Translations under genes and position numbers: made by a program
In this document: positions 1 through 24,000 of the stretch, piece after piece
How the letters are laid out: each line of letters opens with the position of its first letter
Position numbering within the stretch: the first letter of the stretch is position 1
The notes under the pieces: model-generated
Seen by the model: only the letters and a program-made list of their open reading frames with translations
Told to the model about the DNA's origin: nothing
Databases searched by the model: none
Source of the DNA: Mucilaginibacter terrae
GTDB lineage: Bacteria > Bacteroidota > Bacteroidia > Sphingobacteriales > Sphingobacteriaceae
Length of the DNA stretch: 24,000 nt
Direction: 5' to 3'
NCBI RefSeq assembly: GCF_042679325.1
Contig: NZ_JBHTMJ010000012.1
Coordinates: 198,766-222,765 of the forward strand

Positions 1-897
1 TTTTGTTGTGGTTACCACGGCTGGCACGATTGGTATATAGGTATAACGAGCCGTAACGCCGGTATTCCAGAAGTCATTCAGGACATGACTTACACATTCG
101 GGTATAATGATATAACTTCGATTAAAGCAGCGTTGGATGAAACCGTTGCTGCCGTTATCCTTGAGCCATTTATTTTTGAAGCACCGGCTCCCGGGTTTTT
201 ACACAAACTGGCCGATGTATGCAAAGAGAATGGTACACTACTTATTTTTGATGAAATGTGGACCGGCTTTCGCATTGCTATAGGCGGTGCTCAGGAATAT
301 TTCAACGTAAAGGCAGATTTGGCCGTGTACTCAAAAGCATGTGCTAACGGTATGCCTATAGCACTTTTAACGGGCCGAGCCGATGTAATGCAATTGTTTA
401 ACTCACAAGTGTTCAGTTACACCACATTTGGCGGCGAAGCATTATCACTGGCCGCATGTATAGCTACCATTAACGAACTTATCGATAAAAACGTTCCCCA
501 ATACCTTGATGAAAAAGGCGCGTTACTAAAAGATGGTTATAACCAGCTGGCTATAGAATTGGGTATGGACCAATATACAGGTTGTATAGGTTTCAATTGC
601 CGTACCATGGTAACCTTTACACCGGAAGCCGGTGATGCTTTAGAAGTAAAAACCCTTATGCAGCAGGAAATGATAAAACGAGGTGTGCTTTGGGCCGGTT
701 TTCATAATATGTGTTACAGCCATACCGATGAAGATATTTCATATACCATGCAGGCATATAGGGATGTATTACCTCTCGTGAAAGAAGCTATTTTAAGCGG
801 TAATGTAAAAAGCTATTTAAAAGGTGAGGTTTTAGAAGCCGTTTTCCGAAAGGTAAGTAACTATAATATTAAACCGAAAACAACAGCCATTCTGTAA
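1..897 (+). CDS. Class-III PLP-dependent aminotransferase (glutamate-1-semialdehyde aminomutase-like), 5' end outside the window
   Basis: Frame 1 is open from nt 1 (FCCGYHGWHDWYIGITSRNAGIP...), so the listed 85..897 ORF starts at an internal Met. It has the motifs LIFDEMWTGFR and DLAVYSKACANGMP (candidate PLP lysine), typical of class-III aminotransferases. The stop TAA at 895-897 directly abuts the next ATG. Confidence 0.85.
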   Translation, partial: FCCGYHGWHDWYIGITSRNAGIPEVIQDMTYTFGYNDITSIKAALDETVAAVILEPFIFEAPAPGFLHKLADVCKENGTLLIFDEMWTGFRIAIGGAQEYFNVKADLAVYSKACANGMPIALLTGRADVMQLFNSQVFSYTTFGGEALSLAACIATINELIDKNVPQYLDEKGALLKDGYNQLAIELGMDQYTGCIGFNCRTMVTFTPEAGDALEVKTLMQQEMIKRGVLWAGFHNMCYSHTDEDISYTMQAYRDVLPLVKEAILSGNVKSYLKGEVLEAVFRKVSNYNIKPKTTAIL

Positions 898-1704
898 ATG
901 ACAAATATGTTTTCGTTACAAGGAAAAACAGCTATTGTAACCGGTGCGTTAGGTCTTATCGGCAAAAAGCACTGCGAGGCACTGTCTGGTGCCGGTGCTA
1001 ACGTAGTTGTGGCCGATAGGGATGAACAAAGTGTTAAACTATTTGCCCGCCAATTAGGGCCACAGCATTCAGGTATGGCAATCGATGTTACCGATAAGGA
1101 GTCTGTTGTGGTGGCTTGCGAAAGCATACTCAAACAGTACCATACCATTGATGTACTGGTTAACAACGCGGCTATTAACGATATGTTTGAAAACCCGGCA
1201 ATGGCAAAAGAGCTCTCGGCGTTTGAAAATTATCCTTTAGAAGCTTTTCAACAATCGCTTAATGTGAATGTTACCGGTGTGTTTTTATGTTCGCAAGTGT
1301 TTGGTTCTGTAATGGCAGGGCAGGGCAGTGGCAGTATTATTAATATAGCCTCAACTTACGGCATGGTTGGCCCCGATCAGCGTATTTATCAGAACGAGTG
1401 CGGCGAGCAAACTTTTTACAAATCGGCAGCTTACCCCGTAACCAAAGGGGCGGTTATAAACTTTACCCGTTTTTTAGCAGCTTACTGGGGCAATAAAGGT
1501 GTACGTGTAAATACACTATCGCCAGGTGGCGTAGAGAACGGTCAAAACGAAATATTCATACAAAACTACTCCGCTAAAACAGTATTGGGCCGCATGGCGC
1601 AGGCAAATGATTATCAAGGTGCACTAATATACCTGGCAAGCGATGCTTCTGCTTACATGACAGGTGCCAACCTGGTGGTTGATGGTGGATGGACAGCAAT
1701 ATAA
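898..1704 (+). CDS. Short-chain dehydrogenase/reductase (SDR)
   Basis: It has the N-terminal Rossmann motif TGALGLIGKKH, the NNAAI motif and a catalytic Y-x3-K (YPVTK). The length of 268 aa fits. The ATG immediately follows the upstream stop. Confidence 0.9.
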   Translation: MTNMFSLQGKTAIVTGALGLIGKKHCEALSGAGANVVVADRDEQSVKLFARQLGPQHSGMAIDVTDKESVVVACESILKQYHTIDVLVNNAAINDMFENPAMAKELSAFENYPLEAFQQSLNVNVTGVFLCSQVFGSVMAGQGSGSIINIASTYGMVGPDQRIYQNECGEQTFYKSAAYPVTKGAVINFTRFLAAYWGNKGVRVNTLSPGGVENGQNEIFIQNYSAKTVLGRMAQANDYQGALIYLASDASAYMTGANLVVDGGWTAI

Positions 1705-1717
1705 CCCTAACAAAACT

Positions 1718-3154
1718 ATGAACGAGATTTTAAAACAAAAAGCAACCGATATTAAGTTGTTGCTGACCGATTGCGATGGTGTACTAACCGATGCCGGAGT
1801 TTATTATGGCAATAATGGCGAAAACCTTAAAAAATTTAACATGCGCGATGGAATGGGTGTTGAACGATTACGCAAGTATGCTGGTATTGAAACAGGCATT
1901 ATAACTGGCGAACATTCTCCATCGGTAATTAAACGTGCCGAAAAACTAAACATTACCGAATTACACTTAGGCGCTAAAAACAAACCGGTTATATTTAACG
2001 AAATTATTGACCGCCTGGGGCTGCAGCCACATGAAGTAGCTTATATAGGCGACGATCATAACGATCTGGAAATAATGAAACTGGCGTCTATAACCGCTTG
2101 CCCTGCCGATGCACTTCCCCAGGTACAAGCTCAGGCTGATATGGTTTGCAACCTTAAAGGTGGCGAAGGCTGTTTCAGGGAATTTGCCGAATGGCTGATC
2201 GAAGCTAAGAACGAAGCATCGATGTACCCGACAGGTAAAGGTTATATAACGTTAACCAACGGCCGAAAAATAGGTAAAAACCAGCCCGCCTATATAATAG
2301 CCGAAATTGGTATTAATCATAATGGCTCTTTAGAAACAGCCAAGCTGCTAATTGATGAAGCCGTGGCCGCTAAGGCAGATGCTGTTAAATTTCAAAAGCG
2401 TACACCGGAAATTTGTGTACCTAAGGATCAATGGGAAATTATGCGCGATACGCCATGGGGTCGTATTTCCTACATTGATTATAAACGCAAAACCGAATTT
2501 GGTATAGCCGAATATGCAGCAATTGATCAGTATTGTAAAAAATTAGGGATAGATTGGTTCGTATCGCCATGGGATATTAATGCGGTTGATTTCATGGAAC
2601 ATTTTGATACCGTAATTTATAAACTGGCATCGGCTTCGTTAACTGATCTTACTTTAATACAACGCATACTCCAAACTGGTAAACCGCTGATGTTGTCTAC
2701 CGGAATGTCTACCATTAAAGAGATAGAAGCAACGATGGCTTACATTAGGGCTTACAACGAAAATTATCCGCTTTGTATTGCTCATTCAACATCTGCATAT
2801 CCATGCCCACCTCACGAACTGAATCTCAGAATGATACAAACTTTAGAAGCTAAATACCCGGGCATACCTGTAGGATATTCTGGTCATGAAACAGGTTTAG
2901 CTACAACGGTTGCTGCGGTGGCCATGGGGGCAACTTTTGTGGAAAGACACTTTACGCTTGACCGTGCCATGTGGGGATCGGATCATGCTGCTTCGGTTGA
3001 GCCACAAGGCCTTCAACGTTTAGTACGCGACATCCGTGATACCGAAATTTCAGCCGGTGATGGTGTAAAAAGGGTTTATGAATCGGAACTTGCACCAATG
3101 AAACGGTTGCGTGTAAATATTAGCGACGAATATAAGGAGAAACCTGTTTCATAA
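1718..3154 (+). CDS. Fusion protein: KdsC/KDN-9-P-phosphatase-like HAD phosphatase (N-terminal) plus NeuB-family sialic/ulosonic acid synthase (C-terminal)
   Basis: I chose the start at the ATG MNEILKQ (1718), after the SDR stop at 1704. The track ORF from 1664 overlaps the SDR gene. The HAD motifs are LLLTDCDGVLTD and GDDHNDLE. The NeuB signature is PAYIIAEIGINHNGSLETAKLLIDEAVAAKADAVKFQKRT, followed by SGHE. No clear C-terminal SAF/antifreeze-like domain remains. Confidence 0.85.
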   Translation: MNEILKQKATDIKLLLTDCDGVLTDAGVYYGNNGENLKKFNMRDGMGVERLRKYAGIETGIITGEHSPSVIKRAEKLNITELHLGAKNKPVIFNEIIDRLGLQPHEVAYIGDDHNDLEIMKLASITACPADALPQVQAQADMVCNLKGGEGCFREFAEWLIEAKNEASMYPTGKGYITLTNGRKIGKNQPAYIIAEIGINHNGSLETAKLLIDEAVAAKADAVKFQKRTPEICVPKDQWEIMRDTPWGRISYIDYKRKTEFGIAEYAAIDQYCKKLGIDWFVSPWDINAVDFMEHFDTVIYKLASASLTDLTLIQRILQTGKPLMLSTGMSTIKEIEATMAYIRAYNENYPLCIAHSTSAYPCPPHELNLRMIQTLEAKYPGIPVGYSGHETGLATTVAAVAMGATFVERHFTLDRAMWGSDHAASVEPQGLQRLVRDIRDTEISAGDGVKRVYESELAPMKRLRVNISDEYKEKPVS

Positions 3155-3157
3155 ATT

Positions 3158-4084
3158 ATGCCACCGGATAAACTGCTTACCATTACTACTACCATACTCA
3201 TTTGCTGGATAATATTGATTATTAGCTGGGAACGTATTTTGCCTTATCGCAAGGGTTTAGCTTTATTTAGGGAGGGTTTTTGGGTAGACCTGGTATGGTA
3301 CACGCTTATTCAGAGCTATTTTTTAAAAATCATCATCTTTGATTATATAATAGCACCTGTACAACATCGTGTTGATTGGACCAACTGGCAGTTTGTTAGA
3401 GACTGGCCTCTGCCTGTACAGGTGCTGTTTTTCGTTATAACGCACGACTTATACATTTACCTGTTCCATCGTTTCCAACATCGTAATAAAACTTTTTGGC
3501 GCATACATGAGGCCCATCACTCGGGCAAGGAAGTCGATTTTTTAGCCGGGTCGCGCTCCCATATACTCGAGATAATCATCAACCAAACCATAGAGTTTGC
3601 ACCCATCATATTTTTAGGTGCCGATCCTGCGGTAATTCTTATTAAAGCACTGATCGACGCCGTATTCGGTATGTTTATCCACGCCAATATTAAGGTTAAT
3701 TTGGGGAAGTTTAAATATATTGTAAATACTCCCGAACTTCATTTATGGCATCATGCTAATTACCAGGAGGTTTTCCATGCCAACTTCTCTACAAAATTCT
3801 CATTTTGGGATTACCTGTTCGGCACTGCATACGATCCGGGACATACCCCAAGCAACAGCTCCGAAAGCTGGGGCTTGGGGTATTCGTATCCTAAAGACTA
3901 TTTTTTACAGCATGCTTACTCTTTTAAACGTTTTGATGAATATGATCTGCTGAAGTACAACTGGTTTAAACGATATTACAATTTACGTCCTCATTTAATA
4001 AAGTGGCTCGTTAAACTTTGGAGTAAACCCGTAAATGACCGTAAGCATACTTCAAAACTACAACAAGAGAAGAGTATTTATTAA
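3158..4084 (+). CDS. Fatty acid hydroxylase / sterol desaturase superfamily membrane protein
   Basis: It has hydrophobic N-terminal segments and three histidine boxes (HRFQH, HEAHH, HLWHH), characteristic of di-iron membrane hydroxylases/desaturases. Confidence 0.85.
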   Translation: MPPDKLLTITTTILICWIILIISWERILPYRKGLALFREGFWVDLVWYTLIQSYFLKIIIFDYIIAPVQHRVDWTNWQFVRDWPLPVQVLFFVITHDLYIYLFHRFQHRNKTFWRIHEAHHSGKEVDFLAGSRSHILEIIINQTIEFAPIIFLGADPAVILIKALIDAVFGMFIHANIKVNLGKFKYIVNTPELHLWHHANYQEVFHANFSTKFSFWDYLFGTAYDPGHTPSNSSESWGLGYSYPKDYFLQHAYSFKRFDEYDLLKYNWFKRYYNLRPHLIKWLVKLWSKPVNDRKHTSKLQQEKSIY

Positions 4085-4085
4085 T

Positions 4086-4463
4086 ATGGCCTGGTTATAT
4101 CTCATTATTGCAGCCCTGTTTGAAACAGCATGGACCTTTTCTGTAAAGTATTTTAAGTTTAGCAGCTTTAGGCTTTTAAACACGACCAATATTTATAAAG
4201 CAGAGGGTATTTATATTGTTGCACCCCTTTTAGGATATATTATTTTTGGAATAGCTAACGTGTACTTTTTTTCATTGGCTATTAAACAAGTTCCAACTGC
4301 TATGGCTTTTGCCGTATGGACAGCCTCAACTCTTGTTTTTATAAAGCTTGTTGATGTGTTTTTCTTCAGGCAACATATTTCGTGGGCAGAAACATTCTTT
4401 CTGATGCTTATTATGATAGGTATCATTGGAATGAGAATTTATTCGGTTAGTCCAGATAAATAA
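4086..4463 (+). CDS. Small multidrug resistance (SMR) family transporter, SugE/Gdx-like
   Basis: I chose the start at MAWLYLIIAALFETAWTF (4086), one nt after the upstream stop. The conserved membrane-embedded Glu lies in helix 1 (FETAW) and there are four hydrophobic segments. Loop 1 looks longer than in classical ~105 aa SMRs. Confidence 0.8.
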   Translation: MAWLYLIIAALFETAWTFSVKYFKFSSFRLLNTTNIYKAEGIYIVAPLLGYIIFGIANVYFFSLAIKQVPTAMAFAVWTASTLVFIKLVDVFFFRQHISWAETFFLMLIMIGIIGMRIYSVSPDK

Positions 4464-4721
4464 CTCAGGATCAAAGTTTAAACTGTGGGCTGTAAAGTAC
4501 ACCTAAATAAATTGGAATATTTGAAACCAAAATACAACAGGGTTAAAAATATTTGGTGTAAGCTGAATGCAATGGGCATTACTAAACTACTGTTGCTACC
4601 TAATCAAATTAATAATATGATATACTTAACCGTTATTCAGTTATTGTATGAAATTTAGCTGGGCTATTTTTTGTAGATTTTAATAAAAAAAGAGGCTGAA
4701 TGATAAATAACCAAGGATTAA

Positions 4722-4737
4722 GCCGACGAAGGTCGGC
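4722..4737 (-). terminator. Candidate stem-loop terminator downstream of the thioredoxin-like gene
   Basis: GCCGAC-GAAG-GTCGGC forms a 6-bp GC-rich stem with a tetraloop about 40 nt past the minus-strand stop at 4777. The trailing sequence is not strongly T-rich. Confidence 0.3.
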
Positions 4738-4776
4738 CTGGTGCATTAGGTAATATTAATAAGGGTGAGATAGGCA

Positions 4777-5199
4777 TCATGGTAAGAGACGTAACAATTT
4801 GTTTGTGTTAGCGAAGCCTTCCCACTTTTTAGCCAATGTACCGTCGCTATTAAAATATAATAAGGTGGGAGTTGCCCTTATCGGGTACAGGCCGTTTAGT
4901 TTTTTCCCTTCTTCGCTGTCTACATCAATGGCTACATTAATCAATTGGGCATTGTAAACATCGCCGATTTGCTTTTCGACTAATATTTCGTGTTCCATTT
5001 TTTTACAGGTAGGGCACCAACTGGCGTGAGCGAAAACAAATAAAGGTTTGCCCGCTGCTTTAGCGGTTGCCTTTGCCTCATTCAAGGATATCATTTTAAA
5101 TTGCACACCGCTTTCTGAAGTTAACAAAGGTTTGAATTTAGAACGGCAGGCACCGAACAACAGGCTAATGATAAGCAGCAATGCATATTTATTTTTCAT
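4777..5199 (-). CDS. Thioredoxin-fold lipoprotein (CxxC)
   Basis: It has a signal peptide with lipobox LFGAC and the active-site-like motif WCPTCKKM. It starts one nt after the stop of the upstream gene on the same strand. Confidence 0.85.
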   Translation of the reverse strand: MKNKYALLLIISLLFGACRSKFKPLLTSESGVQFKMISLNEAKATAKAAGKPLFVFAHASWCPTCKKMEHEILVEKQIGDVYNAQLINVAIDVDSEEGKKLNGLYPIRATPTLLYFNSDGTLAKKWEGFANTNKLLRLLP

Positions 5200-5200
5200 T

Positions 5201-6889
5201 TCAGGAAATGGTTAGGTTCACATATTGAGTATTATTTTTGATCATGTCCATACCTTGACGATAGGTCATGTGGGCCAGCCCGCGCTTTTTACGGTTAAGT
5301 TTGCTAATATGATATAAAATAGCCCAGTGCCGGATAATCTCTTTCCATGCAAAAAAGATGGAATGTTTAGGGTCGTACATGTGGGCAGGTTCGCTGGCGG
5401 CACCATTCACCTCGATGATCTTAAATTTTCCGGCGCAGAGTTCTGCCCAGCTATCATATTTAACATCCAACCGGCCATAGTAAAAACCCGGAATCTGCGC
5501 GCATACCGCATGTATATTTTTAACTAATTCGGACGTAACCTGCGGGCTGAGGTCAATAAATTTGGCACCGCGGCTATGATTGCCATACGGCGCAGGTAGG
5601 CAGGCCTCGCCGTATGGCAACACTTTTTGTAAAGCCAGGCCATACGCTTTTTTCAAGGCTGGTATTTGCAGTAGGTATCTCGGATTGGCAGCAAGCAATT
5701 CTTGCAAAGTTGCCTTTCCATCTCCCGTAACCATCATCAATTCTTTACCCACAACACCGGTAATTGTACCCGTACGGCTTCCTGGCCTACTAAAATAAAA
5801 AATCCCGGCTTCGTAAGGGTGGCTAATATACTCTTGTAACAGGAAATCAACTTTACTGTTGGTCGCATAATCGGCTAGGTCTTGTTTTGATTGAAGTAAT
5901 TTGACCTGCAAGCCGCGCTGCCCTATATCGGGCTTAGCAATCAAGGGCAATTTTATCCCAGGGTTTTCTATTGAATATCCTGCTTTAACCAATATAGTTT
6001 GCGGGCAATATTGCGCCGGTATATGCGCATAAATATCGTTTTTACTATCCATCGCGAATCCGCCGTTTTTCATTCCGGGGTTAGCCGTATTGAAAAAAAA
6101 TATTGCACGCGATTTAAGGCTGAGCCAAAACCAGTAAAACATCACCGGGATATAAATCATATAGTATGGCCAATACTCCCAATTAAATAGTTTGACCATG
6201 AAAATTCGTAAACTTAGCCATGGTATTTGCGATGTTGTTATTGCCAAATGTTGTACCTGCATCGTAGTCGATTTCAGGTCATCGTAGGTCATTATAATGG
6301 CTTGGCCAAATACAATCTTAACATGTGTAATGCTTACCGTCCCGATTGTTCCTGCCAAACGTTCGGTTTGGTGAAAATTGATGATTGACCTGCTATCTGA
6401 TAAGATAGTACTTTTAAACCGGTCTTTTTTTACAGTTTGAGCAGTTTCATCATAAAGCGTGGCCGAACTCCAAATATGCGATGAATGCTGATCAAGCGGC
6501 AAAGTATATTTTGCCGTGCCATCCCAGCGGCATTCGTAGAGCATCCCATTCATACAAATAATTAAAGTAAATGGCTCAATGTTGTTGAGATCAACCGAAT
6601 TAAAATAGGCAAGAGGCTTACTGGCAGCTAAAACGTTAAGCAACAACACACCCCGGCTAATGCGATAGGGCGGTTGAGCAAAATGCTTAACAAATGCGCC
6701 GTTTAACAGCACTGCCATATCTCCATTGGCTTTAGCTGCTATCCAGCTTCCGCTCATATCCGGGTCCTTAGGATAAAGCATGTCTTGGTACACCGAAGGT
6801 GATAATGCCGAACCCCTGTTGCAATGTTCATCACGGTTGGAGGTAAGGTAAAAGCCGTCTTGAGTGGGTATATAAGTTACTGTGCACAT
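5201..6889 (-). CDS. Fusion protein: NRDE/TANGO2-like domain (N-terminal Cys2), transmembrane linker, ATP-grasp ligase domain
   Basis: The N-terminus MCTVTYIPTQDGFYLTSNRDEH contains the literal NRDE motif. A hydrophobic stretch follows (WEYWPYYMIYIPVMFYWFWLSL). ATP-grasp motifs are LIAKPDIGQRGLQVKLL, LLQEYI, RLDVKYD and IIEVNGAAS. Confidence 0.75.
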   Translation of the reverse strand: MCTVTYIPTQDGFYLTSNRDEHCNRGSALSPSVYQDMLYPKDPDMSGSWIAAKANGDMAVLLNGAFVKHFAQPPYRISRGVLLLNVLAASKPLAYFNSVDLNNIEPFTLIICMNGMLYECRWDGTAKYTLPLDQHSSHIWSSATLYDETAQTVKKDRFKSTILSDSRSIINFHQTERLAGTIGTVSITHVKIVFGQAIIMTYDDLKSTTMQVQHLAITTSQIPWLSLRIFMVKLFNWEYWPYYMIYIPVMFYWFWLSLKSRAIFFFNTANPGMKNGGFAMDSKNDIYAHIPAQYCPQTILVKAGYSIENPGIKLPLIAKPDIGQRGLQVKLLQSKQDLADYATNSKVDFLLQEYISHPYEAGIFYFSRPGSRTGTITGVVGKELMMVTGDGKATLQELLAANPRYLLQIPALKKAYGLALQKVLPYGEACLPAPYGNHSRGAKFIDLSPQVTSELVKNIHAVCAQIPGFYYGRLDVKYDSWAELCAGKFKIIEVNGAASEPAHMYDPKHSIFFAWKEIIRHWAILYHISKLNRKKRGLAHMTYRQGMDMIKNNTQYVNLTIS

Positions 6890-7380
6890 GCCTGTCTAAA
6901 TTTTAAGGTAGATGCAGCGATACCGAACCCTGCCGGTATTGCGATACCAGCAACCGTGTTAACACCAATACGGATTAAGGCCAGATGATGCACAGTATGC
7001 TCCAGATTATAAATCAGTTCTCGATAATAATTGGTGGTTACACTGACAGAATTTGTTTCCGCATCGTCGTAGTTCACCAACAATGTAAGTGCCCTGTCTG
7101 GTCTATCTAAGCCTGTAATAATTTCCTTCAACTCACCAATGGCCACAAATTTACTGCTTTCTATCGCATGGTTTCTTTTGCGTTGGTCATAATCTACCTT
7201 ACCGCTATCGTAACCTTTATTAAGCTCTATATAAAACTCCAGGATATGGCGGGTATGTTCGCCAATGGTAGCACCAGATAAAACACTTACCGGAAGGATA
7301 AATTGATCATTGGTTAATAACTCAAGCACTTCGCCTAATTGCTCTAATAACTTACTGATGGGTTTTGTTAGCGGCATCAT
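6877..7380 (-). CDS. DinB-family (four-helix-bundle, metal-binding) protein
   Basis: Histidine motifs spaced as in the DinB/YfiT superfamily (GEHTRHILEF ... LEHTVHHLALI). The length is 167 aa. It overlaps the downstream NRDE/ATP-grasp gene by 13 nt. Confidence 0.8.
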   Translation of the reverse strand: MMPLTKPISKLLEQLGEVLELLTNDQFILPVSVLSGATIGEHTRHILEFYIELNKGYDSGKVDYDQRKRNHAIESSKFVAIGELKEIITGLDRPDRALTLLVNYDDAETNSVSVTTNYYRELIYNLEHTVHHLALIRIGVNTVAGIAIPAGFGIAASTLKFRQACAQ

Positions 7381-7384
7381 TATA

Positions 7385-7783
7385 CTACAGTTTAAAAGGA
7401 ATAAAACTGATCAGCTGTCTTCTTAACAGTAATAGTAAAGCCGTACAGCTACTAAAAACCAGCATAGCCAGGATAAATAGTTTGCCACCGTCGTTTTGCA
7501 CCACCAACCCTAATTGCGTAATATGGAAAAATATGGCTCCGGCCATTATACCCAAGCCTAAAAGTGCGCCTAAACTGGTGGTTTTGGGGATCAGCGTCAA
7601 TATAGATGCAATAAGTTCAAAGCAGCCGATACCAATTCGGCCCCAGGGTTCCATATTCAGTTTGGTGAAAATATAAACCGATTCTGGCGCGGCGGTAAAT
7701 TTAAAGAACAGGGTTTGCAACATAATTGCCGCAGCCACCAGGCGTAAGATCCAGGTAACTATGTTGAATGTTTTAGTTGTCAT
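7385..7783 (-). CDS. DoxX-family integral membrane protein
   Basis: 132 aa with four hydrophobic helices and a DoxX-like N-terminus (ILRLVAAAIMLQTLFFKF). It lies 4 nt upstream of the DinB gene. Confidence 0.75.
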   Translation of the reverse strand: MTTKTFNIVTWILRLVAAAIMLQTLFFKFTAAPESVYIFTKLNMEPWGRIGIGCFELIASILTLIPKTTSLGALLGLGIMAGAIFFHITQLGLVVQNDGGKLFILAMLVFSSCTALLLLLRRQLISFIPFKL

Positions 7784-7797
7784 GATGTTACGGCGTT

Positions 7798-8235
7798 TTA
7801 TTGAACTTTAACTGCAGGCCATTGCTGGTCAGCTTTAATAATCAAATTAGGTTGATCCTTCGTCCAAATTTCTTTTACTTTAGAATTGTAGTTGAAATAA
7901 AGCTTATCGTTTACAATGGTCCATGTATCGGTTTGTGTTGGGGCTTTGTGGCCTTCGGCAGTACCATAGGCACAGTAACCGCCATATTGTGGGGCGTATT
8001 TTTCAGGCGCTGCTTTAAAGGCGTTCATGTCTTCCGTGCTGGCAAACAACCAAGTGGCATTATTCCATTGATAGGACAGGCTGTCCGCGCCTTTAACGGC
8101 TTTGGATTGTTTAAAAAAAGCAACCGGGTCATAACCTTTGATAGCTTTACCGCCGCTGATGAATACTTCTGATTTTTGTGCACTGGCACTTAATGTAAAA
8201 ATGGACAGGGCTGCAATGATGAGTGTACGTTTCAT
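7798..8235 (-). CDS. Secreted YHS-domain protein (paralog 2)
   Basis: It has a signal peptide (SASAQK) and YHS-type motifs KGYDPVAFF and PQYGGYCAYG. Confidence 0.8.
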   Translation of the reverse strand: MKRTLIIAALSIFTLSASAQKSEVFISGGKAIKGYDPVAFFKQSKAVKGADSLSYQWNNATWLFASTEDMNAFKAAPEKYAPQYGGYCAYGTAEGHKAPTQTDTWTIVNDKLYFNYNSKVKEIWTKDQPNLIIKADQQWPAVKVQ

Positions 8236-8250
8236 ATTTATTTTTTGTGA

Positions 8251-8703
8251 TTAATTTTGATTAAATTTTGTCCAGTTAGCATCCGCTTTGGTTTTCAGGT
8301 TGCTTTCATCCTTATCCCAAGATTTTTTGGTGTTGTTAAAAAACTTGTTGTAAAACAGGTAAAGCTTGCCGTTCACCAGTTTGAAGGTTTCCGGGTCAAC
8401 AGCTACCTTAGTGCCGTTGGCTCCCATCGCGTAAGCACACCAACCGCCATATTGAGGTTGATACTTTGCGGGATTCGCTTTAAACAGGTCGCGGTTTTGG
8501 GTACTGGCAAAATGATAAGTTACGTCCTGATTTAATAGCGCAATTTCTTTTCGTCCTTCTACCGCTTTTTGTTGGGTGAAATAGGCAACTGGATCGTAAC
8601 CTGCCAGCGCCAGGCCTGATCCGTCCAGGTTAAATTGTTTTTGAGCCTGAACATTGGTCAGCGTGCCAACCATAAATAATAAAAAAAATAAGTATTTGTA
8701 CAT
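8251..8703 (-). CDS. Secreted YHS-domain protein (paralog 1)
   Basis: It has a signal peptide (NVQAQK) and motifs AGYDPVAYF and PQYGGWCAYA. It is clearly paralogous to 7798..8235. Confidence 0.8.
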   Translation of the reverse strand: MYKYLFFLLFMVGTLTNVQAQKQFNLDGSGLALAGYDPVAYFTQQKAVEGRKEIALLNQDVTYHFASTQNRDLFKANPAKYQPQYGGWCAYAMGANGTKVAVDPETFKLVNGKLYLFYNKFFNNTKKSWDKDESNLKTKADANWTKFNQN

Positions 8704-8729
8704 CGTGTTTCGGTGTTGTTTATTGCTTT

Positions 8730-8755
8730 GTCGCAGCTTACAACCAAACCTTACA
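8730..8755 (-). promoter_or_regulatory. Candidate ECF-type promoter of the YHS-YHS-DoxX-DinB-NRDE/ATP-grasp-Trx operon
   Basis: On the minus strand this reads TGTAAGG (8755-8749), then 15 nt, then CGAC (8733-8730). It lies 26 nt upstream of the ATG at 8703. The same bipartite motif occurs at four other start-proximal sites. Confidence 0.7.
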
Positions 8756-8766
8756 ATAAATTTATT

Positions 8767-8792
8767 TGTAAGGAAAGCTGTTGCGGCGCGAC
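8767..8792 (+). promoter_or_regulatory. Candidate ECF-type promoter of the DM13/beta-barrel operon
   Basis: TGTAAGG (8767-8773), then 15 nt, then CGAC (8789-8792), 28 nt upstream of the ATG at 8821. Confidence 0.7.
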
Positions 8793-8820
8793 CAAACCGT
8801 AAAACCTAATAATTGAGATC

Positions 8821-9255
8821 ATGAAACATTTAATTTATTTAAGCGCTGTAATTGCACTTGCAGTGAGTTTTACCGGCTGTAAAAAAGAAACTACCCCTAT
8901 GGTAGCGCTCAATGAAAAAGTGGACGTTACTATATCTAAACCCGAAACCAGCAGCAGCAGTTTCAGGAACGGTGCTTACGGCTCTGTAACCGGTACCGCC
9001 CGCGTATATGAAACGAATGGTAAATACCAATTAGCATTGGAAAACTTTACCAGCAGCAATGGGCCCGATCTTAAAGTGTATATCAGCAAAGAGCAGCAAC
9101 CTGTTAACTTTGTGAATTTGGGTTCCTTAAAATCTACCGCAGGCAACCAATTGTACGATATACCGGTTAGCATCAATGTTAAAGAATATACGTACGCGCT
9201 GATTTATTGCCAGCAATACAGTCATTTATTCGGTTATACCCAATTCACTTATTAA
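8821..9255 (+). CDS. DM13-domain lipoprotein
   Basis: It has a lipobox (SFTGC) and DM13-like core GTARVYETNGKYQLALENFTSSNGPDLKVYISKE. Confidence 0.75.
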   Translation: MKHLIYLSAVIALAVSFTGCKKETTPMVALNEKVDVTISKPETSSSSFRNGAYGSVTGTARVYETNGKYQLALENFTSSNGPDLKVYISKEQQPVNFVNLGSLKSTAGNQLYDIPVSINVKEYTYALIYCQQYSHLFGYTQFTY

Positions 9256-9257
9256 GT

Positions 9258-10172
9258 ATGAAAAAGATATACCTTACTTGCATTGCCCTGCTATGCACGG
9301 CTTACAGTTTTGCCCAAGGTTGCAGTGATGCAGGCTTTTGCAGCCTTAGCGTGCTAAAAAATAATATTACCGATTCGGCCAACCATACGTTAAGTTTCGG
9401 TTTAAATTATGGTGTTGGCAAAGAGCAAACCAATATTACCAATGCTTACGTGGAATATGGCACCAAGATTAATAGTCGTTTATCATTCCAATCCAAACTC
9501 ACCGCTACTTATGCTACCGGCTTTTTAGGCAGCGCTTTTGATATCGGTGATATTTATGGCACACTCAATTACTCCTTTAAAACAAAGGCTAATTACAGTA
9601 TCAATATCATCGGAGGCGTTAAAGTTCCGCTTACCTCGGGTAATCATAAAAATAAGGATGGTAAACCGCTACCGCTGGATTATCAGGCCAGCATAAGTAC
9701 GTATGATGCTATTGGTGGGATCAATTATATTGTTAACCACAGTTGGGAGTTTGATGCCGGGATACAAGTGCCGGTGATACAAGTTAATAAAAGTACCTAC
9801 TTCCCGGATGAATATAGCGACCCAAGGGCAAAAGAATTTGCGCCAACCAATAATTTCAAGCGCAAAAGTGATATACTTGGCCGCATTGGCTATTATATTC
9901 AGTTTTCGGCATCAAACATCACCCTAAAACCAAGCTTGCTGGGTATCTACCATTTAGGAACTGATACTTATGAGGACCGCTTTGGTCAAATAACTGCGAT
10001 AACCGGATCAGATGGGTTTACGCTGAACGGCAGTATAGTTGGCACTAAAAAGTTCAATAATGGAAATAGCCTGGAAGTGCTTGTTGCTACGCCGTTTATT
10101 GTACGCAAAGTACGACCCGATGGATTGACCCGCGTAGGCGTGATCAATTTGCAATACACCATAGCCTTTTAA
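9258..10172 (+). CDS. Secreted hypothetical protein, probable outer-membrane beta-barrel
   Basis: I chose the start at MKKIYLTCIALL (9258), two nt after the DM13 stop. It has a signal peptide (SFAQG), alternating beta-strand-like patterns and a C-terminal aromatic residue (YTIAF). The mature N-terminus carries GCSDAGFCS. I recognise no family. Confidence 0.55.
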   Translation: MKKIYLTCIALLCTAYSFAQGCSDAGFCSLSVLKNNITDSANHTLSFGLNYGVGKEQTNITNAYVEYGTKINSRLSFQSKLTATYATGFLGSAFDIGDIYGTLNYSFKTKANYSINIIGGVKVPLTSGNHKNKDGKPLPLDYQASISTYDAIGGINYIVNHSWEFDAGIQVPVIQVNKSTYFPDEYSDPRAKEFAPTNNFKRKSDILGRIGYYIQFSASNITLKPSLLGIYHLGTDTYEDRFGQITAITGSDGFTLNGSIVGTKKFNNGNSLEVLVATPFIVRKVRPDGLTRVGVINLQYTIAF

Positions 10173-10277
10173 AACTTTAAACTAAATAAACTGGTGAATA
10201 TTAAAACACAAGGTAGGTAAACATATCTGCATGCGTTTAAATCACAGCCCATAGTCTATATTCGGGGCCACCATTGC

Positions 10278-11060
10278 TTACAATCCCGAATAATAATCAT
10301 AACCCTCCCTGGCCCAGTAATCGGGCGGGCGGGTGTTACTGAAAGTCATAGAGCCGATACGCTTTAAATTTTTTATGCCATACTTAACCGGTATAATCAG
10401 TCGTAAAGGCGCTCCATGATTATGTGGGATAGGCCGGCCATTCATTTCATAGGCTAATATTGTTTGGGGATGAATGGCGCTGGGCATGTCCAGCCCAACC
10501 TGGTATTCCCCATCAGGGGTTATTAAGCCCATGTATTGCATTTTAATCTCTTCAGCCAGCCCAAAGTATTCAATAAAGTCAATCATTTTTAGGCCACCCC
10601 AGTATTGGATCTGGTCCCAGCCCTCCACACATTTGAAATCATAAACGATCTCTGTTTTTGGCAAAGCTTTGATCTGATCGATAGTAATGTGCACAACCTC
10701 GCCGCCTGATTTTTTTACCTCCATCTTCCAGCCGGCAATGTCAATGTTACTTTCCAAGCCAATGTTGCTGTTTTGCCGTACGTTTTTGGCCGCCATTGCT
10801 TTTGGATAAGTTTTAACTAAATGATTATTGCTAAAAAAATTTCGGAAAAAGAGTTCCGTTTTATTCAACGCACGACGTAGCGGCACTTGCGCCCCACCTG
10901 TTATCCCGGTTGCTTCTTCAGGCGAAGTGTACAGTATTCGCCAGCCTTTATAAGCCGCAGCCGAACTCAATGCAAAAACACTCAAGGATATAAAGTTGCG
11001 CCGCTTTATCTTTTGATCAATGGTGAGGGGTTTTTTAACTTTCTTTAGGTTGTTCATCAT
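10278..11060 (-). CDS. Periplasmic molybdopterin-dependent oxidoreductase (sulfite-oxidase fold, YedY/MsrP-like)
   Basis: It has a Tat-like signal (KRRNFISLSVFALSSAAA) and the motif FKCVEGWDQ, which resembles the Mo-ligand cysteine context of YedY-type enzymes. It overlaps the upstream cytochrome b gene by 26 nt. Confidence 0.85.
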   Translation of the reverse strand: MMNNLKKVKKPLTIDQKIKRRNFISLSVFALSSAAAYKGWRILYTSPEEATGITGGAQVPLRRALNKTELFFRNFFSNNHLVKTYPKAMAAKNVRQNSNIGLESNIDIAGWKMEVKKSGGEVVHITIDQIKALPKTEIVYDFKCVEGWDQIQYWGGLKMIDFIEYFGLAEEIKMQYMGLITPDGEYQVGLDMPSAIHPQTILAYEMNGRPIPHNHGAPLRLIIPVKYGIKNLKRIGSMTFSNTRPPDYWAREGYDYYSGL

Positions 11061-11736
11061 CCTTTGATATGTTTAAGGTTTTTGGGGTATTAACTACTTC
11101 GAAGCCTGAGATAACCGACCAGAAGTTTTTCCAGCCAGCCAATATTACCTGTATGATATGGATCAGGAAAAAGATAACATACCCAATTGTTAATATAAAG
11201 TGGATAATACGGGAGGCATGATAGCCCCCGCATAGCCAGGTAATAGTTGCAAATTGTACAGGCTTATAAATAGCAAGCCCGGTTACCAGTGAACCAAGCC
11301 CCATCAAAACTATAGCCGTGTAGGCAATGCGCTGTGCCGCGTTGTACTTATTTTGTGGCGGAAGCATTTTACGGATATGCAGGTCATGCAGCAGCACCAA
11401 CCAGGCCTCTTTAAATGACTTCCTATGCGGTACAAGTTCTCGCCATGAACCGGATATAATTGTGTAGGCTACATAGACCAAACCGTTAAGCGCAAAAAAC
11501 CACATAAATAAAAAGTGGAACGCCATGCCCTTGGCCAAATGCGCAGGTATATCCAACGCTTTGTTAAACCACTCCGGGAAAAACTTGAAATAGGTATGCC
11601 CGAATAGCGAAATGGTGTACACATCGTTACTCCAGTAAATGAGCATGCCGCTCCAAATCATAATGCTAAGCAGCGGAAAGTTGACCCAATGTGTCCAGCG
11701 CATCAGCACGGAATGCTTTTCTTTGATCGTTTTCAT
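11035..11736 (-). CDS. Membrane cytochrome b (Ni/Fe-hydrogenase / thiosulfate-reductase b-type cytochrome family)
   Basis: It begins RWTHWVNFPLLSIMIWSGMLIY and has several hydrophobic helices with conserved His residues (HFLFMWF, HFILTIGYVIFFLIHI). Confidence 0.85.
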   Translation of the reverse strand: MKTIKEKHSVLMRWTHWVNFPLLSIMIWSGMLIYWSNDVYTISLFGHTYFKFFPEWFNKALDIPAHLAKGMAFHFLFMWFFALNGLVYVAYTIISGSWRELVPHRKSFKEAWLVLLHDLHIRKMLPPQNKYNAAQRIAYTAIVLMGLGSLVTGLAIYKPVQFATITWLCGGYHASRIIHFILTIGYVIFFLIHIIQVILAGWKNFWSVISGFEVVNTPKTLNISKDDEQPKES

Positions 11737-11738
11737 CG

Positions 11739-12518
11739 TTACAGCGAAATTGGAAAGCCCGTGCGCGCGGCCGCATTAATTTTGCCTGTTTTACTATCCT
11801 GCAAAAAAGCAATCAACTCGAAATTTTTTGCCGAAAAATTAGGTGGTAATTTTATGTCATTTTCGCCCAAACTGGCGCTTACAGAAATAGTTTTAATATT
11901 AGTAACGATCTGCACGTGCGACAAACTGCGGCCGCGGTTCTCGCCGGCTTTCACTACCGTGGTTGCCTGCTTTTGTACCAACGCTAAAACTATGATGCTG
12001 CCCGATGCGGCATCGGTATGATATTTAATAGTAGCGGAGTTGTTATTGATCTTAACATCGCTCAGGGATAGCTTTACTGTAACGCTTTGTTTTAAACCCA
12101 TGCCGATTGCATTTCGCAGAGTGCCTTCCTGCGACCCAACAAATTCTGTTTGCCCATTAACAATTACCTGCGGCGTGTAAACCGAACTTAAATTCAGCCA
12201 GTTAGCATAGTTGTTTTGCCTGCGTGAGTAATCGGGACTGCTAAACACATCTTTCCAGCCCAGGCGGTTCCAGTAATCCACGTGGTAAGTCAGGATATAA
12301 ACAGGCTTACCTGTTACCTCTTGCTCTATTTTAGCCACCACAGCATCCGCCGGGGGGCAACTGGAGCAACCTTCAGAGGTAAATAACTCCACTACGGCAA
12401 ATCCTTCATCAGCAGCGGCAACTGGCTTTATTTTGTAACTGGTTTGAATAAATGCAAGAGAACTTAAACCTGCAATCTCCATGAATGCCAGCAATAAAAA
12501 TATTTTTATGGTTTTCAT
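11739..12518 (-). CDS. Secreted DUF1223-family thioredoxin-fold protein
   Basis: It has a signal peptide and the hallmark VELFTSEGCSSCPPAD. It lies 2 nt upstream of the cytochrome b gene. Confidence 0.8.
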   Translation of the reverse strand: MKTIKIFLLLAFMEIAGLSSLAFIQTSYKIKPVAAADEGFAVVELFTSEGCSSCPPADAVVAKIEQEVTGKPVYILTYHVDYWNRLGWKDVFSSPDYSRRQNNYANWLNLSSVYTPQVIVNGQTEFVGSQEGTLRNAIGMGLKQSVTVKLSLSDVKINNNSATIKYHTDAASGSIIVLALVQKQATTVVKAGENRGRSLSHVQIVTNIKTISVSASLGENDIKLPPNFSAKNFELIAFLQDSKTGKINAAARTGFPISL

Positions 12519-12539
12519 ATCGGGTATTTTACCTGTTTA

Positions 12540-12565
12540 GTCGGCTTTAAATCAGTATCCTTACA
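12540..12565 (-). promoter_or_regulatory. Candidate ECF-type promoter of the DUF1223/cytochrome b/Mo-oxidoreductase operon
   Basis: On the minus strand this reads TGTAAGG (12565-12559), then 15 nt, then CGAC (12543-12540), 21 nt upstream of the ATG at 12518. A second TGTAAG half-copy lies just upstream. Confidence 0.7.
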
Positions 12566-12595
12566 AATACTTACAGTAAATTAATGATAAATAAC

Positions 12596-12621
12596 TGTAA
12601 GGGTTATGGCATTTTAACTAC
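12596..12621 (+). promoter_or_regulatory. Candidate autoregulatory ECF-type promoter of the sigma/anti-sigma operon
   Basis: TGTAAGG (12596-12602), then 15 nt, then CTAC (12618-12621, one mismatch to CGAC), 18 nt upstream of the ATG at 12640. Confidence 0.6.
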
Positions 12622-12639
12622 TAAAGGTTGTTTACACTA

Positions 12640-13224
12640 ATGGACGATATTAAAACACCTCCCGCCGTTCAGCAGCTTAACCCCAAAAACTGGGTAAAAG
12701 CCTATGCTGATTATTTATACCTATACGCTATTAGCCGCGTAGGCGACGAAGAGCAGGCACGCGACTTGGTGCAGGAAACTTTTTTAGCCGGCCTGCAAAG
12801 TATGCACAAGTTTGCCAACAAGAGTTCCGAACGTACCTGGTTAACAGCCATACTTAAAAATAAAATTTATGATGTGTACCGGAAAAAAGCCAGCGGATTT
12901 AAAACAGAAGAGATGATAAATATAACAGGTGAAGAGCCGGATTACTTTCAAGAAGACGGGCACTGGAAGAAGGATTATGAACCACGGCAATTTGGCGTAG
13001 ATGATTTTGACCCTTTGGTGCATAAAGAACTAAACCAGGCCCTGCAAAAATGCCTGAAAAAACTACCTGCTTTATGGCTGTCTGTTTTTACGATGAAACA
13101 CATGGATGATGAAGCTACTGATTTTGTTTGTGCCGAGCTGCGATTAAGCCAGGCCAATTTTTGGGTAATTATTCACCGGGCGAAACTTAACCTGCGGGCC
13201 TGTCTGCAAAAAAACTGGATGTAA
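12640..13224 (+). CDS. ECF-family RNA polymerase sigma-70 factor
   Basis: It has region 2-like (ARDLVQETFLAGL) and region 4-like (EATDFVCAELRLSQANFWVIIHRAKLNLRACL) segments and is about 195 aa long. The track start at 12628 is a TTG codon, so I prefer the ATG at 12640. Confidence 0.9.
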   Translation: MDDIKTPPAVQQLNPKNWVKAYADYLYLYAISRVGDEEQARDLVQETFLAGLQSMHKFANKSSERTWLTAILKNKIYDVYRKKASGFKTEEMINITGEEPDYFQEDGHWKKDYEPRQFGVDDFDPLVHKELNQALQKCLKKLPALWLSVFTMKHMDDEATDFVCAELRLSQANFWVIIHRAKLNLRACLQKNWM

Positions 13225-13225
13225 G

Positions 13226-13501
13226 ATGAACGACTTTAAAAAAATAATTTATAACTGCCGAAAGGCGACCTACCTGATCGATAAAAGATTAATAGGCAGG
13301 ATAACCTTTCGCGAGACAGTTGAGCTGCGTATGCACCTTTTTGGCTGCAATGTTTGCCGTATTTACATGTGCCAAAGCCAAAAGATCAACGAGATGATCA
13401 GGCAAATGCTAAAGTCAGATCACCAGCCAGAAATAAAGTTAGACGAGAATTTTAAAGATGCCCTACAAGTAAAAATTGAGAACCAATTAAATAAAAATTG
13501 A
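13226..13501 (+). CDS. Small soluble zinc-binding anti-sigma factor (ZAS type)
   Basis: The ATG lies 1 nt after the sigma gene stop. It has Cys11 and His37-x3-Cys41-x2-Cys44 (HLFGCNVC). It has no hydrophobic transmembrane segment and is 91 aa long. Confidence 0.75.
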   Translation: MNDFKKIIYNCRKATYLIDKRLIGRITFRETVELRMHLFGCNVCRIYMCQSQKINEMIRQMLKSDHQPEIKLDENFKDALQVKIENQLNKN

Positions 13502-13506
13502 CTTTT

Positions 13507-13532
13507 TGTAAGGTTTGGTAATGATTAGCGAC
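13507..13532 (+). promoter_or_regulatory. Candidate ECF-type promoter of the Met/Lys-rich mini-protein gene
   Basis: TGTAAGG (13507-13513), then 15 nt, then CGAC (13529-13532), 27 nt upstream of the ATG at 13560. It shares the extended identity TTGTAAGGTTTGGT...CGACAAAG with the YHS promoter. Confidence 0.7.
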
Positions 13533-13559
13533 AAAGGGGCAAACACTAAATAAAAAAAC

Positions 13560-13787
13560 ATGAAAACTTACAAATCACTGATCTCGGGTTTATTATTAAC
13601 AGGCGCTTTATTTCTTGCGTTCAATGTTAACGCTGCTCCTTTTCAAGACAAAATGTCTAAGATGAAAAAAGACTCTATGGAGATGAAAAAAAAGGAGATG
13701 AAAAAAATGGACAAGATGAAGATGGACAAGAAGAAGATGGACAAGAAAAAAATGAAAAAAGATACCTCGAAAATGGGTAAAATGTAA
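13560..13787 (+). CDS. Secreted Met/Lys-rich repeat mini-protein (MxKDx-like pentapeptide repeats)
   Basis: It has a signal peptide (FNVNA|AP). The predicted 50-aa mature part contains 12 Met and 21 Lys by my count, in units such as MKKDS, MKKKE, MDKKK and MKKDT. Confidence 0.7.
   Translation: MKTYKSLISGLLLTGALFLAFNVNAAPFQDKMSKMKKDSMEMKKKEMKKMDKMKMDKKKMDKKKMKKDTSKMGKM
13653..13784 (+). repeat. Purine-rich low-complexity coding repeat (ATG/AAR/GAY units)
   Basis: It contains imperfect tandem units such as atggacaagaagaag / atggacaagaaaaaa. These encode the Met/Lys-rich tail. Confidence 0.6.
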
Positions 13788-14741
13788 TATGCAGTTGATT
13801 GCGAGGTTATTATTGCTTTCCATACGAAGAGGGGCTTTTACCCTTTTTTATATCAGGCAAACTAATGCTATGCTATCGAGATCAAATATGCCTAATCGAT
13901 TCAGATCTGATCGTTGGTATGGAGCACAATTTCCAGGTAATTACCTGCATTTAATATAATAACTGGCTGCCTGCGGTGCAGGTACAAGTACCCGTCAAAT
14001 TAAAGGACCATAGGTAATTAGAAATTAAAAGGCCTCAAATTAAAATTTGAGGCCTTTTAATTGTTTTTGTTATATGCGGAGAGTTAGGGTTCAGAACCTA
14101 AGCTCCTATGCTTTGATTAACAGTGCTTTGCATTTTGAAAAGTTCCCTACTTTACGAATTACGCAAATAGCAAGTTACTCTAATTGTTAAATTGAATATA
14201 CTGTATTTAACGATTCTCATAAAGATTTTCTATTCTTGAAATGAAGTTACTTTCTTGTAAGTATAAACCATCCCAGGTGATATTGAGGATGTGGAATTAT
14301 TATTTAAAAATTAAGTGGCGATAACTTAAGAGCTCTAATATAGATTTATCTTAAAGGTTTTATTATGGTGTTCGCAATTTGAATAAAAGCATTTACCTTA
14401 CCGCTAAACCGTATTATATTGAGTTTTTTTTAAAAGCTTTATCGATGCGCATAAATATTTATAAGCAGTTCGAATTCGTTAAGTTTCAATGCTTTGTTGT
14501 GGTCTTTAATCCAGCTTATATCCTTAAAAGTGGCAGGTGGTATAATAATGGACAAAAACATATTTTGTGGTAATAAGCACTAAGCAGCCTAATCCCAATT
14601 CATCTTTTATCTTCTCAGGGATAATTCCATTACATAATTTATTGTATTAAACTTAGTCTTAATGATTATAAAATTATCTTAAAAAGAAAATTTTGATAAA
14701 AACCAAACTTACACTTCGGCGTTACTTACATAAAACAACAC
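13788..14741. other. ORF-poor AT-rich spacer at the left border of the glycosyltransferase block
   Basis: About 0.95 kb without a convincing gene. One hand-counted 60-nt line (14581-14640) was about 32% GC. It contains the strong hairpin at 14027-14058. Confidence 0.6.
14027..14058. terminator. Strong, potentially bidirectional intrinsic terminator hairpin
   Basis: AAAAGGCCTCAAAT-taaa-ATTTGAGGCCTTTT forms a perfect 14-bp stem with a 4-nt loop. It has A-run and T-run flanks and is followed by ttgtttttgtt. Confidence 0.7.
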
Positions 14742-15896
14742 ATGCAAGCCATAAACACTTGTGAGTCTTCTCCAAAATTATTCAAAATTGAGCCGAAAGA
14801 AGCAATGCGGATCGCGGTCATTGTACCAGTAAAAAACGAAGCAGAAGGATTGGTGCGTACCCTGGATGCTCTAAGGATGCAAAAGGATGAAACAGGTTTG
14901 CCGCTCCATCCTTCAATATACGAAGTGTTACTATTAGCTAATAATTGTACGGACAACACTTTTAAGATTGCTCAGCAATATCAGACCCTATTCCCAAGAT
15001 TTAACCTGCATATCTCCGAGATTGATCTGCCAAAACCTGATGCTCATATCGGCACGGTAAGAAGAATGATGATGGATGAGGCTTATGAAAGATTTATGTC
15101 CATCGGACAAGCAAAAGGAATAATAGTATCTACCGATGGGGATAGTGAGGTTGACAGCCAGTGGATTCATTTTATATTAATAGAAATGGATAAAGGAAAT
15201 GATGTGGTAGGAGGGCGCATATTAACAAGAAACACACCATCATTATCAAAAATGCATCATTTAAGGGATGTGAGTTACCGGTATCATTTAAGCCGACTCG
15301 AATCTATACTGGATCCGTCTCAATTTGATCCTTGGCCACGGCATTTTCAGTGCTACGGTCCAAGTTTGGCTGTAACGTGCGATATTTATCATAAGGCGGG
15401 GCGTATTCCGGCTATTCCATACCTGGAGGACGAAGAGTTCAGAAAAGCGCTTTACCGGATTGATGCCAAAGTAAGAAAATCACCCTTGGTTAAAGTGTAC
15501 ACATCCGCCAGACTTATAGGCAAAGTAACTTTTGGGTTTTCCGTACAGTTGAAGCAATGGGGAGATATGACGCTTGAAAATCAGCAGCAACAGGTAGAAC
15601 CGCTGCCCTCACTAATCCAGAAAACTAAAGTCAAAAATGAATTGCGCCAAGTATGGAAAAGTAAGGAAGAACTATATGCTGAAGATCACCGCTTGCAAAA
15701 AATTAGCACGGGGTTGATGCTGGATCTGCAGTGGCTCTATGAAAGGATCAGCGCATCCTCCTATTTTGGCGAGTTATGGGAATCAATAGAAGACGAACTG
15801 GAAAACGGACGCTGGAGAGAAGTTCATTCGTTGGAACCTATTTCCCAGGTAATCAGTAATTTTAGGCAATTTTTTTATGGTGCAAATTTGGCTTAA
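14742..15896 (+). CDS. Family-2 glycosyltransferase (GT-A fold)
   Basis: It has the N-terminal motif RIAVIVPVKNEAEGLVRTLDALRMQ and an acidic motif STDGDSEVD. An alternative start MRIAVIV at 14805 is possible. Confidence 0.85.
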   Translation: MQAINTCESSPKLFKIEPKEAMRIAVIVPVKNEAEGLVRTLDALRMQKDETGLPLHPSIYEVLLLANNCTDNTFKIAQQYQTLFPRFNLHISEIDLPKPDAHIGTVRRMMMDEAYERFMSIGQAKGIIVSTDGDSEVDSQWIHFILIEMDKGNDVVGGRILTRNTPSLSKMHHLRDVSYRYHLSRLESILDPSQFDPWPRHFQCYGPSLAVTCDIYHKAGRIPAIPYLEDEEFRKALYRIDAKVRKSPLVKVYTSARLIGKVTFGFSVQLKQWGDMTLENQQQQVEPLPSLIQKTKVKNELRQVWKSKEELYAEDHRLQKISTGLMLDLQWLYERISASSYFGELWESIEDELENGRWREVHSLEPISQVISNFRQFFYGANLA

Positions 15897-16714
15897 TGAA
15901 AAATGTATCGGTCGTGATTCTTGTCAGGGAGCGCCATTCCGCCCTTTGCCAAACTATGCTGGGTTTGGCAAAGGGTCAGCACTTACCGGGAGAACTTATC
16001 GTAGTGAACATGAATCAGATTCCGGGCGAGCTGCCCGATATGCCTTTCCCTGTAAGGCAGATCAGCATTTGCTCCGTTGCTATGCTTCCACTTGCTGAAG
16101 CAAGAAATGAGGGTATGGCTGCCAGCTTTTATAAACGGATAGTTTTCCTTGATGTAGATTGCATTCCGGCACCGAATATGCTCACGATTTACGGAGAACA
16201 GTGGGACGATAACCAGTTGCTTTCTGGCCAGGTACGTTATTTGCCGGCCCTTGCTGCCGGAAAGGCTTATGACCAAGAAAACCTTCATGCTCACAGCATT
16301 GCCGACCCGTTAAGGTCAGGGCTGGCTGAACTCCCTTATGAACTTTTTTGGTCTTTAAATTTTGGGTCCAGTAAAACTTTGTTTGCCTTAATCGGCGGCT
16401 TTGATGTGGGTTTTCAAGGCTATGGTGCAGAAGATACCGACTTTGCCTTCGCTGCGCGTCAAAAAAACGTCCCTGTCAAGAATATTCAGGCAACTGCTTA
16501 CCACCAGTACCATGAGAGTTACTCACCGCCGTTAAATCATCTTTCGGATATCATTGCTAATGCAAATCGCTTTTACATCAAATGGAAAAAATGGCCAATG
16601 GAAGGATGGCTATTGAAATTTGAAGAAGCAGGATTGATTTCCCGGACGGGAACCAACATACAATTATTGCGCAAGCCTACCCATGTAGAGATCCAATTAG
16701 CCTTAAAGATCTGA
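15896..16714 (+). CDS. GT-A fold glycosyltransferase (GT2 / galactosyltransferase-like)
   Basis: It has VSVVILVRERHSAL, the DxD motif FLDVDCIP, and GYGAEDTDFAF, which resembles the galactosyltransferase C-terminal region. Its start overlaps the upstream stop (TAATG). Confidence 0.8.
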   Translation: MKNVSVVILVRERHSALCQTMLGLAKGQHLPGELIVVNMNQIPGELPDMPFPVRQISICSVAMLPLAEARNEGMAASFYKRIVFLDVDCIPAPNMLTIYGEQWDDNQLLSGQVRYLPALAAGKAYDQENLHAHSIADPLRSGLAELPYELFWSLNFGSSKTLFALIGGFDVGFQGYGAEDTDFAFAARQKNVPVKNIQATAYHQYHESYSPPLNHLSDIIANANRFYIKWKKWPMEGWLLKFEEAGLISRTGTNIQLLRKPTHVEIQLALKI

Positions 16715-17776
16715 TCAGGGCGAACCGAAAAGCTGTATCGCCAACTGATCTATTGCCGCGGCAACTTGTGAAAGGGCCTGCTCATTGATAATTCCCTGCC
16801 ATTCAGGCTGCGAGCGGCTCAACTTGTCAAGTATATCCTGCCAATCGGTTTTAAAGAGCGCTTCGGGCATAACCAACGGGATAGCGAAGTGTCGTTGAAT
16901 GAGTAAAGCTTTTTGCAACTGCTCCTCGAACGGGCGTTTCTCAGGAATACAGATAAATGCTTTTTGTAAATCGGCGACCTCCATCACGGTATTGTGACCG
17001 GCGTTGCCGATCACAATACGGCATATATTGAGTACGGTTTCAGGCTCAGCACATCTCCCGTGAAAGGAAACGTTCCCCGATGACCAGTTTTGAGTGGCTA
17101 TATCACCAAGAATATGGAAATGATGCTCCGGGCAAACCCTTGCTATATGCCTGATAAAAGAAAGGCTGATACTGGTGCCCCCTCTTCCGGTTATTACAGC
17201 GACGCATTTGTCATCGCCTATAGTCAATGCTGTTTTTTTTAAGCCGGTATATCTGGAAAAACCGCCTGCAAAAAAAGTTTTTTCATCCACCCATTTTATA
17301 GAACCTGTACGTAGCCTCTCGGGATAAGGCGCCAACAGCAGAGATGCGCTTTGATAAGCAGCCAGGTGAGCAGTATCATTTCGGCTGCCGTGCTGGCGCA
17401 TGACAATCGACGGTATGCCGGATAACCTGGCAAACAGAGCGACCTCAACAGAAACATCAACGATCAAAATAATAGGGTAGGTGGCTGCAAAAAAATCACT
17501 TAGCAGTTGGTTTCTTAGGCGAATGCCGGTAACATTTAAAGGTGCATAGTGCAGGCAATCGACCGCAGTACCCGCAACGTAAGCATGGTCGTCTTCATCA
17601 GGCACGTCCGCAGGTAAATGAATACACCGGATCGACGGGGGAATGACGGTTTGATAATCCCGCATACCGCTTCCCAAAAAGGTAATCGGCCTATCCAAAT
17701 GCGCAGCTATAGCCAGCGCGCGCATCAGATGCCCTGAGCCATGATGATGAATGTAAAAGCCGATATTATAGCTCAT
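16715..17776 (-). CDS. GT-B fold glycosyltransferase (GT1/GT28, MurG-like)
   Basis: It has IHHHGSGHLMRALAIAAHL at the N-terminus and GNAGHNTVMEVADLQKAFICIPEKRPFEEQ in the C-terminal nucleotide-sugar binding region. The track start at 17800 is TTG. I prefer the ATG at 17776 (MSYNIGFY), which overlaps the upstream stop region. Confidence 0.75.
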   Translation of the reverse strand: MSYNIGFYIHHHGSGHLMRALAIAAHLDRPITFLGSGMRDYQTVIPPSIRCIHLPADVPDEDDHAYVAGTAVDCLHYAPLNVTGIRLRNQLLSDFFAATYPIILIVDVSVEVALFARLSGIPSIVMRQHGSRNDTAHLAAYQSASLLLAPYPERLRTGSIKWVDEKTFFAGGFSRYTGLKKTALTIGDDKCVAVITGRGGTSISLSFIRHIARVCPEHHFHILGDIATQNWSSGNVSFHGRCAEPETVLNICRIVIGNAGHNTVMEVADLQKAFICIPEKRPFEEQLQKALLIQRHFAIPLVMPEALFKTDWQDILDKLSRSQPEWQGIINEQALSQVAAAIDQLAIQLFGSP

Positions 17777-19109
17777 CTGCGGACTTAATAAACACATCAA
17801 GCCGATAATCTTTGGTTCGTGTAGATGACACCGGCTTAAAGGATGGATCGTTCAAGAATACTTCGTGCACCTGATCACCTGTCAGCGGATAATCCACAAC
17901 ATAATGGGTCCAGTGAACCATGATCAAAGTACCACCGGACAGAAGACTATCTGCGATTTTTCGCTTTGCAGCCAATAGGTCTTCCAAAGAAAGATAATAT
18001 CCTACTTCACTCATGACAACTAAGTCGAAGTTTCCTTCGGGATATTCATCAGGTATCGCTGCTAGCCTGAATTCAACCTCAGGATGTTTCATTAAACGTT
18101 CACGCGCAACCTCCAGGGCAGTAGCGCTGATATCGATAGATAATAAGTGCAAGCACCTGGTGCGTAGTAATTTCGTCAGCACACCTATAGAACAGCCTAT
18201 TTCCAGTGCGTTGCTATAGGTAGCCCTAGTCAGGTAAGCTATAGTGGTAGCATACTTTTCTTTTTCATACTCGCTTGCTTCAAAATTCCAGGGATCGCGG
18301 TTCTGCTGATACAGCTGTTGAAAATATACAGCAGACAGGGTGCGTTCTTTTTTGAGTTTTTGCCGCTCCATAAAATACTCCTTGCCCGTTAAAAAGTTCC
18401 CGGTCATTTCCGCACTCAGCATAAACCCATCCAGATCATCACTAATCAGGTTGCTCACCTGTGATCGGTGGGCAGCAATAGCCCTTGTTTTCTGTTCCAA
18501 AAAAGCGGAGATGTCGACGGCTATTAATTCCCCGGCGCCTAATACCGGAATGTCCGCATCCTCTGCGTTTTGGTACAGCCAGATTGGGTATTCCCAAACG
18601 GTAATGCCGTTGTTCTTCACTTCTTCCAACGCGGCGGTCAATAACTGCCAGGTGGCTCGGTGATCACAATGCGGGTCCAATTCATAGGGAACCAGGCACA
18701 GCTTAGGATTGGTAGTATGAATAATGTCTTTCAACATTTCTTTAAAGCCAATGAAACCCTCGTCATCCTTACCAGGCAGTGCGGCATCCCGGCCATGTAA
18801 AAAGTGAATATGTTCTCCAGAAACCTGCAGTAAAGCCAATGCCTCCTTAATCTCTTTTTCGCGCAGGGCGATACGGGCAGCTTCGGGGTATTCCTTGGAA
18901 TTAGGATGGGACTGACTGCCGTCTGTAGTTACAACGATCGTTACCAGACAACCTCGCTGGCGTAACAAGGTGATCAGTCCGCCGCAACCCAGTGATTCGT
19001 CGTCAGGATGTGGTGCTAATACCAGGCAGCTGTCAATGCCCATGAAAAAGTCAGGGTAAACGGGTATTGCGCTGTCCCAGAAAGCGACTTTATTAAATGG
19101 ATTGGGCAT
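17766..19109 (-). CDS. Fusion protein: PIG-L/LmbE-family de-N-acetylase (N-terminal) plus class-I SAM methyltransferase, NodS-like (C-terminal)
   Basis: The PIG-L motifs are VLAPHPDDESLGCGGLI and DPHCDHRAT. The SAM-binding motif is ALEIGCSIGVLTKLL, followed by FDLVVMSEVGYYL. It overlaps the upstream ACAD-like gene by 17 nt. Confidence 0.85.
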   Translation of the reverse strand: MPNPFNKVAFWDSAIPVYPDFFMGIDSCLVLAPHPDDESLGCGGLITLLRQRGCLVTIVVTTDGSQSHPNSKEYPEAARIALREKEIKEALALLQVSGEHIHFLHGRDAALPGKDDEGFIGFKEMLKDIIHTTNPKLCLVPYELDPHCDHRATWQLLTAALEEVKNNGITVWEYPIWLYQNAEDADIPVLGAGELIAVDISAFLEQKTRAIAAHRSQVSNLISDDLDGFMLSAEMTGNFLTGKEYFMERQKLKKERTLSAVYFQQLYQQNRDPWNFEASEYEKEKYATTIAYLTRATYSNALEIGCSIGVLTKLLRTRCLHLLSIDISATALEVARERLMKHPEVEFRLAAIPDEYPEGNFDLVVMSEVGYYLSLEDLLAAKRKIADSLLSGGTLIMVHWTHYVVDYPLTGDQVHEVFLNDPSFKPVSSTRTKDYRLDVFIKSADEL

Positions 19110-20238
19110 CTTCAGATTGATGTTTTATGAAATGATCGGCAATAGCCAGTCTGGTCGCATCCGGCGCTGGCTGGCGCAAGTAAAAAGTAAGGTCCCTGTT
19201 CAGACGTTCAAGTGGTGATGGAGACATTAGCCCCCTTGCGCCTACACATTGGTTACTGGCCTGCATAACCCGCAAACCGATCTCTTCAATTACCGTACGC
19301 GTCATATTAGCAAAAGCAATGAGTTCACCCGAACGTTCAGAATCATTAACCCAGTTGTCAAAGTTCTTGCCTGCCTGATGTAGCCATAGTTCCCCGGTTG
19401 TAATATCTATCAGCATAGCGGCCAATCTGGCTTTTTGGAACGGATCGCCGGTACGCTCCATCGCAGACAAGTAATCCATAGTATGTCCGAGAATAGCCTC
19501 GGCGCCGCCGAACTGTACCGCAGCGAACCGTATGGCACCGCTGTTGAAATAAGGTTGGCCGAGGTAGTCGCCCGGCAGGCCCAACAGTTCTTGTTCCATA
19601 ATAGGGCAACCGGTAAAATCGGTGGTGAAACTTCCGGAAGCTTTCATGCCCAATGTTTCCCAGCTGTTCCTGTCCACCCTTTCTGGTCCGATCCGGCTCA
19701 TGTCGAGGATCATCATTTGCCATCCTTTCCGGTTCGGAGTATCAATGTTTCCGGTGATCAGCGCATGCGTTACAATCGATACCCCGGAACAAAATGTTTT
19801 TGCGCCATGCAGCATTAGCTGCTCTGCATTACTTTCATAAGTGATACCATTTGCTGCCTGTGTACTCCATACGCCAAAAATGGCCTGCTCGTGGAGCACC
19901 GCATCGTACCAAGCCTTTTTTTGTATCGCTGTTCCATAAAGATGTAAAAGATATAGGGCATTGATATGACCTTCATAGATACGACCAACCGAAAGATTTG
20001 CTTTGCCCACCCGTTTCAAAAGTCCAAGTAGTGCTGCGGTATCAGGTCTATTGAAATCGAGTGGTTCCCCTGGCAACACGATTTTGAGCGCACCGCATTC
20101 AGCCAGCCATTGAAACTCCTTCACCGGTGCTATTTGTGGATCATCGATATTCGATGCGTTTGCTGCTATACGCTCCAGGCAGTCTTTGAAATCTTTCAAT
20201 TCAATGTCAAATAACGTTTTTATCATGGGGTTAAACAT
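19093..20238 (-). CDS. Acyl-CoA dehydrogenase-fold flavoenzyme (function unassigned)
   Basis: 381 aa with ACAD-like middle and C-terminal segments (WETLGMKASGSFTTDFTG, FAAVQFGGAEAILGHTMDY). It overlaps the GT4 stop by 8 nt (ATGTTTAA). Confidence 0.75.
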   Translation of the reverse strand: MFNPMIKTLFDIELKDFKDCLERIAANASNIDDPQIAPVKEFQWLAECGALKIVLPGEPLDFNRPDTAALLGLLKRVGKANLSVGRIYEGHINALYLLHLYGTAIQKKAWYDAVLHEQAIFGVWSTQAANGITYESNAEQLMLHGAKTFCSGVSIVTHALITGNIDTPNRKGWQMMILDMSRIGPERVDRNSWETLGMKASGSFTTDFTGCPIMEQELLGLPGDYLGQPYFNSGAIRFAAVQFGGAEAILGHTMDYLSAMERTGDPFQKARLAAMLIDITTGELWLHQAGKNFDNWVNDSERSGELIAFANMTRTVIEEIGLRVMQASNQCVGARGLMSPSPLERLNRDLTFYLRQPAPDATRLAIADHFIKHQSEDAQSI

Positions 20239-21322
20239 TACCGGTTAAAGCTAAACGCTGCGTGACAATTGATCCTAAAAATTTTTCATACCGGGTGAGC
20301 ATTTCTTCAATACTCAACTTTGCTTCGGCATAGTTTCGGATCTTTTGACGGTCAAGCGTCATCGCCTTACGGATCGCAACGGCCAGACCGGGCGCATTGC
20401 CGGGCTCAACTAAAAAGCCCGCTTCATCTGTAACGATTTCCGGCAAGGCACCAGCCTTTACACCCGCTACCGGCGTTCCGCAGGCCAACGCTTCGGCTAC
20501 CACCAAACCGAATGGCTCCTGCCATACTGGAGTGATCAGACAAACCTTGGCCTCACCGATAAGCCGGTTAAGCTGCTGATGATCCAGAAGACCCATCATT
20601 TGGGTATTGTCGTCCAGCAACGGTTCTATTTTCTCTGAATAATATTTCTTATCTCCAATGCCACCAGCTACTTTCAAGGGTATTCCGGCCAGCTTTGCTG
20701 CCCGAATGGCTAGGTCAAGCCCCTTATCAGGATGAATACGGCCAAACCACACCGCATAATTATTCTGTGTGCCCGTTGGATAGTACGTCCATTTGGCAAG
20801 ATCAATGCCGTTATAAATAAAAGGGCAATCGGGAATAAATTCTTTCCAGTTGTCTGCGTTAGATTGGGATACGGTAACATAATAGATGTTTTTAAATCGC
20901 TGTTCTGCGCGAGTCGCCAGTTGAAGCTCATAAAAGGGCGGTGTATGCAGAACGGTAACCATGGGCGTTTTTATAACACCCGCCATAGTGATCGGTACAT
21001 AATGCAGGCTGTTATTAAAAACTACATCCAGCTCGAGCGCATCAATCTCCGTCATCATGCGGTAATAAGCATGGTGTTCCGCGATATATTCTGAACTCAA
21101 ATCCGGCTTCTTAGGCCGCATTCCGTTACTTGCGTCATAAGATATATCGTCCAAAATTGGATGCAATGTCCCACCTGCCGTTGAGGAAGAACTGGCAAAG
21201 AGGACCACCTCATGTCCCCGCTGAGTCAGACGGTGCGTAATTTCATATGTAAAGGCCTCAAGCCCACCCGCAAATGGCGCCTTAATAGGATGTTTTAGAT
21301 GTGCAATGACGCCAATTTTCAT
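20231..21322 (-). CDS. Family-4 glycosyltransferase (GT-B, 'group 1')
   Basis: It begins MKIGVIAHL...GGLEAFTYEITHRLTQRGHEVVLFA and carries the C-terminal motif EPFGLVVAEALACGTPV (E-x7-E type). The track start at 21331 is TTG, so I prefer the ATG at 21322. Confidence 0.85.
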   Translation of the reverse strand: MKIGVIAHLKHPIKAPFAGGLEAFTYEITHRLTQRGHEVVLFASSSSTAGGTLHPILDDISYDASNGMRPKKPDLSSEYIAEHHAYYRMMTEIDALELDVVFNNSLHYVPITMAGVIKTPMVTVLHTPPFYELQLATRAEQRFKNIYYVTVSQSNADNWKEFIPDCPFIYNGIDLAKWTYYPTGTQNNYAVWFGRIHPDKGLDLAIRAAKLAGIPLKVAGGIGDKKYYSEKIEPLLDDNTQMMGLLDHQQLNRLIGEAKVCLITPVWQEPFGLVVAEALACGTPVAGVKAGALPEIVTDEAGFLVEPGNAPGLAVAIRKAMTLDRQKIRNYAEAKLSIEEMLTRYEKFLGSIVTQRLALTGNV

Positions 21323-21331
21323 GTTAAGCAA

Positions 21332-22237
21332 TGGATGAATTTATTATTAGAATTTTTTTAGAATAAACAAGTAGCTAATAGACTTGTTTTATGAACAAAT
21401 TTTTATAAAAGCAAACTTGTTACCGCGAACAAAGTATTCCGGTAGGAGGGGTTGAGCCATCGCCTCTATTTATTTTGTCAGCGCTTCTTCCCCAGCCAGA
21501 TCGACTCTGAAACATCGCCGTCAGATGGATTTCACAGTTTGTGAATAATTTGTAAGCTCAATAGGCTTCGCAACTTTAAACATAACGATGCATCACCAAT
21601 CCAGTGATTTTGGTAATGAATTAATGAAAAATGTATGAAATAGCCTCAGCAACCCGCCGCGAGTCGTAAACCAGGTTGCAGGTTTTAAAAACTTACCAGT
21701 GTAATTAGCTGCATGGCTGATACCGGGCGTATTTAAAAAGACCGGGAAAGATCACATACATTGATTTTTCGCCAGACAGACAGACAGTTCCGCCTTAAAA
21801 CCTTCATGCCAACCTCTGAAGCTAAAATCAGAAGCCGTGTAACCGCCGCCGTATGGGACAGGAAGAAACCGGTTTTGATAACATAGTTAAGCAATTACTT
21901 TTGGCCGCTTAAACCGAACTCACGTTAATCAGCTAAATTAGGGGTTTTTCTTTTTTGAAAAGTTAAGTTCGGGAAACGTACGCTAATAAAAAAACTAAAA
22001 CAAATACATAAATATTTAAAAAAAGCATAAAAATCTATTTTTTTGTATCAGGGATTGTTGTGTTTTAAGGCGGAAGCAAATAACAGCGTTATCCAACCAT
22101 TGGCTACTGCAATTTCTTCTAAAGGATTAAAACGTTGTAAGAATCATTAAATCCAGAACTTTGGCTAATAGAAAGCGTAGTTTAGCTAAATCCACATCAT
22201 GATCGATACTGATCTTTGCCCCATAAATTAATTTATC
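21332..22237. other. ORF-free spacer at the right border of the glycosyltransferase block
   Basis: About 0.9 kb with no ORF of 60 aa or more that lies wholly inside it, in any frame of the supplied track. I recognise no RNA gene in it. Confidence 0.55.
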
Positions 22238-22609
22238 ATGAAAGCGATAAGAATCAATTATTTTGGTGGACCAGAGGTCATGAAGTTAGAAGAAATATCA
22301 CGCCCGGTACCGGCTGCAGACGAAGTTTTGGTAGAAGTATATGCCAGCGGTGTAAACCCTGTAGATTGGGTTATCAGAAGCGGCGAAAACGAAGGCTTGC
22401 GATCTTTCCTTAAATTACCAATGACATTAGGTTGGGATGCTGCCGGAGTAGTTGTGGAAACCGGAAGAGAGGTTACATCTTTGAAAGCAGGTGATCAGGT
22501 TTATGGGGTTCCTAACTTTCCGGGCGACGGAAGCTATGCGGAGTTTATGCATTTTGCCAGCTATCAAAAGTGCATTATATGCGTTTATCACACCGCCTGT
22601 ACGGCTTAG
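22238..22609 (+). pseudogene. Truncated NADPH:quinone oxidoreductase / zinc-type alcohol dehydrogenase family gene (N-terminal GroES-like part only)
   Basis: MKAIRINYFGGPEVMKLEEISRPVPAADEVLVEVYASGVNPVDW...GDQVYG...GSYAEF is a typical MDR-family N-terminus. The Rossmann domain is missing. After about aa 103 the frame reads the antisense of the converging S8 gene and stops at 22609. Confidence 0.65.
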
Positions 22610-24000
22610 CTTTTTAAACAGCAGCTTTTCATTAGTGCCTGGCTTAGTAACTGAAACATCTGACCATTCTACCGACTGCTCGATACAGTGCATAACCTGC
22701 TTATAAGTTAATTGTGGATAGTAGTTCCAGATTAGGGCAGCCAGTCCCGCTGCGGTAGGTGAAGCATAACTTGTCCCGGAGTCCGTGTTATAATTATCAT
22801 GGAAAGCAGTGGAATAAATACGATCACCAGGGGCAAAAAAATCAACTGTTTTTTTACCATAATTACTGTATTGCCAAACAAGGTCAGCACCAGACGTAGT
22901 GGCACCAACTGTGAATAGATTATTAGCCCTTGTACCGTTTGCGAACGTAGGAGATGGGTAATTAATAATGGAGTCATTATCTGCTGCGTCATTACCAGCG
23001 GCAGCAAATATTAACACTCCTTTGGAGCCTGCATACCGAACGGCGTTATCTACCAATTCTTTTTGCGGAGATGTTTGCTTCCCCAAACTGATATTGATAA
23101 TTTTCGCACCATTATTTACCGCATATTGAATAGCGTTTGCAACATCTTTATCCCGCTCTTCACCAATTACTTTCGGCGTCACAATTTGGATCGGCATAAC
23201 TTCTACCCATGCAGCTATTCCTTTTATTCCGGAGTCGATCTGTGCTGCGGCGATGATGCCTGCTACTCCGTTACCGTGTGATATTGCCGGGGTCATTCGG
23301 GCATTGCCATAGTAAACGTTGGCGTTGGTATAAGGATCATCCCCCGGAGATTTTTTCCGAAACCAGGTCACATCGTTATGATCTATAATGGTTGTAGCAG
23401 TTTCATACTCGCCTTTGTAAAGGTCAACTACTGACTGGTACCCTTTAATAACCGCTTGAAGTGTTACTTTATTTCTTCTGGCAGTATCATTCCGCAAAAC
23501 ACCGGGTAACATCGTGCTTTGTGCCTTGATAACATCTGAATCCGCATCTACCGAAACTTTTGCATTGATGATGTCCCTTAAATAAATTGAATCTGTATGT
23601 AAGCTATTTTTCCAATAGGTATTAAGCAGCTTTAATGCAACAATTGCGGGTTCGGTTCTCTCGAAGATGCGTTTCCGCAAAGCCAGGTTTTCCTCCGTTT
23701 GCTTTTTCATTTCTTTCCAATACTTAAATTTGGGGTTTAAGGTATCGGTCGAATTTTCATACACATTTTTGAATTTCACGTACTCCCGTATGCAGTCATA
23801 AGTTTCCGCTTCACAATCGCCAACAAAATTCCACCCGTGTATATCATCAACATAGCCGTTACCATCATCATCCACGCCATTGCCGGCAATCTCTTTTTGA
23901 TTGGTCCATATACCGTGGCTAAATGCAGGATGCGAGATATCCATACCTACATCAATAATGGCTACAATTACTTTCTGCTTAGGTTTTTTATTCTTTAATA
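22427..24000 (-). CDS. S8 (subtilisin-like) serine peptidase, 5' end outside the window
   Basis: The frame stays open upstream of the listed Met to nt 24000 (…KVIVAIIDVGMDISHP), giving the catalytic Asp motif. The His motif is SHGNGVAG and the Ser motif is SGTSYASPTAAG. The last ~40 codons are antisense to the oxidoreductase fragment, so the true C-terminus is uncertain. Confidence 0.85.
   Translation of the reverse strand, partial: LKNKKPKQKVIVAIIDVGMDISHPAFSHGIWTNQKEIAGNGVDDDGNGYVDDIHGWNFVGDCEAETYDCIREYVKFKNVYENSTDTLNPKFKYWKEMKKQTEENLALRKRIFERTEPAIVALKLLNTYWKNSLHTDSIYLRDIINAKVSVDADSDVIKAQSTMLPGVLRNDTARRNKVTLQAVIKGYQSVVDLYKGEYETATTIIDHNDVTWFRKKSPGDDPYTNANVYYGNARMTPAISHGNGVAGIIAAAQIDSGIKGIAAWVEVMPIQIVTPKVIGEERDKDVANAIQYAVNNGAKIINISLGKQTSPQKELVDNAVRYAGSKGVLIFAAAGNDAADNDSIINYPSPTFANGTRANNLFTVGATTSGADLVWQYSNYGKKTVDFFAPGDRIYSTAFHDNYNTDSGTSYASPTAAGLAALIWNYYPQLTYKQVMHCIEQSVEWSDVSVTKPGTNEKLLFKKLSRTGGVINAYNALLIAGKMHKLRIASVARKVRNPINLITCFQRCNLSSGFHNYSGSIPT

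Follow-up and report, generated by a model that had tools for sequence, protein, structure and literature searches.

The closest described systems are those of ECF group 13, whose sigma factors are typically accompanied by small cytoplasmic anti-sigma factors (PMC7907618). In Neisseria, the promoter consensus deduced from sigmaE-dependent genes consists of the −35 element GTMAGBWTT and the −10 element CGTCTAAH, separated by a spacer of 12–13 nt; the corresponding anti-sigma factor, MseR, is a cytoplasmic ZAS protein in which Cys4/His30/Cys34/Cys37 correspond to Cys11/His37/Cys41/Cys44 of RsrA (PMC2893595). In Haemophilus, HOCl and H2O2 induce RpoE2, which controls msrAB and a DoxX cluster (PMC7907618), and DoxX belongs to both the Neisseria and the Haemophilus regulons (PMC3240639, PMC7907618). 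A ZAS motif is no guarantee of redox sensing, because sigmaE of N. meningitidis is not induced by oxidants (PMC2893595). The pairing of a molybdenum (Mo) enzyme with a Met-rich peptide is known from the MrpX/YedY hypochlorite defence of Azospira (PMC4436054).

We analyzed a 24 kb stretch of DNA from Mucilaginibacter terrae (hereafter, the window), in which copies of one promoter-like motif very probably drive the expression of 14 nearby genes whose products would shield the cell envelope against oxidants. The window contains four exact matches to TGTAAGG-N15-CGAC, a number never reached in dinucleotide shuffles, for which the mean was 0.04 per window. We also constructed an independent weight matrix with training sites taken from other genomes only, and when run on the window it recovered exactly these four sites and a fifth, CTAC variant, with scores of 18.2–30.2 bits; the next best position scored 8.1 bits, and none of 20 shuffled windows had a maximum above 11.3 bits. 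Each of the five sites is oriented toward a start codon 18–28 nt away. P1 (TGTAAGGTTTGGTTGTAAGCTGCGAC; 8730–8755, minus strand; 27.7 bits) lies 26 nt upstream of the first YHS gene, and P2 (TGTAAGGAAAGCTGTTGCGGCGCGAC; 8767–8792, plus strand; 24.2 bits), which is divergent from P1, lies 28 nt upstream of the DM13 gene. P3 (TGTAAGGATACTGATTTAAAGCCGAC; 12540–12565, minus strand; 28.5 bits) is 21 nt upstream of the DUF1223 gene. The weakest site, P4 (TGTAAGGGTTATGGCATTTTAACTAC; 12596–12621, plus strand; 18.2 bits), is the CTAC variant, TGTAAGG-N15-CTAC, 18 nt before the sigma ATG, and its position would imply autoregulation. P5 (TGTAAGGTTTGGTAATGATTAGCGAC; 13507–13532, plus strand), the strongest with 30.2 bits, is 27 nt upstream of the Met-rich gene and begins 6 nt past the anti-sigma stop codon. 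An earlier reading made from the letters alone (the sequence-only reading) had described these five sites with their 15-nt spacer, one of them as a CTAC copy, and had given all five start-codon distances correctly. Its statements that four of the five extend to TTGTAAGG and that two share TTGTAAGGTTTGGT...CGACAAAG also hold. It was right that the window contains one further TGTAAGG, but this sixth copy is at 16051–16057, not 16061–16067, and the regulon that it counted as 15 genes sums to 14.

The sequence-only reading had proposed scanning orthologous loci in relatives, and the motif proved to be conserved before orthologous operons. Among 80 loci retrieved through the sigma factor alone, it occurs directly upstream of the sigma, DUF1223–cytochrome b–Mo, Met-rich, YHS–DoxX–DinB–NRDE, and DM13 genes, and in about 20 genomes of Sphingobacteriales and Chitinophagales it precedes the same gene families adjoining orthologous sigma genes. 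Sites orthologous to P1 precede YHS operons in loci L011, L014, and L049, and DM13 is also preceded by the motif in L019 and L182. The arrangement of P3 before DUF1223 recurs in L001–L010 and in 8–9 metagenome loci, and sites orthologous to P5 precede Met-rich genes in nine genome loci and about 15 metagenome loci. A site was found upstream of the sigma gene in 18 of the 20 sigma orthologs with at least 50% identity, mostly with the canonical CGAC. The extended consensus, tTGTAAGGwTT-N11-cCGACtAA, is essentially that of the Neisseria sigmaE promoter (ECF13/ECF293), and 90% of 68 sites carry AA at +27/+28, positions that played no part in site selection.

A gene-blind scan of metagenomes used the motif as its sole query and gave 120 loci. 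The ORFs downstream of the motif encoded Sigma70_r2 (21), zf-HC2 (13), DUF1223 (9), MsrA (6), DoxX (4), and MsrB (3) proteins, as well as about 15 Met-rich peptides; the anti-sigma factors among these matches were of the small ZAS type. The reading as an autoregulated ECF sigma regulon is therefore strongly supported: the motif is conserved before orthologous operons, including at positions outside the site selection, and the gene-blind scan returned the same gene families, with near-identity of the motif to the Neisseria consensus. The same evidence backs the claim of the sequence-only reading that an ECF-type promoter, built from a −35-like box, a spacer of constant length, and a −10 box containing CG, precedes five units, including the sigma gene itself.

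We infer that the adjacent ECF sigma factor reads these sites, and consider it very likely that they are its promoters and tie 14 genes in five units into a compact regulon, a Bacteroidota counterpart of ECF13/ECF293. Bacteroidetes carry on average 22.5 ECFs per genome (PMC7826278), and with about 20 such factors per Bacteroidota genome the sites could be promoters read by another ECF sigma factor, its adjacency being coincidental. This is very improbable, however, because the motif accompanies this sigma family in about 20 orthologous genomes and as far as distant phyla, because the 21 of the 120 gene-blind matches that precede sigma genes mostly concern this family, and because the motif agrees with that deduced for the related Neisseria sigmaE. 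The TGTAAGG boxes might instead be operator half-sites for a dimeric transcription factor, with an incidental CGAC box, given the perfect 7-bp inverted repeat CCTTACA-N11-TGTAAGG at 8749–8773 and a second, looser inverted pair at 12559–12602. However, the site at 13507 stands without an inverted partner, and in orthologs the distance between the divergent boxes ranges from 17 to > 100 nt, whereas TGTAAGG and CGAC always keep the same spacing. Moreover, CGAC and the following tAA are conserved as well as the −35 box, and all sites face a gene start, so we give the operator reading hardly any weight.

The adjacent ECF sigma factor (12640–13224, plus strand; 194 aa; Pfam Sigma70_r2) represents a divergent branch of the TIGR02943 family in Bacteroidota; TIGR02943 is its best NCBIfam match, at 137 bits, below the trusted cut-off of 162. 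A Mucilaginibacter terrae protein matches it with 100% identity. The window sigma factor is also 32% identical (E = 3e-31) to the sigma factor of locus L103, which passes the TIGR02943 cut-off; in L103, the same motif precedes genes for an MseR-like ZAS protein, an HvfA peptide, DUF692, DUF2063, and DoxX. This locus links the window sigma factor with the TIGR02943 family. The placement of the window sigma factor in the ECF13/ECF293 group is indirect. The anti-sigma factor (13226–13501, plus strand; 91 aa; zf-HC2, NF052368 antisigmaE) is of the cytoplasmic ZAS type and contains no hydrophobic segment; its Cys11/His37/Cys41/Cys44 match the RsrA numbering exactly and show the geometry of RsrA and MseR. 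The 114 sigma-adjacent anti-sigma homologs were all 57–123 aa long, none had a TM segment, and 113 of them had Cys at His-26 together with HxxxCxxC.

Pfam and NCBIfam searches bore out most of the gene names in the sequence-only reading (two YHS proteins, DoxX, TANGO2/NRDE with a weak RimK ATP-grasp match, thioredoxin-like, DM13, DUF1223, cytochrome b561, Mo-oxidoreductase, sigma, and zf-HC2 anti-sigma); "DinB" and "beta-barrel" had no Pfam match but were borne out by structure prediction and fold search. Downstream of P1, on the minus strand, are two exported YHS-domain proteins (8251–8703, NF041384, YHS domain-containing (seleno)protein family; and 7798–8235, Pfam/NCBIfam) and a DoxX-family membrane protein (7385–7783, Pfam/NCBIfam), a family that the motif also precedes in L071, L116, and other loci. 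They are followed by a DinB/YfiT-fold protein (6877–7380; 167 aa) with conserved His42, His45, His131, and His132, for which the AF2 model had a pLDDT of 88.9 and nearly all of the top 20 PDB matches were DinB/YfiT (TM 0.55–0.70). The next protein (5201–6889; 562 aa) is a fusion in which an N-terminal TANGO2/NRDE domain starting with Met-Cys (TANGO2, E = 1e-9) is followed by a membrane segment and, at the C-terminus, an ATP-grasp-like domain; its RimK match is weak (E = 0.018), and the L014 ortholog reaches the RimK cut-off. The fusion occurs together with YHS–DoxX–DinB in L011, L014, L019, L037, and L049. The unit ends with a thioredoxin-like lipoprotein with a WCPTC motif (4777–5199; Thioredoxin_7, Thioredoxin_2, and related families), and no thioredoxin-like gene was found at this position in related loci. 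On the plus strand, P2 precedes a DM13-domain lipoprotein (8821–9255; PF10517, E = 5e-15) and an outer-membrane beta-barrel channel similar to FapF/COG4313 (9258–10172), which carries an invariant N-terminal QGCSDAGFCS motif (AF2 pLDDT 84.5; Foldseek matches to FapF 5o68, E = 1e-10, TM 0.65–0.75, and to 4rl8).

The P3 unit, on the minus strand, begins with a DUF1223 protein that has a signal peptide and contains a CSSCPP motif (11739–12518; PF06764, E = 2e-56), followed by a membrane cytochrome b561 (11035–11736; PF01292, synteny), the presumed electron donor for the sulfite-oxidase-family Mo enzyme (10278–11060; PF00174); this gene order is kept in L001–L008 and L021. The Mo enzyme is YedY/MsrP-like, with a twin-arginine-like KRRNF signal at its N-terminus and E. 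coli YedY (1XDQ, E = 9e-16) as the best solved-structure match. Its reduction of methionine sulfoxide is only plausible, because the PF01292 partner is unlike the MsrQ/YedZ type and the enzyme scores 85 bits against NF003767 MsrP, below the cut-off of 207. P5 precedes the gene for a secreted Met-rich peptide (13560–13787, plus strand; 75 aa; weak TIGR02953 penta_MxKDx match), followed by a hairpin and U-run (13826–13855, plus strand) whose weak folding z-score (−1.28) is only suggestive of a terminator. The mature peptide (~50 aa) has MxKDx-like repeats, 58% charged residues, and 24% Met, and resembles Azospira MrpX (20% Met) in composition and context (PMC4436054).

The same promoters and adjacent ECF sigma factor could also serve a response to metal stress, especially copper, rather than oxidants. 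On that view, Cu(I) would be bound by the Met-rich peptide and by the YHS proteins, and the regulon would serve to buffer metal in the periplasm. In favour of this explanation are the reputed association of YHS domains with metals, the classical role of Met-rich motifs as ligands of Cu(I), and the heavy-metal response reportedly described for the analogous Caulobacter SigF. In related proteobacterial loci, moreover, operons for HvfA-type RiPP metallophores (NF050137) are preceded by the same motif. SigF has also been cited as ROS-responsive (PMC4436054). However, the Met-rich peptide contains neither His nor Cys, the anti-sigma factor is a cytoplasmic thiol/zinc protein rather than a periplasmic metal sensor, proteins that repair oxidised Met and Cys (MsrA, MsrB, an MsrP-like enzyme, and thioredoxin-fold proteins) dominated the gene-blind scan, and Haemophilus RpoE2 responds to HOCl and H2O2 (PMC7907618). 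We regard the metal explanation as rather unlikely. The metal and oxidant readings are not mutually exclusive.

For the oxidant reading, we infer what the signal is and what each product does, as follows. At rest, the zinc-binding anti-sigma factor would keep the sigma factor inactive; oxidants that react with thiols, with hypochlorite-like or peroxide stress the most likely, would oxidise its cysteines and free the sigma factor. With RNA polymerase, the sigma factor would then start transcription a few nt downstream of CGACtAA at all five promoters. More sigma and anti-sigma factor would provide feedback, and the Met-rich peptide would act as a sacrificial oxidant sink; the periplasmic Mo enzyme, fed by the cytochrome b, would re-reduce methionine sulfoxide. 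DUF1223, the two YHS proteins, DoxX, the thioredoxin-like lipoprotein, and DM13 with the outer-membrane channel would form an exported or membrane redox set. The DinB-fold protein would be paired with the NRDE/ATP-grasp fusion, in the cytoplasm or at the membrane, possibly for thiol-dependent detoxification. The net effect of sigma release would be induced protection of envelope methionines and thiols.

On this reading, the window system would be the Bacteroidota counterpart of the ECF13/ECF293 systems sigmaE–MseR of Neisseria and RpoE2–HrsE of Haemophilus. These two genera are already known to have this type of sigma factor, a small ZAS anti-sigma factor in the cytoplasm, the promoter motif, and the link to methionine sulfoxide repair and DoxX (PMC2893595, PMC3240639, PMC7907618). 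The sequence-only reading knew of no description of this gene combination as a unit; the type of system is known, as is the Mo-enzyme/Met-rich pair from Azospira, but the unusual part of the window system is its Bacteroidota target gene set.

By pattern search, the exact motif TGTAAGG-N15-CGAC was found four times in the 24-kb window, at 8730-8755 (−), 8767-8792 (+), 12540-12565 (−), and 13507-13532 (+); dinucleotide-preserving shuffles contained 0.04 copies on average and never four. A fifth copy, starting at 12596, has CTAC after 15 nt and lies ahead of the ATG of the sigma gene at 12640. The sequence-only reading had given the motif-to-start distances as 28, 26, 21, 18, and 27 nt, the distance of 18 nt being that of the sigma gene, and all five proved correct when the intergenic regions were read. 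The TTGTAAGG extension that it claimed for four sites is present in four of the five, and two sites share TTGTAAGGTTTGGT...CGACAAAG as described. TGTAAGG by itself occurs six times in the window; the sixth occurrence, previously placed at 16061-16067, is actually at 16051-16057. When scored with a weight matrix built exclusively from the sites of other genomes, the window sites reached 18–30 bits and everything else in the window scored ≤ 8.1 bits, the maximum in shuffled windows being 11.3 bits. A scan of the window for the sigma-70 consensus detected no enrichment (30 matches found vs. 29 expected), so this generic scan is uninformative here. An Rfam scan of the window gave zero matches, and the intergenic regions are therefore not explained by any known RNA element.

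To follow the motif across genomes, 80 genomic loci were collected through the sigma protein alone. The loci in which the sigma factor was ≥ 50% identical to that of the window came from Mucilaginibacter, Pedobacter, Chitinophaga, Puia, and Ginsengibacter. In these loci, the exact motif occurs directly upstream of the sigma gene, and it also precedes the divergent DUF1223–cytochrome b–Mo-enzyme operon, the Met-rich gene behind the anti-sigma gene, the YHS-YHS-DoxX-DinB-NRDE/ATP-grasp operons, and DM13. Other motif-led genes in the same loci encode a lipoprotein MsrB, a DUF417 protein, and a DoxX protein. The consensus of 68 aligned sites was tTGTAAGGwTT-N11-cCGACtAA. Several positions that had played no part in site selection were nevertheless conserved, namely the T at −1, the WTT after the −35 box, the C before CGAC, and the AA two bases past CGAC, which was present in 90% of the 68 sites. 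The ortholog scan, which had been proposed along with the sequence-only reading, found the motif kept before orthologous operons, and the matrix recovered the five window sites. The more distant relatives of the sigma factor use CGTC, and some use TGTCAGG.

We also scanned public metagenome contigs for TTGTAAGGWTT-N12-CGACTAA, blind to gene content, and examined 120 downstream ORFs with Pfam. Sigma-70 region 2 was found in 21 of the 120 ORFs, zf-HC2 in 13, DUF1223 in nine, MsrA in six, DoxX in four, and MsrB in three, and about 15 of the 120 encoded Met-rich secreted peptides; the single cases included an MsrP-like enzyme (one ORF), YHS, DM13, DsbD, FMN reductases, and HvfA-like peptides. The motif marks one coherent functional class. 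It was rare on these contigs and stood near start codons; the opposite pattern, a frequent motif away from start codons, had been named as evidence against a regulon. The conserved motif before orthologous genes, the matrix, and the gene-blind scan support the earlier reading of an ECF regulon, and the five sites are very probably the promoters of one sigma-driven regulon. A different ECF sigma factor is not likely to recognize these sites, as the motif accompanies this sigma family across phyla. We also considered the inverted TGTAAGG pairs as an operator and rejected this reading: one site is unpaired and the spacing between the inverted boxes varies among orthologs, whereas the −35/−10 spacing is fixed and conservation is just as strong in the CGACtAA box.

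The regulon had been described as containing 15 genes, and our ORF map totals 14. These form five tightly packed units, which are a unit of six genes (8703 to 4777, −), a unit of two genes (8821 to 10172, +), a unit of three genes (12518 to 10278, −), the sigma and anti-sigma unit (12640 to 13501, +), and the Met-rich gene (13560 to 13787, +). Most of the original gene labels were upheld by Pfam and NCBIfam, which supported the thioredoxin-like lipoprotein, DoxX, DM13, DUF1223, the cytochrome b561 (PF01292), the ECF sigma factor, the zf-HC2 anti-sigma factor, and the fusion of a TANGO2/NRDE domain with a RimK-type ATP-grasp domain, the latter by a weak match. As judged from sequence, eight of the products carry a signal peptide and three lie in the membrane, and most of the target set are redox proteins of extracytoplasmic location. 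A signal peptide is present in the Met-rich product, the mature part of which (∼50 residues) is 24% Met and 58% charged. The Mo enzyme (10278-11060, −) belongs to the sulfite-oxidase family (PF00174) and has a KRRNF twin-arginine-like signal; its best NCBIfam match is MsrP (NF003767) at 85 bits, under the cut-off of 207, and its closest solved structure is Escherichia coli YedY (1XDQ, E 9e-16). The presumed heme partner of this enzyme is the PF01292 (Ni_hydr_CYTB) cytochrome b561, for which Pfam and NCBIfam gave no MsrQ-type match. Neither MsrA nor MsrB is encoded in the window.

Both YHS proteins (7798-8235 and 8251-8703) contain a QYGG[WY]CAY motif and match NF041384, “YHS domain-containing (seleno)protein”. 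By its name, the family includes some selenoproteins, a hint that a redox-active residue is present, possibly the Cys of this motif. The thioredoxin-like gene at the end of the YHS operon (4777-5199) is not conserved at that position in related loci; in the related locus L014 (4743), the NRDE/ATP-grasp gene is followed by a DUF1223 gene instead. Because the window has a thioredoxin-like protein and L014 a CxxC-containing DUF1223 protein at this place, exported thiol-redox proteins seem to be interchangeable at the end of the operon. For the barrel and DinB-like proteins, Pfam gave no support and profile searches of solved structures gave nothing meaningful, and we therefore used a fold search. 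Both labels stood: the 304-aa protein (9258-10172) was predicted to be an outer-membrane beta-barrel (pLDDT 84.5), with a model matching FapF and the COG4313 channel at TM 0.65–0.75, and the 167-aa protein was predicted to have a DinB/YfiT fold (pLDDT 88.9), with DinB-family proteins making up nearly all of the 20 best PDB matches. The barrel family has > 1,200 members and is without a Pfam model. Its window member has the sequence QGCSDAGFCS right behind the signal peptide (residues 20-29, window 9315-9344); this N-terminal motif is invariant, with both cysteines kept in 43 of 43 aligned homologs. Downstream of the Met-rich gene, a region of ∼900 bp (13860-14740) is without an ORF of ≥ 60 aa, save one 64-aa TTG ORF. 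A perfect hairpin of 18 bp within this region, AATTAAAAGGCCTCAAATT...AATTTGAGGCCTTTTAATT (14023-14062), has no Rfam match and looks like a bidirectional terminator.

The anti-sigma gene begins 2 nt past the stop codon of the sigma gene, and its 91-aa product has the arrangement C11-X25-H37-X3-C41-X2-C44 and no TM segment. The same Cys/His geometry was found in 113 of 114 sigma-adjacent homologs, likewise without a TM segment. The product thus corresponds to a small zinc-binding anti-sigma (ZAS) protein encoded next to its sigma factor (C/H-X23-26-H-X3-C-X2-C), with a predicted cytoplasmic location, and shares with RsrA the HxxxCxxC sequence and an N-terminal Cys 26 residues before the His. Redox sensitivity is not universal among ZAS proteins. 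A sequence search of solved structures gave nothing at E ≤ 1 for the anti-sigma factor and only generic ECF matches for the sigma factor, the sequence of which agrees with that of a Mucilaginibacter terrae protein at 100% identity.

The best NCBIfam match of the window sigma factor is TIGR02943, at 137 bits, below the cut-off of 162. TIGR02943 and NF008892 served here as a proxy for membership of the ECF13/ECF293 group. A bridge is provided by L103, a metagenome locus from the motif scan, the sigma factor of which passes both cut-offs and aligns with that of the window over its full length (32% identity, E 3e-31). In L103 (4738-8106), the motif lies ahead of an MseR-like 59-aa ZAS protein (C4/H30/C34/C37), followed by an HvfA RiPP metallophore, DUF692, DUF2063, and DoxX. 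In loci of this type, the sigma gene and the ZAS-HvfA operon are divergently oriented, and similar proteobacterial-type metagenome loci are L108, L134, L141, L160, L161, and L177, with MseR-like ZAS proteins of 59–64 aa across the set. Because of the L103 bridge and the sub-cut-off TIGR02943 score as the best NCBIfam match, we place the window sigma factor, on its sequence, as a probable divergent Bacteroidota branch of the TIGR02943 family; the family is linked to ECF13 because the gene content of L103 matches the published Neisseria operon. ECF13 has been merged into ECF293, which lists N. meningitidis RpoE (PMC7826278, PMC8999054), and small cytoplasmic anti-sigma factors have been described as typical of ECF group 13 (PMC7907618). 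Further features of this group are present in the window, i.e., the group-specific promoter (GTAAGGwTT, 12 nt, CGACtAA, one base off in the −10 box) and, behind the motif, DoxX and a YedY/MsrP-like Mo enzyme, corresponding to the methionine sulfoxide repair and DoxX of the group.

Among the characterized systems, the closest is σE (Ecf, NMB2144)–MseR (NMB2145) of Neisseria meningitidis and N. gonorrhoeae, of ECF13 (now ECF293), which has a nearly identical promoter. Hopman et al. deduced the Neisseria consensus from the rpoE operon and msrA/msrB: a −35 box GTMAGBWTT (GTAAGGTT in meningococci), a spacer of 12–13 nt, a −10 box CGTCTAAH, and a start 6 nt on (PMC2893595). The predicted window promoter is this promoter with one base changed, CGTC in Neisseria being CGAC here. 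In both systems, a small cytoplasmic ZAS anti-sigma factor with the same Cys-X25-His-X3-Cys-X2-Cys sequence is encoded directly downstream of the sigma gene, and Cys4/His30/Cys34/Cys37 of MseR correspond to Cys11/His37/Cys41/Cys44 of RsrA (PMC2893595). Autoregulation, inferred for the window, is also common to both, as is a small regulon with DoxX and methionine sulfoxide repair; that of Neisseria comprises DoxX, three hypothetical proteins, σE, MseR, and MsrAB (PMC2893595, PMC3240639). The targets differ, with MsrAB and the DUF692/DUF2063 peptide-modification genes on the Neisseria side, and the YedY/MsrP-like Mo enzyme with cytochrome b, DUF1223, YHS, DM13 with the outer-membrane channel, and the Met-rich peptide on the window side; moreover, the window sigma factor shares no more than about 32% identity with a proteobacterial-type member. 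RpoE2-HrsE of Haemophilus influenzae, also of ECF group 13, resembles the window in having a small cytoplasmic ZAS protein (HrsE, 67 aa) that is encoded, and co-transcribed, with the sigma factor. RpoE2 is induced by HOCl and H2O2 and controls periplasmic msrAB and a DoxX cluster (PMC7907618). In contrast to the window, autoregulation is very limited in Haemophilus, and the targets there are MsrAB and MtsZ, with no Met-rich peptide, DUF1223, YHS, or DM13 reported.

Two other systems share individual features with the window. In SigF/NrsF-YedY1Z1-MrpX, the hypochlorite defense of Azospira suillum, an ECF sigma gene is likewise divergent from an operon for a periplasmic Mo enzyme of the sulfite-oxidase family and a membrane heme partner (PMC4436054), and the local regulon is compact, with Brucella BcrS/AbcS cited as a further case (PMC4436054, PMC8315932). 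The secreted, highly charged Met-rich peptide of the window also agrees with the MrpX type (about 20% Met). However, Azospira has a SigF-type sigma factor, the membrane anti-sigma factor NrsF, a YedZ/MsrQ heme-b partner, and a different promoter motif, whereas the window has a TIGR02943-like sigma factor, a soluble ZAS protein, and the cytochrome b561, with neither a YedZ/MsrQ partner nor a SigF-NrsF pair. This resemblance is a functional parallel, not membership. σR-RsrA, the switch for thiol-oxidative stress in Streptomyces coelicolor, shares the ZAS type of anti-sigma factor, with Cys11, His37, Cys41, and Cys44 (as quoted in PMC2893595) numbered identically in the window protein, and also autoregulation and a regulon rich in thiol-redox functions, as inferred for the window. 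However, past this motif no sequence similarity between RsrA and the window protein is detectable (no PDB match at E ≤ 1), σR belongs to another ECF group (ECF12) with another promoter, and its regulon is cytoplasmic whereas the window set is mostly extracytoplasmic. Bacteroides EcfO was rejected as a match, being of a different type in which the anti-sigma factor is of the dual membrane-spanning kind. Literature searches gave nothing relevant on an ECF factor with DUF1223, on the motif string itself, on TIGR02943, or on the combination DoxX/YHS/DinB/TANGO2/ATP-grasp/DUF1223. These comparisons support a system of the ECF13/ECF293 σE-MseR type, already known in kind, in which the Bacteroidota-specific target set is what stands out.

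The place of the motif with respect to the sigma gene differs within the family. Where the sigma identity was ≥ 50% (20 loci), a site was found upstream of the sigma gene in 18 loci and inside it in none, but below 50% (60 loci), it was upstream in two and inside in 40. In the distant group, this high-scoring site falls within the final 170 nt of the sigma gene, ahead of the anti-sigma gene; examples among L022-L080 are L033 (10448-10480), L037 (10463), and L026 (10448). It overlaps the region-4 codons for C-K/Q-E ... P/S/A/T-S/T-N, as TGT AAG GAA ... NCG TCT/ACT AAY. Among the 19 distant sequences captured, the codon before Ser/Thr-Asn was always NCG when the residue was P/S/A/T (17/17), whereas its third base varies freely in the close group, which suggests that an internal sigma-dependent promoter is under selection at the level of the DNA in the distant relatives. 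A weight-matrix scan detected no internal site in the sigma gene of the window. In several Flavobacteriia and Ferruginibacter loci (L033, L034, and L036), a palindrome TGTAAA-N1-3-TTACA occurs about 60–130 nt upstream of the sigma gene, in the place of the ECF promoter in close orthologs, and may be the site of another regulator.

By analogy with the characterized relatives, we somewhat favor an oxidant as the inducing signal. Copper stress must be taken seriously as an alternative signal or a further one, given the YHS domain, the Cu(I) chemistry of Met-rich sequences, and the HvfA metallophores that occur in related regulons. With an oxidant as the signal, oxidation of the anti-sigma thiols would release the sigma factor, as in those relatives, and the sigma factor would then transcribe its own operon from the weakest site and the other four units from stronger ones. 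The Met-rich peptide would serve as a methionine sink that is sacrificed, methionine sulfoxide would be reduced again by the YedY-like enzyme and cytochrome b, and the remaining products would protect or repair envelope thiols and methionines. We tentatively propose a joint reading, as a possibility for soil Bacteroidota, in which an envelope defense complete in itself is driven by an RsrA-like thiol switch in the cytoplasm. This defense would combine the sacrificial Met-rich peptide and a YedY-like Mo reductase wired to cytochrome b561, not MsrQ, with the exported redox proteins DUF1223, YHS (seleno)protein-like, and DM13 and an outer-membrane channel with an invariant Cys pair, and would add the DinB-fold and NRDE/ATP-grasp pair.

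Bacteroidota have about 20 ECF sigma factors per genome, and to our knowledge few of them have been characterized. The present locus offers a clean, testable regulon for an ECF sigma factor of soil Bacteroidota and extends the Neisseria/Haemophilus σE-MseR paradigm of oxidant response to another phylum. The motif is short and highly specific, and can be used to find regulon members in the genomes of these lineages. Predicted co-regulation with methionine sulfoxide repair gives a functional context to DUF1223, the YHS (seleno)protein-like proteins, DM13, the FapF-like channel, the DinB-fold protein, and the NRDE/ATP-grasp fusion, and thereby places uncharacterized families in a context of oxidant or metal defense. 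If the joint reading is true, an MrpX-type methionine sink would have been recruited independently by two unrelated ECF groups, and one motif would give at least five uncharacterized families a common role in the defense against hypochlorite-like oxidants or copper.

Follow-up and report, generated by a model that had tools for sequence, protein, structure and literature searches.

What does a TANGO2/NRDE domain do when it is built into one polypeptide with an amide ligase? Proteins of the TANGO2/NRDE family are found everywhere, and a severe metabolic disorder arises when human TANGO2 is lost, with the reaction of the family disputed between a haem chaperone, an acyl-CoA binder and a Cys-Ntn hydrolase. 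The window analyzed here, a stretch of 24,000 nucleotides from Mucilaginibacter terrae, contains a gene for such a fusion. No publication on an NRDE-ATP-grasp fusion module was found in the searchable literature.

Architecture of the fusion protein

The fusion gene (5201..6889, minus strand) starts with ATG and encodes 562 amino acids plus a stop codon. In agreement with the first-pass annotation, a single open reading frame carries three parts: a TANGO2/NRDE Cys-Ntn domain, an aromatic hydrophobic helix and an ATP-grasp domain. The product is 100% identical to the NCBI entry 'NRDE family protein [Mucilaginibacter terrae]', has 1456 homologues at E ≤ 1e-3 in a protein similarity search, and was modeled by AF2 with a pLDDT of 87 and a pTM of 0.72. 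The gene junctions proposed earlier are borne out by the coordinates and the sequence. The start of the fusion overlaps the upstream DinB-like reading frame by 13 nt (6877..6889), where GCATGTGCACAGTAA codes for both the terminal ACAQ and stop of one protein and the initial MCTV of the other, and its TGA stop lies 1 nt before the ATG of a 140-residue CxxC lipoprotein (4777..5199, minus strand). The same-strand run comprises six genes, starting with a YHS paralogue, with gaps of 15, 14, 4, -13 and 1 nt.

The N-terminal domain (residues 1–215; 6245..6889, minus strand; Cys2 codon at 6884..6886) matches the Pfam family PF05742 (TANGO2/NRDE) with 38.9 bits for the full protein and 41.7 bits for the isolated domain, above the gathering cutoff of 22.6. 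The modeled domain displays the alpha-beta-beta-alpha arrangement of the Ntn fold and is superposable on solved TANGO2 (8sv7/9bwa) in Foldseek, with an E-value of 3e-9 and a target-normalised TM-score of 0.55–0.59; CV2077 (3gvz) is also matched. Residues C2, R19, D20 and E21 are invariant in a 36-sequence alignment, and a profile alignment equates N18-R19-D20-E21 with N25-R26-D27-E28 of TANGO2, R25 with R32, and R79-G80 with R88-G89. An MCTV[TS] start and the RDE motif occur in all 80 of the best related loci, so that the proposed Met-Cys start holds well beyond M. terrae. The domain is predicted to be the N-terminal-cysteine amidohydrolase or acyltransferase domain of a TANGO2/NRDE family protein.

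The segment that follows (residues 222–261; 6107..6226, minus strand), referred to here as the WEYWP...ANP element, consists of an amphipathic helix and an aromatic hydrophobic helix, modeled at residues 225–235 and 242–260 with pLDDT values of 85–96. It had been described as a membrane linker. The aromatic-rich stretch of residues 240–258 is hydrophobic and, by the Wimley-White octanol scale, membrane-seeking (-18 kcal/mol, the best value within the protein), but its Kyte-Doolittle value of about 1.1 is under the level of a classical transmembrane helix, and an interfacial or monotopic membrane anchor is probable. Nor does it behave as a mere linker: the element also starts stand-alone ligases of about 350 residues and, in fusions of other kinds, comes after a LysE or VTT domain. 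By these comparisons, the aromatic helix is the conserved N-terminal element and hallmark of the whole ligase family.

The C-terminal region (residues 262–562; 5204..6106, minus strand) contains the motifs K319-P-D-I-G-Q-R-G326, Q352-E-Y-I, G-N-H438-S-R440-G, R473-L-D475 and E493-V-N495. Residues K319, P320, G323, G326, Q352, R473, D475, E493 and N495 are invariant in the 36-sequence alignment, and the motifs are found in 73–78 of 79 loci. No curated family model reached its cutoff for this domain, the Pfam models RimK and TTL scoring 15.9 bits (cutoff 21) and 13.4 bits (cutoff 20.1), and the best NCBIfam model 20 bits (cutoff 218); stand-alone relatives of the ligase were likewise unmatched by the curated Pfam and NCBIfam ATP-grasp models. 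A Foldseek search with the AF2 model retrieved CphA2 (7ta5), CphA1, Ddl, VanA and GshF with E-values of 7e-9 to 1e-6, more than 40 of the best 50 matches being ATP-grasp ligases, and a 45-sequence profile matched the CphA2-type structures 8fxh (2e-11) and 7ta5 (2e-10), followed by GshAB (3ln6; 6e-8) and CphA1 (2e-7). The fold (AF2, Foldseek) and the conserved or invariant KPDIGQRG, QEYI, RLD and ExN motifs thus uphold the earlier claim of a complete ATP-grasp domain. By motifs and model, the domain belongs to the ATP-grasp carboxylate-amine ligases of the cyanophycin-synthetase/GshF clade, its chemistry itself being predicted. The ligase family comprises 2695 clusters at 50% identity, none of which is covered by Pfam or NCBIfam models, and the module defines an uncharacterised, very widespread and putatively membrane-tethered ATP-grasp family.

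Distribution of the module and its partner genes

Species-representative genomes contain at least 593 related loci, and partner genes were counted in the best 80. The survey of fused and adjacent genes proposed in the first-pass annotation shows that fusion is the minority form, with 22 fused and 57 split loci, the latter having separate adjacent genes. The commonness of split forms in other genera could suggest that the M. terrae gene is a frameshift or assembly artefact of two genes; this reading is effectively refuted by the identical NCBI protein, by more than 100 clusters of full-length homologues (540–600 residues, 45–69% identity) from independent isolates and metagenomes, and by the fused form in 22 species genomes of at least five genera. 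The fusion is genuine and widely conserved in Bacteroidota.

The NRDE domain is always N-terminal and the synthetase C-terminal, in a strictly adjacent or fused arrangement. A second, independent fusion (P0220) has the order NRDE-abhydrolase-VTT-ATP-grasp with a DinB_2 gene upstream, and a third arrangement consists of DinB_2 and TANGO2 genes followed by an abhydrolase-VTT-ATP-grasp gene. The ligase occurs without NRDE in L084, L087 and L089; in L084, LysE takes the place of NRDE and the DinB-like gene is kept. Three independent LysE-ATP-grasp fusions (P0126, P0157, P0191) and a minimal ATP-grasp and LysE pair (L087/88) were also found. A LysE-type translocator gene lies immediately downstream of the ligase in 40 of the best 80 loci; because it is missing in the window, this partner escaped the first-pass annotation.

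The DinB-like gene (167 residues; 6877..7380, minus strand), translationally coupled to the fusion, is the tightest partner. It lies upstream and overlaps the NRDE start in 78 of the best 80 loci, and it is also found upstream of the distant variants L081, L083, L084, L086 and L090, so that the proposed coupling extends beyond M. terrae and into distant architectures; the proteins of L081, L083, L086 and L090 are 32–40% identical. The protein encoded in the window has no Pfam or NCBIfam match even at an E-value of 10, the DinB and DinB_2 models included. Its AF2 model (pLDDT 89) points to a DinB four-helix-bundle fold: the best 18 Foldseek matches in the PDB are all DinB/YfiT structures, with TM-scores of 0.40–0.69 (top 10: 0.55–0.69), although their E-values, between 3e-3 and 0.2, are weak, and the M. 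tuberculosis mycothiol S-transferase (8f5v) appears further down the list. Residues H42, R44, H45, E48, E127, H128, H131 and H132 are invariant, and H42, H128 and H132 (plus H45 and H131) show the HxxxH spacing of a metal site that, on this sequence pattern, is putative. A few homologues (P0359, P0380) carry a PF12867 record, as do the partners in L081 and L086. The earlier assignment to DinB is thus backed by the fold, the H..HxxxH pattern and the DinB_2 matches of some homologues, but not by any HMM match of the window protein.

Upstream, in the order of transcription before the DinB-like gene, are two secreted YHS-domain (seleno)protein-family paralogues, at 8251..8703 (GGWCAYA; NF041384, 140.5 bits) and 7798..8235 (GGYCAYG; 153 bits, cutoff 70), and a DoxX-family membrane protein (7385..7783; Pfam DoxX_2 and DoxX above cutoff), all on the minus strand. 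Co-occurrence of these genes, which had been put forward for checking, is frequent: DoxX is present in 68 and YHS in 60 of the best 80 loci, and a 55%-identical DoxX homologue is found in L083 and a partial one upstream of the VTT-ATP-grasp gene in L085. The conserved core of the module is the series DinB-like, NRDE and ligase, often with a LysE-type gene downstream and DoxX and YHS upstream.

By contrast, the thioredoxin-like CxxC lipoprotein (Thioredoxin_7, 52 bits, and Thioredoxin_2; LFGAC lipobox, WCPTC), which had been counted with the module, occurs in only 4 of the best 80 loci, all from Mucilaginibacter or Puia, and is a lineage-specific passenger. It sits after a LysE-type gene in L001 and L012, an order seen in M. 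gossypii; in the M. terrae window, it abuts the operon in place of the missing exporter gene. On the plus strand, the divergent genes of a DM13 lipoprotein (Pfam, 56.6 bits) and a putative outer-membrane protein (8821..10172) recur in 24 and, for the latter 321-residue protein, 13 of the best 80 loci. An ECF sigma factor (Sigma70_r2 and sigma70-ECF matches) and an HxxxCxxC (ZAS-type) anti-sigma factor, whose family model scores 40.7 bits against a cutoff of 50, are encoded at 12628..13501 (plus strand), and homologous sigma and anti-sigma genes recur in 17 and 15 of the 80 loci. YceI, MsrP-like and cytochrome b genes are further envelope redox neighbours, and a cytochrome b561-type gene is nearby.

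Candidate functions of the module

We tentatively favour, at somewhat less than an even chance, a reading in which a membrane-tethered synthetase/amidase pair and a DinB-like metalloenzyme act on one small amide-linked metabolite. This compound would probably be amino-acid-derived, possibly thiol-bearing, and exported within the context of an envelope redox-stress operon. At the cytoplasmic face of the membrane, the ligase would act on a small metabolite of amino-acid- or peptide-like nature, converting its carboxylate into an acyl-phosphate and then, with an amine, into an amide. The DinB-like enzyme would transform or transfer the compound via a His-bound metal, a step that may be thiol-dependent by analogy with every characterised DinB-fold enzyme, and the Cys2 Ntn domain would cleave or trans-acylate the amide of the same compound. 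The NRDE domain might remove a handle after the DinB step, following the logic of EgtA/EgtB/EgtC, or might set the steady-state level of the conjugate as in the GspSA synthetase/amidase, with an oxidisable Cys2 as the redox switch. In loci with a LysE-type partner, export would carry the product to the periplasm, in which DoxX and the YHS proteins would act.

The coexistence of fused and adjacent-split forms is a Rosetta-stone pattern that links the activities of NRDE and ligase. The reading is further favoured by the DinB_2 genes upstream of both the second fusion and the third arrangement, by the near-constant DinB-like gene and its persistence where LysE replaces NRDE, and by the LysE genes, fusions and minimal pair. 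The nearest relatives of the ligase, CphA2, CphA1 and GshAB, join an amino-acid amine to the alpha-carboxylate of a peptide or amino acid, and the ATP-grasp catalytic motifs, Cys2, the NRDE motif, R25 and R79 are conserved. Envelope redox neighbours (DoxX, YHS, YceI, DM13, the ECF sigma and ZAS anti-sigma factors, MsrP-like, cytochrome b) and the structure-based argument that TANGO2 is a Cys-Ntn hydrolase (PMC13044924) point in the same direction. Against it stand the loci in which the ligase lacks NRDE, which indicate that the hydrolase is not obligatory, the absence of LysE from half of the loci, the window included, and the weak Foldseek E-values of the DinB-like protein (3e-3 and worse). 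The suggestion in the first-pass annotation of a small-molecule ligation and transfer module tied to redox stress is consistent with the genomic context, the redox link coming from the gene neighbourhood only. A more far-reaching version, in which the operon makes, recycles and exports a new low-molecular-weight amide-linked (possibly thiol) metabolite for envelope redox defence in aerobic Bacteroidota, with ATP-grasp as synthetase, the DinB-like protein as transferase, NRDE as amidase and LysE as exporter, is possible but on balance unlikely.

Several features point to a lipid substrate as much as to a soluble one. The anchored ligase could attach an amino acid at the free carboxylate of a lipid built on an N-acyl amino acid, of the ornithine-, glycine- or lysine-lipid type, with NRDE as the N-acyl amidase, in the manner of NAAA, acid ceramidase or bile-salt hydrolase, alpha/beta-hydrolases stripping ester-linked acyl chains, and DedA/VTT partners flipping the lipid. 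Such membrane-lipid amide remodelling would suit the aromatic, membrane-seeking interfacial helix, the fusions with abhydrolase and VTT/DedA domains, the abhydrolase gene found downstream in about 10 of the best 80 loci, and the acyltransferase genes that adjoin the module in two distant loci (OlsF-like in L081, OlsB- and OlsA-like in L090). Fatty-acyl amides are cleaved by every one of the closest structural relatives of TANGO2, which itself binds acyl-CoA (PMC13044924). However, Ols-like genes were detected neither in the 80 Bacteroidota loci nor in the window, the partners and fusions from the LysE family speak for a small, soluble solute, and the nearest ligase relatives use peptides rather than lipids. 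Lipid remodelling also gives no role to the DinB-like protein, DoxX or YHS, and we consider it an unlikely account.

An amidotransferase logic, in which glutamine or another amide donor would be hydrolysed by the Cys-Ntn domain and the resulting ammonia or amine handed to the ATP-grasp domain for amidation of an acyl-phosphate, is improbable. Asparagine synthetase B, with its class II glutaminase domain, and carbamoyl-phosphate synthetase, with its glutaminase and ATP-grasp parts, offer parallels; the obligatory order of an N-terminal Ntn and a C-terminal synthetase, strictly adjacent or fused, would agree with it, as would the precedents of AsnB, GlmS, PurF and CarAB. It is at odds with the occurrence of the ligase without NRDE in several contexts, with the hydrophobic helix between the domains, and with the grouping of the NRDE fold with TANGO2 and CV2077, class II glutaminases being absent from the top 50 Foldseek matches.

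A further proposal, which appears quite improbable, is that of protein or peptide tailing: amino acids would be added to a C-terminus or side chain in a RimK/TTL/LysX-like manner and trimmed by NRDE, with the DinB-like protein as substrate or carrier. It draws on weak similarities to RimK, TTL and LysX and on the translational coupling with a DinB-like protein whose C-terminal helix is highly conserved. However, the invariant Cys-Ala-Gln at the C-terminus of that protein follows of necessity from the overlap with the MCTV codons and is missing from distant homologues, an acidic tail is lacking, no reading frame for a small precursor lies within or beside the operon, and the LysE partners favour a small solute.

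Haem trafficking, with NRDE serving the nearby cytochrome b561-type and DM13 proteins like Shewanella HtpA, a bacterial TANGO2 homologue reported to bind haem and boost cytochrome c maturation (PMC10470608), and with the ATP-grasp domain unrelated or regulatory, is very improbable, since it explains neither why the domain is repeatedly fused with, or next to, an amide ligase nor why its Ntn catalytic constellation is invariant, most HtpA homologues were not interchangeable (PMC10470608), and the crystallographic work reports the TANGO2-haem contacts to be non-specific (PMC13044924).

Relation to known systems and implications

The favoured synthetase/amidase reading has a close architectural counterpart in E. 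coli GspSA and trypanothione synthetase-amidase, which combine an N-terminal cysteine-nucleophile amidase with a C-terminal ATP-grasp-type amide synthetase in one polypeptide. In both enzymes the two domains act on the same small conjugate, and in GspSA the balance moves towards the conjugate when the amidase Cys becomes oxidised under oxidative stress. The resemblance would be architectural and mechanistic only: the amidase here has an Ntn (TANGO2/NRDE) rather than a CHAP fold, a hydrophobic membrane-seeking helix separates the domains, an obligatory DinB-like partner is present, and no match to the CHAP or GSP_synth Pfam domains was found in the fusion.

The ATP-grasp half shares the V-x-GDG-x-T and N-x-S/H-x-G motifs with the G-domain of CphA1/CphA2 and with GshF/GshAB, enzymes that couple an amino-acid amine to a peptide alpha-carboxylate. 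It differs in the WEYWP helix element, which replaces the N-terminal Rossmann-like subdomain, in the lack of Mur-ligase and GCL domains, and in an identity of only about 13–20%. The N-terminal half has the Pfam family, fold, Met-Cys start, NRDE motif and two anion-binding arginines of human TANGO2 (PMC13044924), and compares with the Cys-Ntn hydrolases isopenicillin-N acyltransferase, bile-salt hydrolase, acid ceramidase and NAAA. Its surroundings set it apart from human TANGO2, to which it is about 13% identical: a fused or neighbouring amide ligase and a coupled DinB-like gene have not been described for TANGO2 in the searchable literature.

The DinB-like protein resembles the bacillithiol transferase BstA/YfiT and the mycothiol S-transferase MST in its predicted four-helix bundle and H...HxxxH pattern, but its invariant Arg, Tyr and Asn residues form a set of their own, and its thiol use is suggested by analogy. 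In the mycobacterial EgtA/EgtB/EgtC pathway, an ATP-dependent amide ligase adds a handle, the sulfur chemistry is carried out by a DinB-domain metalloenzyme, and the handle is then taken off by a Cys-Ntn amidohydrolase. The module may follow the same three-part logic, by analogy alone, with an ATP-grasp instead of a GCS2 ligase, a DinB-like protein without the FGE-sulfatase domain, and NRDE instead of a class II GATase; no EgtD- or EgtE-like genes were found in the window.

Repeated independent fusion and strict adjacency, together with the obligatory DinB-like partner, are strong genomic evidence that the TANGO2/NRDE family processes a metabolite amide bond, and they name the ligase as the enzyme that probably makes this bond. 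In Bacteroidota from soil and freshwater, the module defines a conserved operon with a predicted role in envelope stress. If the more far-reaching metabolite reading is true, TANGO2/NRDE proteins would have as their native reaction class the hydrolysis of amides formed by a CphA/GshF-type ligase, and the enzyme that is lost in human TANGO2 deficiency disorder would become biochemically accessible for the first time. The bacterial module offers a handle on the role of a human disease protein.

The fusion gene and its operon

Six genes form a same-strand run on the minus strand of the window, with ORF calls in the order YHS (8251–8703), YHS (7798–8235), DoxX (7385–7783), DinB-like (167 aa; 6877–7380), fusion (562 aa; 5201–6889) and lipoprotein (140 aa; 4777–5199), and gaps of 15, 14, 4, −13 and 1 nt. 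The 13-nt overlap of the DinB-like and fusion genes (6877–6889; GCATGTGCACAGTAA) reported in the first-pass annotation is present in the sequence, where it encodes the end of the 167-aa protein (..ACAQ*) and the start of the 562-aa protein (MCTV..), as is the reported 1-nt junction between the fusion and lipoprotein genes (TGA-A-ATG). The 562-aa protein and a 'NRDE family protein' of Mucilaginibacter terrae in NCBI are 100% identical.

A pattern scan, run on a single genome for each species, returned at least 593 related loci, whose titled records belong nearly all to Bacteroidota (Sphingobacteriales, Chitinophagales, Cytophagales and Flavobacteriales). Among the best 80 loci, NRDE and ATP-grasp halves share one gene in 22 (Mucilaginibacter, Pedobacter, Chitinophaga, Puia, Dyadobacter and others) and occupy two adjoining genes, 0–13 nt apart, in 57 (Flavobacterium, Ferruginibacter, Sediminibacterium, Maribacter and others). 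With the fused form recurring in several genera, the fusion is real and not an artefact, though not always one gene. One Puia metagenome-assembled genome (MAG) contains two complete fused loci (L010 and L011), and an additional stand-alone ligase paralogue lies upstream of the module in locus L026 (3210–4253).

An Rfam search of the window gave no match, and so no riboswitch or RNA clue, and promoter and terminator searches, with a sigma-70 scan and the Bacteroidetes TTTG/TAnnTTTG pattern, gave nothing informative. A perfect palindrome, CTTACAA-N9-TTGTAAG (8750–8772), lies in a 117-nt divergent region flanked by YHS and DM13 genes; none of 100 shuffled sequences contains one. The 90 other loci lack it, so that it may serve as a local operator.

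Fold assignments

The fusion scores 38.9 bits against Pfam TANGO2/NRDE (threshold 22.6). In its AF2 model, computed from 36 homologues (pLDDT 87, pTM 0.72), the N-terminal half matches crystal structures of human TANGO2 (E 3e-9). The NRDE-domain profile aligns N18-R-D-E21 with N25–E28 of TANGO2, R25 with R32, and R79-G80 with R88-G89, residues that the TANGO2 structure paper (PMC13044924) proposes for catalysis and anion binding in a Cys-Ntn hydrolase.

Neither the C-terminal half nor the DinB-like protein reaches the cutoff of a curated profile, so that fold comparison and custom profiles were needed. For the C-terminal half, RimK comes to 15.9 bits against a cutoff of 21 among Pfam and NCBIfam models. 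A single-sequence PDB search returned only a spurious designed-repeat match. A structure search with the predicted model shows an ATP-grasp fold for the C-terminal half, and a profile built from 45 family members matches CphA2-type ATP-grasp domains (E 2e-11 and 2e-10), GshAB (E 6e-8) and CphA1 (E 2e-7). Residues K319, P320, G323, G326, Q352, H438, R440, G441, R473, D475, E493 and N495 are invariant in an alignment of 36 sequences. The first-pass annotation had made its reading depend on conservation of Cys2 and of the ATP-grasp catalytic residues; Cys2 and the RDE motif occur in 80/80 loci, the best of the at least 593, and the ATP-grasp motifs in 73–78 of 79.

The middle segment consists of an amphipathic and an aromatic helix (WPYYMIYIPVMFYWFWLSL). 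The membrane linker proposed earlier stands insofar as this is the most membrane-partitioning stretch of the fusion on the Wimley-White scale, but with a Kyte-Doolittle value of ~1.1 it is poor as a classical transmembrane helix. The NRDE domain lacks a signal peptide and must have its N-terminal Cys free, and ATP-grasp needs ATP; both domains are therefore probably cytoplasmic. An interfacial or re-entrant anchor suits the segment better than a linker that crosses the membrane.

The C-terminal 348 residues, used as query in an exhaustive search, produced 2695 clusters at 50% identity, most of them stand-alone proteins of ~350 aa that open with the same WEYWP helix element. In one family member (P0139, 558 aa), a C-terminal transmembrane segment and a MORN-repeat domain replace the N-terminal fusion partner.

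The DinB-like protein, without an HMM match in curated profile libraries, yields an AF2 model of pLDDT 89 whose first 18 structural matches are all DinB/YfiT proteins, with weak E-values; the mycothiol S-transferase of M. tuberculosis appears lower among the matches. The spacing of the invariant H42, H128 and H132 is consistent with an H...HxxxH metal triad. Cys165, also invariant, was rejected as a functional residue or tailing site: conservation of the C-terminal Cys-Ala-Gln is forced by the nucleotides shared with the NRDE Met-Cys-Thr-Val (ATG-TGY), and distant homologues whose genes do not overlap lack it.

Partner genes and alternative architectures

Neighbours of the fusion were sought by tblastn in the best 80 loci. 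The DinB-like gene was found in 78, almost always ending 10 nt inside the NRDE gene, DoxX in 68, YHS in 60, DM13 in 24, and a 321-aa putative outer-membrane protein in 13. Association with DinB, DoxX and YHS extends beyond the window. The thioredoxin-like lipoprotein, which the first-pass annotation had counted as a coupled member, occurs in just 4 of the 80 and loses that place.

De novo clustering of all ORFs in the 80 loci added a membrane protein of ~215 aa directly 3' of the ligase (40 loci), a Crp/FNR regulator (21), an ECF sigma factor with its HxxxCxxC anti-sigma (17 and 15; window copy 12628–13501), YceI (14) and an alpha/beta-hydrolase (~10). The membrane protein is homologous to LysE-type domains N-terminal to the ligase in proteins P0126 and P0157 (E 3e-12 and 5e-15). 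Of three LysE-fused ligases, P0157 and P0191 pass the Pfam LysE threshold, and P0126 scores 23.5 bits, just under the 25.6 cutoff.

No LysE-type gene is present in the window. The gene order in M. gossypii and a Mucilaginibacter MAG is fusion, LysE, thioredoxin lipoprotein; in the compared stretches, L001:7779–8882 and L012:7785–8922, a LysE-type translocator gene separates the fusion gene from the thioredoxin gene, and the window (5199–5203) has 1 nt instead. The LysE and thioredoxin parts of L001 read as a single 367-aa ORF. The LysE gene is wholly lost from the window and, since relatives carry it at this position, the thioredoxin adjacency is a local, derived state.

The association recurs in other architectures. 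P0220 (1121 aa, on a contig of 69% GC) joins NRDE, alpha/beta-hydrolase, VTT/DedA and ligase, with a DinB_2 gene directly upstream; P0249 joins abhydrolase, VTT and ligase, and has DinB_2 and an unfused TANGO2 gene ahead of it. The stand-alone ligase P0140 closes a run of AraC, YHS, DoxX, DinB-like, TANGO2 and ligase. A DinB-like gene precedes the LysE-ligase fusion P0157, where NRDE is absent, a DoxX homologue precedes the VTT-ligase P0268, and a minimal ligase and LysE pair also exists. Because these associations recur across unrelated architectures, ligase and DinB-like protein form the tightest core; NRDE, LysE, DedA, abhydrolase, DoxX and YHS recur as accessories.

Elsewhere in the window, another envelope redox gene block adjoins the operon (10278–12518, minus strand), encoding an MsrP-like molybdopterin oxidoreductase, which scores under its equivalog cutoff, together with a membrane protein of cytochrome b561 type and a thioredoxin-fold protein (DUF1223). 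Directly 3' of the ECF sigma/anti-sigma pair, in a low-GC stretch (13000–15000), lies a gene for a 75-aa secreted peptide (13560–13787, plus strand) with extreme Met/Lys richness, MKKDxM-type repeats and no NCBIfam match; it may serve in metal binding, as a Met-rich peptide, or as a sacrificial antioxidant. The minus-strand set at 16715–21331, comprising a GT4 glycosyltransferase weakly similar to BshA/MshA, an SfnB-like acyl-CoA-dehydrogenase-fold protein and a BshB-like LmbE/PIG-L deacetylase (70 bits, cutoff 195) with a fused methyltransferase, resembles the opening steps of GlcN-based thiol synthesis. The BshA/BshB-like genes were rejected as operon partners, with scores far under cutoffs and no linkage to the operon elsewhere. 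The gene at 1664–3154 (plus strand) encodes a KdsC-type sugar-phosphate phosphatase fused to a NeuB-type nonulosonic-acid synthase (496 aa).

Proposed function of the module

These results show that a Cys-Ntn domain, an amide ligase of the CphA/GshF clade and a DinB-fold protein are functionally coupled, often joined by a putative exporter of small amino-acid-like solutes, and belong to an operon that encodes envelope redox proteins. We tentatively propose that the three act on one small amide-linked compound. At the membrane, the ligase would build an amide on a small compound derived from an amino acid. The DinB-like metalloenzyme would transform or transfer the compound so made, the Ntn domain would cleave an amide of that compound, and LysE would export the product. 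GspSA, which is redox-switched and carries a Cys amidase and an ATP-grasp synthetase in one chain, provides a precedent for both activities on one polypeptide, as in the fusion, and EgtA/B/C (ligase, DinB-domain enzyme and Cys-Ntn amidohydrolase) for the three-part set. To our knowledge, all characterised DinB-fold enzymes use low-molecular-weight thiols. A more specific version, in which the compound would be a thiol or redox metabolite that is both new and exported, we consider improbable.

The main rival, remodelling of amide-linked membrane lipids, would better explain the partnership with abhydrolase and DedA, the interfacial helix and the lipid-amide specificity of TANGO2's relatives, but leaves DinB, DoxX, YHS and LysE unexplained, and we judge it about as improbable. 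Among the distant variants, OlsF-like (Acyltransf_2+Acetyltransf_5) and TMEM164 genes adjoin the module at L081:5551–8209, and OlsB-like, OlsA-like and alpha/beta-hydrolase genes at L090:6491–9016. These neighbours hint at aminolipid metabolism; the link was set aside, as they come only from two distant metagenomic loci, and the 80 Bacteroidota loci have none of them. A precursor peptide for RiPP or tailing chemistry was dismissed, with no plausible small ORF, operon gaps of at most 15 nt and junk ORFs only in the 313-nt downstream spacer.

A full-text literature search found no paper joining NRDE or TANGO2 with ATP-grasp, and the HtpA paper of 2023 (PMC10470608) states that bacterial TANGO2 homologues had been unstudied until then. 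In databases these proteins carry only the labels 'NRDE family', 'D-alanine--D-alanine ligase' or 'hypothetical'. Neither the ligase family nor the whole module has been characterised; since all the folds are known, the module represents a bifunctional amidase/synthetase with accessory enzymes rather than a categorically new entity.

Follow-up and report, generated by a model that had tools for sequence, protein, structure and literature searches.

Within the 24,000-nucleotide stretch of the genome of the soil bacterium Mucilaginibacter terrae that we analyzed (hereafter, the window), six enzyme genes lie in two convergent operons between positions 14742 and 21322. The plus-strand operon encodes the glycosyltransferases GT2a (14742–15896; Pfam Glycos_transf_2, 45 bits) and GT2b (15896–16714; Pfam Glyco_transf_7C and GT2), whose genes overlap by 1 nt (TAATG). 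The minus-strand operon encodes a retaining GT4 glycosyltransferase (20231–21322; Pfam Glyco_transf_4 and Glycos_transf_1; longest ORF from a TTG at 21331), an ACAD-fold flavoprotein (19093–20238; Pfam Acyl-CoA_dh_1/2), a fusion of a PIG-L/LmbE domain with a NodS-like methyltransferase (17766–19109; Pfam PIG-L, 88.8 bits, and NodS/Methyltransf, with NodS at 68.8 bits), and a GT-B glycosyltransferase with a GT28/MurG-like C-terminal half (16715–17776; Pfam Glyco_tran_28_C, 24.5 bits; longest ORF to 17800). The stop codons of the two operons abut with no gap (16714/16715). We thus recovered the six ORFs and their Pfam families where the initial annotation had placed a six-enzyme block. The minus-strand overlaps of 8–17 nt that it reported also held, at 8 nt for GT4/ACAD, 17 nt for ACAD/fusion, and 11 nt for fusion/GT-B if GT-B is taken to begin with MSYNIG (17776), as it is annotated in the closest relative (L081). 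The resulting 353-aa form of GT-B is the one called in both L081 and L082. Transmembrane segments were found in none of the six proteins. As had been noted earlier, genes for a flippase, polymerase, ABC exporter, or nucleotide-sugar synthesis are absent from the block and its immediate neighborhood. These findings support the original picture of a compact pathway for a glycoconjugate, equipped with enzymes that tailor sugar amines but without export or polymerization genes.

The block had also been described as flanked on each side by ~0.9 kb of non-coding DNA. This was accurate on the right, where 906 nt (21332–22237) are ORF-poor, but not on the left, where the gap (13502–14741) is occupied by a conserved 75-aa gene (13560–13787), the remnant of a cupin-domain gene, and a hairpin. 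The remnant (13856–14004, minus strand) consists of the last ~50 of 194 codons and is frameshifted; tblastn with the intact cupins of two other Mucilaginibacter genomes (L084 and L085) as queries recovered residues 145–194 only, in two frames. DNA collinearity with these genomes, which both carry the cupin gene intact, ends inside that gene at 14004/14005, and the remnant marks the left breakpoint. The hairpin (14023–14062) resembles a terminator, with perfectly palindromic 19-bp arms and a T-run after them, and starts 18 nt to the right of this breakpoint (14005). It was absent from all 85 loci compared and gave only sub-threshold matches in Rfam, and ~680 nt of DNA with 28–33% GC separate it from GT2a. 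On the other side, the right spacer from 21391 to 22237 contains no ORF of note and no Rfam match and is not conserved with relatives. It is followed by a truncated zinc-ADH/quinone oxidoreductase gene (22238–22609, plus strand), whose 123 aa hold only the N-terminal GroES-like domain (Pfam ADH_N only) and whose ORF overlaps the 3′ end of an opposite-strand subtilase gene at 22427–22609. Homology to ADH and to subtilase stops at the same place, near 22550, which is the right breakpoint; the subtilase gene extends beyond the window end, and its N-terminus is not cut. The gene wreck noticed previously on this side is therefore this ADH_N-only fragment running into the subtilase gene.

Because two truncated genes bracket the segment and synteny with the two Mucilaginibacter genomes breaks, we conclude that the segment carrying the block (14005 to about 22550) was relocated here by local rearrangement, one of the two origins suggested at the outset. 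This lineage-specific junction accounts for the AT-rich DNA of the spacers and for the two gene wrecks. The other suggestion was recent horizontal acquisition, in which the block would be a foreign island bringing a pathway new to the lineage. The AT-rich spacers on both sides, the truncated genes and synteny breaks at both flanks, and the fact that the flanks differ in every genome examined would all fit such an island. However, we found no integrase, tRNA, or att-like repeat, in line with the initial report that integrase and att repeats were lacking.

Base composition at first sight also favors an island. Mean GC was 47.7% in the minus operon and 43.6% in the plus operon vs. 41.6% in the other coding DNA of the window, falling to 31.9% in the left spacer (estimated earlier at ~32%) and 36.8% in the right. 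The difference in GC between 60-nt lines was significant (Mann-Whitney p = 3e-8), and the block was the compositional extreme of the window in both delta* (92–96 vs. 39–66 elsewhere) and tetranucleotide correlation (r = 0.78–0.81 vs. 0.91–0.94). The raised GC first reported is thus real, at about 46–48% vs. 42% for other coding DNA and 4–6 points more than elsewhere in the window, but it does not reach 53–58%. The three line counts given earlier were correct (58.3%, 53.3%, and 45.0%) but drawn from the upper tail, and line 16201, which had been attributed to the minus operon, actually falls within GT2b of the plus operon. Much of the excess resides in GC1 and amino-acid usage. FYMINK residues make up 25.9% of the block vs. 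32.8% elsewhere, and the GC3 of the block genes (0.40–0.48) sits inside the range of the window's other genes (0.33–0.52), which argues against a foreign source. Across the family, block GC tracks host GC from 32% to 77% and in 56 of 63 loci exceeds that of the neighboring ORFs, by 2.4 points on average; the modest GC excess is therefore a family trait. In L081 (75.7% nucleotide identity), the block is likewise 46% GC between flanks of 32–35%. Still, because no other part of the window deviates as strongly in composition as these 6.6 kb, the block in M. terrae may conceivably have been replaced by a copy from another Mucilaginibacter.

The six-gene set is syntenic in three further Mucilaginibacter and nine Pedobacter loci, with identities that drop with taxonomic distance, and the best non-self protein matches are about equally distant for the block (78–79%) and for the flanking sigma factor (80%). 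In a PIG-L tree, the Mucilaginibacter clade is sister to the Pedobacter clade, although some cross-phylum nesting occurs. Under the refutation rule proposed at the outset, synteny and vertical conservation in relatives, the acquisition idea largely fails; only the position of the block is not conserved. We conclude that the block was inherited within Sphingobacteriaceae; recent acquisition is not supported, and we regard a foreign island as quite unlikely.

Beyond this family, four functions (the ACAD-fold protein, PIG-L, the methyltransferase, and a GT2) form a core present in at least 573 genome stretches spanning at least six phyla (Bacteroidota, Actinomycetota, Pseudomonadota, Deinococcota, Cyanobacteriota, and Acidobacteriota) and also in 58 plasmid records. 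This confirms the earlier statement that genes for LmbE-type deacetylases, methyltransferases, ACAD-like proteins, and glycosyltransferases occur together in other phyla. Another point in favor of an island is that, in other phyla, conjugative and mobilizable plasmids carry the core. In most phyla, the core is a stand-alone set of three or four genes. In Flavobacteriaceae and Microbacteriaceae, the genes for GT2b, GT4, and GT-B occur together as a trio of their own. The core is also contained in an uncharacterized Acinetobacter baumannii operon, ACICU_02432-02435, which adjoins blsA. Our literature search found no paper characterizing the pathway, in agreement with the earlier remark that the gene set lacked an assigned product. 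As part of our overall best explanation, to which we give slightly better than even odds, we see in the block the form that an old, widely shared, and so far uncharacterized pathway takes in Sphingobacteriaceae.

ECF-sigma-like promoter motifs lie upstream of both operons. The first (AAAC-N16-CGTT, 14700–14723, plus strand) ends 19 nt before the GT2a ATG, is conserved in position and sequence in L081 and L001, and is one of only three intergenic matches to a relaxed motif in the window; conservation with L081 ahead of GT2a spans only about 70 nt. The second (AAAAC-N16-TGTT, 21366–21390, minus strand), upstream of the GT4 operon, falls within the sole ~64 nt of the right spacer conserved with L081 and doubles as a palindrome with 8-bp arms in M. 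terrae. The motif A[AG]AAC-N16/17-YGTY was present in 12 of 24 upstream regions vs. 0.22 in shuffles (and in only two of ~60 homologous regions from other groups of Bacteroidota), and stress genes (catalase, DUF892, YetF, YtxH, Dps, or BrkB) neighbored the core in 26 of 81 loci, but these enrichment figures are inflated because motif and stress-family list were defined after inspecting the data and the loci are phylogenetically non-independent. In several lineages, the core adjoins catalase, Dps, DUF892, or trehalose genes. One Acinetobacter plasmid surrounds it with catalase, DUF421, DUF2171, and otsA/otsB, and a Sulfitobacter plasmid has catalase directly downstream. In the M. terrae window, none of the seven stress families adjoins the block. 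From the core's genomic company, we infer a role in oxidative or desiccation stress.

On balance, though only slightly, we favor a pathway that works in the cytoplasm, is linked to stress, and yields an aminosugar glycoside that is de-N-acetylated, N-methylated, and oxidized; its acceptor would be either a small soluble molecule or a lipid of the membrane. GT2a would place an N-acetylhexosamine, most simply GlcNAc from UDP-GlcNAc, onto the acceptor. It is a soluble GT-A enzyme with a helical C-terminal domain, a DGD motif, and 69 invariant columns in the family alignment; it was present in 63 of 81 loci and is the only glycosyltransferase of the universal core. Foldseek with its AF2 model (pLDDT 85) returned only generic GT2 folds (RmlT, TarS, HAS, and ArnC; TM about 0.4), with no clue to donor or acceptor among the matches. 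The PIG-L domain would then strip the N-acetyl group, the fused NodS-like domain would methylate the freed amine, and the translationally coupled ACAD-fold flavoprotein would oxidize the product at the (methyl)amine or another heteroatom. Further sugars could be attached in Sphingobacteriaceae by a second module: GT4 (E-x7-E motif; TeGSS/BGluT subfamily), GT-B (a weak NCBIfam match to MJ1255/VC2487 and no PDB match by sequence), and GT2b (a second GT-A enzyme with a DVD motif, translationally coupled to GT2a and weakly matching chondroitin polymerase in PDB). Both operons would be read from the shared alternative-sigma (ECF-like) promoter.

The abundance of glycosyltransferases could instead mean that the enzymes decorate a cell-envelope polymer, such as LPS core, capsule, or exopolysaccharide, with polymerization and export genes elsewhere in the genome. 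The presence of four glycosyltransferases, weak NCBIfam similarities to the EPS enzymes EpsD, EpsE, and HpsE, a NeuB-containing cluster 10 kb left of the block, BrkB/YihY membrane proteins beside the core in 10 loci, and a membrane-embedded GT2 with transmembrane helices preceding the Flavobacteriaceae trio all point this way. So does the expression of ACICU_02432-02435, which drops 31-62-fold in colistin-dependent and colistin-resistant A. baumannii mutants; that these genes change in concert also speaks for the favored pathway. Yet all six proteins are soluble, the window holds no polyprenyl-phosphate glycosyltransferase, Wzx, Wzy, Wzz, or ABC exporter, the core stands alone in most phyla, and GT4's closest characterized relatives use soluble small molecules, so we consider an envelope polymer unlikely. 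Soluble glycosyltransferases lacking lipid-carrier machinery would also suit cytoplasmic protein glycosylation, with the attached sugar then deacetylated, methylated, and oxidized, and in Acinetobacter the core has a constant neighbor in a small, very highly expressed DUF2171 protein. However, no conserved candidate acceptor protein adjoins the core across phyla, and GT4 subfamily members of known function act on small molecules, making this the least probable of the readings we weighed.

The favored aminosugar glycoside pathway draws further support from the tailoring enzymes. The fusion protein combines a zinc deacetylase (~aa 29–246) with a class I SAM methyltransferase (~aa 270–400), and its AHPDDE, DPHxDH, and EIGCSIG motifs are invariant. 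The two domains are fused in 45 loci and encoded by adjacent split genes in 24, and the ACAD-fold protein and methyltransferase are fused in one Acidobacteriaceae locus; these fusions indicate that the three tailoring enzymes belong to one pathway. The core might alternatively be a detoxification or salvage module, in which PIG-L acts as a conjugate amidase (like Mca and LmbE) and the other enzymes modify xenobiotics or damaged metabolites. The PIG-L family does include conjugate amidases, and Mca and MshB are weak NCBIfam matches; all NCBIfam equivalog scores in our analysis, not only these, lie far below the cut-offs. The ACAD-fold protein's nearest relatives oxidize sulfur xenobiotics such as DszC substrates, and the core's neighbors include stress and efflux genes, as well as glutathione S-transferase in Sulfitobacter. 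Nevertheless, stepwise assembly of one defined product better accounts for the deacetylase/N-methyltransferase fusion, the close linkage to a dedicated GT2 that is highly conserved (50% identical between bacterial orders), and the expansion by three more glycosyltransferases, and we find detoxification very improbable.

Comparison with known enzymes is consistent with the proposed steps. Against PDB, the PIG-L half matched diacetylchitobiose deacetylases (2e-10), which deacetylate the non-reducing GlcNAc of chitobiose, and the methyltransferase half matched 4ISC (7e-23), NodS (4e-12), and phosphoethanolamine N-methyltransferases. The ACAD-fold protein carries Gln356 where SCAD has its catalytic Glu and Gly234 at the alternative IVD-type base position, and both residues are invariant in 29 diverse homologs. 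With both known catalytic glutamates missing, we rejected an acyl-CoA dehydrogenase. The family profile is closest to the flavin monooxygenases DszC, TdsC, and MsuC, with DszC (2e-27) ahead of true ACADs (1e-23) by a modest 99 vs. 87 bits. We thus predict oxygenase or oxidase activity; the neighboring genes include no flavin reductase that could serve as its partner. Finally, GT4 matched glucosylsucrose synthase (7FG9, the TeGSS of PMC9909042; 4.5e-44) and tetrahydrobiopterin glucosyltransferase (5ZER; 1e-34) over its full length, and these nearest characterized relatives glycosylate small soluble molecules, namely sucrose and tetrahydrobiopterin.

The initial annotation had proposed a block of six glycoconjugate enzymes at 14742-21322, and ORF calling recovered all six genes there. 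Pfam matched each to the family that had been named. Two GT2 glycosyltransferases (GT2a and GT2b) make up the plus-strand operon, while a GT4 glycosyltransferase, an ACAD-fold protein, a fusion joining two enzymes (PIG-L and a methyltransferase), and a GT-B protein with a GT28-type C-terminal half share the minus strand. The minus-strand genes overlap, as claimed, by 8, 17, and ~11 nt; GT2a and GT2b overlap by 1 nt, and the convergent operons abut at their stop codons (16714/16715). Three window proteins (the fusion, GT2a, and the sigma factor beside the block) match Mucilaginibacter terrae entries at NCBI with 100% identity. None of the six proteins contains a transmembrane segment, and our domain search of the window ORFs agreed with the first reading that flippase, polymerase, and exporter genes are absent from the block and adjacent DNA. 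Because phosphoglycosyltransferase, flippase, polymerase, ABC exporter, chain-length regulator, and nucleotide-sugar genes are all missing from the block and its flanks, it does not qualify as a Wzx/Wzy- or ABC-dependent capsule or O-antigen locus. The sole sugar-synthesis-type gene set in the window is a separate plus-strand cluster (85-4463), ~10 kb from the block. A class III aminotransferase gene, truncated at the start of the window, is accompanied there by genes for an SDR, a HAD-NeuB fusion (sialic-acid-synthase family), a fatty-acid hydroxylase, and a small SMR-family membrane protein; the last of these overlaps its predecessor by 50 nt. The cluster could encode a lipid or nonulosonic-acid-like pathway. 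An anti-phage defence system was also considered and rejected, as PADLOC returned one generic methyltransferase-domain match (mad2) and nothing for the other five proteins.

A profile of the fusion protein searched against one-genome-per-species contigs found at least 573 matching stretches. We placed the six window proteins on the best 80 of these loci and clustered all ORFs there. The resulting map distinguishes a core of four functions (GT2a, PIG-L, a NodS-like methyltransferase, and the ACAD-fold protein) from an accessory trio (GT4, GT-B, and GT2b). In the core, the ACAD-fold gene is followed by PIG-L and the methyltransferase, which are fused in 45 loci and adjacent genes in 24, with GT2a either convergent or co-directional to the rest. 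Within Bacteroidota, the core occurs in Sphingobacteriaceae, Cytophagales, Chitinophagaceae, Saprospiraceae, and Flavobacteriaceae, and outside it in Arthrobacter, Microbacteriaceae, Alphaproteobacteria, Deinococcus, cyanobacteria, and Acidobacteriota. The co-occurrence in other phyla that the initial annotation had mentioned was thus correct. In Mucilaginibacter and Pedobacter, the accessory trio and the core are joined; in Flavobacteriaceae, they lie 3-6 kb apart, and a Microbacteriaceae locus also has the trio. The core is also carried by 58 plasmid or megaplasmid records, including those of Deinococcus, Nostoc, Sulfitobacter, Novosphingobium, and Acinetobacter. In total, hundreds of species in at least six phyla have it.

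Some loci vary the arrangement. In an Acidobacteriaceae MAG (L072), a single 598-aa frame (8801-10597 of that locus) encodes the ACAD-fold protein and the NodS-like methyltransferase as a fusion, and PIG-L is a separate gene behind GT2a (11740-12732). Taken with the PIG-L/methyltransferase fusion, this second fusion ties the three tailoring activities to one pathway. On a Deinococcus radiodurans chromosome II-like replicon, the ACAD-fold protein (1190-3529) carries a 420-aa N-terminal extension, and a DEAD-box helicase gene is inserted between PIG-L and the methyltransferase. A GT2-ACAD fusion was discarded there because the extension is not GT2a-like; it has an "IAETG" stretch reminiscent of glycoside hydrolases. 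Another Acidobacteriaceae MAG has a fusion of a GT1-type glycosyltransferase and UDP-galactopyranose mutase adjoining GT2a (11915-14356), a hint that the product of this lineage contains galactofuranose. In 10 loci from two phyla (Cytophagales L054, L057, and L059, and Arthrobacter, e.g., L043, L047, and L048), a BrkB/YihY membrane protein is directly linked to the core. It is the sole recurrent membrane protein near the core and a possible exporter or flippase for its product.

The core also keeps particular company. KatE-type catalase, DUF892, YetF/DUF421, YtxH, Dps, BrkB, or DUF2383 genes lie within 10 kb of it in 26 of 81 loci. On a Sulfitobacter plasmid, a catalase gene is directly downstream, and on an Acinetobacter ursingii plasmid, the core sits between catalase/DUF421/DUF2171 and otsA/otsB. 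On Acinetobacter plasmids, the core matches the M. terrae fusion at 33% identity over 83% of its length. In A. baumannii, ACICU_02432-02435 (glycosyltransferase, SAM methyltransferase, LmbE, and acyl-CoA-dehydrogenase-like) represents the same four-function core from the same gene families. It differs from the M. terrae block in having PIG-L and the methyltransferase as separate genes and in lacking the GT4/GT-B/GT2b module. This cluster adjoins blsA; in transcriptomes, its genes shift together by 31-62-fold, co-regulated as one operon. Literature searches by gene-family combination and locus tag returned only passing mentions in papers on A. baumannii, where the genes appear as a neighbor of blsA or a line in an expression table. 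Beside the core in Acinetobacter lies a divergent gene for a 77-aa DUF2171 protein (5363-5596 on the A. ursingii plasmid; A1S_2230/ACICU_02436). Published transcriptomes of A. baumannii place this gene among those with the strongest expression and regulation.

The block had been described as apparently more GC-rich than its surroundings from hand counts of single 60-nt lines. The three values were numerically right but came from the upper tail, and the line at 16201 belongs to GT2b rather than the minus-strand operon. Across full features, GC is 47.7% in the minus operon, 43.6% in the plus operon, 41.6% in other coding DNA, and 32-37% in the spacers. The shift is significant (p = 3e-8, 60-nt lines), and block GC is 4-6 points higher than the rest of the window. 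The block is also the window extreme for dinucleotide signature (delta* 92-96 vs. 39-66 elsewhere) and for tetranucleotide signature. Its GC3 is unremarkable, and the excess comes mostly from first codon positions and amino-acid usage. Across 63 loci, module GC tracks host GC from 32% to 77% and exceeds that of flanking ORFs in 56 (mean, +2.4 points); the closest relative likewise has a 46% GC block between flanks of 32-35%. The GC excess is a trait of the gene family.

These observations bear on the proposal that the block was recently acquired from a foreign source. Compositional deviation, disrupted flanking genes (a cupin remnant and a truncated ADH), and a synteny break at 14005 are features expected of a genomic island. 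Two other such features, absence from relatives and a tree that conflicts with taxonomy, were not found, as the six-gene set is present in Mucilaginibacter and Pedobacter. The same arrangement is common to the window, three further Mucilaginibacter loci, and nine Pedobacter loci, with protein identities of ~58-79% within Mucilaginibacter and 40-60% to Pedobacter. A neighbor-joining tree of the PIG-L half puts a Mucilaginibacter clade that includes the window sister to a Pedobacter clade. Best non-self matches are about equally close for the flanking ECF sigma factor (80%) and the block proteins (78-79%). Synteny, tree, GC pattern, and similar best-match identities all argue against recent import from a distant donor. 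We found no integrase or transposase domains among the window ORFs and no tRNA target in the window. The best flanking direct repeat (25 nt, 80% identity) has one copy inside the GT4 coding sequence and was attributed to chance. Most evidence therefore points to inheritance within the family, and the horizontally acquired reading should be replaced by that of a family-wide, vertically inherited block that was relocated in the M. terrae lineage.

Two Sphingobacteriaceae MAGs (L018 and L073) carry a core-only lineage of the module with split PIG-L and methyltransferase genes and ~40-44% identity, which groups with Dyadobacter and Spirosoma. In Pedobacter hartonius (L014), all six genes are present in the split form and in rearranged order. 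This second lineage and the rearranged locus suggest that some transfer or paralogy likely occurred within Bacteroidota.

The rearrangement that the initial annotation had suggested is borne out by the synteny break and two gene wrecks. From 10255 to 14004, the window is collinear with two relatives, Mucilaginibacter sp. 21P and a Mucilaginibacter MAG, in the order molybdopterin oxidoreductase, cytochrome b, DUF1223, sigma, anti-sigma, and small secreted protein. Homology to both relatives ends at 14004/14005, within a cupin gene that is intact in both and reduced in the window to its last ~50 codons, which are frameshifted. The MAG has its own six-gene block on another contig (L011). The gene wreck reported on the right is a zinc-ADH gene cut past its N-terminal domain, at the 3' end of a subtilase gene. 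These two wrecks bracket a segment from 14005 to ~22550, and the present position of the block is derived. Candidate origins for the segment are intragenomic translocation, inversion/deletion, or replacement from another Mucilaginibacter. Simple insertion into the cupin gene is not supported, since the window contains neither the 5' part of that gene nor the histidine kinases downstream of it.

The DNA to the left holds other genes. The minus-strand set at 10278-12518, an MsrPQ-like pair of molybdopterin oxidoreductase and cytochrome b561-like membrane protein followed by DUF1223, keeps the gene order of Mucilaginibacter sp. 21P, with proteins 69-86% identical. Redox-flavored small genes at 4777-9255 encode a thioredoxin-like protein, a 562-aa protein with N-terminal TANGO2, DoxX, two tandem YHS-domain proteins, and a DM13-domain protein. 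Following the ECF sigma/anti-sigma pair, 13560-13787 (+) encodes a 75-aa protein that has a signal peptide and ends in a Lys/Met/Asp-rich tail derived from a 15-nt tandem repeat (five 15-nt-offset, KMDKK-like copies). Its position is kept in two Mucilaginibacter genomes at 55% identity, indicating a real gene rather than spacer.

Both operons may share a promoter type. In Sphingobacteriaceae, both operons have the motif A[AG]AAC-N16/17-YGTY at 19-64 nt ahead of the start codon. Of 24 upstream regions, 12 contain it vs. 0.22 expected from shuffles, and because the pattern was defined after seeing the sequences, we treat this as a lead rather than a result. A relaxed version has its sole intergenic matches in the window at 14700-14723 (upstream of GT2a) and 21366-21390 (upstream of GT4), inside the only ~70 nt of each spacer kept in the closest relative. 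In other Bacteroidota groups, only 2 of ~60 regions upstream of the same genes contain it. With a -35 AAC and a -10 CGT/TGT separated by 16-17 nt, the candidate promoter appears ECF-sigma-like and unlike the Bacteroidota housekeeping type. The GT4-upstream motif in M. terrae (21365-21390) is also a perfect inverted repeat, AAACAAGT-N8-ACTTGTTT, that matches on both strands and could just as well be bound by a dimeric regulator; Pedobacter copies lack the palindrome. The alphaproteobacterial EcfG consensus GGAAC-N16/17-CGTT was not enriched upstream of the module (1 match in 20). We do not propose the adjacent ECF sigma gene (12628) as the regulator since it has no motif upstream and its orthologues in two Mucilaginibacter lie away from the block. 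Rfam at gathering threshold found nothing in the whole window, and a relaxed search of both spacers gave sub-threshold matches on a hairpin only.

Of the tailoring enzymes, the fusion is the most readily classified. Its PIG-L half scores 88.8 bits against Pfam PIG-L (cut-off 28.2) and has the (A/P)HPDDE and HxDH motifs of a zinc deacetylase (AHPDDE and HxDH in the window). P33, H34, D36, D37, E38, D145, H147, D149, and H150 are invariant in our alignment of this half (A1), whose nearest solved relatives are diacetylchitobiose deacetylases. The methyltransferase half retains its SAM-binding motif and matches Pfam NodS at 68.8 bits (cut-off 24) and the NodS structure 3OFJ at 4e-12; its nearest solved relatives are 4ISC, NodS, and phosphoethanolamine N-methyltransferases.

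The ACAD-fold protein belongs to its fold by Pfam (Acyl-CoA_dh_1, 35.4 bits, cut-off 22.4; Acyl-CoA_dh_2, 27.8, cut-off 22.7) and aligns full-length with SCAD and DszC. No catalytic Glu is present at the position of MCAD-Glu376 or IVD-Glu254, which we take to be the base positions of established ACAD enzymology. Instead, Gln356 occupies the place of the SCAD YEG glutamate in the alignment, and Gly234 that of the alternative IVD-type base; neither residue varies among 29 homologues drawn from several phyla. The family profile ranks DszC first (2e-27, 99 bits), followed by TdsC, true ACADs (87 bits), and MsuC (1e-21), with the nitrososynthases ORF36/KijD3/DnmZ at 5e-14 to 5e-16. Given the residues at both base positions and this ranking, the protein is very unlikely to work as an acyl-CoA dehydrogenase, and the best reading is a predicted flavin-dependent oxygenase or oxidase. 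DszC/TdsC, MsuC, SfnB, and ORF36/KijD3/DnmZ likewise have an ACAD fold without the catalytic Glu. The block protein differs from these in its own invariant motifs (GRIYEGH, GxKTFCSG, and RDLTxYLRQPAPD), and it falls short of the curated NCBIfam cut-offs for its best match, SfnB (59 vs. 431), and for DszC (40 vs. 850). No NAD(P)H:flavin reductase, the partner of a DszC/SfnB-type two-component flavin monooxygenase, was found among the window ORFs or the conserved neighbor families of related loci.

Among the glycosyltransferases, GT2a is strongly conserved (~50% identity between bacterial orders). Its AF2 model (pLDDT 85) shows a generic GT-A fold whose C-terminal domain is helical, and the PDB neighbors that Foldseek gave for it were all generic GT2 folds (TM ~0.4), with no clue to an acceptor. 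GT4, an accessory-trio member rather than part of the universal core, has TeGSS and the BGluT/PGT pteridine glycosyltransferases as its closest solved relatives (PDB 7FG9; 5ZER, 9V0L). It aligns full-length with TeGSS glucosylsucrose synthase (7FG9, 4.5e-44) and tetrahydrobiopterin glucosyltransferase (5ZER, 1e-34). As described in PMC9909042 and PMC5683033, these enzymes act on small soluble acceptors. GT4 conserves the GR...KG arginine (TeGSS Arg179) and the E-x7-E motif; the other acceptor-side catalytic residue of TeGSS, Tyr18 (PMC9909042), aligns with Ala, so the GT4 acceptor probably differs from that of TeGSS.

The earlier reading of the block as an unknown small glycoside or glycolipid pathway holds. 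The pathway is probably cytoplasmic and probably expressed under stress. We propose that it would install an N-acetylhexosamine, remove the acetyl group, methylate the freed amine, and oxidize the product with the ACAD-fold oxygenase, and that the extra glycosyltransferases would add further sugars in Sphingobacteriaceae. Tentatively, and with more doubt than confidence, we suggest that the core could make a previously undescribed class of N-methylated, N- or S-oxidized glucosamine glycosides, a stress protectant or low-molecular-weight redox buffer deployed with catalase, Dps, and trehalose synthesis, which three glycosyltransferases would extend to an oligosaccharide in Sphingobacteriaceae.

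Interest in the block rests on the spread of its core, its linkage to stress-survival genes, and the absence of an assigned product. If the core makes a defined metabolite, then that metabolite is widespread and so far undescribed, ranging across soil and marine Bacteroidota, Actinomycetota, Deinococcus, cyanobacteria, Alphaproteobacteria, and the hospital pathogen A. baumannii. The genomic company of the core (KatE-type catalase, Dps, DUF892, YtxH, and otsA/otsB) and its strong co-regulation in A. baumannii transcriptomes suggest a part in desiccation or oxidative-stress survival, which matters for the persistence of this pathogen on hospital surfaces. The analysis also yields testable predictions, namely, the substrate class, the order of steps, an "acyl-CoA dehydrogenase" that is not a dehydrogenase, and promoter positions.

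Parts of the proposed chemistry have precedents. Mycothiol (MshA/MshB), bacillithiol (BshA/BshB), butirosin (BtrM/BtrD), hopanoid glucosamine (HpnI/HpnK), and GPI (PIG-A/PIG-L) synthesis all follow the logic of installing GlcNAc and then exposing its amine. Like the block, these systems pair a glycosyltransferase with a PIG-L/LmbE zinc deacetylase, although the core glycosyltransferase of the block is a GT2 rather than a GT4. The best NCBIfam matches of the deacetylase half are BshB2, BshB1, and MshB, at scores far below the equivalog cut-offs (70/195, 57/183, and 29/224, respectively), as are those for BshA (46/274) and MshA (43/463). With these scores and no BshC- or MshC-like cysteine ligase ORF in the window, the block does not belong to the bacillithiol or mycothiol pathway. 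In those pathways, the amine is acylated with cysteine, whereas in the block, it is predicted to be methylated and oxidized.

Nod-factor synthesis offers a second comparison. The methyltransferase scores 73.9 against the NodS equivalog (cut-off 300), true nodS genes from rhizobial plasmids align with the fusion in its methyltransferase third only, and our domain search of the window ORFs found no NodA, NodB, or NodC near the block, so it is not a nod cluster. Equivalog scores this far below the cut-offs for BshA, BshB, MshA, MshB, NodS, SfnB, and DszC place the block in none of those named pathways. The block deacetylase is PIG-L, whereas that of the Nod pathway is the CE4 enzyme NodB, and the block has neither a NodC-type membrane chitin-oligomer synthase nor a NodA acyltransferase. 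NodB and NodS deacetylate GlcNAc and then N-methylate the freed amine in a SAM-dependent step, and this is the same order that we propose for the block.

Follow-up and report, generated by a model that had tools for sequence, protein, structure and literature searches.

A fused PIG-L de-N-acetylase and NodS-like methyltransferase in Mucilaginibacter terrae belongs to a widespread cassette that may tailor a glucosamine glycoside

The two genes at 17766–20238 of the DNA analysed here (the window, 24,000 nucleotides of Mucilaginibacter terrae contig NZ_JBHTMJ010000012.1) on balance appear to form the centre of a widespread cytoplasmic cassette that builds a glycoside, with steps proposed by analogy to known pathways. 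One gene (17766..19109, minus strand, an uninterrupted frame of 447 aa, P0001) encodes a PIG-L de-N-acetylase fused to a NodS-like class I SAM methyltransferase. The other (19093..20238, minus strand, 381 aa, P0002, with an alternative start ATG at 20226) encodes a flavoprotein of the acyl-CoA dehydrogenase (ACAD) fold that is devoid of the ACAD catalytic Glu. A preliminary description of this DNA proposed deacetylation followed by modification of a GlcNAc-type amine. The core of that proposal is supported by the domains, their motifs, their coupling and their GlcNAc- or GlcN-directed relatives, while its thiol analogy and its choice of a GT4 glycosyltransferase as partner do not.

Both domains of the fusion are recognized well above their Pfam thresholds. 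The PIG-L domain (approximately residues 29–246; 18372..19025, minus strand) matches PF02585 over residues 29–160 with E=5.6e-25 and 88.8 bits against a gathering score of 28.2, and the methyltransferase domain (approximately residues 256–447; 17769..18344, minus strand) matches the NodS family PF05401 over residues 270–397 with E=7.4e-19 and 68.8 bits against 24. The motifs first noticed in this single frame, HCDH and EIGCSIG among them, are confirmed as APHPDDESLGCGG at residues 32–44, DPHCDH at 145–150 and the SAM motif I LEIGCSIG at 302–309. In the alignment, at least 90% of rows, that of the host BshB1 among them, retain the metal and catalytic residues H34, D36, D37, D145, H147, D149 and H150, and the SAM motif of the second domain is likewise present. 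In comparisons with PDB sequences, the PIG-L domain aligns to the PH0499 diacetylchitobiose deacetylase. The methyltransferase domain matches the NodS structure 3ofj (E=3.9e-12), with LEIGCSIG paired to LEIGCAAG of NodS, and its closest solved relative is PDB 4isc (E=6.7e-23, residues 281–440). The nearest characterized relatives of the two domains (BshB-type enzymes, the archaeal diacetylchitobiose deacetylase and NodS) all act on GlcNAc or GlcN amines. The fusion scores below the NodS equivalog cut-off (NF041650, 73.9 versus 300), and the NodS-like fold suggested by sequence is no proof of N-methylation over O-methylation.

The fusion is a natural and recurrent one. Its orthologues are 441–449 aa long and 50–78% identical, and more than 1,800 database proteins are homologous at E<=0.001; both domains occur in all 120 of the matches listed, among which Mucilaginibacter, Pedobacter, Lewinella and Neolewinella are named. 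Across 81 loci that carry both domains, the two are fused in an unbroken frame in 29 and split in 52, with stand-alone methyltransferase genes starting at the equivalent of approximately residue 256 of the fusion. A sequencing artefact, raised earlier as a concern, is ruled out by the 29 fused loci and by the two-domain matches. Because the domains are fused or adjacent in all 81 loci, always in the order PIG-L then methyltransferase, they are, judging from gene arrangement, functionally coupled.

This coupling extends to a larger cassette. The order ACAD, PIG-L, methyltransferase, accompanied by an orthologous GT2 glycosyltransferase, is found in nearly all of approximately 88 loci from Bacteroidota, Alphaproteobacteria and Deinococcus; the first three genes are co-directional, and all four enzyme types are adjacent in the window block. 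The sampled phyla number at least four (Bacteroidota, Pseudomonadota, Deinococcota and Cyanobacteriota), soil Bacteroidota are among the carriers, and the cassette is patchy among congeners (9 of 120). The core order recurs in Deinococcus (D. radiodurans) and on a Bradyrhizobium plasmid, and on the Novosphingobium plasmid pSA2, which shares it, a single operon encodes counterparts of all seven domains. Gene maps of Acinetobacter baumannii ATCC 17978 and A. nosocomialis place the cassette beside blsA, annotated as acyl-CoA dehydrogenase, LmbE-like (GlcNAc-PI de-N-acetylase), methyltransferase and glycosyltransferase (PMC9020721 Fig. 3; PMC6240043). These two papers show gene-map annotation only; a functional study assigning the cassette a product was not found in the literature, nor was any paper on the presumed A1S locus tags of the Acinetobacter cassette. 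A catalase gene neighbours the cassette in Novosphingobium, and BLUF photoreceptor genes do so in Acinetobacter and Bradyrhizobium. No neighbour outside the cassette is conserved across lineages, and an SDR / Gluconate_2-dh3 / GMC / GH1 module is limited to Spirosoma-type loci. Neither transcription unit of the block is preceded by the neighbouring regulon's ECF promoter motif (TGTAAGG-N15-CGAC). The Novosphingobium and Bradyrhizobium loci contain no general-stress motif of the alphaproteobacterial type (GGAAC-N15-18-CGTT), and an Rfam scan of 13400–22700 gave nothing credible, its sole match being Yfr10 at E=0.5.

The window holds an extended form of the cassette, in which three further glycosyltransferase genes (a GT4, a GT-B and a second GT2) accompany the core ACAD, PIG-L, methyltransferase and GT2 genes. 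GT2a (14742..15896, plus strand), the universal glycosyltransferase partner, has a family-specific helical C-terminal domain and runs convergent to the ACAD and fusion genes on the opposite strand, beyond 17766–20238. Aligned end to end, it shares 41–47% identity with the GT2 that neighbours ACAD, PIG-L and methyltransferase genes in distant loci, and ORF clustering finds its family in 79 loci. A homologue accompanies the cassette on the Bradyrhizobium and Novosphingobium plasmids, and none lies inside the D. radiodurans locus that was fetched. The AF2 model of GT2a (pLDDT 87.7) has a GT-A fold whose closest structures, RmlT, TarS and TarP, are generic GT-A matches only (TM ~0.42). Restricted to the extended form are GT2b, a second small GT2 (15896..16714, plus strand); the GT-B enzyme, with a weak Glyco_tran_28_C match (16715..17776, minus strand, likely start ATG at 17776); and the GT4 (20231..21322, minus strand, likely start ATG at 21322). 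The GT4 had been thought to fit the deacetylation logic by standing two genes upstream; it does lie there, but it is an accessory that most cassettes lack, and the conserved partner is GT2a. The genes are tightly packed, with overlaps of 8 nt (GT4/ACAD), 17 nt (ACAD/fusion), 11 nt (fusion/GT-B) and 1 nt (GT2a/GT2b), and natural pairwise fusions occur as PIG-L::methyltransferase (the 29 loci above), GT4::ACAD (in relatives) and ACAD::PIG-L. Against PDB sequences the GT2 and the GT-B protein gave no match at E<=0.1. All six proteins of the block are without predicted membrane segments, and none has a 19-residue span with mean Kyte-Doolittle hydropathy above 1.83.

The ACAD-fold protein belongs to its superfamily beyond its Pfam matches to Acyl-CoA_dh_1/2, which exceed the gathering score (Acyl-CoA_dh_1, E=1.4e-8). 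Its AF2 model (pLDDT 90.6) confirms the three-domain fold, with TM 0.81–0.85 to ACAD-fold structures and 0.81 to SCAD. The check for a catalytic Glu, proposed in the preliminary description, turned up Gln356 in its place, invariant in 42 sequences at the SCAD/MCAD position (YEG). Ile236, directly before the conserved Arg237, occupies what we take to be the helix G position of the base in IVD-type enzymes, so that the Glu is absent from both sites. Profile searches place TdsC (E=5.6e-19), MsuC (2.7e-18) and DszC at the top, and Foldseek ranks TdsC (TM 0.84), 5z8t and DszC first, with MsuC among the true ACADs and a small margin between monooxygenase-type structures (0.84) and true ACADs (0.81). 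His91 pairs with the G(Y/F)H histidine of DszC, TdsC and MsuC. The C-terminal HDP motif of DszC and MsuC is an invariant RQP here, and the protein thus fits neither the monooxygenase nor the true-ACAD subgroup cleanly; it also falls below the equivalog cut-offs for SfnB (59.2 versus 430.9) and DszC (40.2 versus 850). Members from different phyla are 35–50% identical and share an invariant motif of their own, YLRQPAPD. No flavin reductase belongs to the conserved gene set. From its residues and modelled fold, we favour a flavin oxygenase over a true acyl-CoA dehydrogenase, which makes the alternative once advanced as speculative the preferred one. A complex prediction for this protein with the fusion scored 0.00, which is evidence neither way.

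Taken together, these observations suggest the following pathway, every chemical step of which is an analogy, since none of the cassette proteins has been characterized. GT2a would transfer a GlcNAc-type sugar to an acceptor, the PIG-L domain would strip the N-acetyl group at its His/Asp/His metal site, and the fused NodS-like domain would then methylate the freed amine with SAM. By analogy, deacetylation followed by methylation of the freed GlcN amine is the best reading of the fusion. The flavoprotein, as a putative oxygenase or oxidase of the DszC/MsuC/nitrososynthase structural class rather than an acyl-CoA dehydrogenase, would oxidize the product, perhaps at the newly formed (methyl)amine, and in the extended form the GT4, GT-B and second GT2 would add further sugars. 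Because the six proteins lack membrane segments and no exporter is conserved, a small glycoconjugate, soluble or peripheral to the membrane, is the probable product. More tentatively, the cassette might make a new class of small, soluble, N-methylated and possibly N-oxygenated glucosamine glycoside, used in stress or light responses across at least four phyla; such a role is hinted at by the catalase and BLUF neighbours.

Other explanations account for parts of this evidence. If the ACAD-fold protein were a true acyl-CoA or acyl-ACP dehydrogenase, an unsaturated chain could re-acylate the amine and yield a lipo-glycoside of the kind seen in Nod factors, teicoplanin and tunicamycin; the Nod factor and teicoplanin pathways are known to deacetylate first and then acylate, and both the Pfam scores and the structural closeness of true ACADs accord with such an enzyme. 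We nevertheless consider it quite improbable, given Gln356 and Ile236, a conserved gene set with no N-acyltransferase, ACP or acyl-CoA ligase, and a methyltransferase that would contend for the same amine. The domains could instead perform other chemistry, with PIG-L as an Mca-like amidase in detoxification or catabolism and the methyltransferase acting on O or C. The PIG-L superfamily does hold amidases (Mca, LmbE), an NCBIfam search gives a 20-bit Mca match to the fusion, and the methyltransferase domain also matches the generic Pfam models Methyltransf_11/12/25; however, the constant pairing with a glycosyltransferase points to biosynthesis and NodS is the best characterized relative of the methyltransferase, which leaves this rather unlikely. 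Also unlikely, if less sharply so, is the tailoring of GlcNAc on a macromolecule (wall polymer, capsule, protein or nucleic acid) in place of a small metabolite. The best structural matches of GT2a to teichoic-acid glycosyltransferases, the four glycosyltransferases of the extended form and a weak GT4-conflict Pfam match would suit it, but those structural matches are weak, membrane segments are absent from all the proteins, the conserved gene set has no flippase, polymerase, priming transferase or exporter, and the phyla that carry it differ greatly in their envelopes.

The preliminary description had leaned on mycothiol and bacillithiol, and a low-molecular-weight thiol pathway, N-methyl-bacillithiol included, would cast the GT4 as BshA/MshA and PIG-L as BshB/MshB. 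The pairing does recall BshA/BshB, and the best NCBIfam matches of the PIG-L domain are BshB2 and BshB1. These scores nevertheless fall far below the equivalog cut-offs, at 70.2 versus 195.25 and 56.6 versus 182.5 for BshB (TIGR04000/TIGR04001), 29.3 versus 224.35 for MshB (TIGR03445) and, for the GT4, 46.4 versus 273.7 for BshA. The analogy fails because this Mucilaginibacter has canonical BshA (564 bits), BshB1 (277.7) and BshC (444) elsewhere in its genome, all above cut-off, with BshA, BshC and the separate BshB1 on other contigs (C17, C18 and C3). A Cys ligase is absent from the approximately 88 loci, in keeping with the earlier remark that the block has no BshC/MshC-like ligase, and GT4 is missing from most of them. 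The precedent drawn from N-methyl-bacillithiol also falls away, since its methyl group sits on the cysteine amine and is added by NmbA to finished BSH (PMC6282198; 10.1101/2025.07.06.663066), and it gives no reason for a deacetylase–methyltransferase fusion. A thiol product is extremely improbable, and the N-methylated glycoside remains the preferred reading.

Among the cassettes themselves, that of Acinetobacter differs from that of the window, in which PIG-L and methyltransferase are fused and three glycosyltransferases are added; the likeness to Acinetobacter is one of four enzyme types by annotation in a published map, not by sequence. As one instance of an extended and fused form, the Mucilaginibacter window adds a modest gain in itself, and the wider family invites comparison with several known systems. 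Nod factor synthesis (NodC, a GT2; NodB; NodS) shares glycosyltransfer, de-N-acetylation and SAM methylation of the freed GlcN amine, and the methyltransferase domain scores above the Pfam threshold for NodS and resembles the NodS structure. NodB has the CE4 fold, whereas the cassette deacetylase is of the PIG-L fold; the cassette GT2 lacks membrane segments and neither GT2 gene matches NodC at E<=0.001; and NodA is missing, with an ACAD-fold flavoprotein as an additional component. Bacillithiol and mycothiol synthesis (BshA/BshB/BshC; MshA/MshB/MshC) likewise proceeds from a glycosyltransferase-made GlcNAc glycoside to a PIG-L zinc deacetylase, but with a ligase and with enzymes whose equivalog cut-offs the cassette proteins do not approach. 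PDB 4isc ("Methyltransferase", a 164-residue chain), the best solved relative, covers the conserved C-terminal part of the fusion and is probably, from sequence similarity, a stand-alone methyltransferase of the same family, although unfused and recorded with no substrate. The flavoprotein shares its fold class with DszC/TdsC, MsuC and the nitrososynthases ORF36, KijD3 and DnmZ, the last group oxidizing amino-sugar amines (PDB titles 3mxl, 4kcf), and its G(Y/F)H histidine with DszC, TdsC and MsuC; it differs in its low identity (17–20%), in RQP for HDP and in having no reductase partner in view. In hopanoid synthesis, the GT2 HpnI adds GlcNAc and the PIG-L enzyme HpnK de-N-acetylates it, the same GT2 and PIG-L pairing, although the cassette has no hopanoid genes and no radical-SAM HpnJ, and a single GT2 orthologue gives a 19-bit HpnB match. 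Knowledge of the product would define the chemistry of the ACAD-fold subfamily with the invariant YLRQPAPD motif. It would also extend by a new branch the pathways that join a GlcNAc glycoside, PIG-L deacetylation and amine tailoring, beyond those known to date for bacillithiol, mycothiol, Nod factors, hopanoid glucosamine and aminoglycosides.

The glycosyltransferase block in the window, which lies on contig C12 of the Mucilaginibacter genome (G000), contains a minus-strand operon in which a GT4 gene (20231-21322), the ACAD-fold gene (19093-20238), the gene for a 447-aa PIG-L::NodS-like methyltransferase (MT) fusion (17766-19109) and a GT-B glycosyltransferase gene with a weak Glyco_tran_28_C match (16715-17776) overlap successively by 8, 17 and 11 nt. 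Convergent to this operon, on the plus strand, are two GT2 genes, GT2a (14742-15896) and GT2b (15896-16714), with no spacer between them and the operon. Because the mean Kyte-Doolittle value does not exceed 1.83 in any 19-residue window of the six block proteins, these are predicted to be soluble or peripheral. No copy of the ECF motif of the neighboring regulon precedes the block. Upstream of the GT4 gene, about 0.9 kb (21332-22237) carries no ORF of at least 100 aa and gave no Rfam match; this stretch could be a long leader or the remnant of a coding sequence.

The fusion is real, and its reading as a PIG-L deacetylase joined to a methyltransferase in the preliminary description is correct. 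Both domains pass the Pfam thresholds (PIG-L, E=5.6e-25; NodS, E=7.4e-19), and all of the motifs originally quoted are found. In alignment with a solved archaeal diacetylchitobiose deacetylase, PHPDDESLGCGG corresponds to PHPDDCVIGMGG and DPHCDH to SHPDH, and LEIGCSIG aligns with LEIGCAAG of NodS. When 27 relatives, both fused and split, are aligned together with BshB1 of this genome, residues H34, D36, D37, D145, H147, D149 and H150 are kept in at least 90% of the rows. A sequencing artefact, raised earlier as a possible explanation, is not borne out, as the fusion has more than 1,800 database protein matches, with both domains present in all 120 among the matches listed, many of them named by NCBI 'bifunctional PIG-L family deacetylase/class I SAM-dependent methyltransferase'. 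Among 81 related loci holding both domains, 29 are naturally fused and 52 are split, with PIG-L always preceding MT; in the split loci, the separate MT starts at a position corresponding to about residue 256 in the fusion.

The operon as first drawn was incomplete, the real unit being larger and including GT2a on the opposite strand. When the six window proteins were searched by tblastn against 88 fetched loci, ACAD, PIG-L, MT and a GT2a orthologue were present in nearly all of them, and GT4, GT-B and GT2b were limited to a Pedobacter/Mucilaginibacter-type subset and plasmid pSA2 of Novosphingobium resinovorum. On pSA2, all seven domains have homologues, encoded together in a single co-directional operon adjoining a catalase gene, and the general-stress promoter motif was not found at this locus. 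Coupling of the members is also seen in pairwise natural fusions, namely GT4::ACAD (~720-730 aa), ACAD::PIG-L (680 aa) and PIG-L::MT. Such a core also occurs in Deinococcus radiodurans, with no GT2a homologue detected inside the fetched locus, and on a Bradyrhizobium japonicum plasmid. In the D. radiodurans locus (NZ_OV024759.1 5258-18259), the ACAD-fold gene encodes 779 aa, of which the 427-aa N-terminal part has no Pfam match, and a DEAD/DEAH helicase gene lies between the PIG-L and MT genes. Homologues known from the ACAD-fold protein alone (31-40% identity) are plasmid- or megaplasmid-borne in Nostoc, Methylobacterium, Komagataeibacter, Sulfitobacter and Paracoccus.

The surroundings of the cassette vary. 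Nine Spirosoma-type loci (L017, L018, L061, L064-L066, L072, L085 and L087) have a conserved module of SDR, Gluconate_2-dh3, GMC oxidoreductase and GH1 glycosidase genes after the cassette GT2, the SDR member being undetected in L085, and a divergent Glyco_trans_1_4 gene before the ACAD gene, which is lineage-specific synteny. Three Dyadobacter and Cytophagales loci (L055, L060 and L062) hold ACAD-fold orthologues 49-50% identical, and the 8 kb to each side contain no PIG-L, MT or GT2a; these are either orphaned flavoproteins or parts of a dispersed cassette. The same four genes have been drawn, as annotation only, beside the BLUF photoreceptor gene blsA in Acinetobacter (PMC9020721; PMC6240043). 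On Bradyrhizobium plasmid pS11L-1, too, a BLUF gene is located some 6 kb away from the cassette. The proximity of blue-light photoreceptor genes in two unrelated lineages may be chance, or may point to regulation by light or stress.

The cassette behaves as an accessory element with a patchy distribution: a search of 120 other Mucilaginibacter genomes found it in 9, and an even sample of 400 genomes from the phylum in 4. The close, extended type (68-75% identity) is limited to 3 of the 9 positive Mucilaginibacter genomes, the remainder being about 47-52% identical. A quick maximum-likelihood analysis of ACAD-fold proteins places the extended-type Bacteroidota in one clade (SH-aLRT 97), apart from a core-type clade (SH-aLRT 99), and Mucilaginibacter genomes fall in both; very long branches lead to L100, from plasmid pS11L-1, and to L101. 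The block reaches a G+C content of 0.47-0.49 (0.43-0.49 over 15001-21000), vs about 0.40-0.44 for the bulk of the window. Taken together, the patchy distribution, the tree and the higher G+C suggest that the block is a horizontally acquired island. Three contigs labelled MAG Janthinobacterium lividum (L016, L046 and L053) encode cassette proteins 45-50% identical to Bacteroidota ones, and L053 is nested among Sphingobacteriaceae beside a Mucilaginibacter MAG in the tree; these contigs may be mis-binned.

The proposed analogy to bacillithiol and mycothiol synthesis is wrong, as the genome's own BshA (564 bits, cut-off 274), BshB1 (277.7 bits, cut-off 182.5) and BshC (444 bits, cut-off 266) are encoded on other contigs, and the block enzymes score low on Bsh/Msh models, with 56.6-70.2 bits on BshB and 29.3 on MshB for the PIG-L domain and 46.4 on BshA for GT4. 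A thiol pathway is thus rejected for the block. The canonical genes are scattered over three contigs (bshA, C17:177505-178620; bshC, C18:64375-65925; bshB1, C3, L013:1477-2199), with bshB1 directly after a glutathione-peroxidase-like gene (L013:962-1480). In the N-methyl-bacillithiol route, NmbA methylates the cysteine nitrogen of finished BSH (PMC6282198; 10.1101/2025.07.06.663066). Joining a deacetylase to a methyltransferase would have no rationale in that scheme. The deacetylate-then-modify logic itself is plausible. In such a scheme, GT2 would make a GlcNAc-type glycoside, which the PIG-L domain would de-N-acetylate; the fused NodS-like domain would then methylate the exposed amine, on N rather than O, and the flavoprotein would oxidize the product, on which, in the extended form, three further glycosyltransferases would build. 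The model of GT2a (pLDDT 87.7) has a GT-A domain and a family-specific helical C-terminal domain; its top structural hits (RmlT, TarS and TarP, TM ~0.42) are of a generic kind, and neither sequence matches in the PDB nor a close NCBIfam family was found. Full-length identity between GT2a and the GT2 of distant loci is 41-47%. The cassette is an orphan pathway already known as generic annotation, with no functional study found in the literature.

The role of the ACAD-fold protein had been left between a true acyl-CoA dehydrogenase and a flavin oxygenase. Its family shows strong conservation, being about 50% identical within Bacteroidota (mean column identity 52% over 42 sequences), with invariant motifs that include GRxxEGH and YLxQPxPD (consensus of the latter, YLRQPAPDAT). 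Alignment with rat SCAD places invariant Gln356 opposite the YEG catalytic Glu, and Ile236 directly before conserved Arg237, at the alternative base site of IVD-type enzymes. A family-profile search ranked TdsC, MsuC and DszC (E=5.6e-19 to 5e-18) ahead of all true ACADs (7.7e-17 and weaker), and Foldseek with the confident AF2 model (pLDDT 90.6) reproduced this ranking, with TdsC at TM 0.84-0.85, SCAD at 0.81, and nitrososynthase and KijD3 at 0.77-0.79. Given these residues and rankings, together with His91 and RQP, sequence and model make an alpha,beta-dehydrogenase very unlikely and a flavin-dependent oxygenase or oxidase, with an active-site arrangement of its own, more likely. As in the DszC/TdsC/MsuC-type monooxygenases, a histidine, His91, aligns with their G(Y/F)H histidine, whereas their C-terminal HDP is RQP in the ACAD-fold protein.
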